Below, one piece after another: positions 1 to 64,000 of a stretch of DNA of 64,000 bases. Under the pieces are notes generated by a model. That model was not told the origin of the DNA. It was given only the letters and a program-made list of their open reading frames with translations, and did no database searches. A program made the position numbers and the translations under genes. The stretch lies in the NCBI GenBank assembly GCA_045588915.1, contig JAZNFA010000009.1, forward strand, positions 16,016-80,015. The letters are read 5' to 3'. The number at the start of each line of letters is the position of its first letter. Position 1 is the first letter of the stretch. This DNA comes from Clostridia bacterium. Lineage in GTDB: Bacteria > Bacillota > Clostridia > Christensenellales > UBA1242.

Positions 1-405
1 ACCACGACTACCATCGCCAACAACGTCGACGTCGCACTGAATGAACTCACGTAAGCGTCCGGCTTTGACAGGTCCGTTACGAAAAACTTTGCCGATTTCG
101 TAGCGTTTGAATGGAAGCTTTAAACTACGGTTTAGTGCGATGTATTTACAAAAGGGGACAGTTAAGTCAAAACGTAAGCCTAAATCACGTGCGCCTTGGT
201 CAGATAAAGAATAAATTTCTTTGACGATTTCGGCTTGGTCGCCGTATTTATAGGTGAGTAGGTCACGATAATTAAGCATTGCCGTGTCTAAAGGTTGATA
301 ACCGTATAATTCAAAATTACGGCGTAAAGTGTCTGTAATATGGTTACGGAGTGTCATTACTGTTGGGTCAAAGTCCGTAACGCCTTTTAAATTGCGAATT
401 ACCAT
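1..405 (-). CDS. hisS: histidyl-tRNA synthetase, N-terminal part (runs off window start)
   Basis: The minus-strand frame is open to the window edge and is not in the ORF track. My translation is MVIRNLKGVTDFDP...LRFDLTVPF...PFKRYEIGKVFRNGPVKAGRLREFIQCDVDVVG, which is typical of class II HisRS motifs 1-2. The ATG overlaps the metG stop (ATGGTAA). Confidence 0.85.
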   Translation of the reverse strand, partial: MVIRNLKGVTDFDPTVMTLRNHITDTLRRNFELYGYQPLDTAMLNYRDLLTYKYGDQAEIVKEIYSLSDQGARDLGLRFDLTVPFCKYIALNRSLKLPFKRYEIGKVFRNGPVKAGRLREFIQCDVDVVGDGSRG

Positions 406-1982
406 GTACGCTCCTGTATTTCTTTCATATCTAGTTTTTTGTAAAGAACACTAATGTCGCCTAGTGTTTTTGTTGCCAACCAGTTTTGAACTTTAGCTGT
501 ACCATTTGGAATGAAATATTTTAACATATTAGTTACAGCACGAATAACGACAACGCACTCGGCAATCGTTTGTGGGTCTAAGGTTTTCCACGGTGTATGG
601 TCGCTGAACCATTTGTTACCAAAGGCAACCAGGCTCATTGCTGTGGCCAAAGCTTTACTGCAAGCACCTGCTTCAATTTGTTGGTTGAAGTCGAGTAGTG
701 TTTTATCAATTTCTTGTGTGATGGTAGAATTTGGTTTCATTGCCGGAATTTTGCCGTCGAATTTATTTTTAATGAAGCTTAAGGTACGATTTACTAGATT
801 GCCGTAGTTATCGATTAGTTCGCCGTTAACGGTATAAACAAAATCTTCAAAAGAGAAGTTCGCATCTTTTTTGTCGTTAGTGTTACGTAAAAAATAATAG
901 CGAATCATATCGACATCAAAACTATCAATGAGTTGACGTGCACTAATGTAGTTACCTGTTGATTTGGAAATCTTTTTACCGTTCATTGTTAAGTATTCAC
1001 TGCTGATGATGTAGTCAGGTAAGTGCCATTGATGTTTGTTTTCAGCTAACAACAATCCTGGTAAAATCACGCTGTGGAATGGAATATTGTCTTTTGCGTG
1101 GACATAGTAGTGGCGTTTTGGTGCGTCATTATTATCTAATAAAAATTCTTGCCAGTCTGATTTAATTGTGTGGGTAGTGGAAAGGTAACCTAAAACATTT
1201 TCTGCCCAAATGTAAACACGTTTATCTTTGACATCGTTTAAGAGCTTTGTTGCGTTGGCTGGTAAAGGGACACCCCAAGTGATATTACGTGTAATCGCAC
1301 GGTCAATTAAACCTTCATTTAAATATTTGTTTGTCATACCAACGGCATTGTTTGTCCATTGTTTTTGTTTGTCTTGTAAGTTTTTTTGGATAACTTCTTG
1401 GAAGTTGCTTAAACATAAATAGATTTGTTCGGTGTTACGTAGTTCTGGGGTAGCACTACATAATTTACAATGTGGGTCTTGTAAATCTTCTGGTTCTAGA
1501 ATTTTACCACAGTGGTCACAAGAATCACCTTTAGCGTGTTTGCCGCAATGTGGACAAGTGCCTTCCACATAACGGTCGGGTAAATATTGTTGGCATTTAG
1601 TGCAGTATAACTGGGGAACAGTTTTCACAAATACGTTGTCAGTATCATATAAGTCAGCGTGAAAGTTTGCCGCAAAGTTTTGATGTGCTTCACTTAAAGT
1701 CGATGTGTATAAATCAAAAGAAAAGCCAAGATCGTTAAAATCACGTTGGTGGCTGGTATGGTATTTTTCGGCAATCTGTGTCGGTGTTAAGTTTTCGTTT
1801 TTTGCGCTAACCAAAATTGGTGTACCGAAACAGTCACTACCACTGACAAAACTAACGTTTGCACCGTGGTCACGGTAGTAACGAGCAATCACATCGGCAG
1901 GTAATGATGAAGCGATGTGTCCTAAGTGTAAATGACCATTTGCGTATGGCCAAGACAATCCAACTAAAACATTTAATCTCAT
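399..1982 (-). CDS. metG: methionyl-tRNA synthetase (short form, no C-terminal tRNA-binding domain)
   Basis: It has the HIGH motif (NGHLHLGH), the KMSKS motif (KISKS) and a zinc knuckle (CPHCG...CDHCG). Confidence 0.95.
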   Translation of the reverse strand: MRLNVLVGLSWPYANGHLHLGHIASSLPADVIARYYRDHGANVSFVSGSDCFGTPILVSAKNENLTPTQIAEKYHTSHQRDFNDLGFSFDLYTSTLSEAHQNFAANFHADLYDTDNVFVKTVPQLYCTKCQQYLPDRYVEGTCPHCGKHAKGDSCDHCGKILEPEDLQDPHCKLCSATPELRNTEQIYLCLSNFQEVIQKNLQDKQKQWTNNAVGMTNKYLNEGLIDRAITRNITWGVPLPANATKLLNDVKDKRVYIWAENVLGYLSTTHTIKSDWQEFLLDNNDAPKRHYYVHAKDNIPFHSVILPGLLLAENKHQWHLPDYIISSEYLTMNGKKISKSTGNYISARQLIDSFDVDMIRYYFLRNTNDKKDANFSFEDFVYTVNGELIDNYGNLVNRTLSFIKNKFDGKIPAMKPNSTITQEIDKTLLDFNQQIEAGACSKALATAMSLVAFGNKWFSDHTPWKTLDPQTIAECVVVIRAVTNMLKYFIPNGTAKVQNWLATKTLGDISVLYKKLDMKEIQERTW

Positions 1983-2044
1983 TAACTTGATGTTAACACA
2001 TTTTTCCTTAAATCACAATTACAATCTTGAGGATTAGTGTTTTA

Positions 2045-2073
2045 TTGACAAAATTCGCGCAGGTTGCTAAAAT
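2045..2073 (+). promoter_or_regulatory. sigma-70-type promoter for the 2107 ORF
   Basis: The layout is TTGACA-17 nt-TAAAAT. AGGAGG at about 2091-2096 precedes the ATG at 2107. Confidence 0.5.
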
Positions 2074-2106
2074 TTTCTAGAAATAAAAATAGGAGGTAAA
2101 TTAGTT

Positions 2107-3006
2107 ATGCCGAGTGGACGTAGTGGTGGAGGAAGCAGTCATTTCGGTGGCTCACGTAGTTTTGGAGGAAGCAGTCATTTTGGACGTAGCTCTTTCGGTG
2201 GTAGTAGCCATTTTGGTGGTTCTCATCGTAGTAGTGGTAGTTCACGTGTGCATATGCCTTCAATGCGTTGGCGCCCACACACAACCGTGATTTTTGGTCG
2301 TCCTGTTTATTTTGGTGCAGGTCGCGCGACAACTAGTTCTTTATTGTCTGTGTTAATTGTACTTGCAGTAATGGTAGCTGTGGTTTTAGGAATAAACTGG
2401 TATAATTGTGAAGAAGATTTAACCTTTATGCGCGAGAACTATAATCATTATCATGGTATGGCAGTTAGTGCTGAATTGGATGCAAATTATCAAGTGCTTG
2501 CAACAGTAACCGGAATTGAGGAATGGAAAGATAGTGGCAAGTTTCGTGTTTTGTATGAATATGGTTTAATCGACGGTTATTCTTTTTATGTTTATGATGA
2601 AGCGATTGCATTACAATTAAAACGTGATGGTGTTACTTTGGCAATCGATGATAAAAAGACAATGATTTCGTTATTAACTGATTCAATACCTTTGGATTAT
2701 AAAGATACTACATTAGAAGATGATGCAGAATATGTTGATTGTGCTAAGACGCGTGATAGTTTACGTTTGGCAACAATTCTTGTTGCTGGTCTTGCAGGTG
2801 CAATGTTTGTGATTTCATTGATTGTGTCTTTAACGGCAAAGAAAGCAACACCAGAACAAATTGCAGCAACAGAAAAGGCAAAATTTGGACAAAGTGCAAA
2901 AACAGCCGAAACACCAAATGGTACATGGCGCTGTGTATATTGTGATACTTTGAATGATAGTACAAAAACTACTTGCGATGGTTGTGGGGCAGGTCGCCAA
3001 AAATAA
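2107..3006 (+). CDS. membrane protein with N-terminal GGSSHFG repeats and a C-terminal zinc ribbon; function unknown
   Basis: A strong SD precedes it. It has four (G)GSSHFG(G/R)S repeats, two hydrophobic segments and a C-terminal WRCVYCDTLN..CDGCG (RanBP2-like zinc ribbon). Confidence 0.6.
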   Translation: MPSGRSGGGSSHFGGSRSFGGSSHFGRSSFGGSSHFGGSHRSSGSSRVHMPSMRWRPHTTVIFGRPVYFGAGRATTSSLLSVLIVLAVMVAVVLGINWYNCEEDLTFMRENYNHYHGMAVSAELDANYQVLATVTGIEEWKDSGKFRVLYEYGLIDGYSFYVYDEAIALQLKRDGVTLAIDDKKTMISLLTDSIPLDYKDTTLEDDAEYVDCAKTRDSLRLATILVAGLAGAMFVISLIVSLTAKKATPEQIAATEKAKFGQSAKTAETPNGTWRCVYCDTLNDSTKTTCDGCGAGRQK

Positions 3007-3043
3007 TTTGTTGAATTGCTAAATCTTTGTTAATATAAACATT

Positions 3044-3937
3044 ATGGCATTAAATATTGAAAAATGGTTAAAAGAAAACACTTGGGATTTGCAAGGTAAA
3101 GTTGTTGTGATGACCGGTGCTGCTGGTGGTTTGGGCAGTGTCTTATCACGTTATTTATTGCAATGCAATGCAAGTTTGATTATGTTAGAACGTGATGTTG
3201 AAAGAATGGAAAGTTTAAGTAAACAATTGCGTGAAGAATTTGCCAATGCTGAAATTGAAACAATTAAAATTGATTTAAATCATATTCGTTCAATTAATGA
3301 AGTTGTCGCTAAATTGATTGATCGTCGTATTGATTACTTAATTTTGAACGCTGGTGTTTATGATGTTCCGTTGTCTAAAAGTGAGTTAGGTTATAATAAT
3401 GTTTTCCATATTAACTTTATCGGTCAATATTATTTAACTAAACAATTATTACCTGCTTTGCAACGTACAAAGGGTAAAGTACTTCCGGTAAGTAGTATTT
3501 CGCTTGATTATGGTCGTTTGGATGAAAATGACATAGACTATACTACTCACGTAAAGAGTACAAAAGTTTACGGTAATTCAAAACGTTTCATTACATTTGC
3601 TATGTCAGAATTATTTAAAGATCGTGATGATGTACGTATGTCGATTGTTCATCCAGGTGTAACATTAACGCCGATGACAAATGCAAAAAATAAAGCATTT
3701 ATCAATTTGACAATGAAAATGATTTTCCCAAAACCAGCAGTTGCTGCATTAAGTATTTTGGCAGGTGTTTTTAAAGATAGTGAACACGATGAATGGATTG
3801 GCCCAAAAATTAAAAATATTTGGGGTGAACCAAGTGTTAAAAAATTACCAGAATCAACAGCAGAGGAACGTGCAAAGATTTTCAATCTTGCCGAAAATAT
3901 CTACAAGTTAATAACAACTTCTGATACATTCAAATAA
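3044..3937 (+). CDS. short-chain dehydrogenase/reductase (SDR)
   Basis: It has TGAAGGLGS (TGxxxGxG), NAG (LILNAGV) and YGNSK (YxxxK). Confidence 0.85.
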   Translation: MALNIEKWLKENTWDLQGKVVVMTGAAGGLGSVLSRYLLQCNASLIMLERDVERMESLSKQLREEFANAEIETIKIDLNHIRSINEVVAKLIDRRIDYLILNAGVYDVPLSKSELGYNNVFHINFIGQYYLTKQLLPALQRTKGKVLPVSSISLDYGRLDENDIDYTTHVKSTKVYGNSKRFITFAMSELFKDRDDVRMSIVHPGVTLTPMTNAKNKAFINLTMKMIFPKPAVAALSILAGVFKDSEHDEWIGPKIKNIWGEPSVKKLPESTAEERAKIFNLAENIYKLITTSDTFK

Positions 3938-3963
3938 ACATAAATTAGTTAAAAAAAATATTG

Positions 3964-3989
3964 AAAAAACCCTTGACAAGGGTTTTTTT
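3964..3989 (+). terminator. rho-independent terminator of the SDR gene
   Basis: AAAAAACCCT / AGGGTTTTTT forms a 10-bp stem with a 5-nt loop, followed by a T-run. Confidence 0.7.
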
Positions 3990-4001
3990 GTATGTTAGAT
4001 T
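3973..4001 (+). promoter_or_regulatory. 16S rRNA promoter
   Basis: TTGACA (3973-3978), a 17-nt spacer, then TAGATT (3996-4001). The -35 lies in the loop and 3' arm of the preceding terminator. Confidence 0.6.
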
Positions 4002-4145
4002 ATGGGTACTTGTTTGTGGAAGCAAGCAAGTCGTGTTCATTGAAAACTTAATACTTTGTACACATTTGTATAAGATTGTAGGTTTAATAAACACTATATC
4101 TTTGTCAATTTATGTCAGTCAAGAACTGAGTAATAAAATCAAATT

Positions 4146-5661
<1,516 letters not shown>

Positions 5662-5783
5662 TAAGAGTATTGCATGATAGGAATATCGTGCCAGCACAAT
5701 TAAAAGTCGAATACGCAATTGCGTAATGTGTATATTTAATCAAAGTACAAAGTATTAAGTTTCCGAACAATGAATATTGAAAA

Positions 5784-5814
5784 AAGACCGCCTTCGCATG
5801 ACGGTCTTTTTTTT
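5784..5814 (+). terminator. rho-independent terminator immediately after the 16S
   Basis: AAGACCG-loop-CGGTCTT is followed by about 8 T. No tRNA or 23S follows. Confidence 0.75.
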
Positions 5815-5914
5815 GTGTATTTTAATAAAAATGCAATTTGTTAAAATCAGTTGTGTTTTTATTATTTTTTGTATAAAATTTTATTGGGGAAATAGTAAAA
5901 AAGGATAAATTATT

Positions 5915-6772
5915 ATGAGTATAATTGACAAAGCTAAAGATTTACTTAAAAAGACTGCAAAAGAAATTAGTAATGCCGAAGATTTGCGTCGTAATCAAAA
6001 CATTGAAGACGTTGTTGCTGCATTAGAAGATGCAAAAAAACATGGTAAAAATGTTTATTATTCATATGAAAGGAAATATCTTTATTCAAATTGGAATAGG
6101 CGTGATGATGACGCTGAGACACTTACTTCTGATTTTAAGAATTTTTATTCGGTTGATGTAACATTAGATAGTGCTTATCAAACAATTTATGGTTGTACAA
6201 AACAGGAATTCGATAAGCAGGTGGCTGAGTTAGCAACTAATGTATCAAGTGCATTACATGAAGATTGGCGTAAAACTCGTTTGAATGAAGATGGTACTTT
6301 TGAACCACGTTGGAAAGCGATTAAAGATCAAGAGTTTATTACTTCCTTAAATTCAAATCAATTGCCAAGCAATATTCGTGTGGCAGACGGTAAGTATGAA
6401 ATCGATATTGCAAATTCAACTTATAATCAATTAAGTCCAGATTGGCAATATGAAAACAAAGAAGCGGGTAAGGTTGCTTCGGAATTGGTAATTCGTGGTC
6501 AAAGGCAATACGTATCAATTCATAACCAAGTGTGTTGGAATAGCTCTTATGGTGAGTATTTGGATAGAGAACAAGTTGGTAATAAAATTCACAATGAATG
6601 GTTGAAAAGAAATACTTGGGCGAAAGGTGGCGAATTGGATGTACCTTTCAAGGATTTACCACCGCATGAACAAGCTAAGGACATTGATCAATACAAAATA
6701 GCATATGCGATATTTGAAAAAATGCAACAAAAAGAACAAGCAATGCAAAATGATATGGGAATGGAAAGATAA
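5915..6772 (+). CDS. hypothetical protein with two RyR-like repeats (HEDWRK..., IHNEWLKRN...PFKDLPPHEQAKD)
   Basis: It is a 285-aa ORF with an AAGGA SD. The second repeat resembles the RyR-domain consensus (iHe.W...GW...P...L.e.eK..D). The N-terminal module is paralogous to the next ORF. Confidence 0.6.
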   Translation: MSIIDKAKDLLKKTAKEISNAEDLRRNQNIEDVVAALEDAKKHGKNVYYSYERKYLYSNWNRRDDDAETLTSDFKNFYSVDVTLDSAYQTIYGCTKQEFDKQVAELATNVSSALHEDWRKTRLNEDGTFEPRWKAIKDQEFITSLNSNQLPSNIRVADGKYEIDIANSTYNQLSPDWQYENKEAGKVASELVIRGQRQYVSIHNQVCWNSSYGEYLDREQVGNKIHNEWLKRNTWAKGGELDVPFKDLPPHEQAKDIDQYKIAYAIFEKMQQKEQAMQNDMGMER

Positions 6773-6789
6773 AGATAATAAAGTTAAAA

Positions 6790-6817
6790 GATCGTCTGTG
6801 AAGGCGGTCTTTTTTTT
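6790..6817 (+). terminator. rho-independent terminator
   Basis: GATCGTC-loop-GGCGGTC (with G-U pairs) plus T8. It is homologous to the 5784 hairpin but in inverted orientation. Confidence 0.6.
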
Positions 6818-6884
6818 ATTTTGTTAGATTGATATTTTGTATTTGATGGTGTATACTTATACCAGAGAAAGGGTAAAGAGAATT

Positions 6885-7238
6885 ATGGTTGATTGTGATA
6901 AGGTTAAGATGAATAAGAAAAATGCAAAGTATGTTGAATTAGGTAGTCTTATTTCAAATGATGATATAAATAATTTGTTTAATTTGGTCTCATCTTCCAA
7001 TGGACCTAATTCTTCAAGTGTTCTTTTTGCTGCTTTAGATAAGGCAAGAGATAGAGGTGAAAATATTTACACAACATTCTTGGGGGTAAAACTTTATTCA
7101 GCTGATGTAACAATTGAAAGTGTTCGCCAGGCTCAATATGGTCATTCTCAAATAAGCAGAAAAAAACGATTTTCTGAAAAAACTCAAAAAGAATGTTTAA
7201 AACAAGTATTACAGAATAGTGCAGAGATTAAAATGTAA
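6885..7238 (+). CDS. hypothetical small protein, paralogue of the N-terminal module of the 5915 ORF
   Basis: VLFAALDKARDRGENIYTTF..LYSADVTIESVRQAQYGHS aligns with DVVAALEDAKKHGKNVYYSY..YSVDVTLDSAYQTIYGCT. The start is uncertain (ATG 6885 or 6909). A TTGATA-17-TATACT promoter at about 6829-6857 makes the TTG at 6837 spurious. Confidence 0.5.
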   Translation: MVDCDKVKMNKKNAKYVELGSLISNDDINNLFNLVSSSNGPNSSSVLFAALDKARDRGENIYTTFLGVKLYSADVTIESVRQAQYGHSQISRKKRFSEKTQKECLKQVLQNSAEIKM

Positions 7239-7266
7239 TTTTCCTTTAAAAATTATAGTAAAGAAT

Positions 7267-7512
7267 TTAATGTGAATTTCGGCGATGTGCTGTAATAATA
7301 GTAAAACTATACGCATGGATTGTGATAACGCAATTAGGTGTTGTTACGTAATAATTTTTACCATTTTTCGTAATGTCGGCTTGGTTTGATAAAATTTCTT
7401 GGCGGCACCAGTTAAGAATATTATCTGATTTCAATCCTAAATTTCTTTGAATACGGGTGATTCCTAGTTCTGTTGTGTGTATTTGGTTGAGATATTTTAG
7501 TAAATCATTCAT
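7267..7512 (-). CDS. DUF3781-family protein
   Basis: IHTTELGITRIQRNL...GKNYY...ITIHAYSFTIITAHR matches the DUF3781 signature as I remember it. Confidence 0.6.
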   Translation of the reverse strand: MNDLLKYLNQIHTTELGITRIQRNLGLKSDNILNWCRQEILSNQADITKNGKNYYVTTPNCVITIHAYSFTIITAHRRNSH

Positions 7513-7522
7513 ACGATTAATC

Positions 7523-8395
7523 CTATTTAACTTCTAACACGGAATCCATAATTTGTGTGAGTCGGTCGCTGATTTGAATAAATTGTGGGGAAGTGCCTTT
7601 TTGATGCAAGCCGATGATAGTAAGTGATCCACCTGCTTGTAAGTGGTTGCTGGTACATAAAATATTTTCAAAATCCATTAAGGCTGCACTGGAATATAAA
7701 TTGGGATCAATTAAACCAGCTTTTTGCATACAACCATTGAATGCTGTGAACATTTTGTCGACGGTATCAATAATGAGTACGACTTTCTTGCCGAGGTCGG
7801 CTTGTTGCTTTGCGTAAAAGAATGTTGATAAACAAGTCATCAATTTTTCTCGGCTACAATAACTTGGTTTAGTGAAGTATGTTGTTGGAACGGTAAAATT
7901 AGTTGGACGGCCGTCAAATGATAACAAAATCGGCATAACATCGTTTGGAAGGTCTGTTATGATTTGGGCAACTTTGGCAGCAATGTCTTGGTTGTCATTG
8001 ACGGGTAATAAAACGGATGTACCTAAAGAAATGGAATGATTGAATGAATTAAAACTGTAGACCGGTTTACTGACAGGTGCTTCGTCATAATTGACGTGGT
8101 CGACCTTAATGATTTCAGTAACGATATAATTGTTATATTCTGAATTGTAATTTACCTTAGCGTGGATGCGATCACCCATTTTTAATTTATAAAAAGCAAT
8201 AAATTCAACGGTAATTAAATATGGTTTATGTTCATCAGTGATGAAAATACCGTTACCTTGGTTAAGTGTATGTACGTAACCAGTTAATGTTTTACTTGTA
8301 TCGGACAGTGGTGCACTACGCACTTGACTGTAAGAAATCTCAAGTCTTTGGGTAAGGTCATCAAAGATGGAAGACATATGGAAATGAATAGTCAT
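7523..8395 (-). CDS. Rho-like protein with a degenerate ATPase core (no Walker A)
   Basis: By eye it is collinear with Rho. The OB/CSD-like part is GYVHTLNQGNGIFIT..KLKMGDRIHAKV..IIKVDHVNYD. The core is VVLIIDTVDKMFTAFN (compare VIILLDSITRLARAYN) and GGSLTII. The GxxxxGKT position reads GTSVLLPVNDNQD. Confidence 0.6.
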   Translation of the reverse strand: MTIHFHMSSIFDDLTQRLEISYSQVRSAPLSDTSKTLTGYVHTLNQGNGIFITDEHKPYLITVEFIAFYKLKMGDRIHAKVNYNSEYNNYIVTEIIKVDHVNYDEAPVSKPVYSFNSFNHSISLGTSVLLPVNDNQDIAAKVAQIITDLPNDVMPILLSFDGRPTNFTVPTTYFTKPSYCSREKLMTCLSTFFYAKQQADLGKKVVLIIDTVDKMFTAFNGCMQKAGLIDPNLYSSAALMDFENILCTSNHLQAGGSLTIIGLHQKGTSPQFIQISDRLTQIMDSVLEVK

Positions 8396-8464
8396 ATATG
8401 CAATATTAAAGTGAAAATATAAGAGTTTGTCAAATTAAATAGTAGTAATACTGTCGAAAAAAAG

Positions 8465-8493
8465 TTGACACAAATGCTTTTCTATTGCATAAT
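8465..8493 (+). promoter_or_regulatory. tuf promoter
   Basis: The layout is TTGACA-17 nt-CATAAT, with an AAGGAG SD downstream. Confidence 0.55.
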
Positions 8494-8530
8494 AATCACA
8501 CTTGCTATAAAAAAGGAGAAAATGTAAAAA

Positions 8531-9736
8531 ATGGCAGAAAAAGAAAAATTTGATAGGAGCAAACCACACGTTAATATTGGTACAATCGGCCACGTTGACC
8601 ATGGTAAAACCACAACAACAGCTGCAATTTGTACTACTTTAGCATTGTCTGGTCAAGCTAAAGCACAAAAATATGAAGAAATTGATGCTGCTCCAGAAGA
8701 AAAAGCACGCGGAATTACGATTAATACCGCACACGTAGAATATCAAACCGAGAAACGTCACTACGCACACGTTGACTGCCCCGGCCACGCTGACTACGTT
8801 AAAAATATGATTACCGGTGCTGCACAAATGGATGGTGCGATCTTGGTTGTTGCTGCAACTGATGGTCCTATGCCACAAACTCGTGAACACATCTTGTTGG
8901 CTCGTCAAGTTGGCGTTCCATACATCGTTGTTTTCATGAACAAATGCGACTTAGCAGATGATGCTGAATTGCAAGACTTAGTTGAAATGGAAATCCGTGA
9001 CTTGTTAACACAAAACGGTTTCCCAGGCGACAGCGTTCCAGTTATTAAAGGTTCAGCTGCTAAAGCTTTGGCTGCTGCTCAAGCTGGTGATGCTTCTTCA
9101 CCTGATTTGAACTGCATTAAAGAATTGATGAATGCAATCGACACTTATATTCCAGATCCAAAACGTGATGTTGATAAACCATTCTTAATGCCAGTTGAAG
9201 ACGTATTCACAATTACTGGTCGTGGTACAGTTGCTACTGGTCGTGTTGAACGTGGTCAAGTTAAAATTGGTGACGTTGTTGAAATCGTTGGTTTAGGTGC
9301 TAACAAATCTACTACCGTTACTGGTGTTGAAATGTTCCGTAAATCATTGGATTCAGCTATGGCTGGTGACAATGCTGGTTTATTGTTACGTGGTGTTGAA
9401 CGTAAAGATATTGAACGTGGTCAAGTATTGGCTGCTCCAAAATCAATCACTCCACACACAGAATTCACAGCAGAAGTTTACGTATTGAAAAAAGAAGAAG
9501 GCGGACGTCATACTCCATTCTTCAATGGTTATCGTGCTCAATTCTACATCCGTAGAACAGACGTTACTGGTGTTATTGAATTACCAAAGGGTGTTGAAAT
9601 GGTTATGCCTGGTGACAACATCTCAATGACCGTTAAATTGATTTCTGAAGTTGCTATCGAAAAAGGTATGCGTTTCGCTATCCGTGAAGGAGGTCACACT
9701 GTTGCTTCAGGTGTTGTTGCTGACATCATCAAATAA
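8531..9736 (+). CDS. tuf: elongation factor Tu
   Basis: It has [17 protein letters not shown] and NKCD and is full length (401 aa). Confidence 0.98.
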
Positions 9737-9761
9737 TTGTTTTTCAATTATTGATTTTGAA

Positions 9762-9792
9762 AGAGTTAGGTTTATGCCTAACTCTTTTTTTT
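9762..9792 (+). terminator. tuf terminator
   Basis: AGAGTTAGG-loop-CCTAACTCT forms a 9-bp stem followed by a T-run. Confidence 0.8.
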
Positions 9793-9912
9793 GTGATAAA
9801 AACTGCAACAGATTAGGGTTATAAAAAGTTATTTTGAATGTTTTTTTGCTGAAATTTAGTAAATATCTAAAAAATTAGTGGCAGGGTGTAGGTTTTGTGA
9901 TATCATATTTTT

Positions 9913-10938
9913 ATGAAAAAAGTTGTTTTAGATTGTTTAGGTGGTGATAACGGCTTGCCGGTAATGTTGGAAGGGGCAATCAATGCTTTACAACAAAATC
10001 CTGAATTGAATTTAGTTTTAGTTGGTGATGCTGAATTGATTAAGCCTCAAGTGGCTCGATTCGGTGACCGTGTGGAAATTATTGATACTAAAGTGAATAT
10101 TGCAATGGATGAACATCCAACGCAAGCGATTCGTACAAAAACAGACAGTAGTTTAGTGTTAGGTTTGGAACAATTAAAGCAACGTGAGGATTGTGGTGCG
10201 TTTGTGTCGGCTGGGTCAACGGGTGCTGTTTTAACAGGTGGGTTTATGAAAATTGGACGTATTGCAGGCGTAAGTCGTCCTGCGTTGTGTCCTACTTTAC
10301 CAACAATGAAAGATGGTAATGAGTTTATGCTTTTGGATTGTGGTGCGAATATGGATTGTACAGCGATTCAATTAGTACAATTTGCTGTGATGGCGCACGA
10401 ATACAAAAAAGCAATGGGTATTGTTAATCCGAAAATTGCCTTACTTAATGTGGGGGCTGAAAGTACCAAAGGAAATCTGATTGTAAAACAAGCATACGAT
10501 ATGTTATGTAAATTACGTGATGAAGGCTTAATCAATTTTGTTGGAAACATTGAAGGTGATCAAGTTTTCAATGGCGATGTTGATGTGGTGGTTGCTGATG
10601 GTTTCTGGGGTAATGTTCTGTTGAAAAGCATTGAAGGTACAGTGAAGTTTGTTTTTAAGTCAGTTAAGAATGTAATGACTAGCAGTTTGAGTGGTAAAAT
10701 TGGTGGTTTGTTGGTTGGTGGTAAATTAAAGAAATTTAAAGCTGATAAAATGGATAAAACGAATGCAACAATCTTTTTAGGTCTGAAAAAGGCAGTCGTA
10801 AAAATGCACGGAAATGCTGACGCACGAAAAGTTACTTCGGCTTTACATTATGCAACAACTGTTGTTGATTTTGATTTGAATGCAAAGATTGAAGAAGCAT
10901 TAACAAAAGTGGAGTCGTTACTAGGGAAAGATGACTAA
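9913..10938 (+). CDS. plsX: phosphate acyltransferase PlsX
   Basis: It has the N-terminal LDCLGGDNG motif and the typical length and overall pattern of PlsX. Confidence 0.9.
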   Translation: MKKVVLDCLGGDNGLPVMLEGAINALQQNPELNLVLVGDAELIKPQVARFGDRVEIIDTKVNIAMDEHPTQAIRTKTDSSLVLGLEQLKQREDCGAFVSAGSTGAVLTGGFMKIGRIAGVSRPALCPTLPTMKDGNEFMLLDCGANMDCTAIQLVQFAVMAHEYKKAMGIVNPKIALLNVGAESTKGNLIVKQAYDMLCKLRDEGLINFVGNIEGDQVFNGDVDVVVADGFWGNVLLKSIEGTVKFVFKSVKNVMTSSLSGKIGGLLVGGKLKKFKADKMDKTNATIFLGLKKAVVKMHGNADARKVTSALHYATTVVDFDLNAKIEEALTKVESLLGKDD

Positions 10939-11401
10939 GCCACGCTTATTATTAGCTGTTTGTTGTGGGCCGTGTGCGACGGTTGCTGTAGAAAGGTTAT
11001 CTGTTGATTATGATGTTACCTGTTTATTTTGGGGTGATAATTTAGACAGTTTAGATGAATTTAATCGTCGTTTGGAAGCTTTGTATAAATTGACCGATAA
11101 GGTAATTGTACATCCATATAATCATCAGAATTGGGAAGTGCAAAACTGTGTACGCTGTGTGACTTTGCGTCTGCAAAATGCTTTTGAGTATGTTGAGAAG
11201 TTAGGCTTTGATTACTTTGCAACATCATTGACAACCAGCCCACATAAGGATGCTGTGATGATAAATCAAGTAGGTGCAAGTATTAGTGATAAATATGTAC
11301 CTAGCGATTTTAAGAAGAAAGACGGCTTTAAGCGCAGTGTTGAATTATCGAAACAACTAAAAATGTATCGACAAAATTATTGTGGATGTGTTAAACCATA
11401 A
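10931..11401 (+). CDS. queH: epoxyqueuosine reductase QueH-like (DUF208)
   Basis: It has LLAVCCGPCA near the N-terminus and YRQNYCGC at the C-terminus. The start overlaps the plsX stop by 8 nt. Confidence 0.65.
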   Translation: MTKPRLLLAVCCGPCATVAVERLSVDYDVTCLFWGDNLDSLDEFNRRLEALYKLTDKVIVHPYNHQNWEVQNCVRCVTLRLQNAFEYVEKLGFDYFATSLTTSPHKDAVMINQVGASISDKYVPSDFKKKDGFKRSVELSKQLKMYRQNYCGCVKP

Positions 11402-11402
11402 T

Positions 11403-12239
11403 ATGAACTTACAAGCTGGGATTTGCCCAAAGTGTCATGAATATTTATTGATGAAACAAAACACGCCATTTTTAGTTTGTCCTAAATGTGGTGAAACTAT
11501 TTCAGCACAAACAGCTAATGCGTTTGTTGAGCGTCGTTGTGCTGATGCTAACCAGGTTAATGCAGTTATTGCTGAGTGTGTTGCTTTGGAAATTAAATAT
11601 GGTCCAGAGTTACCATTTATGTTGTTATCAAAAGTAGTTTCAAATTTTCCACATTTAGAGAGTCCAGCTTATTTGTTGGTTAAATTGTCAGGGTATGAGG
11701 CAGGTTTAGTTTATGATTATTTGAAAACTTTTGCTGGAACAAAAAGTGAACCGGGTAATGTGTCGTGGGCAGAAAGTTTTTTAGATAATTGTTTAAATTT
11801 TCAGACAATTGAATTTGCTGATTTATTTCGTGGTTATGTACGGAATAAAGTTCGTCCTGAAAAGCAACAACATTATTTAGATAAGATTGACAGCCTTGTG
11901 AAAGAATACACAACAAAGTCTTCAAGTCCTAATTCAACAAAATGGTTGATTACTTTGTATGTGATTTCAAGTATTGTGAATGTTGCTTTATTACCAGTAA
12001 TGATGCTTTTATCAGGCTGGATGTCACAATATTTTTCATTTTATTTTTTAGTGAATACTTTAATATCTTTAGCTGTTGTGTCGGTGGAAATTTTGTTGAT
12101 GGTTATTCATCATAAGATTTATGGTAACCGTTTAAATATCTCTTCGGTCGAGCGACTTTGGATGGTTATCTTTATGTCGACAATGGTCTTTGCTGTGGGG
12201 GCTGTGGTGATGGGAAGTATTTGGAAGATAACATTATGA
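11403..12239 (+). CDS. zinc-ribbon membrane protein, function unknown
   Basis: It has CPKCHEYL...CPKCGE at the N-terminus and three or four C-terminal TM segments. I prefer the ATG at 11403 over the upstream alternative start. Confidence 0.55.
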   Translation: MNLQAGICPKCHEYLLMKQNTPFLVCPKCGETISAQTANAFVERRCADANQVNAVIAECVALEIKYGPELPFMLLSKVVSNFPHLESPAYLLVKLSGYEAGLVYDYLKTFAGTKSEPGNVSWAESFLDNCLNFQTIEFADLFRGYVRNKVRPEKQQHYLDKIDSLVKEYTTKSSSPNSTKWLITLYVISSIVNVALLPVMMLLSGWMSQYFSFYFLVNTLISLAVVSVEILLMVIHHKIYGNRLNISSVERLWMVIFMSTMVFAVGAVVMGSIWKITL

Positions 12240-13075
12240 AAACGCAAACTTTTACTGTTAAACAAAGAACAAATGTCAGTTCATTATTAAAGTCTAATTT
12301 GTTGGGTGCTGGTTATGTTTTTGTGCAACAAATTTTAAAACGTAAGGATGTAAAAGTTAATGGGGTGCGTGTTAGTCGTGATGTGCCTTTGGCAGTTGGC
12401 GATGTGGTACAAATCTATTATGCTGATAATGCTTTGAAAAGTTGGCAACCTTATCGTATTGTTTGGGAAGACCATAATGTTGCTGTTGTGTTTAAATCAC
12501 AAGGAATTGAAACCAGCAGTGAAACTGGCGAAAATACATTGGAACGTTTATTAGGGTACATTGCTGTGCATCGTTTGGATGTCAATACTGAAGGCTTGGT
12601 TATTTTTGCGAAAAACGCTGAATCGGAAGAGGCTTTGTTGGAGGCCTTTGCGAATGGGCAGGTAAACAAAACTTATTTGGCTTTGTGCTTTGGTCACTTG
12701 AAAAAATCACCAGTCACTTTAACAGGTTATTTAACCAAAGACAAAGATACAGGAACGGTGATGATTGAAAAAGAAAAAAATCCAGGTGCAGTTTCAGTTA
12801 AAACTGTGGTTGAATTTGTACGCCCAAAAGGTGAATTTTCTTTATTAAAAGTTCGGCCGTTGACTGGGCGTACACACCAGATTCGTGCTCACTTGGCAAG
12901 TATTGGACTTTATATTGTTGGCGATGGTAAATATGGAAAAGCTGAACTGAATCGCCTTTATCATCAAAATAAACAATGTTTATGTGCAACTGAGATAGAG
13001 TTTGCGTTTGCACCACAGTCTTTGCTATACTATCTCAATGGACGAAAATTTACCGCAGAACCAACCTTCATCTGA
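12236..13075 (+). CDS. RluA-family pseudouridine synthase with an S4-like N-terminus
   Basis: It has HRLDVNTEGLVIFAK and GRTHQIRAHLA. The ATG overlaps the previous stop (ATGA). Confidence 0.85.
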   Translation: MKTQTFTVKQRTNVSSLLKSNLLGAGYVFVQQILKRKDVKVNGVRVSRDVPLAVGDVVQIYYADNALKSWQPYRIVWEDHNVAVVFKSQGIETSSETGENTLERLLGYIAVHRLDVNTEGLVIFAKNAESEEALLEAFANGQVNKTYLALCFGHLKKSPVTLTGYLTKDKDTGTVMIEKEKNPGAVSVKTVVEFVRPKGEFSLLKVRPLTGRTHQIRAHLASIGLYIVGDGKYGKAELNRLYHQNKQCLCATEIEFAFAPQSLLYYLNGRKFTAEPTFI

Positions 13076-16000
13076 TAATCCACAATTTGTGCATTTGCAC
13101 GTACATACAGAGTACAGCTTGTTGGATGGGGCTGCACGTATTTCAAAGTTAGTCAAAATTGCCAAGGAACAAGGTGCTGGCGCTTGTGCGATTACCGACC
13201 ATGGTAATATGTATGGTGCATATAAGTTTTACCAAGCCTGTAAACAAAAAGACGTAAATATTAAGCCAATTATTGGTTGCGAAATTTATATTGTTGATGA
13301 TATGAATGCTCGTGAACCTGGCGAACACCGTGGGCATATGGTTTTGCTCTGTAAAAATAATCAGGGTTATGTGAATCTATGCAAAATCAATACAGCAGCG
13401 TGGACCCGTGGGTTTTATTATAAACCACGTATTGACTATAAGTTTTTGGCTGAACACTGTGAAGGTTTGATTTGTTTGTCGGCGTGTTTGGCAGGTCACA
13501 TTCCACATTATTTAATGTTAGACCAGTATGATGAAGCAAAAAAATACGCTGTACGTTTACAAGAAATGTTTGGCGAAGATTTTTATTTAGAAGTTCAAGA
13601 CCACGGTATTGCAATGCAAAAGAAGGTCAATGCTGGTATTGTTAAATTGGCACAAGATTTAAATCTTGAAATTGTAGCAACGAATGATATTCACTATTTA
13701 TATCACGAAGATGCTGAAATGCAGGATGCCTTAATTTGTATTGCAACACAGAGTAAAGTGAATGATGTTGACCGTATGCGTTTTGATACTGACCAGTTTT
13801 ATTATAAATCTGGCGCTGAAATGGCAGCGTTGTTTCCCGATTTACCACGTGCAATTAGTAATACGGTTGTCATTGCTGAGAAATGTAACTGTGACCCTTT
13901 TGCACGTGCTGACTTGATTCCGGCGTTTACGTCACCGACGAATGAAGATAATTTAACTTACTTTAAACGTAAGGCCGAAGAGGGTTTAAAACGGCTCTAT
14001 GGTGAAATTACACCGGAAATTCAAGAACGTTATGAAAAAGAATTGCACGTTGTTTCCAGTCAGGGATTTATTGATTATTATCTGATTGTTGCTGACTTTA
14101 TGCGCTTTGCTCGTGAGAATGATATTCCAATTGGACCAGGACGTGGTTCTGGTGCCGGTTCGATTTTAGCCTATGCTTTGGGCATTACAAAGTTAGACCC
14201 TTTAAAATATAATCTACTTTTTGAGCGTTTCCTGAATTTAGAGCGTCGAAGTATGCCGGACTTTGATTTGGACTTTTGTTGTAAACGTCGTGGTGAAGTT
14301 ATCGAATACGTGATTGATAAGTATCATCGTGATAATGTGTGTCAGATTGTAACTTTTGGTACAATGGCGGCCAAAGCGGCGATTAAGGACATCGCGCGTG
14401 TGTTTGATTTACCTTTTGCTGAAGTGGCAAAGATTACGAAACCGATTGAAATTAACCAACGTCAAAAGCCACCATTTTTGGAATATATTTTTGGTTTAAA
14501 AGATTTATCAAAAATTACTGATCCGGAAAAGTTAGCGAAAGAAAAAGCAAAGTTTGATGATTTGTATAAGCCAGAGTTAGCGGCAATGTATCGTGATGAT
14601 GCAATGGTAAAGAAAATCGTCGATATGGCGATTAAGGTGGAAGGTTTCCCTCGCAATTGCAGTGTGCATGCGGCTGGTGTGGTAATCTGTAAACGTGTCG
14701 TAGGTGATGCGTGTCCGTTGGCAAAAAATGGGGGGATTGTTACAACCCAATATGATAAGAATGAAGTTGAAGAATTAGGTTTCTTAAAAATGGACTTCTT
14801 AGGGTTGATTACTACTACCGATATTGATGGTGCTATCAAAGCTGTTAAAGCACAGTTAGGTAAAACAATTGATTTTTACCATATGGATTACGATGATCCG
14901 AATGTTTATAAAATGATTAGTGCAGGTGAGACTGACGCCGTGTTCCAACTTGAAAGTGGTGGAATGAAAAAGTTTATGAAGGAGTTGAAGCCTGACTGTA
15001 TTGAGGACCTGATTGCAGGTGTGTCTTTGTATCGTCCTGGTCCGATGGATATGATTCCTACTTATTGTCGTAATAAACACCATCCGGAATTAACGGTTTA
15101 TGAACATCCTCTATTAAAAGATATTTTGAAAGAAACCTACGGGCAAATTGTTTACCAAGAACAGGTTATGCAGATTTTCCAGGTACTTGGTGGTTATTCG
15201 TTAGGACAAGCTGATATTGTGCGTCGTGCAATGGGTAAAAAGAAAGTTGCCGAAATGGAAAAACAAAAAAAGATTTTCTTGTATGGTGATGAAAGTTTAA
15301 ACATTAAAGGTGCTGTAAACAATGGGGTTGCACCAGATGTTGCAGCAAGTATTTTTGCGAAAATGGAAAAGTTTGCTGGTTATGCTTTCAACAAATCGCA
15401 CGCAGCTTGTTACGCTTTTTTAGCTTATCAGACAGCTTATTTACGTTATTATTATTACTCGTTCTTTATGGCTTCAATGATTAACAATCGTATTAACAAA
15501 TGGGACGATATGACGCATTATATTGCTGAAGTTCGTGTTAAAGGTAAGGTGGTTTTGCCACCTGACATCAACAAGAGTGCTTCTTTGTTTACGGTTGAAT
15601 CAGATAATGAATCCATTCGTTTTGGTTTGTCGGCAATTAAAAACGTGGGTGAAGGTATGGTTGCTTCAATTATTGAAGAACGTGAAAAAAATGGCAACTT
15701 TACTTCTTTTATGGATTTCTGTAAACGTGTTCCAATCGAAGTTTTAAATAAACGTTGTTTGGAAAGTTTGATTTTAGCAGGGTGTTTTGATGGTTTAGGT
15801 GCTTATCGTAGTCAATTGATGAGTATTTATCCAACTGTTGTGAAGACAGTTGCTAATGATAAGAAAGCGGCAGAATCTGGTCAAATTTCGCTTTTTGGTG
15901 GTGTGGCTGAAACGAATGATGTTGAAGTTACATTACCGAACATAAAAGAGTACGATAACTTCACAAAGTTACGATTTGAAAAAGAATATGTTGGTATGTA

Positions 16001-16664
16001 TTTAAGTGGACATCCATTGGAAGAATATTTGAGTTCCTTCAATCAGTTTACTTTTAATACAAGTAAACTACCTAAAGATAAAGATGCCGATGAGGAAGTT
16101 AAAACAGAAGAGGTTGATGATGCTGATGAAAGTTCGCAATTAGATGAACCGGAATTTGAAGAGGGCAGTAATGTAACGATGGGTGCTTTGATTACAGGCA
16201 TAAAAAAAGTTTATACCAAAGCAAAACACGAAGAAATGGCGATATTAAGCGTGGAAGATTTGTTGGGAACTTGTGATGTGATGATGTTTCCCAAAAATTG
16301 GGCTCGCGTAAAAAATATAGTTACTGAAGAAAGTGTTGTTAAAATTAGTGGTAAAATTTCGATACGTGATGGACAAAGTCCAATTGTGATTGCTGATTCT
16401 TTGGAATTATTAAATCGTACAGCACCGATGGAAGTTCCAGTTGAAAAACAACAAAAGTTGTATTTGCGTTTTAACTTGCAAGACCCAGTTGTTAAAACAG
16501 ATTGTTTCAATGTCCTGACTTCTTACAGCGGCGATATTCCAGTTGTGATTAAGGATACGGCAACCGGCAATGCTTTTGCACCGGAAATTAAAGTAAGAGA
16601 ATGTAAGGCTATTTTATATGAGCTACATCAAATTTTAGGTGAAGAAAACGTTAAGTTACAGTAG
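13038..16664 (+). CDS. dnaE: DNA polymerase III alpha subunit (DnaE type)
   Basis: It has the PHP motif FVHLHVHTEYSLLDGA, PDFDLDF, and an OB-fold region at the C-terminus. The likely start is MDENLPQ at 13038. Confidence 0.93.
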   Translation: MDENLPQNQPSSDNPQFVHLHVHTEYSLLDGAARISKLVKIAKEQGAGACAITDHGNMYGAYKFYQACKQKDVNIKPIIGCEIYIVDDMNAREPGEHRGHMVLLCKNNQGYVNLCKINTAAWTRGFYYKPRIDYKFLAEHCEGLICLSACLAGHIPHYLMLDQYDEAKKYAVRLQEMFGEDFYLEVQDHGIAMQKKVNAGIVKLAQDLNLEIVATNDIHYLYHEDAEMQDALICIATQSKVNDVDRMRFDTDQFYYKSGAEMAALFPDLPRAISNTVVIAEKCNCDPFARADLIPAFTSPTNEDNLTYFKRKAEEGLKRLYGEITPEIQERYEKELHVVSSQGFIDYYLIVADFMRFARENDIPIGPGRGSGAGSILAYALGITKLDPLKYNLLFERFLNLERRSMPDFDLDFCCKRRGEVIEYVIDKYHRDNVCQIVTFGTMAAKAAIKDIARVFDLPFAEVAKITKPIEINQRQKPPFLEYIFGLKDLSKITDPEKLAKEKAKFDDLYKPELAAMYRDDAMVKKIVDMAIKVEGFPRNCSVHAAGVVICKRVVGDACPLAKNGGIVTTQYDKNEVEELGFLKMDFLGLITTTDIDGAIKAVKAQLGKTIDFYHMDYDDPNVYKMISAGETDAVFQLESGGMKKFMKELKPDCIEDLIAGVSLYRPGPMDMIPTYCRNKHHPELTVYEHPLLKDILKETYGQIVYQEQVMQIFQVLGGYSLGQADIVRRAMGKKKVAEMEKQKKIFLYGDESLNIKGAVNNGVAPDVAASIFAKMEKFAGYAFNKSHAACYAFLAYQTAYLRYYYYSFFMASMINNRINKWDDMTHYIAEVRVKGKVVLPPDINKSASLFTVESDNESIRFGLSAIKNVGEGMVASIIEEREKNGNFTSFMDFCKRVPIEVLNKRCLESLILAGCFDGLGAYRSQLMSIYPTVVKTVANDKKAAESGQISLFGGVAETNDVEVTLPNIKEYDNFTKLRFEKEYVGMYLSGHPLEEYLSSFNQFTFNTSKLPKDKDADEEVKTEEVDDADESSQLDEPEFEEGSNVTMGALITGIKKVYTKAKHEEMAILSVEDLLGTCDVMMFPKNWARVKNIVTEESVVKISGKISIRDGQSPIVIADSLELLNRTAPMEVPVEKQQKLYLRFNLQDPVVKTDCFNVLTSYSGDIPVVIKDTATGNAFAPEIKVRECKAILYELHQILGEENVKLQ

Positions 16665-16721
16665 TGAGTATTTTGCATTGAGTTGTTGCAGTTTTGCTTT
16701 TTTTGTGTTATGCTTGTCCCT

Positions 16722-18554
16722 ATGATACAGAAGAATGAAAAGATTCGTAACGTAGCAATTATTGCGCACGTTGACCACGGTAAAACAAGTTTAGTGAATG
16801 AATTATTAAAACAAGGTGGAGCTTTTAGTGATCACCAAGTTGTGGCTGATCGTGTAATGGACAGCAATGCTTTGGAACGTGAACGTGGTATTACGATATT
16901 AGCGAAGAACTGTGCCGTACGTTATAAAGGAGTAAAAATCAATATTATTGACACTCCCGGGCACGCTGACTTTGGTGGTGAAGTTGAACGTTCATTAAAA
17001 ATGGTTGATGGCGTATTGTTGGTTGTTGATGCTTACGAAGGACCAATGCCACAAACACGTTTTGTATTGGAAAAGGCTTTGGAACTTGGTCACAAAGTAA
17101 TTATCGTTATCAATAAAATTGACCGTCCAGATGCTCGTATTAAAGAAGTTGAAGACGAAGTTTTGGGCTTGTTGATGGATTTGGATGCAAGTTCGGAACA
17201 GTTAGACAGTCCTTTTGTTTATGCCAGTGCGCGTAATGGTATTGCTGGTTTAACGGTGGAAAGTGCGACAACAGATATGCAACCACTTTTGGATAAAATC
17301 GTGGAATACTTACCAGCTCCGGAATATGAAGATTCAAATGATTTCCAAATGTTGGTTTCGGCAACTCAATACAGTGAATATGTTGGCAAGATGGCAGTTG
17401 GTAAAGTTACCAATGGGCAAATGGTTGTTAATGCAAGTGCTGTACGTGTTAACTATTACAACTCTGCCATTAAAACAACTTTTAAAGTGACACAAATTTG
17501 TGAATTTATGGCAATGAAAAAATTGCCAATTGATAAGACCGAAGGTGGCGATATTGTTTGTATTTCGGGTTGTGCTGATGTTGGAATTGGTGATACCGTT
17601 TGTAGTACAGCAAATCCACAAGCTTTGCCATTTACCAAGATTAGTGAACCAAGCGTAGAAATGACATTTATGGTTAATGACAGTCCATTAGCTGGTAAAG
17701 AAGGTAAATTTGTGACCAGTCGTCATTTGCGTGAACGTTTATACAAGGAAGCTGATAAAGATTTGAGTTTGAAAGTTGCTGATACTGACTCAACCGAAGC
17801 ATTTAAGGTGAGTGGACGTGGGGAAATGCATTTATCAATTTTGATTGAAAATATGCGTCGTGAAGGTTATGAATTTGCTGTAAGTATGCCGAAAGTTTTG
17901 TACAAACGTGATGAAAACGGTAAATTGATGGAACCGATTGATAAAGCTTTTATTGATGTTCCTGAAGAAAGTATGGGACCTGTTATGGAAAAAATGGGGG
18001 CACGTCGTGGTGAATTGTTGGGTATGACACCACACGGTAGTCGTTTGAAATTAGAATTCTTAATTCCAGCTCGTGGTTTATTTGGTTATAAAAGTGAATT
18101 GTTAACTGATACCAAAGGTGAAGGTGTTTTGAATACCATTAGTAACGGTTATGATTATTACAAAGGCGATATTGCAACTCGCCAATCGGGAAGCTTGATT
18201 GCATTTGAGGATGGCGAAAGTAATGCTTATGGTTTGTATAACGCACAAAACCGTGGTTCATTATTTATCGGTGCTGGAATTACCGTTTATGGTGGTATGG
18301 TCGTTGGTTCAAATCCTGCTGGCGATGATATTACAGTTAATGTTTGTAAGAAGAAAGAATTAACAAATATGCGTTCTAAGAGTAGTGATGAAGCGTTACG
18401 TTTAACTCCACCAATTCAATTTACCCTTGAAGAAGCGTTGGAATTTATCAACGATGATGAGTTATTAGAAGTTACTCCGGCAAATCTACGTATTCGTAAA
18501 ATTGAATTAGACCACGGTAAACGTTTACGTGCACGTGGTAAAGCAGTGAAATAA
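16722..18554 (+). CDS. typA: translational GTPase TypA/BipA
   Basis: It has [20 protein letters not shown] and NKID. The start is ATG 16722 ([10 protein letters not shown]). Confidence 0.93.
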
Positions 18555-18585
18555 TTAAAAGATGATTTTTCGCACATATTAAGTT

Positions 18586-19944
18586 GTGGCGAAAAAGGGT
18601 CTGGTTAAAGGTGCTTTGATTCTCAGCTCAGCAGGTGTGATTTGTCACTTGCTGGGCGTTTTATTTAGAATACCTTTGTCCAATATCGTAGGCAATTATG
18701 GTATCGGTTTATATCAATTGGTTTTTCCTTTGTATGCCTTGTTGTTAATCGTTTCTTCGGCAGGGATTCCGGTGGCTTTGTCCAAAATGATTGCGCGCGT
18801 TCGTGATGACCGGCGACAAACAAAACAGGTTTTTGTGAATGCCTTAGTCGTTTTGTTTGTGATTGGTTTAGCCATCACATTGGTTTTTTTAGCTTTAGCA
18901 CGACCAATTGCTGGATGGCAGGGTAAACCAGAGATTTGGCCATTGTATCTTGCAATTGCGCCAGCTGTATGGTTCGTGTGTGTGATTTCGGCTTATCGTG
19001 GTTATTTTCAAGGTTTAAATAATATGGTGCCGACGGCTGTTTCACAAATCGTGGAACAGGTTGTTAAAGTGGGTGTTGGTTTAGCTTTGGCTTTTTGGTT
19101 GATTCGCTACAGTATTTTGTGGGCTGTGTTTGGTGCAATCTTGGCTGTGGCAATTTCAGAGTTGGTGGCTGTGATTATGTTGGTAATTGTTTATGTTGTG
19201 CAAGTGCGACAACAAAAACAAGAGACAGTAACTCAAAACGAAAAATTGGGATTTTGGTCGTTATTATCGTGGCAAGTTGTGCGACGTATTTTTGCGATTT
19301 CTGCACCCATTATGGTGATGTCATTGGCATTTCCATTGGTCCAATTGTTTGATAGTTTTTATGTGGTTAATGCCTTAAAAAGTAATGGAGTTGCACAAGC
19401 AACCGAACTGTATGGGATTGCCACAGGGTCGGTGCATACGTTAATCAACGTACCGAGTGTGGTTGGTGTGGCAATTGCGACGGTAATGTTGCCGATGGTT
19501 TCACGTGCTTTTAAGCAGGGTGACTTCAAAACAATGCGTCAAAAAAGTTGGACGGCATTAGGTGTTTTTTGTTTGTTTGGTTTGGCTGCAGCTTTGGGGT
19601 TATTTTTATTGCCGAAGTTGATTTTAACTTTATTATACGGTCGTGCTTTTAATGGAAGACCAGAAGAACTTTCAATTGGTATTTTACTGCTGCGTATTGA
19701 AAGCTGGGCAATTATCTTGATTGGATTAACTCAGGTAACAGGGAGTATTTTACAGGGATGTGACCACGAAAAAGTGCCGATGTGGGCTTTAATCATTGGT
19801 GGAGTAGTAAAAATCGTTTTTGAATTATTAGCACTGAAACCGTTGGGAATTATGGCCGTTAGTATTGCGAATATCTTGTGTTATGCAGTAGCATTAATAA
19901 TTAGTGGTAGTGTTTTGATTAAATTATTTCTGCAAGGGAAATAA
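18586..19944 (+). CDS. MOP-superfamily flippase (MurJ / SpoVB-like)
   Basis: It is a 452-aa polytopic protein with the N-terminus KGALILSSAGVICHLLGVLFRIPLSNIVG. The start is GTG. Confidence 0.7.
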   Translation: MAKKGLVKGALILSSAGVICHLLGVLFRIPLSNIVGNYGIGLYQLVFPLYALLLIVSSAGIPVALSKMIARVRDDRRQTKQVFVNALVVLFVIGLAITLVFLALARPIAGWQGKPEIWPLYLAIAPAVWFVCVISAYRGYFQGLNNMVPTAVSQIVEQVVKVGVGLALAFWLIRYSILWAVFGAILAVAISELVAVIMLVIVYVVQVRQQKQETVTQNEKLGFWSLLSWQVVRRIFAISAPIMVMSLAFPLVQLFDSFYVVNALKSNGVAQATELYGIATGSVHTLINVPSVVGVAIATVMLPMVSRAFKQGDFKTMRQKSWTALGVFCLFGLAAALGLFLLPKLILTLLYGRAFNGRPEELSIGILLLRIESWAIILIGLTQVTGSILQGCDHEKVPMWALIIGGVVKIVFELLALKPLGIMAVSIANILCYAVALIISGSVLIKLFLQGK

Positions 19945-19951
19945 CAAAACT

Positions 19952-20224
19952 ATGCGAAAAAGCGATTTAATTATGGAATTTAGTGCTGAATTCGGCACAA
20001 CAAAAAAAGATGCCAAGAGTATGGTAACTTGGTTAGAAAATCAAATAGTTGATGGTGTGAAAAGTGGGGATGAAGTTGTCTTAGATATTGGTAAGTTTCA
20101 AATAAAAAAAACACCTGCACGACAGGGGCGTAATCCACAAACCGGAGAAACAATAAAAATTAAAGCTAAAACTAAACCGGTTTTTAAGGCAAGTAAAAAA
20201 TTTAAAGAATCACTAACTAAATAA
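19952..20224 (+). CDS. hup: HU-family DNA-binding protein
   Basis: It is 90 aa, with RQGRNPQTGETIKIKAKTKPVFKASKKFK as the beta-arm. Confidence 0.9.
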   Translation: MRKSDLIMEFSAEFGTTKKDAKSMVTWLENQIVDGVKSGDEVVLDIGKFQIKKTPARQGRNPQTGETIKIKAKTKPVFKASKKFKESLTK

Positions 20225-20247
20225 AAAAACACCACACGAAGTGGTGT
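20222..20247 (-). terminator. terminator of the SRP RNA gene (hairpin shared with the hup 3' end)
   Basis: On the minus strand, ACACCAC-UUCGU-GUGGUGU is followed by U7. Confidence 0.7.
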
Positions 20248-20249
20248 AA

Positions 20250-20500
20250 TGGTGTTGGACACGGTTCGGTCGTTTCCCAAAAAACGGTAACCAGTCTAAT
20301 GGCTCGGTCTGGCGTCACTTAATTAGCTCGGCGAAAACTGTTTAGTGCTGCTTGGTTCCCCATCTGACACGATTCGCAATCTCACCGACTACTAAGCCGT
20401 CAAACGTCAACACCGATAGATGCTGTCTATCATCATTCGGTACGCGCTCTCAGCCGTGTGGTCAATCCCGGTTAGCGCACGGGTGACAGGCAGTCGCTAA
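20250..20500 (-). ncRNA. ffs: signal recognition particle RNA, long Bacillus type with Alu domain
   Basis: The minus strand reads ...CCGTGCGCTAACCGGG...GGTGTTGACGTTTG...GTGTCAGATGGGGAACCAAGCAGCACTAAAC...GCCGAGCTAATTAAGTGACGC..., which parallels B. subtilis scRNA landmarks as I remember them. The ends are approximate. Confidence 0.85.
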
Positions 20501-20522
20501 TTGCCCATTTATCCAACATTGA

Positions 20523-20574
20523 ATTATAGCATAACTCAAAAGATATTGCAAGTAATCCACTGTCGTGCTATAAT
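20523..20574. promoter_or_regulatory. back-to-back promoters for SRP RNA (-) and dnaB (+) sharing one palindromic -35
   Basis: TTGCAA (20546-20551) is palindromic. A 17-nt spacer leads to TATAAT on the plus strand (20569-20574), and another 17-nt spacer leads to TATAAT on the minus strand (20523-20528). Confidence 0.6.
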
Positions 20575-20581
20575 TTTTTTA

Positions 20582-22042
20582 ATGTTATACAACTTGGAAG
20601 CTGAACAATCTGTAATTGCTGCTGTGCTGTTGGACAATAACTGTTTGGAAACTTTTACACGTTTACAACCGTCACATTTTTATACTCCAGCGCACCGTAT
20701 TATTTATAAAGCAATTTGTTATTTGGCGACTAAGAATGTTGCTATCGATTTGGTGACTTTGTCAGAACGTTTGAAATCGACAGGTGAGTTAGATGATGTT
20801 GGTGGTACTGAATATTTAGCAAACTTAATCGATATTGTGCCTTCATCAGTTAACTTCCGTCATTATATTGCAATTTTACGTAAGGATGAAACTTTACGCC
20901 GTTTGCAACGTGCAGCTGCTGATATTACTAAATCTTTAACAAAACCAGAAGAAAAACAAAAACACTTTATGGAAGATGCTCAGGCGGCTGTGCAATTTGC
21001 TGAGCGTTTGATTTTTGATATTAGTAAAGAACAAGAGCGTCAGGAATTAACCAAATTATCTAACGATTTGCCGACTGTTTTAAATAATTTCGAATTAGTA
21101 GCGAATAACCCTGCGGCTTTAAGGGGAATTAAGACAGGTTATACTGTGTTGGACAGTATCACGAATGGTTTGCAAAAAGGTTCTTTAATCATTATTGGTG
21201 CACGTCCAAGTGTGGGTAAAACTAGTTTTGCTTTGAATATTGTTTTAAATGCTGCGTTGCATAGTAAAGCAAAGGTTGCTGTTTTCTCTTTGGAAATGGG
21301 AAAAGTAGAACTTGTCAATCGTGCAATTTGTTCGGTCGCTCGGGTTTCGTTATCACGTGCTTTGCACGGTGAATTAACTCCGGAAGAATGGTCACGTTTA
21401 TGGGATGCTAATGCAAAATTACAAAATGCAGATATTTATTTGGATGCTAGCAGTTCAATTACGGCAACAGAAATTTTGCGTAAATGTATGCGTTTGAAAC
21501 GTGAACGTGGTTTGGATTTGGTAATGATTGACTATTTAGGTTTAATGGGTGCGCCTGCAACAGAGACACGTAATGAAAGTCGTCAAGAGCAAGTTGCGGC
21601 GAATAGCCGTATGATGAAAATGATGGCGAAAGAATTAGAGGTGCCAGTCTTAATGTTATCGCAGTTGAATCGTGGTGTAGAAGCTCGTTCTAATAAATCA
21701 GATAGTGAACCAATGTTATCTGACTTACGTGAATCTGGTTCAATTGAGCAAGATGCTGATATGGTTTTATTTATTCACAAACCGAAAACAGAAACACAAA
21801 GTGAACAAAATGCACACAGTCGTGATTATGAAGCGAAAATTATTGTAGCAAAGAACCGTAGTGGTCCGACTCCGTATTTCAAATTACAATTCATTGGTGA
21901 ATTGACAACCTTTATGAATCCAGAAGATGTCAGCAAGAATAATGGAGTCGCTACGGTTGCTGTTCCTCAAACTAAAGTCAAAGCAAATTTACCAGAAATT
22001 GTACCATTACAAGATGCAAGTGACATTAATGATATATTTTAA
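20582..22042 (+). CDS. dnaB: replicative DNA helicase (DnaB family)
   Basis: It has LEAEQSVIAAVL at the N-terminus, the Walker A GARPSVGKTSFALN, and LSQLNR. The start is ATG 20582. Confidence 0.93.
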   Translation: MLYNLEAEQSVIAAVLLDNNCLETFTRLQPSHFYTPAHRIIYKAICYLATKNVAIDLVTLSERLKSTGELDDVGGTEYLANLIDIVPSSVNFRHYIAILRKDETLRRLQRAAADITKSLTKPEEKQKHFMEDAQAAVQFAERLIFDISKEQERQELTKLSNDLPTVLNNFELVANNPAALRGIKTGYTVLDSITNGLQKGSLIIIGARPSVGKTSFALNIVLNAALHSKAKVAVFSLEMGKVELVNRAICSVARVSLSRALHGELTPEEWSRLWDANAKLQNADIYLDASSSITATEILRKCMRLKRERGLDLVMIDYLGLMGAPATETRNESRQEQVAANSRMMKMMAKELEVPVLMLSQLNRGVEARSNKSDSEPMLSDLRESGSIEQDADMVLFIHKPKTETQSEQNAHSRDYEAKIIVAKNRSGPTPYFKLQFIGELTTFMNPEDVSKNNGVATVAVPQTKVKANLPEIVPLQDASDINDIF

Positions 22043-22063
22043 AAAAACACCATTATGGTGTTT

Positions 22064-22423
22064 TTATTTGTCCGAAGAATCGTGATTGTTATTTTTAATG
22101 TATTCATCGGTTAAGTTATCATACGAGTCAGAACGGTGGAGTTCATAGGTGTTATTTTCGTCGGCGTCTGCACCTTGAATTTTTTGTGCAATGTCGGCAA
22201 TGTTCGCGATGTTGCTTTTGCGATTGCTGATGAGTTTACTAATTGCACGAGCCACTGTCGGGTACAACCACAAGATTGCACCCGCAAGCCCGCATAAAAA
22301 ACCTACAATTAACATCCAAATTGGAGTAGCTGGAGTAATTAAAGCTAACAAAAAAAAGATTGCACCAAGTGTAAATAAGGCGCTTTCAATGATAGCTAAT
22401 AATGTTCCTTTCCCCAATTTCAT
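22064..22423 (-). CDS. small membrane protein with an acidic C-terminal tail
   Basis: It is 119 aa with two or three TM segments. The start is coupled to an upstream mini-ORF. Confidence 0.55.
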   Translation of the reverse strand: MKLGKGTLLAIIESALFTLGAIFFLLALITPATPIWMLIVGFLCGLAGAILWLYPTVARAISKLISNRKSNIANIADIAQKIQGADADENNTYELHRSDSYDNLTDEYIKNNNHDSSDK

Positions 22424-22479
22424 AGTCTGTTAATTATTTCGTAGGTTTGCCGCAACCTGGACATCCTTCACATCCCATT
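22420..22479 (-). CDS. 19-aa Cys-rich mini-ORF MGCEGCPGCGKPTEIINRL
   Basis: It is not in the ORF track. AGGAGG (22489-22494, minus strand) sits 9 nt upstream of the ATG. Its TGA overlaps the ATG of the 22423 ORF (ATGA). Confidence 0.45.
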
Positions 22480-22571
22480 GAACAATACCTCCTGTAAATA
22501 TATATTAACAGTAAATAGAAATAGATGCAAATTGTTTACTTGTTTTTTTTTGCAATGTATACTGTATTTAG

Positions 22572-23237
22572 ATGGAAACAAATGCTGTTATTTTCGAAGA
22601 CAATCATTTATTGGTCGTAATTAAACCTCAAAATGTGCCAACAGTGGCAGATAGTTCAAAGGACGAAAGTTTACAAGAATCTTTAAAAGCACAGACAGGT
22701 GGTTTTGTTGGAATTGTGCATCGTTTAGATCGTGTGACTGGTGGTGTGATGGTTTTTGCGAAAACAAGTAAGGCGGCGGCACGTCTCTCTGAACAAATTA
22801 AGGATGGTACGTTTAAGAAAACTTATTATGCTGTGGTGAACGGAATTCCGAAGGAGCGTTCAGCAACTTTGGTCAATTGGTTGGCGAAAGACACTGTGCG
22901 CAATACGGTAGCTGTCGTGCCACAAACAACAACTGGTGCGAAGCGAGCTGAATTAACTTATAAAATTATTGATACGGTAAAGGGTGATGCATTGGTCGCT
23001 GTGGAGTTAGAAACTGGTCGTTCGCATCAAATTCGTGTGCAAATGAAACATATTGGCAATCCGATTGTGGGTGATGCTCGTTATGGTGGTAGTCGCAAAG
23101 GGATTAAGGACATTGCTTTATGGGCTTATCAGTTAGAGTTTAATCATCCAACAACGCACGATCGAATGAAGTTTATTGTAAATCCACCGGAAGATGGTGC
23201 TTGGGCAAATTTTGATTTCAGGAGAAAACGTCAGTGA
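22572..23237 (+). CDS. RluA-family pseudouridine synthase (no S4 domain)
   Basis: It has VHRLDRVTGGVMVFAKT and GRSHQIRVQM. Confidence 0.85.
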   Translation: METNAVIFEDNHLLVVIKPQNVPTVADSSKDESLQESLKAQTGGFVGIVHRLDRVTGGVMVFAKTSKAAARLSEQIKDGTFKKTYYAVVNGIPKERSATLVNWLAKDTVRNTVAVVPQTTTGAKRAELTYKIIDTVKGDALVAVELETGRSHQIRVQMKHIGNPIVGDARYGGSRKGIKDIALWAYQLEFNHPTTHDRMKFIVNPPEDGAWANFDFRRKRQ

Positions 23238-23935
23238 AAATTTTCGCCTTATCGGATTTTCATCTCTCGTTTTCCGTTGATAAACCGATGAATATTTTTG
23301 GGGATCATTGGCAAAATTACGAAGAAGAAATAAAAAAAAATTGGAATGCTGTGGTCGGTCCAGATGACGTTGGAATTATTGCTGGCGATATTTCGTGGGC
23401 AATGCGTATGGAAGAAACGCAAGCTGATTTTGACTTTATTCGTAATTTGAATGGAACTAAAGTAATCATTCGTGGCAATCACGATTATTGGTGGAAGAGT
23501 GTTTCGAAAATTCGCACTTTTGTCGGTGATACAATTAAGGTTTTACAAAATGATAGTGTTACAATTGGTGATACAATTTTTGTGGGGACACGTGGCTGGC
23601 AAACTCCAGAACGTAATCGTGTACAAACAGAGGAAGACAAAAAAATTTATGATCGTGAAGTAATGCGTTTTGAAATGTCTTTACAGAGTGCTGGCGAAAA
23701 GGGTGATAAAAAGTTAGTTGCTATTTTACATTATCCACCATTCAATTGTTTGCGTGATGATTCACCGTTTACAAAGCTGTGTGAAAAATATCACGTTGAT
23801 GCAGTAATTTATGGTCATTTACATGGTAAGGGCGGACGTGGTGACGTAGTCTATACAAAGAATGGCATTAAGTATTATTTAACGAGTACCGATCTATTAC
23901 GTCATCAACCTTTGGAAATCAATTTAGATAAATAG
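23234..23935 (+). CDS. metallophosphoesterase
   Basis: It has the motifs DFH, GDISW, GNHDYWW, HYPP and GHLHG. The GTG start overlaps the previous stop. Confidence 0.8.
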   Translation: MKIFALSDFHLSFSVDKPMNIFGDHWQNYEEEIKKNWNAVVGPDDVGIIAGDISWAMRMEETQADFDFIRNLNGTKVIIRGNHDYWWKSVSKIRTFVGDTIKVLQNDSVTIGDTIFVGTRGWQTPERNRVQTEEDKKIYDREVMRFEMSLQSAGEKGDKKLVAILHYPPFNCLRDDSPFTKLCEKYHVDAVIYGHLHGKGGRGDVVYTKNGIKYYLTSTDLLRHQPLEINLDK

Positions 23936-23971
23936 TTCACTTTTTTGATGCGTCAAACATAAATAGCAATA

Positions 23972-24766
23972 ATGTTACTTGAATTTACAAAAATGCAAGG
24001 TGTAGGTAATGATTATATTTATATTGATGCACGTAATCAAACAATATCTCAACCACAAGCATTAGCGCAACAGCTGAGTAATCGTCATTTTGGAATTGGT
24101 AGTGATGGATTAGTTTTGCTTTTGCCTGCTGTGGCTGGTGCCGATGTGACGATGGCGATGTATAATGCTGATGGTAGTGAAGGTTTGATGTGTGGTAATG
24201 CCGTTCGTTGTGTGGCGCAATGGATGTATGAAAATCAAGAAATAAGTGGTAACGTTGTTCGCATCGCTACTAAGAGTGGAATTAAGGTTGTTCAACGCTT
24301 ACGTGATAATTTTTACAGTGTCAATATGGGAACAGTTAAAGTTGATACTGTGAATTTACAAGGCATTCAAGGGTTAACAACAGTTGACGTGGGAAATCCC
24401 CACGTTGTTTGGTTTCCACAATTTGAAATTCAAAATTATGAGATTAAAAGGTTAGGGCAAAGATTAGAACACAGTCAAGTTTTTCCAAACGGAACGAACG
24501 TTGAGTTTGTACAAGTGATTGGAAAGAATTGGTTAAAGATGAGAGTATGGGAACGGGGAACAGGTGAAACTCTGGGATGTGGTACAGGTGCTTGTGCTGC
24601 CGCTGTTGCCAGTGTGGTACGTGGTTTTTGTAATCGTGAAGAATTGATTCGTGTACAGTTACCGGGTGGTGAATTAGTAGTTGATTATAGTGCCGAATAT
24701 GTGCGCTTGATAGGTCCTACTGTGACGGTTTTTCGTGGTGTAATTGAGGTTCATAATGAAAATTAA
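23972..24766 (+). CDS. dapF: diaminopimelate epimerase
   Basis: It has KMQGVGNDYIYID, the catalytic Cys in MCGNAVRC, and GCGTGACAAA. Confidence 0.92.
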   Translation: MLLEFTKMQGVGNDYIYIDARNQTISQPQALAQQLSNRHFGIGSDGLVLLLPAVAGADVTMAMYNADGSEGLMCGNAVRCVAQWMYENQEISGNVVRIATKSGIKVVQRLRDNFYSVNMGTVKVDTVNLQGIQGLTTVDVGNPHVVWFPQFEIQNYEIKRLGQRLEHSQVFPNGTNVEFVQVIGKNWLKMRVWERGTGETLGCGTGACAAAVASVVRGFCNREELIRVQLPGGELVVDYSAEYVRLIGPTVTVFRGVIEVHNEN

Positions 24767-25943
24767 TCAACATTATTTAGCACTACCAGAAAATTATTTG
24801 TTTAGTAAAGTAGCTGCCAAAACACAGCAATTTCAAAAATTACATCCCACACGGTCGTTAATTAAATTAAGCATTGGTGATGTTTCACGACCGTTACCAG
24901 GGTGTATCGTGAGGGCTTTGCGACAAGCTTGTAGCGAAATGGGACAAGTTAAAACCTTTCGTGGTTATGGACCAGAAATTGGTTATCTCTGGCTGCGTGA
25001 AGCGATTGCTAAGTTTTATTGTGCACAGTATCAAGTAAAAGTAGCGAGTGATGAAATTATCATTAGTGATGGTGCGAAAAGTGATGTAAGTAATATTTTA
25101 GATATTTTTAATGCACAAGTTAAAGTTGCAATGTGTAATCCAGTGTATCCAGTTTATTTGGAAACTAATTTAATGTTAGGACGGCAAGTGCAGTTTTTTG
25201 AAGCTACTGCCGAGAATAATTTTTTGCCTTTACCAAATGATGAAATTCAAGCAGATGTTATTTATTTGTGTAATCCAGCGAATCCAACTGGGGTTTGTTA
25301 TAACCGTGCACAGTTGCAGCAGTGGGTAGATTTTGCACGAGAACATAATGCGATTATATTGTACGATGCAGCTTATGCTTGTTTTATTACAGAACCTGAT
25401 TTACCAAAAAGTATTTATGAAATAAATGGTGCATACGAGTGTGCGATTGAGATTTGTTCATTATCAAAAATGGCTGGGTTTACTGGCGTAAGGTGTGGCT
25501 ATACCATTATTCCCAAACAACTACGTCGGGACGGTGTTAGTCTTAATCAGTTATGGCGTCGTCGTCAATCGACCAAATTTAATGGGGTGAGTTATATTGT
25601 GCAACGAGGTGCTGCGACTGTGTTTACGCCTGTTGGACTAAGTGAAATTCAAAGAAATATTATTTATTATCAACGAAATTTACGTTTGATATGTCATACT
25701 TTGAATAAGTTAAAGTGGCAATTTTTTGGTGGAGTAAATGCGCCTTATGTATGGGTGCGTTGTCCAGAACAAATGAAATCGTGGCAGTTTTTTGATTATT
25801 TATTGAATGACTTAGGAATTGTTTGTACGCCTGGTGTGGGGTTTGGAAGTTGTGGCGAAGGTTATGTGCGATTAACCGGATTTAATACGTACAAAAACAC
25901 ACGGATTGCTTGTCAACGCTTATTGCAACTATTGAAGCGTTAA
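24756..25943 (+). CDS. dapL: LL-diaminopimelate aminotransferase
   Basis: It has the N-terminus NQHYLALPENYLFSKV...IKLSIGDVSRPLP and the PLP Lys in SLSKMAGFTG. A GAGG SD precedes it and the start overlaps the dapF end. Confidence 0.85.
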   Translation: MKINQHYLALPENYLFSKVAAKTQQFQKLHPTRSLIKLSIGDVSRPLPGCIVRALRQACSEMGQVKTFRGYGPEIGYLWLREAIAKFYCAQYQVKVASDEIIISDGAKSDVSNILDIFNAQVKVAMCNPVYPVYLETNLMLGRQVQFFEATAENNFLPLPNDEIQADVIYLCNPANPTGVCYNRAQLQQWVDFAREHNAIILYDAAYACFITEPDLPKSIYEINGAYECAIEICSLSKMAGFTGVRCGYTIIPKQLRRDGVSLNQLWRRRQSTKFNGVSYIVQRGAATVFTPVGLSEIQRNIIYYQRNLRLICHTLNKLKWQFFGGVNAPYVWVRCPEQMKSWQFFDYLLNDLGIVCTPGVGFGSCGEGYVRLTGFNTYKNTRIACQRLLQLLKR

Positions 25944-25965
25944 AGCTAGTGTTGATATGTGATGT

Positions 25966-25990
25966 AACTTGCGCAGTGCAAGTTTTTTTG
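25966..25990 (+). terminator. dapL terminator
   Basis: AACTTGC-loop-GCAAGTT is followed by a T-run. Confidence 0.7.
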
Positions 25991-26009
25991 CTATACTTGT
26001 GGCAGATTT

Positions 26010-26084
26010 GTTCCCTTAGTTCAATGGATAGAACGGAAGCCTCCTAAGCTTCAGATGTGGTTTCGACTACCGCAGGGAACACCA
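26010..26084 (+). tRNA. tRNA-Arg (anticodon CCT), CCA encoded
   Basis: I folded the cloverleaf by hand. The acceptor is GTTCCCT/AGGGAAC, the anticodon arm is GAAGC-CTCCTAA-GCTTC, and the T-loop is TTCGACT. Confidence 0.9.
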
Positions 26085-26103
26085 TATTAACAATAGGAGT
26101 ATA

Positions 26104-27195
26104 ATGTTAATCGATTATTGCGAATTGCAAAAAAAGTTGAAAAATATTCAAGAAAAGAAAACGCCTAAAACTTTTTTAGTAGTACTTGATAAGACCTATA
26201 ACGAAGTGATTATTTCTAAATACTTAGCTTATTTTTTAGATGAAAGAAAGACTAGTCGTACAATTATTGAAAATATTTTAAAGCAAACTTCTTCAAAAAA
26301 TGAATCTGTTGATTTTGTTGAATTATTAGAGTCTGCTAATTTTGAAAGCATAGAAACCGAAATTCATATTTCGCGGAAAGACAGGTTGGATATACTCATC
26401 AAGTATTCCAATTTTTGGATTGTCATCGAAAATAAAATTTATGCTTTTGAGTCAAAAGACAATCAAACGGTGAATTATGAAAAACGAATAAAGAATGCTA
26501 ATACAAATAAATTGCCAGTTAAATTTATTTATCTCAAGCCAGAGTTTAATAAATCTAAACCGTCTAATCCAAAATTTAGAGAGTTTTTATATAAAGATTT
26601 GGTGGGGCTTTTTCAGCAATTAAATAAGAATGATTTGAAAGACCAGGAGAATTATATTTACCTTCAAGATTTTATAAAACATATAAAGGAGTTTTTAATG
26701 AAAGATAATAATTTATTTACGGATGAAAAAACATTGAAATTTTATTTGGATAACAAAAGTAAAATTGATTACATTATCAGTGTTTACAAAGGAGAAACGC
26801 AAAAGATTCGTAATTTTATTGTGGAAAGTATTGTTAGTGAATTTCCTGGTTTCAAAGTATATGTTACAGCTCGTTATATTCAAATCTTTAAAGATCATTG
26901 GGAAAATTACGAGCATAATGGAATTCATTTTGAAATATTAACAAATAAAGATAAAAATTTTGATGAATTACTTAGTGGTAAAATAAAGTTAAACTTTATG
27001 TTACATAATGAAAAAAAGACAAAAGATAAATATTCAAACATAGTCCATAATTCATATATACAAGTCAAAGAATTTACATTTGGAAGTAACGAAGAGGTGC
27101 AAAAATCTGTCAATGAAATTTTAGAACAGCTACATCGTATGATTGATGAGTGTGAAGTAGATATTGATACGAAAATTAGTCAAAAACTGATTTAA
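26104..27195 (+). CDS. PD-(D/E)XK nuclease-family protein
   Basis: RLDILIKYSNFWIVIENKIYAFES fits the D...(D/E)xK core with the IENKI signature. The gene is AT-rich and has an AGGAG SD. Confidence 0.6.
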   Translation: MLIDYCELQKKLKNIQEKKTPKTFLVVLDKTYNEVIISKYLAYFLDERKTSRTIIENILKQTSSKNESVDFVELLESANFESIETEIHISRKDRLDILIKYSNFWIVIENKIYAFESKDNQTVNYEKRIKNANTNKLPVKFIYLKPEFNKSKPSNPKFREFLYKDLVGLFQQLNKNDLKDQENYIYLQDFIKHIKEFLMKDNNLFTDEKTLKFYLDNKSKIDYIISVYKGETQKIRNFIVESIVSEFPGFKVYVTARYIQIFKDHWENYEHNGIHFEILTNKDKNFDELLSGKIKLNFMLHNEKKTKDKYSNIVHNSYIQVKEFTFGSNEEVQKSVNEILEQLHRMIDECEVDIDTKISQKLI

Positions 27196-27211
27196 GGGTA
27201 AATTTTAACTT

Positions 27212-27763
27212 ATGCAAGATATTAAGTTTGAGTTTTATAAAAGTGGTCCGGATGTTTTACTTATTTTGACTGGCGCAGGTGGAACGACAAAAGGCTATGC
27301 TAATAAATACGAAAAAATTGCTAAAGCGGCGATGCAAAAGTTTAATTTATCGGTTGTTGTGGCATCGATACCAAGTAGGGTGTGGTTGCAATCTGAACAA
27401 TGTTTAAGTGAAATAATGAATTTTGTGCATAGTAAAATGTCAAATGTTTATTGTGTTTATGCAATGGGACATTCAATGGGGGCTAATCTTGTGTTATGGC
27501 ATTTTGCAAAGTTTACGGAAATTAAAAAAGTTTTGGCTGTTAATCCTGTTATGACTGTGAATTTGCATTTATTCAATCGGTTACAAAATATTAAAAAGCC
27601 AATGCAAGTCGTTTTTGGAGAAAATGATGAATCGTGTCAGTTTGCCGAAATGTTACCAAAAAATATTAAAGTGGACGTACTTGTCGGTGTTGACCATAAT
27701 TTTACTAAACATTTAGATTTATTTATTCAGTTACCAGAAAAGTATTTGTTTAGTTCAATTTGA
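27212..27763 (+). CDS. small alpha/beta hydrolase
   Basis: It has the GHSMGAN nucleophile elbow (GxSxG) and a late DH (VGVDHNF). Confidence 0.6.
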   Translation: MQDIKFEFYKSGPDVLLILTGAGGTTKGYANKYEKIAKAAMQKFNLSVVVASIPSRVWLQSEQCLSEIMNFVHSKMSNVYCVYAMGHSMGANLVLWHFAKFTEIKKVLAVNPVMTVNLHLFNRLQNIKKPMQVVFGENDESCQFAEMLPKNIKVDVLVGVDHNFTKHLDLFIQLPEKYLFSSI

Positions 27764-27810
27764 AAAATAGTTTGTACTTTGTTTCTTTTTTGGCTACAAT
27801 AAAATAATCT

Positions 27811-28542
27811 ATGCAAGGTAGAGTTCATTCGATTGAAACTTTTGGTGCAGTCGACGGACCAGGAATTCGCTTCGTCGTTTTTTTACAAGGGTGTCCAATG
27901 CGCTGTTTATACTGTCATAATCCTGACACTTGGCAGGTTGATGCTGGGCGTTTGATGACAGTGCAAGAATTATTAGTTGAAATTAAAAAATACAAAAACT
28001 ATTTTGGTGTGGATGGTGGTGTTACTGTTACAGGTGGCGAACCTTTAATGCAAATTGATTTTGTGATTGAGCTTTTCCGTGCTTTGAAGAAATTAAAAAT
28101 TCACACTTGTTTAGATACGTCGGGTGTTTTGTTTTGTAATGAAAAAAATGTGAGAAAAAAATATGATGAATTGATGAAGTATACTGATTTAGTGTTATTA
28201 GATTTAAAACAAATCAATGAACAAAAACATCAAATTTTGACTGGACACATAAATCAAAATATTTTGAATTTTGCACATTATTTAGATGCAAAAAAAATTC
28301 CTGTGTGGGTTCGTTTTGTTTTAGTGCCAACTGTTACAGATGATATAACAGACATTAAAAAATTAAAAGATTTTATAAGTAATTTAAAGAATGTTGTTAA
28401 AATTGAAGTTTTACCGTATCATACTATGGGGGAAAAAAAATACGCTGAATTACAAATTGATTATCGTTTAAAAGGTATTCCAACACCCACCAAAGAACAG
28501 ATTGCGACAGTTGAACAAATATTAAAAGGAGATAACAAATGA
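27811..28542 (+). CDS. pflA: pyruvate formate-lyase activating enzyme
   Basis: It has [15 protein letters not shown] (CxxxCxxC) and [11 protein letters not shown]. Confidence 0.93.
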
Positions 28543-30767
28543 AAGAACAATGGGTAGGTTTCAAGGAAGGAAAATGGACGGAGCAGATTGATGTTCGAGA
28601 TTTTATTTTAAAAAACTATAATCTCTACTTAGGTGATGATACGTTCTTGGAAAAACCAACTACGGCAACTCGTAAATTGATGAAAATAGTAGAGGCGTTG
28701 AATACCGAAGAACGTGCCAAGGGAGGCGTACTTGATGCTGATACCAAAATTGTCTCGACGTTGACTAGTCATGATGCAGGTTATTTAGATAAAAAATCAG
28801 AAAAAATTGTAGGTTTACAAACTGATAAACCTTTCAAACGTGCATTGCATGTTTTTGGTGGAATTCGTTGTTCGGAAAGTGCTTTAACAAGTTATGGTTA
28901 TGAATTAGATAAGGATGTGAAAGACATTTTCACAAAATATCGTAAAACACACAATCAGGGTGTTTTTGATGTTTATACTGAAGAAATGCGTAAAGCGCGT
29001 CATGTTGGAATTATTACTGGTTTGCCGGATGCTTACGGGCGTGGACGTATTATCGGTGATTATCGTCGTGTTGCTTTGTATGGTGTGGACCATTTGATTG
29101 AAGATAAAAAACAATTTTTAAAAAGAGCTACAACTGATTTCAGTGCAGAGGCAATTCGTAATCGTGAAGAAATTGCTGACCAAATCAAGGCATTAAATGA
29201 TTTAAAGACAATGGCACTAAGTTATGGAATTGACATTAGTATTCCTGCAAAAAATGCACAGGAAGCTGTTCAGTTTTTATATTTTGGTTATTTAGGTGCT
29301 GTGAAAGACCAAAATGGTGCAGCTATGAGTTTAGGACGTAATACAGCTTTCCTTGATATTTACATTGAACGTGATTTACAAAATGGTACATTGACTGAAC
29401 AAGCTGCGCAAGAGTTAATCGATCAATTCGTAATGAAATTGCGTTTGGTTAAGTTTATGCGTACGCCAGAATACAATAAATTATTTAGTGGAGATCCAAC
29501 TTGGGTAACGGAGTCAATTGGTGGTATTAGTTTAGACGGTAGACCTTTGGTAACCAAGACGGCTTTCCGTATGTTGCATACACTTGATAATTTAGGACAC
29601 GCACCAGAGCCTAATTTAACAATCTTGTGGTCGGAAAAATTGCCACAGAATTTTAAAAATTATTGTGCAAAGATGAGTATTAGAACTTGTGCGATTCAAT
29701 ACGAAAATGATGATTTAATGCGTCCTTATATGGGTGATGATTATGCAATTGCCTGCTGTGTTAGTTCTATGCGTATTGGTAAAGATATGCAATTCTTTGG
29801 TGCAAGGGCTAATTTGGCAAAATGTTTATTGTATGCCATCAATGGTGGTAAAGACGAAAAAACAAAAGACCAAGTATCGCCAAAAATGGAACCAATTACC
29901 AGTGAATATTTGAACTATGGCGAAGTAATGAAAAAGTATGACAAAATGATGGATTGGCTTGTTGAACTTTATGTGAATACTTTGAATTGTATTCATTATA
30001 TGCATGACAAATATTCCTACGAAGCGTTAGAAATGGCTTTACACGATAATGATGTTCATCGTTTCTTCGCAACAGGGATTGCCGGTTTGTCTTGTGCTGT
30101 CGATAGTTTATCAGCAATTAAATATGCTCGTGTAAAGGTGGTACGTGATGAAGCTGGTGATGCGATTGATTATGTCGTAGAAGGTGATTATCCAAAGTAT
30201 GGAAATAATGACAATCGTGTGGATCGTATTGCTGTTGATTTAGTCGATCGTTTTATGCAAAAGGTACGTAAGCATAAAACTTATCGTAATGCAGAACCAA
30301 CGACGAGTATTTTAACAATCACTTCGAATGTTGTTTATGGGAAAAAGACTGGTTCAACCCCAGATGGACGTAAGGCAGGTGAACCTTTAGCACCTGGTGC
30401 TAATCCCATGGCTGGGCGTGACGTTAGTGGTGCTTTGGCTTCGTTGGAGAGTGTTGCGAAAATCAATTATAAGAATGCCCGTGATGGTATTTCAAATACG
30501 TTCTCAATTATACCGGCTTCTTTGGGAAAAGATTTAGAGACGCAAATTGCAAACTTGTGTGGATTGTTGGATGGTTATATGAAAAATAAAGGTCATCATT
30601 TGAACGTAAACGTTTTCGATCGTGAAACTTTAATAGATGCACAAAATCATCCGGAAAAATATCCAAGTTTAACAATTCGTGTTTCTGGTTATGCTGTTAA
30701 TTTTGTTAAATTAACAAAAGAGCAGCAAGATGATGTAATCGCACGTACAATCCACGAAAGAATTTAA
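28539..30767 (+). CDS. pflB: formate C-acetyltransferase (pyruvate formate-lyase)
   Basis: It has the glycyl-radical motif RVSGYAVNF and the active-site IACCVS. It is 742 aa. Confidence 0.95.
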
Positions 30768-30770
30768 ATT

Positions 30771-31103
30771 ATGAAACACGAAATGAAAATTAAAGCCGTT
30801 TATTTTGAAAAAATAAAAAGCGGCGAAAAAATTTACGAAGTGCGTTTAAATGATGAAAAGCGTCGTTTGCTGAAAGTTGGTGATGTTTTAATTTTGAAAA
30901 AAGAGCCGGAACAAAAAGAAGAACTACATTTGCAAATAAAGGATTTAATTTATTTTAAATCGTTTAAAGAAATGGTTAATACTTTGCCACTAAATCAAGT
31001 GGGATTTGCTGGAATGTTAAAAGAAGATGTTGTTACAGTTTATCATCAATTTTACACATTTGCAGATGAAGAGAAATTTGGCGTAGTTGCGATTAAAGTG
31101 TGA
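30771..31103 (+). CDS. ASCH-domain protein
   Basis: It is 110 aa, and MKIKAVYFEKIKSGEKIYEVRLNDEKRRLLKVGDVLILK is a PUA-like ASCH pattern. Confidence 0.6.
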   Translation: MKHEMKIKAVYFEKIKSGEKIYEVRLNDEKRRLLKVGDVLILKKEPEQKEELHLQIKDLIYFKSFKEMVNTLPLNQVGFAGMLKEDVVTVYHQFYTFADEEKFGVVAIKV

Positions 31104-31104
31104 T

Positions 31105-31133
31105 TTGACTATGTTTTTATAAACAATTATAAT
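31105..31133 (+). promoter_or_regulatory. promoter abutting the radical SAM gene
   Basis: The layout is TTGACT-17 nt-TATAAT, then 7 nt to the ATG at 31141 with no SD. Confidence 0.6.
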
Positions 31134-31140
31134 TTTTCTA

Positions 31141-32628
31141 ATGGAATTAGAAGTAACCAAAGCAGCAAAAAAAGTATTATTTGTTGGGGAAGAACGCATC
31201 TGTCGTCAAGTCGCGTATGTTTTAGGTTACGAAGAATATGAATTGTTGGATGAACTTACCGAAGAAAATTATTTAAAATTTAAAGATTATGAAATTTACG
31301 TTAGTGAATTTAAACGTAAAAGTAAAAAGATTGTAGCAAAAGGTTTGTTGAAAAACAAAGAAATAAAATATTTAGAAGACATTTGCCGTGCGATTGATAA
31401 AGAATATAAAGCAAATTATAGTAGGAATAAAGCAAAAGACTTAGCTAATAGGTTAAATGTAAAATCTTTTTTTTATAATTTATTAAGGTCTTGTTGGCTT
31501 TTTATAAAAGTATTTTGTACAAAATTTTACGCAAAACGTTTTATGTATCACAAGATTAAAGATAAAAATAAATATTTTTTGCAATATTTAAAAGCTTCAG
31601 AGTTGTTTTTGTTTGTGTTATATGCGCCAATTAATAAACAAATAGAATGCTCATTATTAGAAAATCATCTATATATTAAAGATAATGGTGATGTCTTAGG
31701 GTGTTGTTCTTTCGGTTTTCCTTTTGGAAATATAATGTTTGGCGTTCTTGATGATATTTATCACAGTTTGTATGCTCGAATTGTTAAATTATCATCATTG
31801 AATAGATCTTTTTGTTTATGTGATATGAATTGCTGGCGTTCTGATTTTGGTAAAATAAATAATAATTTACCATTAAAACCAATGAAAATAGTAAAGATTC
31901 CAAAATCTATAAATATAGCAATTGATCGTAGTTGTAATTTATGTTGTAAATCTTGTAGAAATCATCGATATGTATCTAGTAATTTTCATTTAGATAAACT
32001 ACAGATATTAAATAAAAAAATTAAGGAATCCGGTTATTTGGATAAAACACAAGTATTGTATTTTGCGGGACAAGGGGAAGTTTTTTATAGTTCATATTAC
32101 CGTGAATTGTTAAAAACAGAATTAAAGCGTAAAAATATTGTAATATTATCTAATGGGACGTTATTTAATATTGATAATTGGAATTGGTTAAAAGATAAAT
32201 ACGAAACAATAGATGTTATAATCTCAGTTGATGCAGCAACAGCAAAAACTTACCGTGAACTTAGAGGTGGTGATTTTAATAATTTAATAAATAATCTTGA
32301 AATGTTGGCTAATTTACATAAACAAGGTGCAATTTGTAGTTTTAGTCTAAATTTTGTTGTACAACGCGATAACTTCCATGAAATGATTGAATTTGTAAAA
32401 TTAGGGAAAAAACTTGGTGTTGATCGTGTTGAATTTCAACGTATGAATAATTTTGGTAATCTAACTAAGAAAGTTTTTCTGAATCGTTGCTTAATTATTG
32501 ATGATAAATACCTAGACTATGAATTATGGCAAGTATTGCAAGATCCAATATTTAAAGAGCCAATTGTCGATTTAAGTGGGTTTAATCGTTATTTGGTTGC
32601 TTCGAAGGAAAAATACGAAAATAGGTAA
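31141..32628 (+). CDS. radical SAM protein with an N-terminal Cys-rich (SPASM/twitch-like) region
   Basis: SCNLCCKSC (CX3CX2C) lies at about residue 265. Upstream is DNGDVLGCCSFGFPFGNIM...FCLCDMNCW. The gene is very AT-rich. Confidence 0.7.
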   Translation: MELEVTKAAKKVLFVGEERICRQVAYVLGYEEYELLDELTEENYLKFKDYEIYVSEFKRKSKKIVAKGLLKNKEIKYLEDICRAIDKEYKANYSRNKAKDLANRLNVKSFFYNLLRSCWLFIKVFCTKFYAKRFMYHKIKDKNKYFLQYLKASELFLFVLYAPINKQIECSLLENHLYIKDNGDVLGCCSFGFPFGNIMFGVLDDIYHSLYARIVKLSSLNRSFCLCDMNCWRSDFGKINNNLPLKPMKIVKIPKSINIAIDRSCNLCCKSCRNHRYVSSNFHLDKLQILNKKIKESGYLDKTQVLYFAGQGEVFYSSYYRELLKTELKRKNIVILSNGTLFNIDNWNWLKDKYETIDVIISVDAATAKTYRELRGGDFNNLINNLEMLANLHKQGAICSFSLNFVVQRDNFHEMIEFVKLGKKLGVDRVEFQRMNNFGNLTKKVFLNRCLIIDDKYLDYELWQVLQDPIFKEPIVDLSGFNRYLVASKEKYENR

Positions 32629-32659
32629 TATTTTTGATTTACTTATTCCATACTAAAGT

Positions 32660-33382
32660 ATGCGAAAGTTTTTGTTGGCTGGTGTTTGTTGGGGGATGGC
32701 TTTGTTGGCGGCTGTGACTGGGGGTGCTGGCGAGGTTGTGAATTGGGGGTTGAGTCATAAGGGAAATGAAACTACGCCGTCGGTAAGTGCGTTGGGGGCT
32801 GGGTTATTAAAAGAGTATGACGGTTTGTATGTAGGCGACACAAGTAATAAGCAAGTTTATTTAACTTTTGATTTAGGTTACGAAGCCGGTTATACAGGCG
32901 AAGTTTTAGATCTATTAAAAGAACACCAAATCAAAGGTTTATTTTTCTTATGTGGTAATTATTTAAGTCAAACTGATTTAATTTTAAGAATGCAAAATGA
33001 AGGTCATCAGTTGGGAAATCATACGAACAAGCATCGTGATTTACCAAGCTTGGATGAAGAGGGGATCCGACGTGATATCAAGGATTTACAGTTGCCATCA
33101 AATGTTAAATTTTTTCGACCACCACAGGGGCGATTTGATGAGAAAACTTTGCGTGTAGCAAGTGAGGAAGGTTTGCGTGCTGTTTTATGGAGTTTGGCGA
33201 TTGAGGATTGGCAAAAAACACCTAAATTAAATGTTGATGCTTGTGTAGATAAAATTTTAAAACGTGTGCATTCTGGTGCGATAATGTTGTTCCATATTAC
33301 AAATCCTGGAACGCCAGAAATGTTGCGTAAGCTTGTTCCAGCATTGCAAGCGAAAGGGTACTCGTTTGGTGAACTAGCTTAA
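32660..33382 (+). CDS. pdaA: delta-lactam-biosynthetic de-N-acetylase (spore cortex polysaccharide deacetylase)
   Basis: It has a signal peptide. VNWGLSHKG, YLTFDLGYEAGYT, GNHTNKH and WSLAIEDW parallel B. subtilis PdaA. Confidence 0.8.
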   Translation: MRKFLLAGVCWGMALLAAVTGGAGEVVNWGLSHKGNETTPSVSALGAGLLKEYDGLYVGDTSNKQVYLTFDLGYEAGYTGEVLDLLKEHQIKGLFFLCGNYLSQTDLILRMQNEGHQLGNHTNKHRDLPSLDEEGIRRDIKDLQLPSNVKFFRPPQGRFDEKTLRVASEEGLRAVLWSLAIEDWQKTPKLNVDACVDKILKRVHSGAIMLFHITNPGTPEMLRKLVPALQAKGYSFGELA

Positions 33383-33924
33383 CCGATGTAAACGGGTGAA
33401 TTAAATTTCGTATCATTACTAATGACGACGTCGGCAAAGGCAAGTCGACGCAGAATGGCACATTCTCGCCTTATGTCGTGGCGGTCAATAATAAAGACTT
33501 CAACAGCTCCCCAAATAAAAACCCAAGTTGTAACTTCAAAGATTGTAATTACAAAAAAATTACCAATAAAATGTTCTGCAAAAAAATAAAGCACCATTGC
33601 TAACATACCAATAAAAAACAAGGCAAGCGATAAACGAGTGTTGGAATGAAGTTTACGTTTAGCAATGTCATATTCATCGTGAAAATGGCGATGGATTCGG
33701 CGAGTAATATCTGACCGACGTAGGTTATTGTCTTCCGTGTGGATATTGATGATAAAATTTTCTTTTGCTGGTAATGGAAAAATATGTTCAGCTTTTTCAA
33801 TTAAATAATCACTAAGTTCTGGATTGATGTTGTCATCATCATAAGTATAATTTGATAATAATTCATCAGCATTTTTAATTTTGACGTGTAAAGATAATTT
33901 ATCGTTCTGTAAATGATCTCTCAT
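33379..33924 (-). CDS. hypothetical membrane protein
   Basis: It is 181 aa with two TM segments in the C-terminal half. I recognised no motif. Confidence 0.5.
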   Translation of the reverse strand: MRDHLQNDKLSLHVKIKNADELLSNYTYDDDNINPELSDYLIEKAEHIFPLPAKENFIINIHTEDNNLRRSDITRRIHRHFHDEYDIAKRKLHSNTRLSLALFFIGMLAMVLYFFAEHFIGNFFVITIFEVTTWVFIWGAVEVFIIDRHDIRRECAILRRLAFADVVISNDTKFNSPVYIG

Positions 33925-34004
33925 ACTACATTATGAAATAACATAAGAACCTTGTCAAACGCTTGACTTTATTTTCGAAAGAGTATAGAATAACATATAA
34001 CTAT

Positions 34005-34080
34005 GGAAGTTTAGCTCAGTTGGGAGAGCAACTGCCTTACAAGCAGTAGGTCATAGGTTCGAGCCCTATAACTTCCACCA
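34005..34080 (+). tRNA. tRNA-Val (anticodon TAC), CCA encoded
   Basis: The acceptor is GGAAGTT/AACTTCC, the anticodon arm is ACTGC-CTTACAA-GCAGT, and the T-loop is TTCGAGC. Confidence 0.92.
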
Positions 34081-34169
34081 TTTAAAAATAATCCGAACCA
34101 AAACCGAATTTTAAGTGAATTATTTTTTAATATATTTACTTTTTTTGTTGCGAGTCGTATACTGTTTAT

Positions 34170-35225
34170 ATGGATAAATACTCATATAAATTACATCGTA
34201 CTCTAACAAATATAGAGAAGGGTTTTATTGATTATTATATTTTGGATAAAAACGAATTAGCTCTATATGTTGCTAGTGATGAATTTAAAGCTAAGGAACA
34301 AGGAAAGTTATCCTGTACTGATTATACAAAAGAAAATTTGGTTCATTATTTAAACGACCATTCTAAGGACCAAATTATAACTCCGGATGTTTATCGTAAA
34401 GAACAAGAAGGAAAGCATTGGGATAAAAATTGGCTTGATCAGCTCTTTGGTAAAGATTTTGAAGAAGATATAGAATCTTATAAAAGCGACTATACAGAAC
34501 GCTTTGCAGAAACTGTGATTTCTTATATGGAGAGAAAAATAAAAAACCAATTTTGGATTGAATATTTGCCTGCATATAAGACGGATATTACAAATACGAT
34601 TCAAGATTACGAGAAAATGTTAAAAGATCCTGCCACTTGTTTGGGGGAATCTGCTTACTTTGATGTTGTTTCTGATCTTTTAGAAAATAGTGTGAAAAAT
34701 GATAAAAAGAATGATAGTAGTGTTCCTTTTTATCAATTATTCCGAGAATCGTTTATTTCTATTATGAATGAGAAATTCGGAATTGATGAAAAATTAACAG
34801 AGATTAGTTTAGAAAAGAACTCACAGTTATGGCGTCCATGTGTAATGTTTGAAACTTATCAAAAAACAGTTGCGCAAAAAGGTTTACCGTATTCTGTTCC
34901 AGATAAATATAAAGAAACTTTGTTAAAAATGTTTGAGTATGAATATTATCAAGATAATAAAAAAATTATTGACGAGTTGGGTGTTGCTACTGATAATATG
35001 AAATTAAATGCAAAACAAGTTGGACGTTTGAATGCCATGATTGAAAAAATTGAGAAAAAAATAGTTAAAAAACAAGAAAAATTTTATCAAACACATTCAA
35101 AACAATCTCATACAGAAAATATGGAAATTTCGTTTAACAAGAAAAAACGAAACATTATCTTGGCAAAAGGTTTGAAAGAAGAAATAAATAACCAAAAAAA
35201 TAATGATGATGGTCGAACGATGTAA
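34170..35225 (+). CDS. hypothetical K/E-rich protein inside the tRNA-Val-associated insertion
   Basis: It is a 351-aa ORF, AT-rich, with no recognisable motif. Confidence 0.5.
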   Translation: MDKYSYKLHRTLTNIEKGFIDYYILDKNELALYVASDEFKAKEQGKLSCTDYTKENLVHYLNDHSKDQIITPDVYRKEQEGKHWDKNWLDQLFGKDFEEDIESYKSDYTERFAETVISYMERKIKNQFWIEYLPAYKTDITNTIQDYEKMLKDPATCLGESAYFDVVSDLLENSVKNDKKNDSSVPFYQLFRESFISIMNEKFGIDEKLTEISLEKNSQLWRPCVMFETYQKTVAQKGLPYSVPDKYKETLLKMFEYEYYQDNKKIIDELGVATDNMKLNAKQVGRLNAMIEKIEKKIVKKQEKFYQTHSKQSHTENMEISFNKKKRNIILAKGLKEEINNQKNNDDGRTM

Positions 35226-35240
35226 GTTTGTTACATGGGG

Positions 35241-35258
35241 AAGCAGTAGGTCATAGGT
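35241..35258 (+). repeat. 18-nt direct repeat of an internal tRNA-Val(TAC) segment (att-like)
   Basis: AAGCAGTAGGTCATAGGT is identical to 34041-34058 and lies exactly 1200 bp downstream of it. Confidence 0.8.
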
Positions 35259-35310
35259 AAATAAAGCAAAGTGGTTTGCGTTCTCGACACAAGGGGGTGT
35301 GTTATAACAA

Positions 35311-35361
35311 AAAATCCGACAAACGAACCTTGATAGTAAATCGTTTATCGGATTTTTTTTA
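35311..35361. terminator. bidirectional terminator hairpin
   Basis: AAAAAATCCGACAAACGA-loop-TCGTTTATCGGATTTTTTTT has an A-run and a T-run flanking a stem of about 13 bp. Confidence 0.65.
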
Positions 35362-35483
35362 ATGAGGTTAGTTAAACTTTTTCGTTTACTGCCTAACCCT
35401 AATAGTATTATGTGCAGGATGATAAATTTTAAACATAAAAATAATTGTTTTGAAAAAATGATAAATATGATAAAATAAGATAT

Positions 35484-35558
35484 GGGCAATTAACTCAGCG
35501 GGAGAGTATCCGCTTGACGTGCGGAAAGCCACAGGTTCGAACCCTGTATTGCCCACCA
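35484..35558 (+). tRNA. tRNA-Val (anticodon GAC), CCA encoded
   Basis: The acceptor is GGGCAAT/ATTGCCC, the anticodon arm is TCCGC-TTGACGT-GCGGA, and the T-loop is TTCGAAC. Confidence 0.92.
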
Positions 35559-35601
35559 TTCAGGAATAATCCGAACCAATATCGTTAATTGTGAGGAAAT
35601 A

Positions 35602-36231
35602 ATGGAAAATACAATTGTTTATTTGATTAGACATGCTGAAACTGTTGACGAAATGGGTATTAGAAATACGAACGAAGATTCGCAGTTAATCAATGAAAAA
35701 GAAATTTTATCGGTTGAGGGTGAAGAACAAGCTAAAAAATTAAGTGAACATAAAGAACTAAAAAATTTAGACATGATTTGGTCAAGTAGTTATACCAGGG
35801 CAAAAGCAACAGCTAAATACATAGCTCATGTTAACAATTTATCTTTTAATATAGATAATGATCTTAGTGAAAGAAAGTTAGGTAATTTAAAAGAGTTAGG
35901 TGTTTTTATGCAAGGTAAGGCTACCAGAGATCCTTCACAAGAACAACTTTTGGATAGAACTTTTAGAATTTCAGATGGTGAAAGTGCAGAACAAACTAGG
36001 GTAAGAATGAATCGGTTCTTTGATAAAATCTTGCAAGAGTCCGAAGGTCAAAGAATTGCTGTTGTTAGTCATGGTGGTTCTATTAAATTTTTCTTATTAA
36101 ATTGGTGTGAGGTGAATAAAGATGTAAGACTAGTTTATAAGAAAGAAACTGTTTTAAATATTAAGTCACCCTGTGTACTAAAATTAACTTTCAATAAAGA
36201 AGAATTAATCGATCTAGAACAACTAATTTAA
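35602..36231 (+). CDS. histidine phosphatase family protein (phosphoglycerate mutase-like)
   Basis: It has LIRHAET (RHG-type), SSSYTRA and VVSHGGSI. A GAGG SD precedes it. Confidence 0.8.
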   Translation: MENTIVYLIRHAETVDEMGIRNTNEDSQLINEKEILSVEGEEQAKKLSEHKELKNLDMIWSSSYTRAKATAKYIAHVNNLSFNIDNDLSERKLGNLKELGVFMQGKATRDPSQEQLLDRTFRISDGESAEQTRVRMNRFFDKILQESEGQRIAVVSHGGSIKFFLLNWCEVNKDVRLVYKKETVLNIKSPCVLKLTFNKEELIDLEQLI

Positions 36232-36320
36232 TAAGTGTTCTGTATGTTTGCATTAAAAAATCCACAATCGTAAATCTTTTATGAATTTTCATGAAATGGT
36301 GCTGGTGTGTACATCATAAA

Positions 36321-37202
36321 TTATTTCAAATATTTTGCATTGAGTTTGTTTTTGTAAGTTTCTACGTAGGCTTGAAGGTCATCTTCTTTGATGCCGTCGA
36401 CGTAATCGTAGTCTTTATCAAATTTACCTTCACTAGTGAAGGTAATAACCATACATACCCATTTGTGCTTTTCTGGTAATCTGGTGCGGAAAGATTTGAT
36501 TTCATTATTTAATTTCATGAGTTGTTCTTGTAGAATATCTTTTTTCCCTGCTTCTGGTTCAGGAAGTAAGTTAAAGCAATCTACATATTTACCATTTTCT
36601 AGCTTAATAAAATATTTGAAAAATCCACAGTCATCTTTATAATAACCTGCATAGAAAACAACTTCTTGCCAGCTATGTGGCAAATATTCTTGCAAAATAT
36701 TAACGACTTTTTGTGTCATTTGTTGATCTGCTTTCATGATTTTTTCAATATCAGTTTCTTTGAATTGTTTCTTTTTGAAAATATTTAATAATCCCATTTT
36801 CTTCTCCTTTGTTTTATTTTCTTTTTTTATTTGATTACTATTTTCGTATTGTTCACTCCATTTCTGATCATGTTTAGGAAATGTTTCAGTGATATCATCA
36901 ACGTTGTAATCAAAATTTATTTTTCCGTCAGCAGTTGCTTCTAAAGTAAGAATACCCCACATATCTTTAGGTAACTTTTCTTTTTCTTCGGTAAAAATGT
37001 CGCTAATCGAAAAATATAATTTTCTTAAAGTTAATTTATCATATCCTAAATTAAAACCATTGATATATCCATTTCCAAGATCTAGATAAAATTTATAAGA
37101 AATCACGTTTTTACAAAATGCAAAATATAAAGCTAGTTTGTGCCACTTCTTTTTAGTGTACTTAGTAATTACTTTTAGAATTTCTTTAACTTTGGTTTTC
37201 AT
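36321..37202 (-). CDS. tandem fusion of two YezG/DUF600-like immunity-type domains
   Basis: Both halves show the W..(V/L).(F/Y)Y(A)...W..(L/M)T(L/F)...GK(I/F).FDY pattern. An internal AAGGAG plus ATG at 36797 begins the second half. I prefer the start at 37202. Confidence 0.55.
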   Translation of the reverse strand: MKTKVKEILKVITKYTKKKWHKLALYFAFCKNVISYKFYLDLGNGYINGFNLGYDKLTLRKLYFSISDIFTEEKEKLPKDMWGILTLEATADGKINFDYNVDDITETFPKHDQKWSEQYENSNQIKKENKTKEKKMGLLNIFKKKQFKETDIEKIMKADQQMTQKVVNILQEYLPHSWQEVVFYAGYYKDDCGFFKYFIKLENGKYVDCFNLLPEPEAGKKDILQEQLMKLNNEIKSFRTRLPEKHKWVCMVITFTSEGKFDKDYDYVDGIKEDDLQAYVETYKNKLNAKYLK

Positions 37203-37216
37203 ATTTTTTCTCTTCG

Positions 37217-37912
37217 TTAAATATTTTTTTCTTGTTGTGTTTTGTGGGTGAAAATTGCTGTGGCAAGGATACATTCGGCAGGGTAATAGGTAACTAAGCA
37301 TAAAACATCAAAGACAGGGGAAAGATTGCCGAAGACGTTAAGGAGTAACATTAAGTCAGAGAAAAAGAAAAGGATACTACCCACTGCAAGAAGAATATTT
37401 TGGGGTGTTGGTTGAGTGACCAAATTGGCAATACTTTTACCGACCATTAAAGAAATAATGAGCGCATAGGCGATGACGATAATTTGCATTAACAAGCCAC
37501 CGAAATCAAAAATTGGCACAAATAAGATTAAAATGATTGCCGGAATAAAAATGGCAAGTCCGTAAATTAAATCACTTGGTTTGAATTTTTGGACAAAATT
37601 ATAAGCAACGAAATACCAAATATGACCAACGGCGAAGAGTAGTGCGCCAACGATAAATTCAATGTTTAATAAAATATCGCCTAACATCGCAAAGAAAAGT
37701 CCGATTGTCATAATGATGGGAAAATGTAATGCTTGACGTTTGGTGATGATGACGTAGGTTAAATTAACAAGTCCGAGCAGGACAAAGAAAATACTGGTTA
37801 TGGCTTTGATTGCCAGGCCACCCAAAGTAATATAGCAAATATCACCTAACACGACGGCGAATATCAAGGCAATATTCAATGGTAAGATAATGTTGCGAAA
37901 AATGTTTTTCAT
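37217..37912 (-). CDS. YhhN-family (lysoplasmalogenase-like) membrane protein
   Basis: It is polytopic, with FFAMLGDILLN...FAVGHIWYF...FFFSDLMLL. Confidence 0.65.
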   Translation of the reverse strand: MKNIFRNIILPLNIALIFAVVLGDICYITLGGLAIKAITSIFFVLLGLVNLTYVIITKRQALHFPIIMTIGLFFAMLGDILLNIEFIVGALLFAVGHIWYFVAYNFVQKFKPSDLIYGLAIFIPAIILILFVPIFDFGGLLMQIIVIAYALIISLMVGKSIANLVTQPTPQNILLAVGSILFFFSDLMLLLNVFGNLSPVFDVLCLVTYYPAECILATAIFTHKTQQEKNI

Positions 37913-37936
37913 TTTAACTCCTTTTAAATTTTTGGT

Positions 37937-39313
37937 TTATTTGACAAATGATTTGATGAGTTTGGTTTTGCTTTTGGTATATGGTTGATAACGTAATGGT
38001 AAATCTAACCACGTTTTTTTGTCAACGATGGATTTGATGTGCGAGAACGTTTCAAAGCCTGTTTTGCCGTGGTAACTTCCGATGCCACTGTGCTTTAAGC
38101 CACCAAACGGCATCGCTGATGTTGCTAAGTGAATAATACAATCATTCACACAGCCACCACCAAAGTCGCACGTTGTCAGGGCTTTGTCAATACGGCGTTG
38201 GTTAGATGAAAAAATGTAGAAAGCTAACGGGTGGTGATATTGGTTAATAATTTGTAAAGCTTCATCAAAATTGTCAAAAGTTACAATTGGTAAGATTGGA
38301 CCAAATATTTCTTCTTGCATCGCTGGACTGTCGAAAGTTGCTTCCAATAATGTCGGTTCGATTTTTAAAGTTTGGGTATTGAAGCGACCACCAAAAATTA
38401 AATTGTCATCTGTAATTAAATTTTTGGATGCGTCAAATTGTTTTTGGTTAATCATTTTAGGGTAGTCTGGATTGCGAAGGGGTGATACTGAATATTGCAA
38501 AACAATCTGACGTTGTATTTCGTGAATAAGTTGAGCTTTAATCGAACTGTGGCAAAGTAAATAATCAGGAGCTACACAAGTTTGTCCACAATTTAAAAAT
38601 TTGCCGAAAACAATGCGTTTTGCTGCCAATTTAATATTGGCTGTTTCGTCAACAAGACAGGGACTTTTGCCGCCGAGTTCCAAAGTAACCGATGTGAAAT
38701 TTTCTGCGGCTTTTTGCATAACAATCTTACCTACACGCGTACTGCCGGTGAAGAAAATATGGTCAAAGTCTAAATCAAGCAAGAACGAACATTCTTCACG
38801 TCCACCAAGGACAGTTAAGACTTCATTTTGCGTGAATGTCATTTTTATCAGTTTTTGGATAATGGCACTAACGTGGGGCGAGTGTTCGCTGGGTTTTAAA
38901 ACAATACAGTTTCCAGCTGCAATCGCGTCAACCAATGGTTCGATAGATAACATAAATGGATAGTTCCATGGACTGATAATCAAAACTTGACCTTTGGGAC
39001 AAGGTAAGCGAAATGACTTAGCAGGAAATTGAGCCAAAGGTGTTGCCACTTTTTTGGGTTTAGCAAAACGTTTAACGTGTTTCTTCATATATGAAATTTC
39101 GCTGAGTACCATTCCGATTTCTGTCATATAACTTTCGGTTGCGCTTTTGTTTAAATCAAGATAGAGCGCTGCACAAATTTCATCTTGTAATTTAACAATG
39201 TTTTGATAAAGGTCTCGTAATTTTTGAACACGATAATTTGGGTTTCTTAATTGGCAGTTAAGCATATTTTTACGTTGTTCGATGTAAGCATTATAAATCA
39301 ATTCGTTATCCAT
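37937..39313 (-). CDS. aldehyde dehydrogenase (class 3-like)
   Basis: It has ELGGKSP, GQTCVAPDY (catalytic Cys) and EEIFGP. Confidence 0.9.
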   Translation of the reverse strand: MDNELIYNAYIEQRKNMLNCQLRNPNYRVQKLRDLYQNIVKLQDEICAALYLDLNKSATESYMTEIGMVLSEISYMKKHVKRFAKPKKVATPLAQFPAKSFRLPCPKGQVLIISPWNYPFMLSIEPLVDAIAAGNCIVLKPSEHSPHVSAIIQKLIKMTFTQNEVLTVLGGREECSFLLDLDFDHIFFTGSTRVGKIVMQKAAENFTSVTLELGGKSPCLVDETANIKLAAKRIVFGKFLNCGQTCVAPDYLLCHSSIKAQLIHEIQRQIVLQYSVSPLRNPDYPKMINQKQFDASKNLITDDNLIFGGRFNTQTLKIEPTLLEATFDSPAMQEEIFGPILPIVTFDNFDEALQIINQYHHPLAFYIFSSNQRRIDKALTTCDFGGGCVNDCIIHLATSAMPFGGLKHSGIGSYHGKTGFETFSHIKSIVDKKTWLDLPLRYQPYTKSKTKLIKSFVK

Positions 39314-40508
39314 TTTTGACCTCCTGATAAATTTCAGTTAGTTCTTTGGTCGTCCAAAGTACTGGGACAGGGTAAAGTGGGTTAGCTTCTTTTTCTGCTG
39401 TTTTGGCAAGCATTGGTATATCGTGGTTTTTGATTTCCGGTATCTTGGTTGGAATATTCATTGCTTGGTTCATATCTTCAATTGTTTGAATAAATAATTT
39501 TGCACCGACTTCATAAGATGTTGTACGGTCAAAAAGACGAGCTTTAACGCCAAGTTTCCACAGTTTTCGATAGATCTTGCGGCCAAACTTTCTTAAAACA
39601 TAAGGAAGAATTACTGCGTTAGCGAGACCATGAGGAATGTTATATTTCCCACCCAGTGAATGTGCGACGGCGTGAACGTAACCGACATAACTTTGAGTAA
39701 AGGCAATGCCAGCATAATAAGCTGCGTTGAGCATTTTGGAACGCGCTGCAATGTTTGTTCCGTCTTGATAAGCAACGGGTAAGTAACGGAAAATAATCTG
39801 TACTGCTTGTTCGGCATAAGAGCGTGTTTTTTTGGTTGTACTACGCCCAATATAAGCTTCAACTGCATGTGTCAGCGCATCCATACCTGTGGTGGCTGTT
39901 ATATGTTGTGGCAGTCCAATAGTTAATTGTGGCAGTAATGCTGCGTAACTGGGAATCAGTGGGAAGTCGTTAATTGCATATTTATGACGTGTATTACTGT
40001 CGGTTATTACGGCAGCCAAGGTAGTTTCACTGCCGGTACCAGCAGTTGTTGGAATTGCAATCAATAAAGGAATTTTTTTGCCAACTTTTAAAATGCCTTT
40101 CATTTTGGTTAAGCTTTTTTTTGGACGTGCAATACGTGCTCCTGTTGCTTTTGCGCAATCCATAACCGAGCCACCACCAAAAGCGATAATACAATCGCAT
40201 TCGTTATCTTGATAGAGTTGTACTGCAGCGGCAACATTATCTGTAGTCGGATTAGGTACAGTTTCATCATAGACAGTTAATTTCAGCTTTTGTTCGAGAA
40301 TAGCATTTTCTAAACTTTGTGTCAGTTGCAAATTACGGATAGAACGGTCGGTAACTAATAACACGCTGTTCTTTTCGTGTTGTTGTAAAATGTTGACAAT
40401 TTCTTGGTTCGATTTTAATAATGTGGGTTCACGGTAAGGTAGTAATGGTAAAATCGTACGAAAAATTGTTTGATAAGTTCGACAATAAATTTTCTTTAAT
40501 AAATTCAT
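39306..40508 (-). CDS. iron-containing alcohol dehydrogenase
   Basis: It has GGGSVMDCAKA and HAVAHSLGGKYNIPHG. A GGAGG SD precedes it. Confidence 0.9.
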   Translation of the reverse strand: MNLLKKIYCRTYQTIFRTILPLLPYREPTLLKSNQEIVNILQQHEKNSVLLVTDRSIRNLQLTQSLENAILEQKLKLTVYDETVPNPTTDNVAAAVQLYQDNECDCIIAFGGGSVMDCAKATGARIARPKKSLTKMKGILKVGKKIPLLIAIPTTAGTGSETTLAAVITDSNTRHKYAINDFPLIPSYAALLPQLTIGLPQHITATTGMDALTHAVEAYIGRSTTKKTRSYAEQAVQIIFRYLPVAYQDGTNIAARSKMLNAAYYAGIAFTQSYVGYVHAVAHSLGGKYNIPHGLANAVILPYVLRKFGRKIYRKLWKLGVKARLFDRTTSYEVGAKLFIQTIEDMNQAMNIPTKIPEIKNHDIPMLAKTAEKEANPLYPVPVLWTTKELTEIYQEVKNG

Positions 40509-40587
40509 CTTTATCCTCCAGTCTGTATAAATTTAGACTACCACGAAAATTGTTGATATAGCAATAATTTTATTCTATGCTTAATTG

Positions 40588-41205
40588 ATGAGTGATTTTA
40601 GAACTTTGCCAGATGGAATGTTTCAACAAACTTATGTTGTACAAAAATCACGATTTATTGCATTTGCGAAACGTGTGCGAAATACCGAAGAAGCGCAAAC
40701 TTTTTTAAAAAGTGTAGCATTACCAGATGCGACACATCATTGTTATGCGTATATTACAACCGATGGACAAAAATCGACCGATAATGGAGAACCTGCAGGG
40801 ACAGCTGGTATCCCGATTTTACAAGCTATCAAACAAAAACAACTAAATAATGTTGCTGTGGCTGTTGAACGTTATTTTGGGGGAGTTAAATTAGGAACAG
40901 GTGGTTTGGCACGTGCTTATGCGCAGGCGGCTAGTCAAGTTTTAGAGAGTATTACTCCTGTCTTTATGCGTGAATGTGTTATTTTTAAATTTGCGACATA
41001 CTATGAACAACAAAATTTAATGCGCAAATTGGTTGCTCAATACGGTAAGGAAATAATGGTTGATTATGCAGAATTAATCCGTTGGCAAGTTGCGATACCT
41101 GTTAATGAACAGAAAGTTTTTATAACTCAATTAACAGAGTTATTTCACGATGTTCAATTTGAGATACAAGAAAATCGGGTCTGGGTAGAATTTCAAGATT
41201 GCTAG
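40588..41205 (+). CDS. yigZ: YigZ / IMPACT-family protein
   Basis: It has KSRFIAFA, DNGEPAGTAGIPIL and ERYFGGVKLGTGGLARAY. Confidence 0.85.
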   Translation: MSDFRTLPDGMFQQTYVVQKSRFIAFAKRVRNTEEAQTFLKSVALPDATHHCYAYITTDGQKSTDNGEPAGTAGIPILQAIKQKQLNNVAVAVERYFGGVKLGTGGLARAYAQAASQVLESITPVFMRECVIFKFATYYEQQNLMRKLVAQYGKEIMVDYAELIRWQVAIPVNEQKVFITQLTELFHDVQFEIQENRVWVEFQDC

Positions 41206-41220
41206 CATATTCATTATGAT

Positions 41221-42105
41221 ATGGAAGCTTTACGGATGATCTTGCCAGAAAAGGTGCAAGCTGCTTTGGAACGTTTACCTTTGGCTCAAGTTTACGAATT
41301 GCGTTTACGGGCAAATGCGCCAATGGTTGTCTGTATTGATGGGCATAATTTTCAATTATCCACGGTGAATGTAAGTTGCGAAGATTTAGAAAACATTATA
41401 CATAAAGCGGCGGAATATGCCATCTATGCTGTATTAGACCAAATGGTCAAAGGTTTTATCACAATTCGTGGTGGGGTAAGAATTGGTATTGCTGGTGAGT
41501 TGGTGATGCAAAATGGCAAAGTCAGTGCTGTTAAGAATTTATCCTCCTTGTGTATTCGTGTTCCACATGAAATTAAAAATTGTGCGCAATCAATATTGCC
41601 GTATGTTTTTGTTGCACAGCATCCAGTTTCGACTTTAATTATTGCGCCACCAGGAGCAGGGAAAACAACAATGTTGCGTGATTTAGCGCGACAAATCGGT
41701 AATCAGTTTTCGGCGTTAAATACACTAATTCTGGATGAGCGTGGTGAGTTGGCAGCTTGTTATTTAGGGGAAAGACAATTAGATGTTGGACAGAATGCAG
41801 ATGTCATTACCGGTGGAACAAAAGCTTATGGTTTTGATAATGGAATTCGTAGCTTACGACCTGATGTAATTATTACCGATGAAATTGCAACGTGTGAAGA
41901 TGTTGCAATGTTGCAACGTGCTGTACGGAGTGGAGTGGTTGTGATTGCCAGTGTCCACGCAGCAAATTTGGATGATGTACTGACCAAGCCGGAGATAGGT
42001 TTGTTGCTAACTCAACAGATATTTGAACGTTATGTTGTTTTGCAAGGTGGTGAACAAGTCGGTCGTGTTGTTGGTATTTTTGGTCGGGGGTTGCAACCAT
42101 TGTGA
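41221..42105 (+). CDS. spoIIIAA: stage III sporulation protein AA (ATPase)
   Basis: It has the Walker A APPGAGKTTMLRDLAR and ILDERGELA. It is the first gene of an eight-gene collinear operon. Confidence 0.9.
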   Translation: MEALRMILPEKVQAALERLPLAQVYELRLRANAPMVVCIDGHNFQLSTVNVSCEDLENIIHKAAEYAIYAVLDQMVKGFITIRGGVRIGIAGELVMQNGKVSAVKNLSSLCIRVPHEIKNCAQSILPYVFVAQHPVSTLIIAPPGAGKTTMLRDLARQIGNQFSALNTLILDERGELAACYLGERQLDVGQNADVITGGTKAYGFDNGIRSLRPDVIITDEIATCEDVAMLQRAVRSGVVVIASVHAANLDDVLTKPEIGLLLTQQIFERYVVLQGGEQVGRVVGIFGRGLQPL

Positions 42106-42578
42106 AATTATGGATGGCTGCTGGTTGGTTTTTAGCCTGTGTTTTGGTTGGTTGTGGAATTTACCGACAGCAATGGAATAAGGTTCGTGCTTATACACAA
42201 TGGGTAAATTTTTGTGATCATTTGCATCAAGCGATCGGTTTTGCTATGCAACCATTACCTTATGTAATTGCTGATTATGTACCAATCAGTCGTGGAGAGT
42301 GTCGTTTGAGTTTGTTGAATTATTTGGAATGTTTGCAAAAAAAGGTCGATTTAAATCGTGAGCGTTGTCAGAAATTAGTTAATGATGAAAGCATCGCAGA
42401 ATTTTTATATCAACTAGGGCGAACTGGACGTGAAACAGAACAAGAAAAAATTTGTGCAATACGTACAATTCTTGTCGCTAAAAAAAATCAAGCAGAGCAT
42501 AACTTGAAAGTTAAAGCGTCTATTATGTTGAAACTTTTAATAATAATTGGTATCGCAGGAGGAATTTTATGGATGTAG
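42102..42578 (+). CDS. spoIIIAB: stage III sporulation protein AB
   Basis: The call rests on position, size, an N-terminal TM segment and the LGRTGRETEQ motif. The start is a GTGA overlap. Confidence 0.8.
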   Translation: MKLWMAAGWFLACVLVGCGIYRQQWNKVRAYTQWVNFCDHLHQAIGFAMQPLPYVIADYVPISRGECRLSLLNYLECLQKKVDLNRERCQKLVNDESIAEFLYQLGRTGRETEQEKICAIRTILVAKKNQAEHNLKVKASIMLKLLIIIGIAGGILWM

Positions 42579-42766
42579 AAATAATTTTTAAAATTGCGGC
42601 AATTGGAATTTTAGCAGCAGTTGTATGTACTATTTTGAAACAAGCAGGACGTGAAGAAATTGCGACGTTTGTTTCTTTAGCTTCCGTTGTGATTTGTTTG
42701 GTGATGATTCTTTCTATGATTAGTGATTTGTTTAATTCAATTCGCTCGCTGTTTGCTTTGTATTAA
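42569..42766 (+). CDS. spoIIIAC: stage III sporulation protein AC
   Basis: It is a 65-aa two-TM protein with IFKIAAIGILAAVVCTILKQAGREE. Confidence 0.85.
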   Translation: MDVEIIFKIAAIGILAAVVCTILKQAGREEIATFVSLASVVICLVMILSMISDLFNSIRSLFALY

Positions 42767-42775
42767 GGAGGCTAT

Positions 42776-43162
42776 TTGGATTTAACCAAAATGATTGTGA
42801 TTGGGATGGCTAGTGCACTGGGCGTGTTGTTATTGCGACAGGTCAAACCTGAACTTGCTGTTATTGTTGGTTTAGTTGGTACAATTTTGATTTTTTTAAT
42901 GGTTGTGTCTGGGCTAACCGAAATTGTGAGTAGTATCAATGGTATTGTAGCGCAAACAGGTTTAGCCACTCAGTTATTTGCTAGCATCCTGAAAATTGTT
43001 GGGATTGGTTATTTGTGTGAAATTGCCGCTAGTATTTGCCAGGAATCGGGGGCAAAGACCGTAGCCGATATGGTAATTTTGGGCGGCAAAATTATTATTA
43101 TGGTATTGGCAATTCCCATTATACAATCATTAGTTGATGTTGTTTTGGGAGTGTTGCCATAA
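42776..43162 (+). CDS. spoIIIAD: stage III sporulation protein AD
   Basis: It aligns end to end with B. subtilis SpoIIIAD as I recall it (IVGIGYLCEIAASICQESG...). The start is TTG after AAGGAGG. Confidence 0.85.
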   Translation: MDLTKMIVIGMASALGVLLLRQVKPELAVIVGLVGTILIFLMVVSGLTEIVSSINGIVAQTGLATQLFASILKIVGIGYLCEIAASICQESGAKTVADMVILGGKIIIMVLAIPIIQSLVDVVLGVLP

Positions 43163-44217
43163 TGAATGAAAGTGAATTATCGCAAGCTGTTAATGATACT
43201 TTAGCAAAGTTGGATTTTGGCGATTTAGCTAATCTGAGCGTTTTCGGTGGTAAAGATTTCTGGACGGTTTTGGGACAGATTTTGTCTGGTGAGTACTTTA
43301 AACAATATCCCGACGTATTTAGTGGAATCTGGGCTTTACTGGGGGATGTAGTTTTAGCCGTATTACCATTGGTTGTTTTAGTTGTTGCCATTACTATTTT
43401 GTGTGGGTTTGTTGGTACGGCTAAAAAAGATGGGATTGGTAATTTGGTTTTTTTTGTGGCGTATGCGGCCGTAGTGTTGATTGTTGTCGGCAGTGTTTCT
43501 GACTTAATCAAAATGGTGGGGAATACTTTAGATTTGATTAAAACTCAGGTCGATTTAGTTTTCCCGATTATTTTAACACTAATGGTGGCCGGTGGTGCTT
43601 CGACAAGTGCAGGGATTTATCAACCTGGTGTTGCAATCTTATCCAGTGGAATTATACAAATTTTTACTTGGGTAGTAATGCCAATTTTTGTTGTGAGTAT
43701 GGCTTTCTCGGTAGTATCTCACTTAGCACCACAAACAAAGTTGGATAAATTTGTCAGTTTTTTTAACGCATTGTTTAAGTGGATTGTGGGAATGTGCTTT
43801 ACGATTTTTTTATCATTTATGGCAATTCAAGGAATTACGGCAGGAAGTTTTGATAGCATTTCAATTCGTGCAACGAAAATGACTGTTTCTGGCTACGTGC
43901 CGATTGTTGGTAGTTATATGTCACAAGGTTTTGATTTAATTATGGCAAGTGCTGTGTTGATTAAAAATGCCGTTGGTTTGTCTGGAATACTGCTCTTATT
44001 AGGATTAGTTTTGATGCCGATTGTTAAAATTATTGTTTTCTCGTTAGCACTTAAATTGACAGCTGCTGTCACCCAACCGATTGGCGATAGTCGGATTAGC
44101 AATTTCTTAACTACTGTGAACAAAAGCTTTGGTATGTTGATAGCTTGTTTGTTAGGCGTGGCTTTTATGTATTTAGTGATTTTGGCATTATTTATTATGA
44201 CAGGGAATGTAATATAG
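43162..44217 (+). CDS. spoIIIAE: stage III sporulation protein AE
   Basis: It is a 351-aa polytopic protein in the conserved operon position. Confidence 0.85.
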   Translation: MNESELSQAVNDTLAKLDFGDLANLSVFGGKDFWTVLGQILSGEYFKQYPDVFSGIWALLGDVVLAVLPLVVLVVAITILCGFVGTAKKDGIGNLVFFVAYAAVVLIVVGSVSDLIKMVGNTLDLIKTQVDLVFPIILTLMVAGGASTSAGIYQPGVAILSSGIIQIFTWVVMPIFVVSMAFSVVSHLAPQTKLDKFVSFFNALFKWIVGMCFTIFLSFMAIQGITAGSFDSISIRATKMTVSGYVPIVGSYMSQGFDLIMASAVLIKNAVGLSGILLLLGLVLMPIVKIIVFSLALKLTAAVTQPIGDSRISNFLTTVNKSFGMLIACLLGVAFMYLVILALFIMTGNVI

Positions 44218-44218
44218 T

Positions 44219-44608
44219 ATGACGGCTTGGTTAGCGAGTATTGTTGGCGTTGTTGTGATTGGGGTAATTCTTGAATTATTGATTCAGGGACGACGCTTGG
44301 AACATTTTGTTCGTTCGATTTATGCCTTTATTGTTTTGTTTGTGATAGTTTCTCCTTTGCCCAATTTATTAAAATCTGATTGGTGGACGACTGAACCAGT
44401 TGCAACAATCAATACGGAACTAGCTGATAATATAACACAACAAAGTAGGCAGCTACAGGTTAGTCAGATTTTAAAATCTTTAGGTTATCAAGAAGCAATA
44501 GTGACTTTGGTTGATAATGTTGTTTATGTGAATTTGGGAATTGTTGTGGATGCAAATCGCTTAAATGAATTACATCAAGCTTTGGGAGAGGGGGTTGTTA
44601 TTGTATGA
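44219..44608 (+). CDS. spoIIIAF: stage III sporulation protein AF
   Basis: It has N-terminal TM segments and the correct operon position. It is shorter than the B. subtilis orthologue. Confidence 0.7.
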   Translation: MTAWLASIVGVVVIGVILELLIQGRRLEHFVRSIYAFIVLFVIVSPLPNLLKSDWWTTEPVATINTELADNITQQSRQLQVSQILKSLGYQEAIVTLVDNVVYVNLGIVVDANRLNELHQALGEGVVIV

Positions 44609-45135
44609 AAAAAATATGGGAAAAAATAAAAAAAATTAAGCATTGGGAAATTTATGCTGCCGTCATTGTTGTTGTGATTATGTTAGTAATTTATTTATCG
44701 AGTTTAAGTGGAAATAAGTCATCAAAACAATCACCAACAGAGACGATTGTAACAAATGACAATGGTAGTTATGCAGGACAGTTGGAAACAAAATTAGAAA
44801 AAGTTTTAAGCTCTATTGCTGGTGCTGGAAATGTTGCTGTGATGGTGATGACCGATGGCGAGGGGACAGCAGAGTTGGCTTATGATGTACAAGAAAAATC
44901 AGTGAAGCAGGCAGGTATAAATGGACAAGAGACTGTGACAACCACTGTGGAAAAAACAGTTGTGATGAAAAATGGTAGTCCGATGATTTTGTGGACGAAT
45001 CCACCAAAAATTATTGGAATCGTAGTGGTAGCAACTGGTGCAAATGATGCAGGTGTACGTTTGAATTTGTTACACGCCGTTCAAACAATTATTGGCGATA
45101 AAAATACACCGATTCAAATTATATCGGGAATTTAA
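44605..45135 (+). CDS. spoIIIAG: stage III sporulation protein AG
   Basis: It has an N-terminal TM segment and the C-terminal PPKIIGIVVVATGANDAGVRLNLLHAVQTIIG. Confidence 0.85.
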   Translation: MKKIWEKIKKIKHWEIYAAVIVVVIMLVIYLSSLSGNKSSKQSPTETIVTNDNGSYAGQLETKLEKVLSSIAGAGNVAVMVMTDGEGTAELAYDVQEKSVKQAGINGQETVTTTVEKTVVMKNGSPMILWTNPPKIIGIVVVATGANDAGVRLNLLHAVQTIIGDKNTPIQIISGI

Positions 45136-45151
45136 TTTATTCAACTTTGTA

Positions 45152-45181
45152 GTCATATTCAAAAAAATCAATCCATATAAT
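45152..45181 (+). promoter_or_regulatory. candidate sigma-E-type internal promoter before spoIIIAH
   Basis: GTCATATT-14 nt-CATATAAT compares well with the remembered consensus GKCATATT-14-CATACAHT. Confidence 0.45.
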
Positions 45182-45203
45182 ATAGACAAGGGGGAAACAA
45201 TTT

Positions 45204-45770
45204 GTGGAAGTAGTAGCACAACAAACAAAAAAACATCAATTCAAAGGTAGAATGAAAAATTTTTTTAGAACTTTTTTTAGTAAAAAAGTTCGTAAGATTG
45301 CTTTGATGACAGGCTTATTAGCCTTGTTGGTCGTAACGGGTTACTTAAATTTTACCTTAAACCAAAACGCTGTTAGTATCAATGCAGGTAGTAAAACTGA
45401 AACAAATATGTTTATTACCTTAAAAGAAAATCGCACAGATGCACGCTTGGCACAACAATTAGTTTTGCAAGAAATTGTGGCAAACGCAAGTGCTAGTGCC
45501 GATGCTCGTCGTGAAGCAGAAGCAGCTTTGACAAATTTAGCTGCGACAATTGCTTTTGAAAACAATACTGAAAATTTAATTGCAGCACAATGTGGTTACG
45601 ATGACGTTATTGTTAGCCGTAATGGTAATAAACTCAATGTCATTGTTAAAACAAATAGCGAAATTGGAAATGATAATTTACAAAAAATTATGAAAATTTT
45701 AGCTAATGCAATGGATAAAGAACGATTAGAGCCGGAAAACGGTGACGCACTTTATATTTCAATTATGTAA
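45204..45770 (+). CDS. spoIIIAH: stage III sporulation protein AH
   Basis: It has an N-terminal TM segment, a REAE-rich helix, and the C-terminal GYDDVIVSRNGNKLNVIVK. The start is GTG after AAGGGGGA. Confidence 0.85.
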   Translation: MEVVAQQTKKHQFKGRMKNFFRTFFSKKVRKIALMTGLLALLVVTGYLNFTLNQNAVSINAGSKTETNMFITLKENRTDARLAQQLVLQEIVANASASADARREAEAALTNLAATIAFENNTENLIAAQCGYDDVIVSRNGNKLNVIVKTNSEIGNDNLQKIMKILANAMDKERLEPENGDALYISIM

Positions 45771-45771
45771 G

Positions 45772-45795
45772 AAAAGGGCATCTTGCCCTTTTTTA
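45772..45795 (+). terminator. spoIIIA operon terminator
   Basis: AAGGGCA-TCT-TGCCCTT is followed by a T-run. Confidence 0.75.
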
Positions 45796-45822
45796 TTTTG
45801 TGTTTTTGGCAATAATTAAAAT

Positions 45823-47847
45823 GTGCTTTTTACTATTGTTGGAATTGTTTGGTTGGTTACTGTGGTTGTTTATTGGTGTTTACACCGTAATTGCTATTGG
45901 TTAGTTGCAACAAAGACAGATGGAAAAATCAAAGCGCAAATTATACACTTGCCATTAAAACACATTAAGTATCAGCAATTGCGACGCGAAATTAAAATTT
46001 TTAATAAGATGAATTTAGTAATGGAGTCAGTTGATGGTGTCGCTGTGATATACCGAGAACAAATGAAATTTTTATTGCGTAACCCAAGTTATCGACCAGA
46101 AGGCAATCCGTATCAAAAATTGTTATATGGTTATGCTTGTGATGTTTTATCTCAAAAATTAAATGATGAAATTGTACAACAACAACTTCGGCGTAACCTA
46201 ATGTTTTTATTTGCACCACAGCGTAAAATTGTGAAACGAATAAAACCAAAATGGTCACAGGAGAAGTATGTTTTTTATCCGTTGCCAATTTATAAGGTTT
46301 TTTGTGATTGTTATTGTAATCCGTTAGAACCAGGGATTCAAACGGAAAGGCCGTGGCAGGTTGTTGCTCATGGTAGTTATCTTAAATATTACAATCAAGA
46401 TTTAGTAATCAAACGATATGCTCACGCCTATACGCTTTTTGCTAAGGAATTGCAAACGATAACTTTGAAAGTTGCATTAGATAAAAACGATTTTAATTGT
46501 TCTGTTAGTCGTGGTGTTGTTACTTGCAAGCATTTGGTGACTGGAGAAGTCCATACTTATGCAATTCGGGGTGATAAGGTGCGTTTGGCGACAAGTGTTT
46601 GTGCAAAGGTTGACGCTTTAGAAATCTATATTACTTGGCAGGGAAGTGCAAAAATTTGTTTGGATGGTTGTGAACCCAAAAAATTGATGAATGAGCAAAT
46701 ACAAGTAAATAAACGTTTAGAACAAATGTTGACAGACGCTTATCAATCTAAGTATGTACAGGGGGAGCGTCTACGTGCACGTTATTTGGCTGCTCAGAAA
46801 ATTGTGCCATCATTGGGTGGATTTACGAAAGTTATTGCTTTACATACGCTCGATGATTTTTGGAAAGTGTGGAATGATTTAGCTGACTATCGTCGATTAG
46901 CTTGTTTAGTGAAAGGTTTTAATTTGGTGTTTTTGTATTCCAGTGCTTTGCCAGAATTTGAAGAAACAATCTTATCGATGTTTAATGCTGAACAGATTAC
47001 AGCGTGTCATAATGATTGCTTATGGCTTTATTTTGTTGACCGAACAGTGATTGAACCTGACGCGTTATATTTTTTCACTAAATTAACAAAGCCTGCACAT
47101 TACGTTCCGGTTGAATCGATACCAATGGGTTTACGAATGAATAAATGTTGGCCGTATGTTAAAACATTAACGGTAACAAATACTTTGCCACAAAAGATGA
47201 CACGTAACTTGATTGTGCCGTTGGTTTTTCGCAACCCATCTGTCGTGAGTGCTAATGGCTCAGTTCTGACAGTCGTTGGTTTAGATTCTGGTCATGTTAG
47301 TAATTATGTTTTACCAGTGCCAGTCCACTTGACGGGGGAATGGTTAACTACACATATTAACATTCCTTTAAAAGTTAAATTAGCCGGTTATGAAACTCGG
47401 CAATTTACGATTACACGTCGTGAGTGTAATGCGAAAAAGCATTTGACGAAAAAGGAATTAGCTTTGTCATTGAGTGAAATTCAAGTGTGTAGTGATGATA
47501 AAAGAATCAATGAACTCTTTAAAAAAACTGTTGTGGAAAGTGAAGATGCTAATGTTTTAGCGGCTGTAAAAGTTGCTTATCAAAATCAAGACAAAAAATT
47601 GCTTTTAGCAGCTTTAAGTGAACGTCATCAAATTACGACGGATGTTTGGCAGTATCTTTTGACTCAGTTTATTGGAATTCGGGTACGTGCTGAGCAAATT
47701 TATTTATCGCCGTGTGTGAATGTGATGGGTGAATTTGTTGTGAGTTTTAAATGTAAAGGGCAAAAATATGCTTTCAGCACGAAAAAAAATTTGTCACAGA
47801 ACGTGAAATTTGCTAATATAAGTTATTATGGAAATTCAAAAAGATAA
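45823..47847 (+). CDS. large hypothetical protein (N-terminal TM, about 674 aa)
   Basis: It is a long uninterrupted ORF with no recognisable motif. The start (GTG 45823) is uncertain. Confidence 0.5.
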
Positions 47848-48376
47848 AAAATTAACAGGAACAAAAACAGAAAAAAACTTGGAAACAGCCTTTGCCGGAG
47901 AAAGTGGTGCACGTAATAAATATACGTTCTTTGCATCAAAAGCAAAAAAAGAAGGTTATCCAACCATTGCTAAAGTTTTTGAAGAAACAGCTGGCAATGA
48001 AAAAGAACACGCTGAAATGTGGTTTAAATACTTACATACTATTGATAGTACTGTAGAAAACTTATTGACAGCTGCTGCTGGCGAAAATTATGAATGGACT
48101 GATATGTACGATAAGTTTGCGAAAGAGGCTGAAGAAGAAGGATTCAACGAAATTGCTGCAAAATTCCGTGGGGTAGGTCAAATTGAAAAGAATCACGAAA
48201 TTCGTTTCTTGTCTTTAGCAGAACAATTAAAAAACAATACAATGTTCGCTGGTGAAGCGCCGGTAACTTGGCAATGTACAAATTGTGGTTTTACTTTCTT
48301 TGGTAAAGAAGCACCAAAAATTTGTCCAATTTGCTTGCACGCTCGTGAATATTTTATTCGTGTTTGCTTGAGTTAA
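47828..48376 (+). CDS. rbr: rubrerythrin
   Basis: It has [19 protein letters not shown], a second EExxH-type helix pair, and a C-terminal rubredoxin-like CTNCG...CPIC. Confidence 0.9.
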
Positions 48377-48397
48377 TTAGTGGAAACAAAAAAATTG

Positions 48398-48428
48398 AAA
48401 GCGAGTGATTTATTTCATTCGCTTTTTT
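48398..48428 (+). terminator. rbr terminator
   Basis: AAAGCGAGTGA-loop-TCATTCGCTTT is followed by a T-run. Confidence 0.7.
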
Positions 48429-48490
48429 GTTGTTAAAAATCACAAAAAAAGACTTGAACAAATTATTTTACTATGATATAGTAACAATAC

Positions 48491-48567
48491 TGGATTGTAG
48501 CTCAGTTGGTTAGAGCACCGCTCTGATAAGGCGGGGGTCAGTGGTTCAAGTCCACTCAGTCCAACCA
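48491..48567 (+). tRNA. tRNA-Ile (anticodon GAT), CCA encoded
   Basis: The acceptor is TGGATTG/CAGTCCA (one G-U pair), the anticodon loop is CTGATAA, and the T-loop is TTCAAGT. A TTGAAC-17-TATAGT promoter ends 8 nt upstream. Confidence 0.88.
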
Positions 48568-48604
48568 AAAAAAGAACCCAAGTTTGTTGCTTGGGTTCTT
48601 TTTG
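48568..48604. terminator. bidirectional terminator between tRNA-Ile and the ATPase gene
   Basis: An A-run, AGAACCCAAG-loop-CTTGGGTTCT, then a T-run. Confidence 0.8.
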
Positions 48605-48621
48605 TTTTACAATCTAATTTT

Positions 48622-51255
48622 TTATTTATCTTTGCAAACGGCATTTTGGATGAGTTTGACAACTTCCACAACTGGAACAACTAAAGCAGAGAAACCGAGA
48701 CAGATTAACCATTGTGTTAAATTTAAGCTTTGTAAGTGGAAAACGCTGGCTAAGACTGGAATGAAAGCGATTGCTAAAATTGATACGATACTAACAAACA
48801 AGGAAATAACTAAGGTTTTGTTTTTGAATGGGTTTGAAGTAAAAATTGAGTGGTTAGTACGTACATTAAAGATATGGAATAACTGGATGAAGTTCAAAGC
48901 TAGGAATCCCATTGTAGAAGCAATAGCATCATTATAAAGTGTGCGGCCAACAACAAAGATTGCGATAACAATCAACGCTTGTAAAACACCTTGGTAACCA
49001 ATGTTAAAGGCAATTTTTTTGCTAATGATATTTTCATTTTGTTTACGTGGTTTGAGTTTCATTACGTCTTTTTCCACGCCTTCCATACCCATAGAAATTG
49101 CTGGCATAGTATCGGTAATCAAATTGATAAATAAGATTTGGACAGCAACCAAGAAAGTAACTTGTGGGAAAATCAGAGTAGTGAGTAAAATTGTTAACAC
49201 TTCGGCAATATTGCCACCTAATAAAAACTGTATGGTTTTTTGAATATTAGTATAAATCTTACGACCTTCTTCAACGGCAATAACAATGGTTGCAAAGTTA
49301 TCATCAGTCAAAATTAAGTCAGCAACTTGTTTGGTAACTTCGGTTCCGGTTTTTCCCATACCAACACCAATATGTGCCGATTTGATACTTGGGGCGTCAT
49401 TGACACCATCGCCGGTCATTGCAACAACTTTGCCCAGTGCTTTAAAAGCTTGAACAATACGAACTTTGTGTTCGGGACTGACACGTGCGTAAACTTTGAA
49501 TTTTACTACTTCGGTTTTTAATTCTTCGTCAGTAAATTGGTCAAGGTGTGCACCTTCAACAACTTCAGAATATTTAGTAACCATACCTAGTTCTTTAGCA
49601 ATGGCATAAGCTGTATCTTTGTGGTCACCGGTAATCATTACAGCTTGCATACCAGCTTGTTTGCATTTCTTTAATGCTTTGTAAACTTCAGCACGTGGTG
49701 GGTCAATCATTCCTGCCATACCAACAAAGGTTAATGCACTTTCCTTGATGTCATCTTGATTTGCGCAAGTACGGTATGCAAAACCGAGAACACGTAAAGC
49801 TTGTGAACAAAGGTTGGCGTTAGCATTTTTTAATGTCTCGATGTCTTCCGGTGTGATTTTACGAACTTCACCATTGATATCAATTTTAGTACAGCGTTTA
49901 ATAATTTCATCAAAAGCACCTTTCGTAAATTGTTGGTAATTTGGGTGATTAAGGTTGATGGTAGACATCAATTTGCGATTAGAATCAAAAGGAATTTCGT
50001 TGACACGTTGCCAAACTTGCTCAAGTGTGTTTTTGTGGTAACCGAACTTTTCGGCACAATCGAGCAAAGCAGTTTCGGTTGGGTCACCAATTAAATTATT
50101 CTCTTGTACTTTTGCGTCATTACATAAAACCATTGTGTTTAAAACGTTTGACATTAAGGCTTTATCGCATTGTTTAATATCATATTCCTGATTGTTGAGA
50201 ACAATTTTGCGCACGGTCATTTTGTTTTGTGTGATTGTTCCAGTTTTATCTGAACAAATGACTTCACAACAGCCTAAGGTTTCTACTGAGTGTAGGCGAC
50301 GAATAATAACGTTTTGTTTAGCAAGTTTGGTTACGCCGATGGAAAGAATAATTGTAACGACAATCATCATACTTTCCGGAATAGCTGCAACTGCAATAGC
50401 AACAGCTGTGATTAAAGATGTTGACCAGTGTTGTTTAGTAATAAAGATGTTGATTAGAAAAATTGCTGCAGCAATGACCAATACAGCCACAGTAATAAAT
50501 TGAGCAAATTTGTTTAAACTGTGTTGTAGTGTGGTTTTTTCTTTGGTTTGTTTTTGGTTTAACATTCCAGCAATTTTACCAATTTCGGTGTTCTGCCCGA
50601 CGGCGACAACTACACCCATACCACGACCATAAGTAACAACACTGGACGAGAATGCCATATTTTTACGGTCGCCGAGTGGTGTCTTTGATTCAAGGATTAA
50701 GTCAGCATTTTTGCTAATTGCCACGCTTTCGCCGGTAAGCATAGATTCATCGCATTTTAAATTGGCACTTTCAATTAAACGAAGATCAGCAGGTATAACA
50801 TCGCCGGCTTCTAATAATACGATGTCACCTTCGACTAAGTCTGAAGTTTGAACATAAACTACTTCGTTATTGCGTAATACCTTAGAGTAGGGCTGTGACA
50901 TATTCTTCAGTGACTGCATCGCATTTTCAGCTTTGGATTCTTGAACTACGCCTAAAACGGCATTTAAGACAACTATGAATAAAATAATAATTGTATCAAT
51001 AAATTCTGTAGCCCCATTGTTTTCGATGATACCAAAGACTAATGAAATCACCGCTGAAATTAAAAGTAGGATAATCATTACATCCTTAAACTGAACAAAG
51101 AGACGTGATAACCAGGATTGCTTTTTAATTTCGGCCAATTGGTTTTTGCCATTTTTTAATAATCTTTCTTGTGCATCTTTATCTGTGAGCCCTTGTTGTG
51201 AAGATTTTAATTCGGTTAAAACTTCACTAGCTGACTTTGTGTAAGTAAGTTCCAT
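48622..51255 (-). CDS. P-type Ca2+-transporting ATPase (P2A/YloB-like)
   Basis: It has TGES, CSDKTGTITQN, TGDHKDTA, MTGDGVNDAPS and ten TM segments. The start is MELTYTK at 51255. Confidence 0.9.
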   Translation of the reverse strand: MELTYTKSASEVLTELKSSQQGLTDKDAQERLLKNGKNQLAEIKKQSWLSRLFVQFKDVMIILLLISAVISLVFGIIENNGATEFIDTIIILFIVVLNAVLGVVQESKAENAMQSLKNMSQPYSKVLRNNEVVYVQTSDLVEGDIVLLEAGDVIPADLRLIESANLKCDESMLTGESVAISKNADLILESKTPLGDRKNMAFSSSVVTYGRGMGVVVAVGQNTEIGKIAGMLNQKQTKEKTTLQHSLNKFAQFITVAVLVIAAAIFLINIFITKQHWSTSLITAVAIAVAAIPESMMIVVTIILSIGVTKLAKQNVIIRRLHSVETLGCCEVICSDKTGTITQNKMTVRKIVLNNQEYDIKQCDKALMSNVLNTMVLCNDAKVQENNLIGDPTETALLDCAEKFGYHKNTLEQVWQRVNEIPFDSNRKLMSTINLNHPNYQQFTKGAFDEIIKRCTKIDINGEVRKITPEDIETLKNANANLCSQALRVLGFAYRTCANQDDIKESALTFVGMAGMIDPPRAEVYKALKKCKQAGMQAVMITGDHKDTAYAIAKELGMVTKYSEVVEGAHLDQFTDEELKTEVVKFKVYARVSPEHKVRIVQAFKALGKVVAMTGDGVNDAPSIKSAHIGVGMGKTGTEVTKQVADLILTDDNFATIVIAVEEGRKIYTNIQKTIQFLLGGNIAEVLTILLTTLIFPQVTFLVAVQILFINLITDTMPAISMGMEGVEKDVMKLKPRKQNENIISKKIAFNIGYQGVLQALIVIAIFVVGRTLYNDAIASTMGFLALNFIQLFHIFNVRTNHSIFTSNPFKNKTLVISLFVSIVSILAIAFIPVLASVFHLQSLNLTQWLICLGFSALVVPVVEVVKLIQNAVCKDK

Positions 51256-51262
51256 ATTTTTA

Positions 51263-51325
51263 ATTTTAGTACAGTCTAAAAAGATTATCAAATGATTTGC
51301 GAATATGTGTCAGAAGCATTATGAT
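51263..51325. promoter_or_regulatory. divergent promoter pair, both abutting their ATGs
   Basis: On the minus strand: TTGATA(51291-51286)-17-TAAAAT(51268-51263)-7 nt-ATG 51255. On the plus strand: TTGCGA(51297-51302)-17-TATGAT(51320-51325)-6 nt-ATG 51332. Confidence 0.55.
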
Positions 51326-51331
51326 ATAATA

Positions 51332-52351
51332 ATGATGGGGGAAGACGTCGAAAACTTGCAAGACGAAGAAGTTACCTTGAATGAAGGTAATTATGCTGAT
51401 GAAGCACAAAGTGATGAATTAGATGATTTGCAGGAGCGTGAAAATGCCTTAGCTGGTGCTCAGGCTGAATACGATGCTGTGCAAGATGGTGGTCTTGGTT
51501 ATTATGATGAAGATAGTTATAATTATAATTACAACGATTCAAGCCCTTTGACCGATGTTGATTATCGACCAGGTAACGATGAAAGTTCGGCATTTACGAA
51601 TAATTACACTGGCACAGATGATTATGACCCAATTCAACGTGATAACCAAGACGATGCTGACGATGTTATGGGTTATAACGATGATGAAGATTTCGATGGT
51701 GATGGTGACGACTTCGATGGCGATGATGATGACGAAGAAGACGACGATGAAGAAGATGAAGAAGATGAAGAAGATGACGATGAAGACGCCGAAGAAGATG
51801 ATGAAGAAGGCGAAGATGATGAAGGTAATGAAGACGGAAATGGTAAAAAAGGAAAGGGTAAAAAACAAAAAAAAGGTGCAACTAAAGAAAAAGAAATCGT
51901 AGTTAATGGTGTTAAGCTTTGGAAAAAAGGTGATCCCATTACAATTGAAGTTTTGTCGACACACTGGGATTTGTTTCGCGAACTACCAGAAATGCGTGAA
52001 ATGATGGACCAAGCTGATATGGCTGTTGAACAAGGTTTAAATACAACTGGACCGAATCTTATGATTAAAACTTTTAAATCAATTCAAAAAATTTCTGATC
52101 CAGATTCGGGAATAATTAGTGCTTTATTGAAAATGATTTCAAAACCCAGTTTAATGTTGACATATGGTGCTGCCGCTATTACGGAAGCAATCTTTGATCA
52201 ACAATGGTTGCAAGTAACTTTGATTTTTGGATTGAAAGCGGCGCTTAGTGTTGTTTTAAAAATGGATATAGTGAAATTTATTTTGGAAATGATTTTTGAA
52301 AAAGGTGTTGAGTTGTATAAAGCAAAACTCAAAAAAATTAAAAAGAAATAA
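51332..52351 (+). CDS. hypothetical protein with an extreme poly-D/E tract and a hydrophobic C-terminal region
   Basis: It contains DDFDGDDDDEEDDDEEDEEDEEDDDEDAEEDDEEGEDDEGNED followed by a K-rich patch. The start is at MMGEDV. Confidence 0.55.
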   Translation: MMGEDVENLQDEEVTLNEGNYADEAQSDELDDLQERENALAGAQAEYDAVQDGGLGYYDEDSYNYNYNDSSPLTDVDYRPGNDESSAFTNNYTGTDDYDPIQRDNQDDADDVMGYNDDEDFDGDGDDFDGDDDDEEDDDEEDEEDEEDDDEDAEEDDEEGEDDEGNEDGNGKKGKGKKQKKGATKEKEIVVNGVKLWKKGDPITIEVLSTHWDLFRELPEMREMMDQADMAVEQGLNTTGPNLMIKTFKSIQKISDPDSGIISALLKMISKPSLMLTYGAAAITEAIFDQQWLQVTLIFGLKAALSVVLKMDIVKFILEMIFEKGVELYKAKLKKIKKK

Positions 52352-52408
52352 ATTTAACCGTCAAGAAAATGGTCGACAACGATTGATTTTTGTATTATAA
52401 TATTAGTT

Positions 52409-52972
52409 ATGGAAGCAAAAAGTTTAAGACCTGGAAAATTATTTAAAATGGACGGCGTAGTTTACGAAGTTATTGACTATGAATTCCGTCAACAACCACG
52501 TTTGGCTGCTGCGATTAGTGCGAAAATTCGTAACATTAAAACCGGAGCAATCAGCGTAGAAAACTTCAAAGGAAATCCTGTTTTGGAAGACGTTGAAGTT
52601 GAAAAGAAAGAATTGCAATTTTCTTACAGTGATGGTGAAATCGTTCACTTTATGGATATGGAAACTTACGAAGATATTCCAGTTAATCGTGATTTGTGTG
52701 AAGCATCATTAAAATACAATGACGAAAATGGTGAGCCAATTGTTTGTACGTTTAACTATATTGATGGGAAAATTGCAAGCATTGTTCCTCCAACATTTGT
52801 TGTTTTGGAAGTTACCGAAACTGAACCAAGTGTTGCAGGCGATACAGCTCGTAACGCTTTGAAAAATGCAAAATTGTCAAGTGGTTTGGAAACTAAGGTA
52901 CCAATGTTTGTGAATAATGGCGATAAGATTCGTGTTGATACCAGAACTGGTGCTTACGTTGATCGTGCATAA
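52409..52972 (+). CDS. efp: elongation factor P family protein (Arg at the loop tip)
   Basis: It is 187 aa and collinear with EF-P (GDKIRVDTRTGAYVDRA at the C-terminus). The loop reads EFRQQPRLAAA instead of VKPGKGxA. Confidence 0.85.
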   Translation: MEAKSLRPGKLFKMDGVVYEVIDYEFRQQPRLAAAISAKIRNIKTGAISVENFKGNPVLEDVEVEKKELQFSYSDGEIVHFMDMETYEDIPVNRDLCEASLKYNDENGEPIVCTFNYIDGKIASIVPPTFVVLEVTETEPSVAGDTARNALKNAKLSSGLETKVPMFVNNGDKIRVDTRTGAYVDRA

Positions 52973-53018
52973 GTCTAGACAAATTTATAGCATAGTGTTA
53001 TAATACTATGCTACTTAT

Positions 53019-53094
53019 GACGGGTGTAGCCAAGTGGTAAGGCAATGGATTGTGGCTCCATTATGCGTGGGTTCGATTCCCATCTCCCGTCCCA
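53019..53094 (+). tRNA. tRNA-His (anticodon GTG) with encoded G-1 and CCA
   Basis: G-1 pairs with C73, the anticodon arm is ATGGA-TTGTGGC-TCCAT, and the T-loop is TTCGATT. A TGtTATAAT promoter lies upstream. Confidence 0.88.
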
Positions 53095-53406
53095 GCATAC
53101 CCTAACTCCCCAATAAAAATTACACATGCTATTGTGTTTTTGCAATTGGTCATTCCACAAAATAGAGCCCTGATTGTCGTCAGAGCTCTTTTTGTTTATT
53201 ACAGACAGTCGAATCAAAAATACGGTAGCATCACAAATACTTATTAGCGAAAATTAAAATAGTGGCAGTTAAGCGTATTTTTTAGAAAATCTAATATAAA
53301 ATTGTTTTGTAGAAATATGTAAAAAGTTTTTGCGGAAAACTTGTAAAAACTCTTGCATTTTCGGAAGTTTTTCTGTAAAATATATAAAGAAGGGGAATTG
53401 GGGAAA

Positions 53407-54606
53407 ATGATCATAAGACCAAATTATTTGGAAAAATTAAAACCATTTATAGACGTTAAGTTGGTGAAAATTCTTTCTGGAATTAGGAGATGTGGAAAAT
53501 CAACTATTCTTGAAATGTTAAAACAAGAGTTGATTAGCCGTGGTGTAAAAGAGAATAACATCATTACTCGAAAATATTCAGAAGAAGAATATGATGATTC
53601 TTTTACCTCAAAGGATATGTTCAATGATTTAAAATCTCAAATAGTTAATGATGATAAATATTATTTTTTATTAGACGAACTTCAAGAAATAACTGGTTGG
53701 GAAAAAGTTATTAATACTTTAATGGAAGATTATAATACTGATATTTATGTAACTGGTTCTAATTCAAAATTAATGAGCAGTGAAATATCTACATACTTAA
53801 CTGGTCGTTATATTACGATTCCAGTTTATACGCTTTCTTTTGAAGAATATTTGTCATTTAAAAACGGGACTGGAAAAAATAATAAAGAGTTATTCCAAGA
53901 ATATCTTCGCATTGGTGGATTCCCGTTAGTTGCAATCACTAATTTAAATGATACAAATGCTTACGATGTTGTCAAAGGAATCTATGATTCCGCGGTTCTT
54001 AATGATATTACTCGAAAACATAAAATTACTAATAGAGATTTGTTTAATCGTGTTGTTAAGTTTGTTATTGAAAATGTTGGTAAAACATTTTCTGCTAACT
54101 CAATCGTTAATTTCTTAAAATCAGAAAAAAGAACTATTTCAACTGAACTAATTTATAATTATTTAGAATATTTAGAAAAAGCGTTTATCATTTATCGTTG
54201 CCAACGATATGATTTGCAAGGCAAAAGTGTATTAAAGACACAAGAAAAATTTTATCTTGCTGATCAATCAATTAAATATGCACTTTATGGTTTTAATCCA
54301 ACGAGTATTGCAGCCATGCTTGAAAATGTTGTTTATTTTGAACTTAAGCGACGTGGTTATGATGTTTATATTGGTAAAAATTTAGACAAAGAGATTGATT
54401 TCGTAGCGACTCTCAGAGATGAAAAACTCTATGTACAAGTGTGTCGTGAATTGCCTAAGGAATCAGATAGAGAGCTGGCTAACCTTATGGAAATAAATGA
54501 TAATTATCCCAAAATGGTTGTTACTCTTGATGATTACGCTAATGGCAATTATAATGGGATTAAGATTGTAAATATAGTTGATTTTTTATTAAATAAAAAT
54601 ATATAA
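53407..54606 (+). CDS. AAA-type ATPase with a DUF4143-like C-terminal domain
   Basis: It has the Walker A GIRRCGKST, the Walker B YFLLDELQEI, and the C-terminal EIDFVAT...YVQVC. The start is ATG 53407 after a GGGGA SD, and a TTGCAT-17-TAAAAT promoter lies at about 53353-53381. Confidence 0.75.
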   Translation: MIIRPNYLEKLKPFIDVKLVKILSGIRRCGKSTILEMLKQELISRGVKENNIITRKYSEEEYDDSFTSKDMFNDLKSQIVNDDKYYFLLDELQEITGWEKVINTLMEDYNTDIYVTGSNSKLMSSEISTYLTGRYITIPVYTLSFEEYLSFKNGTGKNNKELFQEYLRIGGFPLVAITNLNDTNAYDVVKGIYDSAVLNDITRKHKITNRDLFNRVVKFVIENVGKTFSANSIVNFLKSEKRTISTELIYNYLEYLEKAFIIYRCQRYDLQGKSVLKTQEKFYLADQSIKYALYGFNPTSIAAMLENVVYFELKRRGYDVYIGKNLDKEIDFVATLRDEKLYVQVCRELPKESDRELANLMEINDNYPKMVVTLDDYANGNYNGIKIVNIVDFLLNKNI

Positions 54607-54636
54607 AGTTTACATGTATCTTGTTTTCAATCAAGT

Positions 54637-56115
54637 TTATATATAGTATTTTGCTTCTATAGTTGGTTGTTTGCTGGTAAAAGGATTTTTAAAGGTTGCA
54701 TCATAAAATGAATTCTGATCATCGTCAGGACCTCTTTTTAATGGACTAGTAAATAAAATTTCCATTTTATCGTTGTATAGTTTAATTTTTTTAACAAGTA
54801 CTGCGGCGATTTCTCTAGCGTGTCTTTCTAAAACATCACTGTAATATTTTCGTAATGATTCTCGGTCAAGTGGCATATTAATTTTCTCTCTTTCAATTGC
54901 TATATTCTTTTCAAGTGTTTTTACTTGTTCTTCAAGTTTGTTTATTCGTTCAATTAGTATTTGGGAAGCTGGACCTTGCGTGAGAAAGTTAATTAGATTA
55001 TTAATTGCTGTTTTAGCTTCTTGCTGTTCTTGTTCAAGAATATGTAAATGTTCAGTAAGTTTCTTTCTATCTGTTTTAAGATATAAGAGTTTATCAAGTA
55101 ACTTGTTCATAACTTTTGGTTTATTTAATTCACCAATAACTTTATGAATAACAAAACGTTCAAATAAATCCTTGGGTAGTGCAGTCTTAGGGCAACCACT
55201 AGGATTCTTGCGTTTTCCTTCGCAGCGGTAGTAATATCTTCTCACACCGTCTTTGTTCGTTCCAGAAGAGCCGTTGATACTTTCTCCGCAATATCCACAA
55301 ACAAGTTTCCTGCTGAAGATATAATTTGTGATTTTACTGATACCACCGAGTAGTGAGTGTGATTTTGCTCTTACTCGTTCATATACATCTTTATCAATAA
55401 TTTGTGGATACATGTTTTTATATTCTTCATCCCCATAGTGATAAACACCAGTGTAGTGTTCACTTTCAAGTATTCGAGAAACCACATAGTAGTTAAATGG
55501 TCTGCCACGATTTTTGATACCTTTAGCTTCTAACATGAGAAGAATGTCGTTGATATAATAACCAGAATCAAATTTTTCAAACATGTATTTAACTACAGCG
55601 GCTTCGTGTTCGTTGATAACTAACTTCTTGTTTTCTAGTTTGTAACCATAAGCTACAGCTCCGCCTTGGAAAGTTCCTTTAATGCGTGATTCTCGCATAC
55701 CACGTTTAATCTTCTGAGATAGTTCAGCAGAGAAGTATTGGTTCAAACTTTCAAGCAAGCCTTCAAGAATAATTCCTTCTGGTGTGTCTGGAATGTTCTC
55801 CATAGCTGACACTAGTTTAACGCCATTATCTCTTAATGTTTTTCGATGGAGAACAGTTTCGTATTTGTTTCGAGAAAAGCGGTCAAGTTTGTATACGATA
55901 ACATAATCCCATTCTTTTTTATAACTATCTTTAATCATGCGTTGAAATGCTGGTCGGCGATCATTAGTTCCAGTCATAGCACGATCAATGTATGAATCGA
56001 CAATTGAAATCTTGTTTCGTTCAGCATATTCCTTGCAAACACGAACTTGTCCGTCGATACTTTGTTCAGATTGATTGTCGCTAGAGTATCTAGCGTAGAT
56101 TAATGCTTTTTTCAT
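54637..56115 (-). CDS. large serine recombinase
   Basis: It has the resolvase catalytic N-terminus ALIYARYSSDNQ, a recombinase domain, the zinc ribbon CGYCGE...YYRCEG, and a coiled coil. An AGGAGG SD precedes it. Confidence 0.9.
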   Translation of the reverse strand: MKKALIYARYSSDNQSEQSIDGQVRVCKEYAERNKISIVDSYIDRAMTGTNDRRPAFQRMIKDSYKKEWDYVIVYKLDRFSRNKYETVLHRKTLRDNGVKLVSAMENIPDTPEGIILEGLLESLNQYFSAELSQKIKRGMRESRIKGTFQGGAVAYGYKLENKKLVINEHEAAVVKYMFEKFDSGYYINDILLMLEAKGIKNRGRPFNYYVVSRILESEHYTGVYHYGDEEYKNMYPQIIDKDVYERVRAKSHSLLGGISKITNYIFSRKLVCGYCGESINGSSGTNKDGVRRYYYRCEGKRKNPSGCPKTALPKDLFERFVIHKVIGELNKPKVMNKLLDKLLYLKTDRKKLTEHLHILEQEQQEAKTAINNLINFLTQGPASQILIERINKLEEQVKTLEKNIAIEREKINMPLDRESLRKYYSDVLERHAREIAAVLVKKIKLYNDKMEILFTSPLKRGPDDDQNSFYDATFKNPFTSKQPTIEAKYYI

Positions 56116-56138
56116 TTTTCCTCCTTAAAGTTTTTTTA

Positions 56139-56286
56139 TTTGTCTTACGACGGAGCGGAAAATAAACGGGAACTATAATTGTTTTTGTCTTAGATATTTT
56201 TCTTCTTTTACCAAGGGCGGGAAACCCGTGCATTTTACCCTTGGCAAAAGTTTGTTCCCGTTTACGCTCCATAGTCGTAAGACAAA
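56139..56286 (-). other. 148-nt nested inverted repeat (predicted structured RNA or DNA site) in the recombinase leader
   Basis: Outer arms: 13+6+11 bp (56139-56173 pairs with 56254-56286, with two bulges). Inner helix: 12 bp (56206-56217 with 56238-56249). It caps a CGGG-AAA-CCCG hairpin at 56218-56228. Confidence 0.6.
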
Positions 56287-56297
56287 GAAAATGGTAA

Positions 56298-56414
56298 TTA
56301 TTGATTGTCTTTGTTTTGCAATTCTTCAAAATCTTTCAACATTTCAAGGCAGATAGCATCATTCAACACATCAACATCGATTTCGTTGAGAAAAATAACC
56401 TCTAAATCTTCCAT
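56298..56414 (-). CDS. 38-aa acidic mini-protein upstream of the recombinase
   Basis: It is not in the ORF track. The sequence is MEDLEVIFLNEIDVDVLNDAICLEMLKDFEELQNKDNQ. An AAGGGGG SD sits 8 nt upstream of the ATG. Confidence 0.4.
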   Translation of the reverse strand: MEDLEVIFLNEIDVDVLNDAICLEMLKDFEELQNKDNQ

Positions 56415-56477
56415 TGTTTTTACCCCCTTTTGTATGGATTGTGGGGAGTAGCATACTAAAAAAAATACAACATTACA

Positions 56478-56553
56478 ATATCATTTATGTCAATCTTTGT
56501 ATCATTTTATATCATTTATGTAACATTTATATCAACTTATATATCATTTATGT
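56478..56553. repeat. iteron-like direct repeats in the recombinase/hsdM divergent region
   Basis: ATATCATTTATGT occurs at 56478, 56509 and 56541 (31-32 bp phasing). Degenerate copies (TATCATTTTAT, ACATTTATAT) lie between them. Confidence 0.7.
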
Positions 56554-56638
56554 ATCAAAAATATTCACTTTAAAGTGCGTCAAGAAGCTCGAACAATAAA
56601 ATAAAGACAAATATTATATCCCGTGTTATAATTTTGTA

Positions 56639-58249
56639 ATGGCGAAGAAAACGAAAGAAACCGTAAATAATCTTGATTCAATTTTGTTTAAATGTAGAGA
56701 TATTTTGAGGGCGGCAAGAAACTCCGGCTCTTTCTTTGAAAAAAGAGATATGATGTTGACCCTTATTTTTTTAAGGCTTATTGGGGAGAAGTATGAAGAC
56801 GGAATTGATAAATTAAAAGAGACTTTGATTGCACAAGGATTAGATCCAGAAGATGAAAATATACGAGCAGCGTTCTTCGATGATGCGACATTTACTGACG
56901 GAACGTATAATTTACCTAAAGAAGCACAGTGGTCGGAAATTATTAATAAGCCAGCGCCACAATTAAATGTTGCCCTTGATACCGCACTTAAACGAATTTC
57001 AGAAACCACAAAACAATTAAAAGGTTGCTTCGTTGAAGGAACTTTTACCACAAGAAATTTGGGTGCCAATGATATTAAGAAACTGGTTGATGAGGTTAAT
57101 AAAATTAGTCATAAAGCATTCGGCGAAGAAAAAGATTTGATTGGTCACGTGTATGAATATTTCTTGAAAGAATTTGCGATTAACGCGACAAAAGAAGAAG
57201 GCGAATTCTATACGCCACATGATGTTGTTCAATTAATTGCGGCTATGGTTGAACCATTTAACGGAACATTATATGACCCGGCTTGTGGTTCGGGCGGAAT
57301 GTTTATTCAAAGTGCAGACTTGGTAAAGTCTAAACAAGGTAACTTAAACGGTATCAATGTTTATGGACAAGAAAAAGATGCCGCAACATATCGTTTGGCC
57401 AAAATGAATTTGGCACTGCGTGGTATCAGCCATAATCTCGGCGACACGAACGATTCAACTTTTACCAATGATTTACATAAAGGATTGTATTTTGATTACA
57501 TTATGGCTAATCCGCCATTCAACCTTAAAACTTGGTATGATGCGAATTTGGAAAATGATGCACGTTGGGCTGATTATGTAACACCGCCAGAAAGCAACGC
57601 TAACTATGCTTGGATTTTACATATGTTATCCCACTTGAAACCAAGTAATGGCGTGGCTGGTTTCTTATTGGCAAATGGTGCTTTGAATGATAGTGATACT
57701 TTGGAAATTCGTAAAAGATTAATTCAAAATGATAAAGTTGAAGCCATCATCGTTTTGCCACGCCAACTATTCTTTACAACTGATATCAGTGTTACCTTGT
57801 GGATTCTTAACCAAAACAAAAAAGGTGGTAAATATCACGATAGAAAACAAAGAAATCGTGAGCACGAAATTTTGTTTATGGATTTAAGAACCTGGACGGA
57901 AAATGCGGTTAAAGACGAACAAAAGAAAAAAGTTGCTTTATCGTCGGAACAAATTGAAAAAGCCGCCCAGATTTATCACGATTGGCAATGTGAAGGTGTG
58001 GATGGAAAATATTATGAAGTCCCTGAATTATACCGCAGTGTTTTAATTGATGAAATTGAAAAGCAAGGTTGGGCTTTGACACCGAGTAAGTATATTGAAT
58101 TTATCGACCATGATTTGCAAATTGATTATGAAAAAGAAATGAAGCGTATCCAACAGGAAATGTCCAATATTATTGATGCTGAAAAAAAATCCCAGAAAAT
58201 GTTAGCAGAAGCTTTTGAAGGAATTGGCTATGGCATTGAAAACAATTAA
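56639..58249 (+). CDS. hsdM: type I restriction-modification methyltransferase subunit
   Basis: It has the HsdM N-terminal domain, DPACGSGGMF (motif I) and ANPPFN (motif IV). Confidence 0.93.
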   Translation: MAKKTKETVNNLDSILFKCRDILRAARNSGSFFEKRDMMLTLIFLRLIGEKYEDGIDKLKETLIAQGLDPEDENIRAAFFDDATFTDGTYNLPKEAQWSEIINKPAPQLNVALDTALKRISETTKQLKGCFVEGTFTTRNLGANDIKKLVDEVNKISHKAFGEEKDLIGHVYEYFLKEFAINATKEEGEFYTPHDVVQLIAAMVEPFNGTLYDPACGSGGMFIQSADLVKSKQGNLNGINVYGQEKDAATYRLAKMNLALRGISHNLGDTNDSTFTNDLHKGLYFDYIMANPPFNLKTWYDANLENDARWADYVTPPESNANYAWILHMLSHLKPSNGVAGFLLANGALNDSDTLEIRKRLIQNDKVEAIIVLPRQLFFTTDISVTLWILNQNKKGGKYHDRKQRNREHEILFMDLRTWTENAVKDEQKKKVALSSEQIEKAAQIYHDWQCEGVDGKYYEVPELYRSVLIDEIEKQGWALTPSKYIEFIDHDLQIDYEKEMKRIQQEMSNIIDAEKKSQKMLAEAFEGIGYGIENN

Positions 58250-59339
58250 GTTGGGTGAATTAATTGAAATATCAGAAGAAGTAAATTCTGATTTAAAATA
58301 CTCATTGGATGATGTAAAGGGTATTTCAATCAATAAAATATTTATAGAAACCAAAGCAGATATGCAGGGTGTTTCTTTAAAGCCTTACTTACTTGTGAAA
58401 CCAGATTATTTTTCTTATGTTCCAACGACTTCAAGGAACGGTGAAAAAATTACTTTAGCACATAATAATACAAGGGATACTTATATTGTATCATCTTCAT
58501 ATGTCGTTTTTTATAATAAGAGACCAGATTTGTTGAATTCTGATTATTTGTTTATGTATTTTAATCGACCAGAATTTGATAGATACTCAAGGTTTAATTC
58601 TTGGGGTTCAGCAAGAGAGACTTTTTCATGGGAAGAAATGTGTGATATCGAAATTGAACTGCCAGATTTACCTACGCAAAAGAAATATGTTGATGTTTAT
58701 TTGTCAATGATTGAAAATCAAAAAGCATACGAACGTGGTCTTGATGATTTGAAATTAACTTGCGATGCCTATATTGAAGATTTGCGCCGTAGAATGCCAT
58801 GCGAAGAAATTGGACCATATCTTATTAAGTCTGAAAAAAATTCAGATGGTAATATTAAGAGAGTTTTGGGTATAGGGCAGACAGGGTTTATTTCACCACA
58901 AAAGGATCCGAATGAATCACTTAAAAATTATAAAATTCTAACTGATGGTTGTATTTGTTACGCACCACCGTTGTATAATATTTTGACTGGTGCAATACAT
59001 TGTTATACACAAATAGAAAAAGCAGTTTGTTCACCTATATACGAAGTTTTCACTTGCAATAAAGAAAAAATTTTACCAGAGTATTTAACATTGTGGTTAA
59101 AACGAAGTGAGTTTATTAGATACGCTGCGTTTTATGCATTAGGTGTGAGACAAACATTTGATTATAATTTAATGGAAGAATTTAAAATTCCGATTCCTTC
59201 ATTTGAAATTCAAAAAGCAATTGTGGATATTTATAAAACCTATGTTGAACGAAAAGAAATTAACGAACGATTGAAAAAGCAAATCAAAGACATTTGCCCA
59301 ATTTTAATTAAAGGTTCAATCGAAGAGGGTAAGAAATGA
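58230..59339 (+). CDS. hsdS: type I R-M specificity subunit
   Basis: It has two target-recognition halves separated by conserved helical spacers (YLSMIENQKAYERGLDDLK, IVDIYKTYVERKEINERLKK). The start overlaps the hsdM end. Confidence 0.85.
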   Translation: MALKTIKLGELIEISEEVNSDLKYSLDDVKGISINKIFIETKADMQGVSLKPYLLVKPDYFSYVPTTSRNGEKITLAHNNTRDTYIVSSSYVVFYNKRPDLLNSDYLFMYFNRPEFDRYSRFNSWGSARETFSWEEMCDIEIELPDLPTQKKYVDVYLSMIENQKAYERGLDDLKLTCDAYIEDLRRRMPCEEIGPYLIKSEKNSDGNIKRVLGIGQTGFISPQKDPNESLKNYKILTDGCICYAPPLYNILTGAIHCYTQIEKAVCSPIYEVFTCNKEKILPEYLTLWLKRSEFIRYAAFYALGVRQTFDYNLMEEFKIPIPSFEIQKAIVDIYKTYVERKEINERLKKQIKDICPILIKGSIEEGKK

Positions 59340-61132
59340 ACACGCAAGAGTTAAACGAATACATTAAAAATTATTTAGAGAATGATAAAACCCAGCGTGC
59401 AATTATGTTAACTGCACCTTGGGGTAGCGGTAAAAGTTATTATATAAAAAATAACCTTTGTAATTTTTTGCATGAAAAAAAATTAGATTATGCAATAGTT
59501 TCGTTGTATGGAATTAAAGAGTTAAAAGATGTGAGCAAGAATCTATATTTAGAAATCAGAGCTAATGCTCTTACTAAAAAAAATGAAAAAGCTGCCTTAG
59601 TTAAAATAGTTGGGAAAACACTGCTTAAGGGAGTTGCCGGCTTGTTTCATGTCGATTTAAATCAATCAGAAGAAGATCTACAAAAACTATACGAATCTAT
59701 AGAGTTGACAAATAGACTGATTATATTCGAGGATATTGAAAGAACAAGTATCGATATTGTTGATTTTTTAGGTTATGTAAATAACCTTGTTGAACAAGAT
59801 GGTGTCAAGGTCCTTCTAGTCGCTAATGAGGAAGAAATCAAACAAATAGAAACGGTTGAAAATGGGAAAGTAAAAAAAGATGAAAATATAAAATATATTA
59901 AAATTAAAGAAAAAACAGTTTCTGACACGATAAAATTTACATGTGATAGAAATAATTCCATTGAAAATATAATTAGACAATTTACAAAAAATGAATGGTT
60001 TTCTTCAATGGTTGATAATCCTGAATTTAATCTGGCTGGCAAAATAGGACAAATAATGATAAAAACTGAATCGTATAATTTTAGATCATTATTGTTTGCT
60101 TGCCAAAAGACTGTTGATATTTTTAATATGCTTCCAAGAAGCAAAAATTATAATTTAGATTTTTTAACGAAGTTTTTTCTGGAAACTGTTGAATATTGTT
60201 TAAGAGAAGAGGAATTAAATAGAAATAAATTTAATGAAGAAAAACCAGATTCTAATAATGAAAATAATGATAGCATAAGTAAAATAATTTCTAATTTTAA
60301 AATTGAGAACAGATTGAATAATGTTATGAAAAATTATATTGATAATCAAATTTTTGATATAAATGAGTTTGAACTTATGCAAAGTCAATTTATTTCTTCG
60401 CAAAAAACAGAAGAAGCAAATGCTGTTTTATATAAAATATATTATTATTTGGATTTTACAGAAGAAGAATTAAAATCTGCTATTGATGAATTATATGAAA
60501 AATTAAAAACAAATACAGGCATTAGTTACAATAGTTATATAAAGATTGCTCAATATTTGTTTGAAATAGATAAATATATTAGTTATCAAAGGATCAACGA
60601 TTGTATTAAACAAATGAAGAATAATCTAAAAACTGGGATACAAGTTGGCGATAAAGTGCAGACACATGTTTGGGGCGGATCAGTTATACAGAATGAAAAA
60701 GAGAATGATGAATTTAATAAATTTAGAACGTATATTTCTAGTCTAATTCAAGAAAAGAATGAAATTGATTTTGACTATAATCCTGAAAGCATTGAAAACT
60801 ATGTTTTTAAAGATCTGAAACACCAATTTATGGAAGACCGTGGTTTTATGAAGCAATTTAATATCGAAAAACTTTTGGCGATGTTAGAAAAATGTTCTCC
60901 TAAACAAATCGGTTATTGCAACGAGATTTTAAACCAAGTTTATATGGCTTATTATAACGTTTTTGATTTTATGTCTGATGATTTGAAAAATTTAATTAAG
61001 TTGAAGAATGGTGTTGATTCTATGATTAAAGAAAACACAAATATTGATAAAATCAAAAAAATAAGAATGGGCTTTTTGTCGGATAAGTTAGATGTTATAA
61101 TAAAAAAATTACGAGGAGAAGAAAATGTCTAA
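59336..61132 (+). CDS. KAP-family P-loop NTPase embedded in the type I R-M operon
   Basis: It has the Walker A LTAPWGSGKSYY and a Walker B-like LIIFEDIERT. About 400 aa of K/N/E-rich C-terminal region has no motif I recognise. It has an ATGA overlap with hsdS and an 8-nt overlap with hsdR. Confidence 0.75.
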   Translation: MNTQELNEYIKNYLENDKTQRAIMLTAPWGSGKSYYIKNNLCNFLHEKKLDYAIVSLYGIKELKDVSKNLYLEIRANALTKKNEKAALVKIVGKTLLKGVAGLFHVDLNQSEEDLQKLYESIELTNRLIIFEDIERTSIDIVDFLGYVNNLVEQDGVKVLLVANEEEIKQIETVENGKVKKDENIKYIKIKEKTVSDTIKFTCDRNNSIENIIRQFTKNEWFSSMVDNPEFNLAGKIGQIMIKTESYNFRSLLFACQKTVDIFNMLPRSKNYNLDFLTKFFLETVEYCLREEELNRNKFNEEKPDSNNENNDSISKIISNFKIENRLNNVMKNYIDNQIFDINEFELMQSQFISSQKTEEANAVLYKIYYYLDFTEEELKSAIDELYEKLKTNTGISYNSYIKIAQYLFEIDKYISYQRINDCIKQMKNNLKTGIQVGDKVQTHVWGGSVIQNEKENDEFNKFRTYISSLIQEKNEIDFDYNPESIENYVFKDLKHQFMEDRGFMKQFNIEKLLAMLEKCSPKQIGYCNEILNQVYMAYYNVFDFMSDDLKNLIKLKNGVDSMIKENTNIDKIKKIRMGFLSDKLDVIIKKLRGEENV

Positions 61133-64000
61133 TTTTAACGGTCGTTATTGTGAATCAGAATACGAGAATGCTTTTATCGGATTACTAGAACGAGAAGGAT
61201 GGCAATATCTTTCTGGTAAAAATTTTCCAAGGACTTATAAAAGAGATGTATTAAACATTGAAGATTTAACACAGTATTTGACCAAAACAAATCCGGATTT
61301 AGATAATGAAGATATACAGAGTATTGTTAACCAAGTTAAGTTAGTTGGTGCTGAAAGTGATTTTGCAACCTTACATAAGGTTTATGGTTGGATGGTTAAT
61401 GGTGTCCAATTTAAACCGAAACATAGTAGTGCAAGAATGGTTTCTTTAATTGATTTTGAAAATCCACAAAACAACCTTTTTAAAGTTGTTAATCAACTAA
61501 AGATTGAATACACAAATAACGGTGTAAACGAAGTTAGAATTCCCGATGTTCTTTTGTATGTTAATGGGATGCCAGTTTGCGTCTTTGAATTAAAAAATCC
61601 AGCCGATGCGAAAGCAACAATTCTTAATGCTTGGGAACAAATTACAATTCGTTATTGGCGTGATATTCCGCATTTGTTACATTACTGTCCATTGGCTTGT
61701 ATCTCTGATGGTGTTAAAACAAGATTAGGAACTGTAAAGACGCCTTATGAACATTTCTATGCTTGGCGTCGTGTTAATGAAGGGGATAAACTTTCTACAT
61801 TTTCATTTGAAGAAACTGAAACGATGATTAAAGGTGTTTATTCGCCAGTTAGATTTCTTGAAATATTTAGAGATTACATTTATTTCCAAGATACTATCTA
61901 TGATAAGAATGAAGTAGAAATTGTTTGCCGTTATCCACAATTCTTTGCAACTAAATTATTAAAGCAAAGTATTATTAAATCTATCAACGAAAAGAGTGGC
62001 AAGGGTGGTACATATTTTGGGGCTACTGGATGCGGGAAAACTTATACGATGGCATTCTTGGCTCGTCAACTAGCATTAAGATGCACTGACATACCGCAAA
62101 TTGGTTCGCCAACAATTATCATGATTGTTGATAGGGAAGATCTACAAAAGCAAGGAGCAAAGTTATTTACTAAAAGTAAAGAGTTCTTAAATCTTGGCGA
62201 AGTTTCTGTTATTCCAAATAGAAACAAGTTAAGAGAAGAACTTGGAACAAGACAAAGCGGCGGTTTTTACATTTGTACTATTCAAAAATTTATTGATCGT
62301 GAAGATGACAAAATTGGGTTAATTAATGACCGTGCTAATATCATTTGTTTTTCGGATGAAGCGCATAGAACACAACTTGAACATTCTAAGAAAATTCAGT
62401 TCAGTAAAGATGCCGATGCTAATATGAAAGCGATGATTTCAAAACCATACGCAAAGGTTTTGAAAGAAGCTTTCCCAAATGCAACATTTGTTGGTTTTAC
62501 AGGAACTCCAATTGCGGAAACATATCAAACATTTGGTGATGAAATTGATAGATATACAATGGACCAAGCTGTTGCTGATGGCTTGACTGTTCCAATTAAA
62601 TATCATCCAAGAATTGCAAAAGTGTTGCTTGATTCTGATAAGGTTAATCAAATCGAAGCCTATTATAAACAATGCGCCGATAATGGTGCTACGGAACAAG
62701 ACATTGCTGCAAGTGAAAGAGCGATGAGTTCTATGGAAGTTATTTTGGGCGACCATTCTCGTTTGGAACGATTAGCAACAGATATTCATGATCATTATGT
62801 AAAAGCGTGTGATGAAGATCCAGATAGAATTCAAAAAGCAATGATTGTTTGTTCAAAACGTGAAATTGCCTATGATCTATTGAAAGAATTTGAAAGGCAA
62901 TATCCAGAATGGTTTGTCGAAAAGAAATCAACAGATGGGGTAAAAGTTACTTCTGAAGAATTGAAAGAGTTAAAACCAATGCCATTTATTGCAATGGTTT
63001 CTAGTGTCGGTAAAAATGATAAAGAAGAAATGTATAACTATCTCGGTGGAGTGAAAAACAACCAGCGTTCGAGCGAACTTGATGTAATGTTTAAAAATGA
63101 TAAATCCAATTTCCACATTGTTATTGTCGTAGATATGTGGATTACTGGATTTGATGTACCGTCGCTTACTTTTATGTATAATGATAAGCCACTTCAAAAA
63201 CATCAACTTATCCAAACAATTAGTCGTGTTAACCGAAAATATTCTGGCAAGAATTATGGTCTGATTGTCGATTACATTGGTATTAGAGATAATATGCGTC
63301 AGGCAATGAAAATATATGGTGGTGATAATTCTGTAGCACCAAGCGAAGACGATGTAGAACAAGCAACAATAGCCTTTAGAGAAGAGTTAGAAATCTTAAA
63401 AAGATTATTTATTGGTTATGATTTAACTCCATTTATGAATCCTAATTGTGACCCTATCGAAAGATATAAATTATTATCAAAAGCCGCTGAATATGTTTTT
63501 TCATCGACTCAGGAAATGCAAACACCAACTGAATATGCATCTATGAAAGTGGCTTATAAAACTTATTTCTTGAATACGGTTAAGAGAATGCGTACAGCGT
63601 TTGAAATATGTCAACCGTCTGGTGAACTTGGGGAAGAAGAATCTGCATTAGCTCAATGTTTTATGGCTGTTGCTGGTTTTATTCGCAAAATGAGTGGAAC
63701 TGCTGATATTGATGCTGACACGATGAATCGTTATGTTTCTATAATGGTCGAAGAAGCTCTTAAATATAACAAGGTTGAAAGTATACTAGAAAAAGACGAT
63801 GAGGAAGATATATTCAGTGCTGAATATTTTGAAAAGTTATCTGATATTAAATTGCCTGCTACGAAACTTGAAATATTAATCAAATTGCTGCGCAGACAAA
63901 TAAAAGAATATGGATTAACAAACCAAGTTGCCGCCAAACAATTCCATGAAATGCTTGAAAAGACGATTAAAGTTTATCACGAAAGACGTAAACATTTAAC
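61125..64000 (+). CDS. hsdR: type I R-M restriction (helicase-nuclease) subunit, 3' end beyond the window
   Basis: It is not in the ORF track because there is no stop in the window. My translation is MSNFNGRYCESEYENAFIGLLE... It has the nuclease motif IPDVLLYVNGMPVCVFELKNP, the Walker A GATGCGKTY, and the DEAH box FSDEAHRTQ. I checked that the frame is open at the window end. Confidence 0.9.
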   Translation, partial: MSNFNGRYCESEYENAFIGLLEREGWQYLSGKNFPRTYKRDVLNIEDLTQYLTKTNPDLDNEDIQSIVNQVKLVGAESDFATLHKVYGWMVNGVQFKPKHSSARMVSLIDFENPQNNLFKVVNQLKIEYTNNGVNEVRIPDVLLYVNGMPVCVFELKNPADAKATILNAWEQITIRYWRDIPHLLHYCPLACISDGVKTRLGTVKTPYEHFYAWRRVNEGDKLSTFSFEETETMIKGVYSPVRFLEIFRDYIYFQDTIYDKNEVEIVCRYPQFFATKLLKQSIIKSINEKSGKGGTYFGATGCGKTYTMAFLARQLALRCTDIPQIGSPTIIMIVDREDLQKQGAKLFTKSKEFLNLGEVSVIPNRNKLREELGTRQSGGFYICTIQKFIDREDDKIGLINDRANIICFSDEAHRTQLEHSKKIQFSKDADANMKAMISKPYAKVLKEAFPNATFVGFTGTPIAETYQTFGDEIDRYTMDQAVADGLTVPIKYHPRIAKVLLDSDKVNQIEAYYKQCADNGATEQDIAASERAMSSMEVILGDHSRLERLATDIHDHYVKACDEDPDRIQKAMIVCSKREIAYDLLKEFERQYPEWFVEKKSTDGVKVTSEELKELKPMPFIAMVSSVGKNDKEEMYNYLGGVKNNQRSSELDVMFKNDKSNFHIVIVVDMWITGFDVPSLTFMYNDKPLQKHQLIQTISRVNRKYSGKNYGLIVDYIGIRDNMRQAMKIYGGDNSVAPSEDDVEQATIAFREELEILKRLFIGYDLTPFMNPNCDPIERYKLLSKAAEYVFSSTQEMQTPTEYASMKVAYKTYFLNTVKRMRTAFEICQPSGELGEEESALAQCFMAVAGFIRKMSGTADIDADTMNRYVSIMVEEALKYNKVESILEKDDEEDIFSAEYFEKLSDIKLPATKLEILIKLLRRQIKEYGLTNQVAAKQFHEMLEKTIKVYHERRKHL

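Follow-up and report, generated by a model that had tools for sequence, protein, structure and literature searches.

A structured element of 148 nt lies immediately in front of the Shine–Dalgarno sequence (SD) of a large serine recombinase gene in the window, i.e. the whole 64,000-nt stretch of clostridial DNA analysed here. Its helices covary among homologues, it keeps a fixed place and orientation before SD-led genes, and the accessibility of the SD is predicted to depend on one of its arms. It is most likely an undescribed structured cis-regulatory RNA leader of mobile-element genes, and its placement together with these predictions favours, with a probability of roughly 0.55, a cis-acting mRNA leader that would govern translation of the gene that follows. 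Many islands, phages and resistance cassettes are integrated and excised by large serine recombinases, which also serve as genome-engineering tools; to our knowledge, how their expression is restrained is poorly known. No description of the element was found in the full-text literature outside subscription journals and supplements, and a CASP16 paper returned by the same search was rejected because its subject is a protein–DNA complex.

The nested inverted repeat, first noticed from the letters alone, is confirmed at 56139–56286 as five nested helices (P1–P5), with P1, P2 and P3 forming a quasi-continuous duplex of ~30 bp (Table 1). All pairings proposed in the earlier note (outer arms of 13 + 6 + 11 bp and an inner helix) are in the sequence, and both the fold and a repeat finder agree with them, the latter reporting 56134–56151/56274–56291 (I2, 94%), 56163–56173/56254–56264 (I14, 100% complementary) and 56205–56217/56238–56250 (I10, 92%), as well as I9. 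The CGGG-AAA-CCCG cap described there is likewise present, at 56218–56228. As RNA, the segment 56130–56295 folds at −66.8 kcal/mol on the minus strand, which is the sense strand of the recombinase (z −10.65), and at −62.1 kcal/mol on the plus strand (z −7.11); with DNA parameters, the nested rod is obtained on both strands (z −9.43 and −7.81). In each of these folds, 0 of 200 shuffles was as good. Since the fold is far better than that of shuffled sequences and is conserved, this is a conserved structured element and not a chance palindrome. As had been suggested, it fills the whole intercistronic space, from the stop codon of a 38-aa ORF (56298–56300) to the recombinase SD (56120–56126), and it is not a simple terminator, as no U-run follows it and a terminator scan around it called none. 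The failure to match it to a known RNA family has now been backed by a search of Rfam 15 (cmscan, E ≤ 1), which placed nothing on the element either in the window segment 50000–64000, where only a tRNA-His at 53020 and a sub-threshold chance match elsewhere were returned, or in eight divergent loci. The octamer TTGTCTTA does occur at the three places given for it (56140, 56185 and, inverted, 56278), but the internal copy at 56185 sits in a loop that is not conserved among homologues.

Table 1. Parts of the structured element and neighbouring features, in positions of the window; sequences of RNA parts are given in the recombinase sense
Feature	Position	Strand	Basis or remark
Large serine recombinase, 492 aa	54637–56115	−	Pfam Resolvase + Recombinase + Zn_ribbon_recom; PHROG 95 integrase, E 9.7e-108
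Recombinase SD AAGGAGG (56126–56120) and ATG (56115–56113)	56113–56126	−	Read from the sequence
Whole structured element	56132–56290	−	Match of covariance model R2, model positions 1–159, 168.8 bits, E 1.4e-36
3′ arm: P3b GUUCCCGUUUA, bulge UUUUC, P2b CGCUCC, P1b GUCGUAAGACAAA	56139–56173	−	Proposed anti-SD stretches in P2b and P3b
A-rich variable loop between P4 and the P3 3′ arm	56174–56204	−	Length roughly kept, sequence not
P5 apical hairpin, CGGG-UUU-CCCG	56218–56228	−	3/3 modelled pairs covary
One-sided internal loop UAAAAUGCA, consensus UAAARUGYAY	56229–56237	−	Near-invariant columns in alignments A2 and A6
P4 5′ arm	56238–56250	−	Pairs with 56205–56217; I10
P3 5′ arm, UAAACGGGAAC	56254–56264	−	Pairs with 56163–56173; I14
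P2 5′ arm, GGAGCG, SD-like purine run	56265–56270	−	Pairs with 56152–56157
P1 5′ arm, UUUGUCUUACGAC	56274–56286	−	Pairs with 56139–56151; I2 and fold
Conserved mini-ORF, 38 aa, own GGGGG ribosome site	56298–56414	−	Homologous small ORFs elsewhere
Upstream repeat/promoter-like region, edge of the conserved module	56466–56610	.	Direct repeats D1 and D2

The best NCBIfam models for the window recombinase are those of Ccr recombinases, with scores far below their cut-offs. Past the recombinase lie an AAA_14/DUF4143 ATPase and tRNA-His, and on the other side a type I restriction-modification operon with a KAP NTPase runs divergently. Profile searches of Pfam, PHROG and NCBIfam gave no family match for the 38-aa mini-ORF; its homologues are found upstream in the loci L010, L014, L017 and L031 and, in modules that carry a Rep, also upstream of the Rep gene. 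The upstream repeat region is conserved in the paralogous locus L009, and similarity between the window and the sister locus L042 stops at 56610. The idea that the type I restriction genes lie outside the mobile element was withdrawn, as the point where similarity ends may be no more than the border between the conserved module and variable cargo. Promoter and terminator scans (sigma-70-type) around the window locus and its paralogue returned nothing usable and no convincing upstream promoter.

The element is repeated within its genome and is widespread beyond it. In the 904-kb assembly to which the window belongs, BLAST finds a second copy that is 84% identical and again precedes a recombinase gene. 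Two covariance models were built, R1 from seven close copies and R2 from 27 aligned homologues, and R2 reveals six sense-strand copies in this genome (~0.9 Mb), four of them directly before one of its five recombinase genes, the window's included; the other four recombinase paralogues are 43–51% identical to that of the window. The remaining copies are a diverged one before a sigma-like gene of a fifth module and a remnant without a gene behind it. In the same family, a match is present in 49 of 401 genomes and in 20 of 58 genera. Scans with a degenerate core pattern gave at least 120 stretches in species genomes and at least 118 in metagenome contigs, from each of which 80 loci were taken; the covariance models confirm at least 74 of the species-genome loci (72 distinct) and at least 36 metagenome-contig instances (E ≤ 1e-8), of which 34 were used as an independent set. 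Among viral contigs, 26 stretches fitted the pattern and just one was a true instance, and BLAST of the element against a phage collection gave no match. Judged from record titles, the carriers are mostly uncultured Clostridia and Christensenellaceae-type MAGs from animal and human gut, and a few are labelled Coprobacillus, Anaeroplasmataceae, Phascolarctobacterium, Gastranaerophilales and others; they span many genera of small-genome Clostridia together with other gut taxa, and the sequence of the element can be used to search metagenomes for integrative modules of this kind.

Conservation of the fold was assessed in three alignments, namely A5 (27 sequences), A6 (72 distinct sequences, among the matches listed) and the independent A7 (34 metagenome sequences and one viral sequence). 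All three being fitted to the covariance model and hence biased towards the structure, compensatory changes were counted in 28 of 46 pairs in A5 (13.7 ± 1.7 in shuffled alignments and 5–11 in slid controls), in 29 of 46 in A6 (21.1 ± 1.7 and 11–14) and in 22 of 46 in A7 (14.2 ± 1.8 and 4–8), and in none of the three was the observed value attained by any of 500 shuffles. The share of paired cells was 90.1, 89.1 and 89.5%, respectively, versus 81.0, 79.0 and 81.8% after shuffling, and A6 holds 332 double-change cells versus 94.9, with a covariation score of 0.301 versus 0.121. The signal is judged real on account of the slid controls and of single-sequence folds, in which 26 of 26 homologues adopt the P1–P5 architecture on their own. 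Covariation upstream of homologous recombinases, on which the earlier note had made its case for a functional element depend, is present, and nothing that this note had named as speaking against its reading was encountered. Used alone, MAFFT and RNAalifold misaligned the 3′ half and so retrieved no helices besides P1 and P4, and the covariance-model alignments were used instead; the first of these (A4), which contained reverse-strand echoes of the quasi-palindrome, was discarded.

Compensatory pairs occur in all five helices. In P2, P4 and P5, the sequence varies freely with pairing kept, with up to 4–5 pair types per position: in A6, compensatory changes affect 6 of 6 pairs of P2 and 9 of 13 pairs of P4, the latter with 96.4% of cells paired and a near-fixed top. 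The P1 core GUCUUUCG/CGAAAGAC is near-invariant in the 72 homologues, and in P3 the AAACG/CGUUU segment is invariant (72/72 and 35/35) and GG/CC becomes AA/UU in relatives. The first four positions of the P2 5′ arm (P2a) are purines in at least 94% of sequences (GGAG, GAAG, AGAG, GGAA). The UAAARUGYAY loop is conserved, on the 5′ side only; a conserved small ORF starting at its RUG was considered and rejected, as the reading frame runs for 1–112 codons or lacks a stop and its register relative to the gene is not kept (57 of 72 sequences parsed).

The genes that follow the element are not recombinases only, and the tie to the recombinase drawn in the earlier note proved too narrow, since a sigma-like gene and an ArdA operon are preceded by it as well. 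Among the matches listed, the 74 genome loci comprise 61 with a type-A recombinase (four broken ORFs and one cut by a contig end), 9 with a 62–69-aa ORF and a DUF4368-type large serine recombinase, 3 with many small genes in one long operon, among them ArdA and DUF7222, close to a tRNA gene and to a mobile-element end, and 1 degenerate locus. The 35 other instances (metagenome and viral) precede a type-A recombinase in 20 cases, a small ORF in 9 and a sigma-like gene in 2, with 4 unassigned. Full modules read, in order, end motif, GC hairpin, element variant, sigma-like gene, mini-ORF, HUH Rep, element and recombinase, and the window holds a reduced, Rep-less module of mini-ORF, element and recombinase. 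In the locus L045, two copies lie on the same strand 1.1 kb apart, the first before an ECF-sigma-like gene (TIGR02937, E 1.1e-6, below cut-off) and the second before the recombinase, with the mini-ORF between them; in another locus (G000 C4:1421), copies likewise stand before several genes of one module. The orientation relative to the next gene is constant in all instances found, an AGGAG-type SD lies 10–35 nt past the element in 71 of the 72 distinct homologues, and the median distance from P1 to the start codon is 28 nt (measured in those 57 of the 74 loci that have a simple start, among the matches listed). Given this shared placement before differing genes, an expression signal is the only explanation that accounts for it.

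As the SD behind the element is the sole trait that these genes share, its accessibility was tested. In 71 sequences, the predicted median probability that the SD is unpaired is 0.78 with the full-length element and falls to 0.29 and 0.28 without the 5′ arm, values that are thermodynamic predictions on U-rich/A-rich sequence from related, non-independent homologues. In the absence of the 5′ arm, the predicted partners of the SD are columns 243–246 of A6 (P2b: CGCUCC, CGCUCU, GUUCCC) and then 227–230 (P3b UUCC). Native 3′ arms are also predicted to leave the SD less open than their mononucleotide shuffles do (unpaired probability 0.15 versus 0.33, lower in 55 of 71). The purine run of P2a is supportive and not decisive, since the other helices mostly keep their pair orientation too and retention in P2 is just slightly stronger than in P4. 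Among the features looked for in an SD-occluding leader, placement in the sense orientation at the SD is found, and an anti-SD segment with a competing partner is found as a prediction.

On this basis, the element in the window would be the intercistronic part of a mini-ORF–recombinase transcript, with RNA as its active form, folded into the P1–P5 rod whose base would stand 10–35 nt 5′ of the ribosome-binding site. The pyrimidine runs of its 3′ arm (P2b CGCUCC and P3b UUCC), which are complementary to the SD AAAGGAG, would act as anti-SD and the 5′ arm as anti-anti-SD. In the intact fold, the purine-rich 5′ arm (the GGAG-like P2a) would hold the 3′ runs and leave the SD free; loss, cleavage or occupation of the 5′ arm would let the 3′ arm close on the SD, and occlusion would turn translation off. 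Due to the stability of the full hairpin (−66.8 kcal/mol), a spontaneous switch is implausible and the model needs an active trigger, for which we infer as candidates a nuclease, a protein binding P3–P5, ribosomes that terminate at the upstream ORF, or an internal start. The UAAARUGYAY loop and the AAACG/CGUUU helix would then be the likely contact points for the factor that sets the state. Of the roles listed at the outset, a cis-regulatory RNA acting on recombinase translation fits best; a recombination (att) site does not, the arms being intact.

Pairing of the SD/anti-SD type is used by translational riboswitches and in the fold-back inhibition of IS10 transposase mRNA. The present element resembles such leaders in that a structured 5′ leader lies beside the ribosome site and a pyrimidine stretch is set against a competing third segment, and it resembles the IS10 case in that it would restrain the recombination enzyme of a mobile element. 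However, its default full fold is predicted to leave the SD open, with occlusion calling for loss or occupation of the 5′ arm, and these leaders have no sequence or Rfam relation to it. Shared as it is by two recombinase subfamilies, a sigma-like gene, an anti-restriction operon and many genera, the leader would be a common control point for the movement or establishment of mobile elements, and it would represent a new RNA motif with more than 100 instances, five covarying helices and a testable output, namely SD occlusion.

The question of strand and of the active form bears on this reading. The earlier note had favoured the recombinase sense strand from one position of the inner helix, which is G-U in the recombinase sense and A-C on the other strand, an argument that does not generalise: across the 72 homologues of A6, G-U (sense) and A-C account for 137 and 118 cells, in A7 for 67 and 56, and in an earlier, smaller count for 40 and 36. 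Wobble counts thus give no strand call, and G-U is not clearly favoured, which a structured RNA would not normally show. The A-C cells gather at positions where C is retained in the 3′ arm (pair 37/229 is A-C in 34 of 72 sequences and G-U in 0; P2 has 44 such cells), a clustering that is consistent with a second constraint on the 3′ arm. Other features do have a direction and are specific to the sense strand: the element always points the same way relative to the gene behind it, the U of UAAACG is invariant whatever base lies opposite (A 15, G 25, C 11, U 21), and the conserved loop is confined to the 5′ side. A search of sequencing runs retrieved small shares of the stretch only (0.06–0.20; four runs examined), and libraries of RNA, or possibly of RNA, yield a few short Logan contigs that are strandless, derive partly from relatives and may reflect DNA carry-over, with contig 1 covering 55997–56156, contig 7 covering 56131–56321 with 12 differences and contig 9 covering 56190–56311; together they take in the SD with the 3′ arm and, in relatives, the entire element.

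A role as folded single-stranded DNA (ssDNA), either as a Gram-positive counterpart of Frpo/ssi sequences or as a single-strand origin or priming site of rolling-circle replication, is rather unlikely; in its favour, the wobble statistics do not point to RNA, complete modules carry a Rep and the element also occurs in an ArdA context. The near-equal frequencies of G-U and A-C and the equally good DNA-parameter folds of the two strands are in keeping with such a role, and a HUH rolling-circle Rep (PF23343, E 4.4e-10) lies immediately upstream in complete modules (17 of the loci then collected), with a CTTGATA-containing hairpin motif on the same, coding strand in many loci. The ssoA-type single-strand origins of rolling-circle plasmids are non-coding imperfect palindromes, and the present element is similarly a non-coding imperfect palindrome of ~150 nt in a mobile element that encodes a HUH Rep. 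Unlike them, it is coupled to the SD of the gene that follows, it is found in Rep-less modules including that of the window, and it is present twice within 1.3 kb in one module, which would be odd for an origin. Furthermore, if CTTGATA were the nick site, the displaced strand would be the coding strand, unusable as a template for the downstream genes; blastn (word 11) against 72,556 plasmid records, among which pLS20 is possibly not included, detected no similarity to the element; and neither the fixed spacing to the SD nor the anti-SD pattern would be explained.

Frpo promoters, formed by ssDNA folded into a promoter, belong to F-like and IncI plasmids, their stem carries a −35 TTGACA and a −10 TATAAT and, as far as the accessible sections of the source go, they are known from Proteobacteria, with none in the Gram-positive example examined there (PMC11541004). 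As described in those sections, they share with the present element a long imperfect hairpin in one orientation upstream of entry genes including ardA, and the three loci in which the element heads an ArdA-type operon near a mobile-element end recall the position of Frpo in plasmids (PMC11541004). In all three, another hairpin, with a T-run in one of them, stands just ahead of the element and leaves scant room for an ordinary promoter. In contrast to Frpo, TTGACA/TATAAT is not conserved in the stem: a sigma-A −35/−10 pair with at least 9 of 12 matches is no commoner in natural elements (26/107) than in shuffled ones (23/107) and has no fixed place, and no minus-strand promoter site was called within the window element. 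That this is the first Gram-positive analogue of the Frpo promoters, active as folded ssDNA, is quite improbable; if true, integrase, sigma and anti-restriction genes would be expressed early, upon entry of the element as ssDNA into a new gut bacterium, and their expression would cease when the second strand has been synthesised.

The translational leader may also be compared with a purely passive RNA, in which the structure would stabilise the transcript, insulate the recombinase from the upstream ORF or determine mRNA half-life as an RNase III processing site, with no switch. The P1–P2–P3 duplex is the kind of substrate used by double-strand RNases, and one metatranscriptome contig, which carries an adapter at the opposite end, starts within P2b (at 56156) and extends into the recombinase gene. 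This contig is a single observation whose end may be a random fragment end, and the invariant AAACG/CGUUU, the one-sided loop and the apical hairpin retained across genera would not be needed for such a function, which makes a passive role improbable.

A protein site on double-stranded DNA, bound by the recombinase or by a regulator of the module as operator, accessory or attachment site, is very unlikely. The near-invariance of the P1 and P3 stems and the clustering of TTGTCTTW (5 of its 15 matches in the window fall within 56140–56610, a span of 470 bp that includes the edge of the conserved module) are in its favour, and in staphylococci the expression of the ccrAB recombinase genes is reportedly modulated by an inverted repeat that precedes them. 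However, P2, P4 and P5 change in sequence with pairing kept, as a palindrome recognised by a protein would not, and copies integrated in chromosomes have kept the two arms whole, as a recombined att site would not; these two observations make a double-stranded or att site unlikely. The att sites of large serine recombinases are roughly 50 bp long, unlike a structure of 148 nt with five helices. An attachment site (attP, attL or attR) was rejected for the conserved arms of chromosomal copies and for the location of the element inside the conserved module, and an invertible promoter (inverton) because the interior consists of nested covarying helices and not of a non-palindromic invertible segment. 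A trans-acting, guide-like RNA working with the recombinase, as do the bridge RNAs of IS110, is hardly credible: the element is indeed non-coding, structured and directly 5′ of a recombinase gene, with one long loop and helix P2 variable, but it also precedes non-recombinase genes and invariably abuts an SD, large serine recombinases recognise DNA through protein domains, and no complementarity between variable parts and module ends stood out when the sequences were read.

Among published systems, the translational leader proposed here can be regarded as closest in concept to EGeRS1 of the pLS20 plasmid family. According to the accessible part of its description, EGeRS1 consists of conserved structured blocks right before the ribosome-binding sites of establishment and anti-restriction operons, and its authors could not decide whether ssDNA or RNA is the active form (PMC8708921). 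As portrayed in that part, EGeRS1 is branched and at least ~325 nt long, whereas the present element is an unbranched rod of 150–165 nt; the latter also differs in chiefly preceding integrase genes. Within the same limits of the source, both place a structured block before the ribosome-binding site of several operons and repeat it in one mobile element, as the loci L045 and G000 C4:1421 illustrate.

In all loci inspected closely, the recombinase module has neighbours that serve restriction–modification or another kind of defence, which suggests that defence genes are cargo of these modules. The kinds encountered are type I restriction–modification with a KAP NTPase, an Eco57I-like methylase, GmrSD, C5 and D12 methylases with an HNH nuclease and, by eye, a methylase–nuclease pair. 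The load of integrative modules is strikingly high relative to the small size of the genome (904 kb) to which the window belongs: it holds five paralogues of the large serine recombinase gene, the other four being 43–51% identical to that of the window, and six copies of the leader, i.e. the structured element preceding the recombinase.

Coordinates of module features in the window, in contigs (C) of its own genome and in numbered comparison loci (L)
Feature	Window	Other places	Family
Module-edge hairpin motif		L039:11500-11565; L040:~7500-7560; L041; L045:~4130-4190; further loci L020, L025, L030, L031, L037, L048	
GC-rich hairpin with loop GCGCAGGCTTnTCGC		L039:~11330-11420 (-); L009:~8620-8700; L011; L020; L040	
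Mini-ORF	56298-56414 (-)	L320:1313-1441; L321:1071-1211; L045:2581-2787	
HUH Rep gene		L039:9816-10697 (-); L320:1422-2300; L321:1180-2058	PF23343
Large serine recombinase gene	54637-56115	C9, C4 (two), C7, C1	
Flanking defence genes	56639-64000	L009:8884-9834; L039:11708-15012; L199:4014-5944; L099:1-1798	

The edge of the conserved module is marked by a conserved hairpin motif of ~60 nt, GCGTGTGCTTGTCTTGATACAAG...AAGACAAGCACACG, which, on the coding strand, is found again 10–2450 nt upstream of the leader. Within this motif lies CTTGATA, which resembles the nick site of rolling-circle initiators of the pC194/phiX174 type. This end motif is adjoined by a second long hairpin, GC-rich and with the conserved loop GCGCAGGCTTnTCGC. 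At some loci a T-run comes after this hairpin, which may function as a terminator or as a single-strand origin. In complete modules, an HUH Rep of 292–293 aa is encoded between the mini-ORF and the leader; its motifs FCTFTY, HFHGIF and the two-tyrosine YIMKYIRK were spotted by eye. The module of the window is devoid of this gene.

At the recombinase end, the stretch 53089–53192 of the window, directly after tRNA-His, is shared with a genome of the same genus (locus L042). Since its counterpart there lies 6.3 kb away from the tRNA, the 3′ end of tRNA-His probably serves as an insertion hot spot where elements stand in tandem. In loci L045, L039 and L119, too, tRNA genes neighbour the module on its recombinase side.

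The mini-ORF encodes a genuine small acidic protein, 38–68 aa long and conserved, with the pattern IxN(D/E)LDLSxIxNEF..LL, and its gene lies upstream in every one of these modules. No protein family match was found for this product, which may act as a directionality factor or as a regulator. In the window, repeat I11 (56279–56292/56304–56317) gives 86% complementarity between the 3′ end of the mini-ORF and the 5′ arm of P1, one of the five nested helices of the leader; the two may form an alternative pairing, which translation of the mini-ORF would block.

As a separate observation, an abiF RNA (RF03085) was matched in locus L097 (2878–2914 (+)) with 42.1 bits versus a gathering score of 37, ~320 nt upstream of the leader and on the opposite strand.

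Follow-up and report, generated by a model that had tools for sequence, protein, structure and literature searches.

The gene wedged between hsdS and hsdR of a type I restriction-modification (R-M) operon, here called X, is by its profile matches a divergent member of the already catalogued phage defence candidate family PDC-S49. On balance, X would seem to be an autonomous, single-protein NTPase-switch anti-phage gene that travels as cargo of a mobile type I R-M operon, inserted between hsdS and hsdR. The stretch of DNA analysed (the window) spans 64,000 nucleotides of a Clostridia contig, and its relevant features are collected in Table 1. The order hsdM-hsdS-X-hsdR, the ATGA overlap with hsdS, the 8-nt overlap with hsdR, the length of 598 aa and the motifs APWGSGKS (aa 27-34) and IIFEDIERT (aa 129-137) were all as a preliminary description of this DNA had reported them. 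X has the same orientation as hsdS and hsdR and overlaps both: its ATG (59336-59338) shares bases with the hsdS stop codon TGA (59337-59339), and its own stop codon TAA (61130-61132) lies within hsdR, the ATG of which is at 61125. The sequence GAGGG is found 6 nt 5' of the X start and GAGGAG 9 nt 5' of the hsdR start. Further upstream, hsdS, counted here from a TTG start with an ATG also present at 58230, overlaps the 3' end of hsdM with its 5' end, and a putative promoter ends 7 nt before the hsdM ATG. No terminator-like sites were found on the plus strand from hsdM to the window end.

Table 1. Features of the X locus in window coordinates.
Feature	Position	Strand	Description
PDC-S01 ATPase	53353-54606	+	AAA_14 + DUF4143; PADLOC candidate PDC-S01, E=1e-149
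Large serine recombinase	54637-56115	-	Resolvase + Recombinase + Zn_ribbon_recom; flanks operon
Putative operon promoter	56604-56632	+	best sigma-70-like match, extended -10; consensus match only
hsdM	56639-58249	+	methyltransferase subunit, 536 aa; HsdM_N + N6_Mtase E=2e-90; PADLOC MTase_I E=2e-107
hsdS	58215-59339	+	specificity subunit, 374 aa; two Methylase_S stretches; PADLOC Specificity_I E=3e-113
X	59336-61132	+	598 aa; P-loop NTPase, KAP-like; belongs to PDC-S49 (PADLOC candidate family)
NTPase domain of X	59336-59947	+	aa 1-204; alpha/beta; AF2 strands and helices
Walker A APWGSGKS	59414-59437	+	aa 27-34 of X
Gly/Lys-rich amphipathic insert	59585-59653	+	aa 84-106 of X, EKAALVKIVGKTLLKGVAGLFHV; between Walker A and Walker B
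Walker B IIFEDIERT	59720-59746	+	aa 129-137 of X
Sensor-1-like VLLVANE	59810-59830	+	conserved motif of X
KEKTVSDT	59906-59929	+	conserved motif of X
C-terminal all-alpha domain of X	59948-61129	+	aa 205-598; AF2 model
Lid-like NFRSLLFACQK	60077-60109	+	conserved, within C-terminal domain of X
hsdR	61125-64000	+	restriction/translocase subunit; HSDR_N, SWI2_SNF2/ResIII, T1R_D3-like, T1RH-like_C; TIGR00348 E=1e-133; runs past window end, first 958 aa visible

The PADLOC run that the preliminary description had proposed assigned X to PDC-S49 (E=1e-41). All three HMMs of the family matched over almost the whole length, namely PDLC05031 (E=1.3e-41, aa 4-498), PDLC05029 (E=4e-37) and PDLC05030 (E=2.5e-23, aa 1-592), as did phrog_4740 (E=6e-33), and X is 22-24% identical to the PDC-S49 proteins of E. 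coli and B. cereus. The family counts among 145 phage defence candidates of purely computational origin and was defined from its embedding in type I R-M, BREX or DISARM systems (Payne et al. 2024, bioRxiv 10.1101/2024.01.29.577857); X is likewise embedded in a type I R-M operon. In the literature that we searched, no report on PDC-S49 by name, phenotype or mechanism was found. X is a real gene and not a chance open reading frame, judging from its homology, because more than 1,300 full-length homologues and 930 cluster representatives retrieved with a C-terminal profile were found. X does not stand for an unnoticed family. The proposal that it is a candidate second-line defence module is reasonable in so far as X lives among defence genes, but the family itself had been catalogued before.

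The setting is a mobile one or an island, as marked by the large serine recombinase that flanks the operon; the same kind of recombinase flanks the related loci L001-L006 and L093-L094. The PDC-S01 gene is a second defence-candidate gene on this island. Within the window, the comparison with hsdR gives a GC content of 26% for X against 34-36%.

The description of X as a KAP-type NTPase held in part. KAP-type motifs read GxxGxGK[ST] for Walker A and hhhh[DE]D[LIV][DE]R for Walker B, and X carries this pattern as WGSGKS at aa 29-34 and IIFEDIER at aa 129-136. Residues W29, G30, G32, K33, D133, E135 and R136 are invariant in the alignment of homologues, and in the 39 aligned homologues no variation was seen in Walker A and B, in N164 (sensor-1-like) or in R250 (lid). 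Pfam KAP_NTPase (PF07693) matched aa 10-228 of X (E=5e-8) and 37 of the 39 homologues. The score of X, 33 bits against a gathering score of 20, passes the threshold but is marginal next to the 148 bits of PifA, and an hhalign comparison of the X-family profile with PifA found no homology beyond the P-loop, aligning 28 columns around Walker A with a probability of 17%. The KAP label of X is thus weak. nSTAND_NTPase5 reached 14.7 bits, below its cutoff of 34. Foldseek matches to the N-terminal domain were weak and confined to AAA+ and STAND cores (ORC/Cdc6, DnaA, RFC, TnsC, DnaC, IstB-type ATPases, Apaf-1 and NRC2), with TM-scores of at most 0.28 overall and of 0.26 or less for Apaf-1 and NRC2.

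The insert between the two Walker motifs is the most hydrophobic stretch of X and was modelled by AF2 with a pLDDT of 31-41. Across the family, its median muH is 0.40 and its median <H> 0.35, with the consensus GKTIxKGVASFFG[VI]. It occupies the site at which classical KAP and YobI NTPases have transmembrane (TM) helices. By Kyte-Doolittle analysis no TM helix was found in X, the highest 19-residue score being 1.42, and all 39 members scored below 1.5. Two members, L065 (922 aa) and P0145 (750 aa), carry independent multi-TM fusions at the N-terminus, which are rare in the family. The position of the amphipathic insert and these TM fusions are hints of a membrane link. The conservation of GKT..KG would fit a substrate- or DNA-contacting loop equally well, and the insert also coincides in topological position with the initiator-specific motif of ORC/Cdc6/DnaA, proteins that rank high among the weak Foldseek matches.

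The C-terminal domain, modelled by itself, gave a confident all-alpha structure (pLDDT 88.7). Foldseek found no significant fold relative in the PDB (best E=0.04, TM-score 0.17 or less) and no recognised enzymatic fold; nor was a PDB sequence match to this region found. The preliminary description had noticed no nuclease, HEPN or TM signature in the C-terminal ~400 aa, and Pfam, Foldseek and Kyte-Doolittle analyses agree, with no Pfam family recurring consistently across homologues. Mean pairwise identity is 33% in this domain compared with 55% in the N-terminal domain. The C-terminal profile search yielded 930 representatives of 50%-identity clusters, and among the best 150 of these 930 matches the domain was seen only in the same ~600-aa layout. 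Going by the models and alignments, the C-terminal domain is fast-evolving and has no known fold relative.

A KAP-like gene before hsdR was found to recur in other type I operons. Among 71 interpretable loci, in which genes were called as plain longest open reading frames, X lies directly 5' of hsdR in 34, is otherwise linked to a type I system in 9 and is located elsewhere in 28, so that about 40% of the homologues are outside type I operons. The spacing between X and hsdR in related loci ranges from -29 to +75 nt, and in at least 13 loci extra embedded genes are present, always between hsdS and X and never between X and hsdR. That X always adjoins hsdR when other genes are co-embedded could reflect a link with HsdR, and this counts against autonomy.

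PrrC, which relies on its R-M partner, consists of an ABC-type ATPase and, C-terminally, an anticodon nuclease. The slot of X is the same as that of prrC in the E. coli prr locus (EcoprrI), as had been pointed out and as the gene order bears out, and PrrC also has an N-terminal NTPase. By analogy, X might be a guardian that HsdMSR holds inactive and that fires when Ocr, ArdA or Stp disables the complex. The shared slot with its overlapping start and stop codons, the recurrence directly 5' of hsdR with short gaps, and the consistent placement of co-embedded genes between hsdS and X would all agree with this reading. We nevertheless consider it unlikely, because X does not co-vary with the enzyme. 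The Spearman correlation of pairwise identities is 0.11 for X and HsdR and 0.04 for X and HsdM, compared with 0.87 for HsdM and HsdR, although the dynamic range of this test is narrow because most X pairs are 30-45% identical. Median identity is 38% for X and 65% for its Hsd partners, and the GC content of X is below that of hsdR in 27 of 27 loci. In addition, four of six near-identical contigs among those listed have an intact X beside a frameshifted or nonsense-bearing hsdM or hsdR, which a restrained toxin should not tolerate. Guardian coupling is further disfavoured by the many homologues that lie outside type I operons, some of them standing alone in the P2 hotspot or on plasmids. X also differs from PrrC in its NTPase, which is KAP/AAA+-like, and in the absence of a nuclease or other toxic domain (Pfam, Foldseek), and no PrrC model was among the PADLOC matches to X at E<=0.1, the PADLOC authors reporting PrrC detection (bioRxiv 10.1101/2024.01.29.577857). 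These comparisons indicate that X evolves independently of the R-M subunits; it looks like independent cargo more than a guardian wired to the enzyme.

Much of the same evidence bears on the idea that X is an R-M accessory factor which, through NTP hydrolysis, remodels, assembles or disassembles HsdR on the methylase core or on DNA and thereby tunes restriction. Loading, restriction alleviation and the recycling of stalled translocating complexes are possible roles. Its translational coupling to hsdR, its homologues beside type II R-M genes and solitary DNA methyltransferases, and its weak structural similarity to loaders and initiators (ORC/Cdc6, RFC, TnsC, DnaC) would be in keeping with such a function, and KAP NTPases have been proposed to drive the assembly and disassembly of protein complexes, according to a quotation in PMC13001434. 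With TM-scores this low, however, the resemblance to loaders reflects only the shared ATPase core. The independence and autonomy of X argue against an accessory role as they do against a guardian, and the sequence of X changes far more quickly than those of its supposed partners. Most type I systems by far do without an X-like factor. We therefore regard an accessory role as quite improbable.

The defence hotspots that house the family are of several unrelated types, and members were also found outside type I operons. In E. coli P2 prophages the gene order is gpA, a DinI-like gene, the PDC-S49 gene and portal, and the protein WP_032176113.1 from this site matches PDC-S49 with E=4e-156; in P2, the stretch between gpA and Q is a hotspot reserved for defence cargo (Rousset et al. 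2022, PMC9122126). Stand-alone members lie beside small recombinases on B. cereus and E. faecalis plasmids, one member adjoins a HinfI-type type II R-M system on a mobilisable element, and others sit beside solitary DNA methyltransferases, on viral contigs and in phrog_4740. Overall, the family extends over gut Clostridia, Mollicutes, E. coli P2 prophages, and Bacillus and Enterococcus plasmids. Its defence neighbours include PDC-S01, PDC-S02, PDC-S32, PDC-S35, an Stk2-like kinase, GmrSD and DUF4238, and serine recombinases (large or small), relaxases and integrases often lie close by.

Given these recombinases, relaxases and integrases, and the weak fold similarity to TnsC, DnaC and IstB-type ATPases, X might serve the mobile element on which the R-M operon resides as an ATPase for maintenance, partition or transposition, with no role in defence. 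A fast-evolving C-terminus and low GC are, however, typical of immune genes, X lies inside the R-M operon and not beside the recombinase, and no DNA-binding or transposase partner of X was found. The recombinases differ in type and position among loci, and the P2 gpA-Q hotspot is dedicated to defence cargo (PMC9122126). We consider a non-defence function highly improbable.

The neighbours of PDC-S49 genes also raise the possibility that X is one half of a two-gene system, in which it senses infection and activates an adjoining toxic effector, solitary copies relying on a distant effector or on HsdR. Depending on the lineage, the direct neighbour of a PDC-S49 gene can belong to one of four unrelated effector types: AbiJ_NTD4 with or without Abi_C (HEPN; PDC-S32) at 8-9 loci, AbiJ_NTD3 fused to a Ser/Thr kinase at 4 loci, an N-domain fused to a CAP12/Pycsar-type TIR (PDC-S35) at 3 loci, and a RES NAD+ phosphorylase in E. 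coli P2 prophages. Effector swapping beside a constant NTPase is typical of conflict systems. Nevertheless, upstream of 61 of the 76 X genes no effector of the three scored types is present, and E. coli P2 hotspots also carry the NTPase without RES (H21-H22). PDC-S32 and PDC-S35 are themselves catalogued as single-gene candidates, and AbiJ, PD-T4-6 and Stk2-type kinases are known single-gene defences. Adjacency of unrelated defence genes is to be expected since the slots are hotspots, and partner type tracks X clades about as well as inheritance of whole operons predicts. A sensor-effector pair appears rather unlikely. We attach a small but real chance to a functional wiring of X to its neighbours, in which X would be an effector-less NTPase that senses infection or anti-restriction. 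It would then unleash an effector in trans, either HsdR or one of the proteins encoded next to its homologues in other lineages (AbiJ_NTD-HEPN, kinase, TIR or RES), or cause a membrane lesion through its insert. This reading is kept open because of the fixed last position before hsdR and the four effector types beside PDC-S49 genes.

The favoured reading of X as an autonomous defence gene finds its closest parallels among single-gene NTPases. Four KAP-NTPase proteins that contain a functionally uncharacterised region were shown to protect E. faecalis from phages (Andersen et al. 2026, PLoS Biol, PMC13552941), and in EF_KAP, the one that was mutated, protection depends on Walker B as well as on the C-terminal region (PMC13552941). 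By their description these proteins are, like X, single polypeptides with an N-terminal KAP-type NTPase and a C-terminal region of ~320-400 aa without a known fold, from gut Firmicutes and encoded near serine recombinases (PMC13552941). X, without a TM helix and with Walker B at 133-136, differs from EF_KAP, in which two TM helices are present and Walker B lies at 246-247, and none of the four is described as embedded in an R-M operon. The founding KAP NTPase of prokaryotes, PifA of plasmid F, is a single-gene, mobile-element-borne phage exclusion factor (as quoted in PMC13001434). Like X, it is a soluble, KAP-annotated NTPase with a long helical C-terminal part. It lacks the TM helices typical of KAP NTPases (Aravind et al. 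2004, as quoted in PMC13001434) and aborts T7 infection with membrane effects (PMC13001434). PifA is longer (741 aa) and has no R-M linkage. With PifA as the classical example and four further protective proteins, the view that KAP NTPases lack an established role is dated.

Tmn is another single-gene defence NTPase, in which an insert follows Walker A within the P-loop domain; when it senses a phage protein, its ATP turnover rises, and this turnover is coupled to ion export (PMC13001434). In Tmn the insert contains two true TM helices and the protein forms a membrane decamer, whereas the insert of X is a 23-residue amphipathic, non-TM segment, and no Tmn model was among the PADLOC matches to X. 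The likeness to Avs/AVAST STAND NTPases is one of general logic only, in that an NTPase is joined to a fast-evolving helical sensor-type domain. In Avs proteins an effector (nuclease, SIR2, TIR or others) stands at the N-terminus and a TPR-like array at the C-terminus; an effector domain is absent from X, and the STAND matches of X are below threshold.

From these parallels, a mechanism can be sketched for the autonomous switch. The fast-evolving all-alpha C-domain may bind a phage-made protein, and binding could turn the N-terminal KAP/AAA+-like NTPase into an NTP-dependent oligomer, which would halt phage growth by means other than a nuclease. The output step is a guess, because X has no recognisable effector domain; its likeliest target would be the membrane or the energy state of the cell, as for PifA and Tmn, reached through the conserved amphipathic Gly/Lys insert or through futile NTP turnover. 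Residence in the operon would provide co-expression and co-transfer with a first-line defence and would not require a physical partnership with the enzyme.

The window itself adds little beyond one more example of PDC-S49. What is gained comes from the comparison of loci: the independence of X from the Hsd subunits, the stand-alone P2 members, the TM-fused variants and the recurring adjacent effector genes. The family is large and widespread, with 930 clusters at 50% identity, and its E. coli homologue is open to direct testing. Should X instead act as a sensor wired to HsdR or neighbouring effectors, or through a membrane lesion, it would represent a new guard or adaptor layer on restriction systems. 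If PDC-S49 is a working defence, it would broaden what experiments have recently shown for KAP-type NTPases with C-terminal regions of unknown nature, namely that they act against phages. In that case, its lack of a recognisable effector and its unprecedented C-terminal fold would mean that phages are stopped by a mechanism outside the usual nuclease and NADase toolkits.

The order hsdM-hsdS-X-hsdR, in which X is the gene for a 598-aa KAP-like P-loop NTPase, was confirmed by coordinates, as were the two overlaps noted in the preliminary description: an ATGA common to the hsdS stop and the X start, and 8 nt by which the hsdR ATG precedes the end of X. Shine-Dalgarno-like GAGG motifs lie inside the upstream gene before the starts of X and hsdR, no terminator-like site was found on the + strand between the Hsd genes, and the best promoter-like site is directly before hsdM. 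This extended -10 element, the operon's one strong promoter-like sequence, ends 7 nt 5' of the annotated hsdM ATG; the hsdM mRNA would accordingly be leaderless or almost leaderless, unless the true start codon is further downstream. The GC content is 26.2% for X and 24.6% for its C-terminal domain, 36.1% for hsdM, 33.9% for hsdR and 35.4% for the whole window. Antisense to X runs a 123-aa ORF with a TTG start and a Leu/Ser/Phe-rich low-complexity sequence, which most likely arises from the AT-richness of the coding strand and is no gene.

Features of the window and of loci carrying X homologues (L-handles)
Feature	Position	Strand	Remark
P-type cation ATPase	48622-51291	-	
348-aa ORF	51305-52351		between P-type cation ATPase and efp
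efp	52409-52972		
AAA_14 + DUF4143 ATPase and large serine recombinase	53353-56115		divergently oriented recombinase; directly upstream of operon
Promoter-like element	56604-56639		
hsdM	56639-58249		type I R-M operon; unambiguous Hsd gene
hsdS	58215-59339		type I R-M operon; unambiguous Hsd gene
X	59336-61132	+	type I R-M operon, between hsdS and hsdR
Antisense ORF	59773-60144	-	within X
hsdR	61125 to past window end		type I R-M operon; unambiguous Hsd gene
R-M lesions	L001:10215, L004:6371, L005:5329, L006:5680		L002 reference coordinates
X homologue, L007-L010	8001-9806		
Extra genes in the hsdS-hsdR gap	about 6300-8000		locus coordinates; just 5' of X
X homologue with N-terminal extension	L065:7086-9854		922 aa
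P2 cargo hotspot with PDC-S49 archetype WP_032176113.1	L101:3496-6905		archetype 630 aa; E. coli NRZ14408 chromosome, P2-like prophage

We found that X matches three PADLOC models of the candidate family PDC-S49 nearly end to end (E=1e-41). Payne et al. compiled the 145 PDCs, or "phage defence candidates", from genes that lie within type I R-M, BREX and DISARM loci (bioRxiv 10.1101/2024.01.29.577857), so embedding between hsdS and hsdR is the criterion that had already flagged PDC-S49 and is not a new flag. X, proposed earlier as an uncharacterised candidate, is a further member of this already catalogued family, of which we found no mention by name in the literature searched. Its designation as a KAP-type NTPase held in part. 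X passes the threshold of the Pfam KAP_NTPase model marginally (33 bits against a cutoff of 20), whereas the phage defence NTPase PifA scores 148 bits, and the alignment of PifA to the X family profile is confined to the surroundings of Walker A; X is thus only loosely KAP. A search of NCBIfam with X returned no family. More than 1,300 full-length homologues were present among the candidates scored, and a profile of the C-terminal domain only recovered 930 representatives of 50%-identity clusters, with a layout of about 600 aa common to essentially all of its top 150 matches.

Both motifs described previously are present in X, Walker A (APWGSGKS) at aa 27-34 and Walker B (IIFEDIERT) at aa 129-137. 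In an alignment of 39 family members, W29, G30, G32 and K33 of Walker A and D133, E135 and R136 of Walker B were invariant, as were a sensor-1-like N164, a KEKTxxDT motif and a lid-like NxRS..ACQK motif with R250. Because these positions are invariant, the X NTPase is very probably active. AlphaFold2 confidently predicted an alpha/beta P-loop domain (aa 1-204) followed by an all-alpha region (aa 205-592); the pLDDT was 80 for full-length X and, when the C-terminal domain was modelled from a deeper alignment, 88.7 for that domain. Mean pairwise identity was 33% in the C-terminal region versus 55% in the N-domain. A PDB sequence search with X and the family profile gave nothing meaningful, only p300 TAZ2 at E>0.3, and Foldseek searches of PDB and BFVD with the full-length model recovered only a generic AAA+/STAND core (ORC4, Cdc6, FtsH, HslU, RFC, TnsC, NRC2, Apaf-1 and RdrA; TM<=0.28). 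With a model of the C-terminus alone nothing was matched; 14-3-3, TOG and designed repeats came top, with E no lower than 0.04 (best E=0.04, TM<=0.17), and no consistent C-terminal Pfam family emerged across the 39 members. The earlier statement that this region bears no nuclease, HEPN or TM signature was borne out by Pfam (39 members), Foldseek and a TM check. A HEPN or nuclease nature was ruled out, there being no invariant His, Rx4-6H motif, Pfam match or fold match, and so was a TM protein, as no TM helix was found in X.

Family members carry a conserved Gly/Lys-rich amphipathic insert between Walker A and Walker B, which in X reads EKAALVKIVGKTLLKGVAGLFHV. No other part of the protein is as hydrophobic or was modelled with as little confidence, and the insert sits exactly where TM helices are found in classical KAP and YobI NTPases. 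Two members have N-terminal multi-TM extensions, the proteins of locus L065 and P0145 (750 aa), one extension being about 300 aa with about six predicted TM helices and the other about 150 aa with about four; the family is otherwise soluble, and these two are its membrane-anchored versions. No intact hsdS was seen between hsdM and the X homologue in L065, and an HsdS-X fusion was ruled out for its ORF, as the extension is a multi-TM domain and not HsdS.

To survey genomic contexts, we sampled 80 loci from GTDB species representatives (mostly gut Clostridia, Mollicutes or Anaeroplasmataceae, with a few Bacteroidota), called ORFs anew and clustered the neighbours. Recurrence of X in this operon position was confirmed: among 76 full-length X genes, window included, 34 lay directly upstream of a window-like HsdR, nine in other type I arrangements (R-M-S-X, M-?-R-X), 28 elsewhere and five at contig ends. 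Detection was seeded with the Hsd proteins of the window, so these counts set a minimum for the type I share. The closest relatives that were looked up by exact protein also had the order hsdM-hsdS-X-hsdR. Outside type I systems, the surroundings of X homologues are of a defence or mobile-element kind. In L007-L010, a mobilisable element with relaxase/MobC and a large serine recombinase, a homologue 37% identical to X is preceded by a small HTH_17 gene and followed by a HinfI-type restriction enzyme, an N6_N4 methyltransferase and a D12 methyltransferase. Other such neighbours include D12 methyltransferases, GmrSD, DUF1016/YhcG (PDC-S02), AAA_14-DUF4143, integrases, a MobL relaxase and DUF4238, which has been validated as a defence in its own right, encoded by a single gene of the P2 hotspot (PMC9122126). 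The cargo hotspot of E. coli P2-like prophages itself holds a stand-alone PDC-S49 member (E=4e-156), in the order gpA, DinI-like, PDC-S49 and portal; a 384-aa RES-family NAD+ phosphorylase follows WP_032176113.1 in some genomes and is absent in others. Most of this 4-kb stretch is present in at least 37 complete E. coli genomes. Stand-alone members also adjoin small serine recombinases on one plasmid each of B. cereus and E. faecalis, and further stand-alone members occur on a Tenericutes plasmid, in phrog_4740 and on a small number of viral contigs.

The preliminary description read X as a PrrC-like guardian of the type I R-M complex. X is a plausible second-line defence module in the same slot as prrC, but comparative evidence argues against the guardian coupling, which we disfavour. 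In the 28 operons where X and HsdR are both full-length, the pairwise identities of HsdM correlated strongly with those of HsdR (Spearman 0.87), whereas X correlated with neither HsdR nor HsdM (0.11 and 0.04, respectively). X is much more diverged than the Hsd proteins (median identity 38% versus 65%), and its GC content was below that of hsdR in each of 27 related loci. Context clusters on the X tree, yet switches among close relatives; the homologue in L090, outside R-M, is 79% identical to that in L086, inside R-M. One exact X protein occurs in six nearly identical contigs (2-6 differences in 8 kb), and in four of these hsdM or hsdR has been inactivated independently by frameshift or nonsense mutation. 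The lesions are single-base deletions in both genes (two of the three deletions within A5-A6 runs) and, in hsdM, one nonsense change (G>T); two of the lesions are not in homopolymers. They could reflect phase variation or R-M decay; that an intact X can coexist with a broken R-M system is real. The lack of any nucleotide change in X among L001-L006 was discarded as evidence of constraint, as the contigs had been retrieved by exact X identity. A literature search on 'Ronin'/Ocr gave no match. In favour of a tie to HsdR, extra embedded genes always fall between hsdS and X, with X staying beside hsdR, in at least 13 loci (L014, L025, L028, L030, L032, L036, L049, L059, L060, L074, L075, L085 and L086). 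They encode PDC-S32 (AbiJ_NTD4 with or without an Abi_C domain), a fusion of AbiJ_NTD3 with a Ser/Thr kinase (Stk2/PD-T4-6-like) and PDC-S35, in which an N-domain is fused to a CAP12/Pycsar TIR, and the gap between hsdS and hsdR behaves as a site where multiple cargoes insert. Taken together, the absence of co-variation, the AT-richness, the context switching and the presence of X beside broken hsdM or hsdR argue against a tie of X to the R-M enzyme.

The AAA_14 + DUF4143 ATPase upstream of the operon matches the PADLOC candidate PDC-S01 (E=1e-149), and together with the recombinase, the R-M operon and X it forms a small defence island that begins directly after efp; the same kinds of genes are present in related loci. 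On the other side of efp, the 348-aa ORF matched no Pfam family. Its middle is a long low-complexity stretch, extremely acidic and rich in Asp and Glu, and the ORF also has a Lys-rich patch and a C-terminal part that is hydrophobic.

On the best-supported reading, X is a defence protein that works autonomously as an NTPase switch and travels as cargo between hsdS and hsdR. Its fast-evolving helical C-terminus would likely sense a phage protein, and its switch would likely be nucleotide-dependent oligomerisation. No enzymatic effector domain was found in X. With low confidence we favour an output directed at membrane or energy state, because the amphipathic insert occupies the canonical TM site, because TM-fused variants exist and because PifA and Tmn offer precedents. 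An insert that contacts DNA or substrate, and so would resemble the initiator-specific motif of ORC/Cdc6/DnaA, fits equally well. KAP NTPases were described previously as having no established mechanism. Four proteins, of which three come from gut metagenomes, combine a KAP NTPase with a region of unknown function and protect E. faecalis from phages (PMC13552941). EF_KAP, the sole one mutated, needs both its Walker B motif and its C-terminal region and does not act via abortive infection (PMC13552941). These proteins of Andersen et al. 2026 (PMC13552941) are a direct experimental precedent for the class, likened to X by their described layout. The interest of X lies mostly in the mechanism of an effector-less NTPase with a novel predicted fold, and its E. 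coli homologue is open to direct testing.
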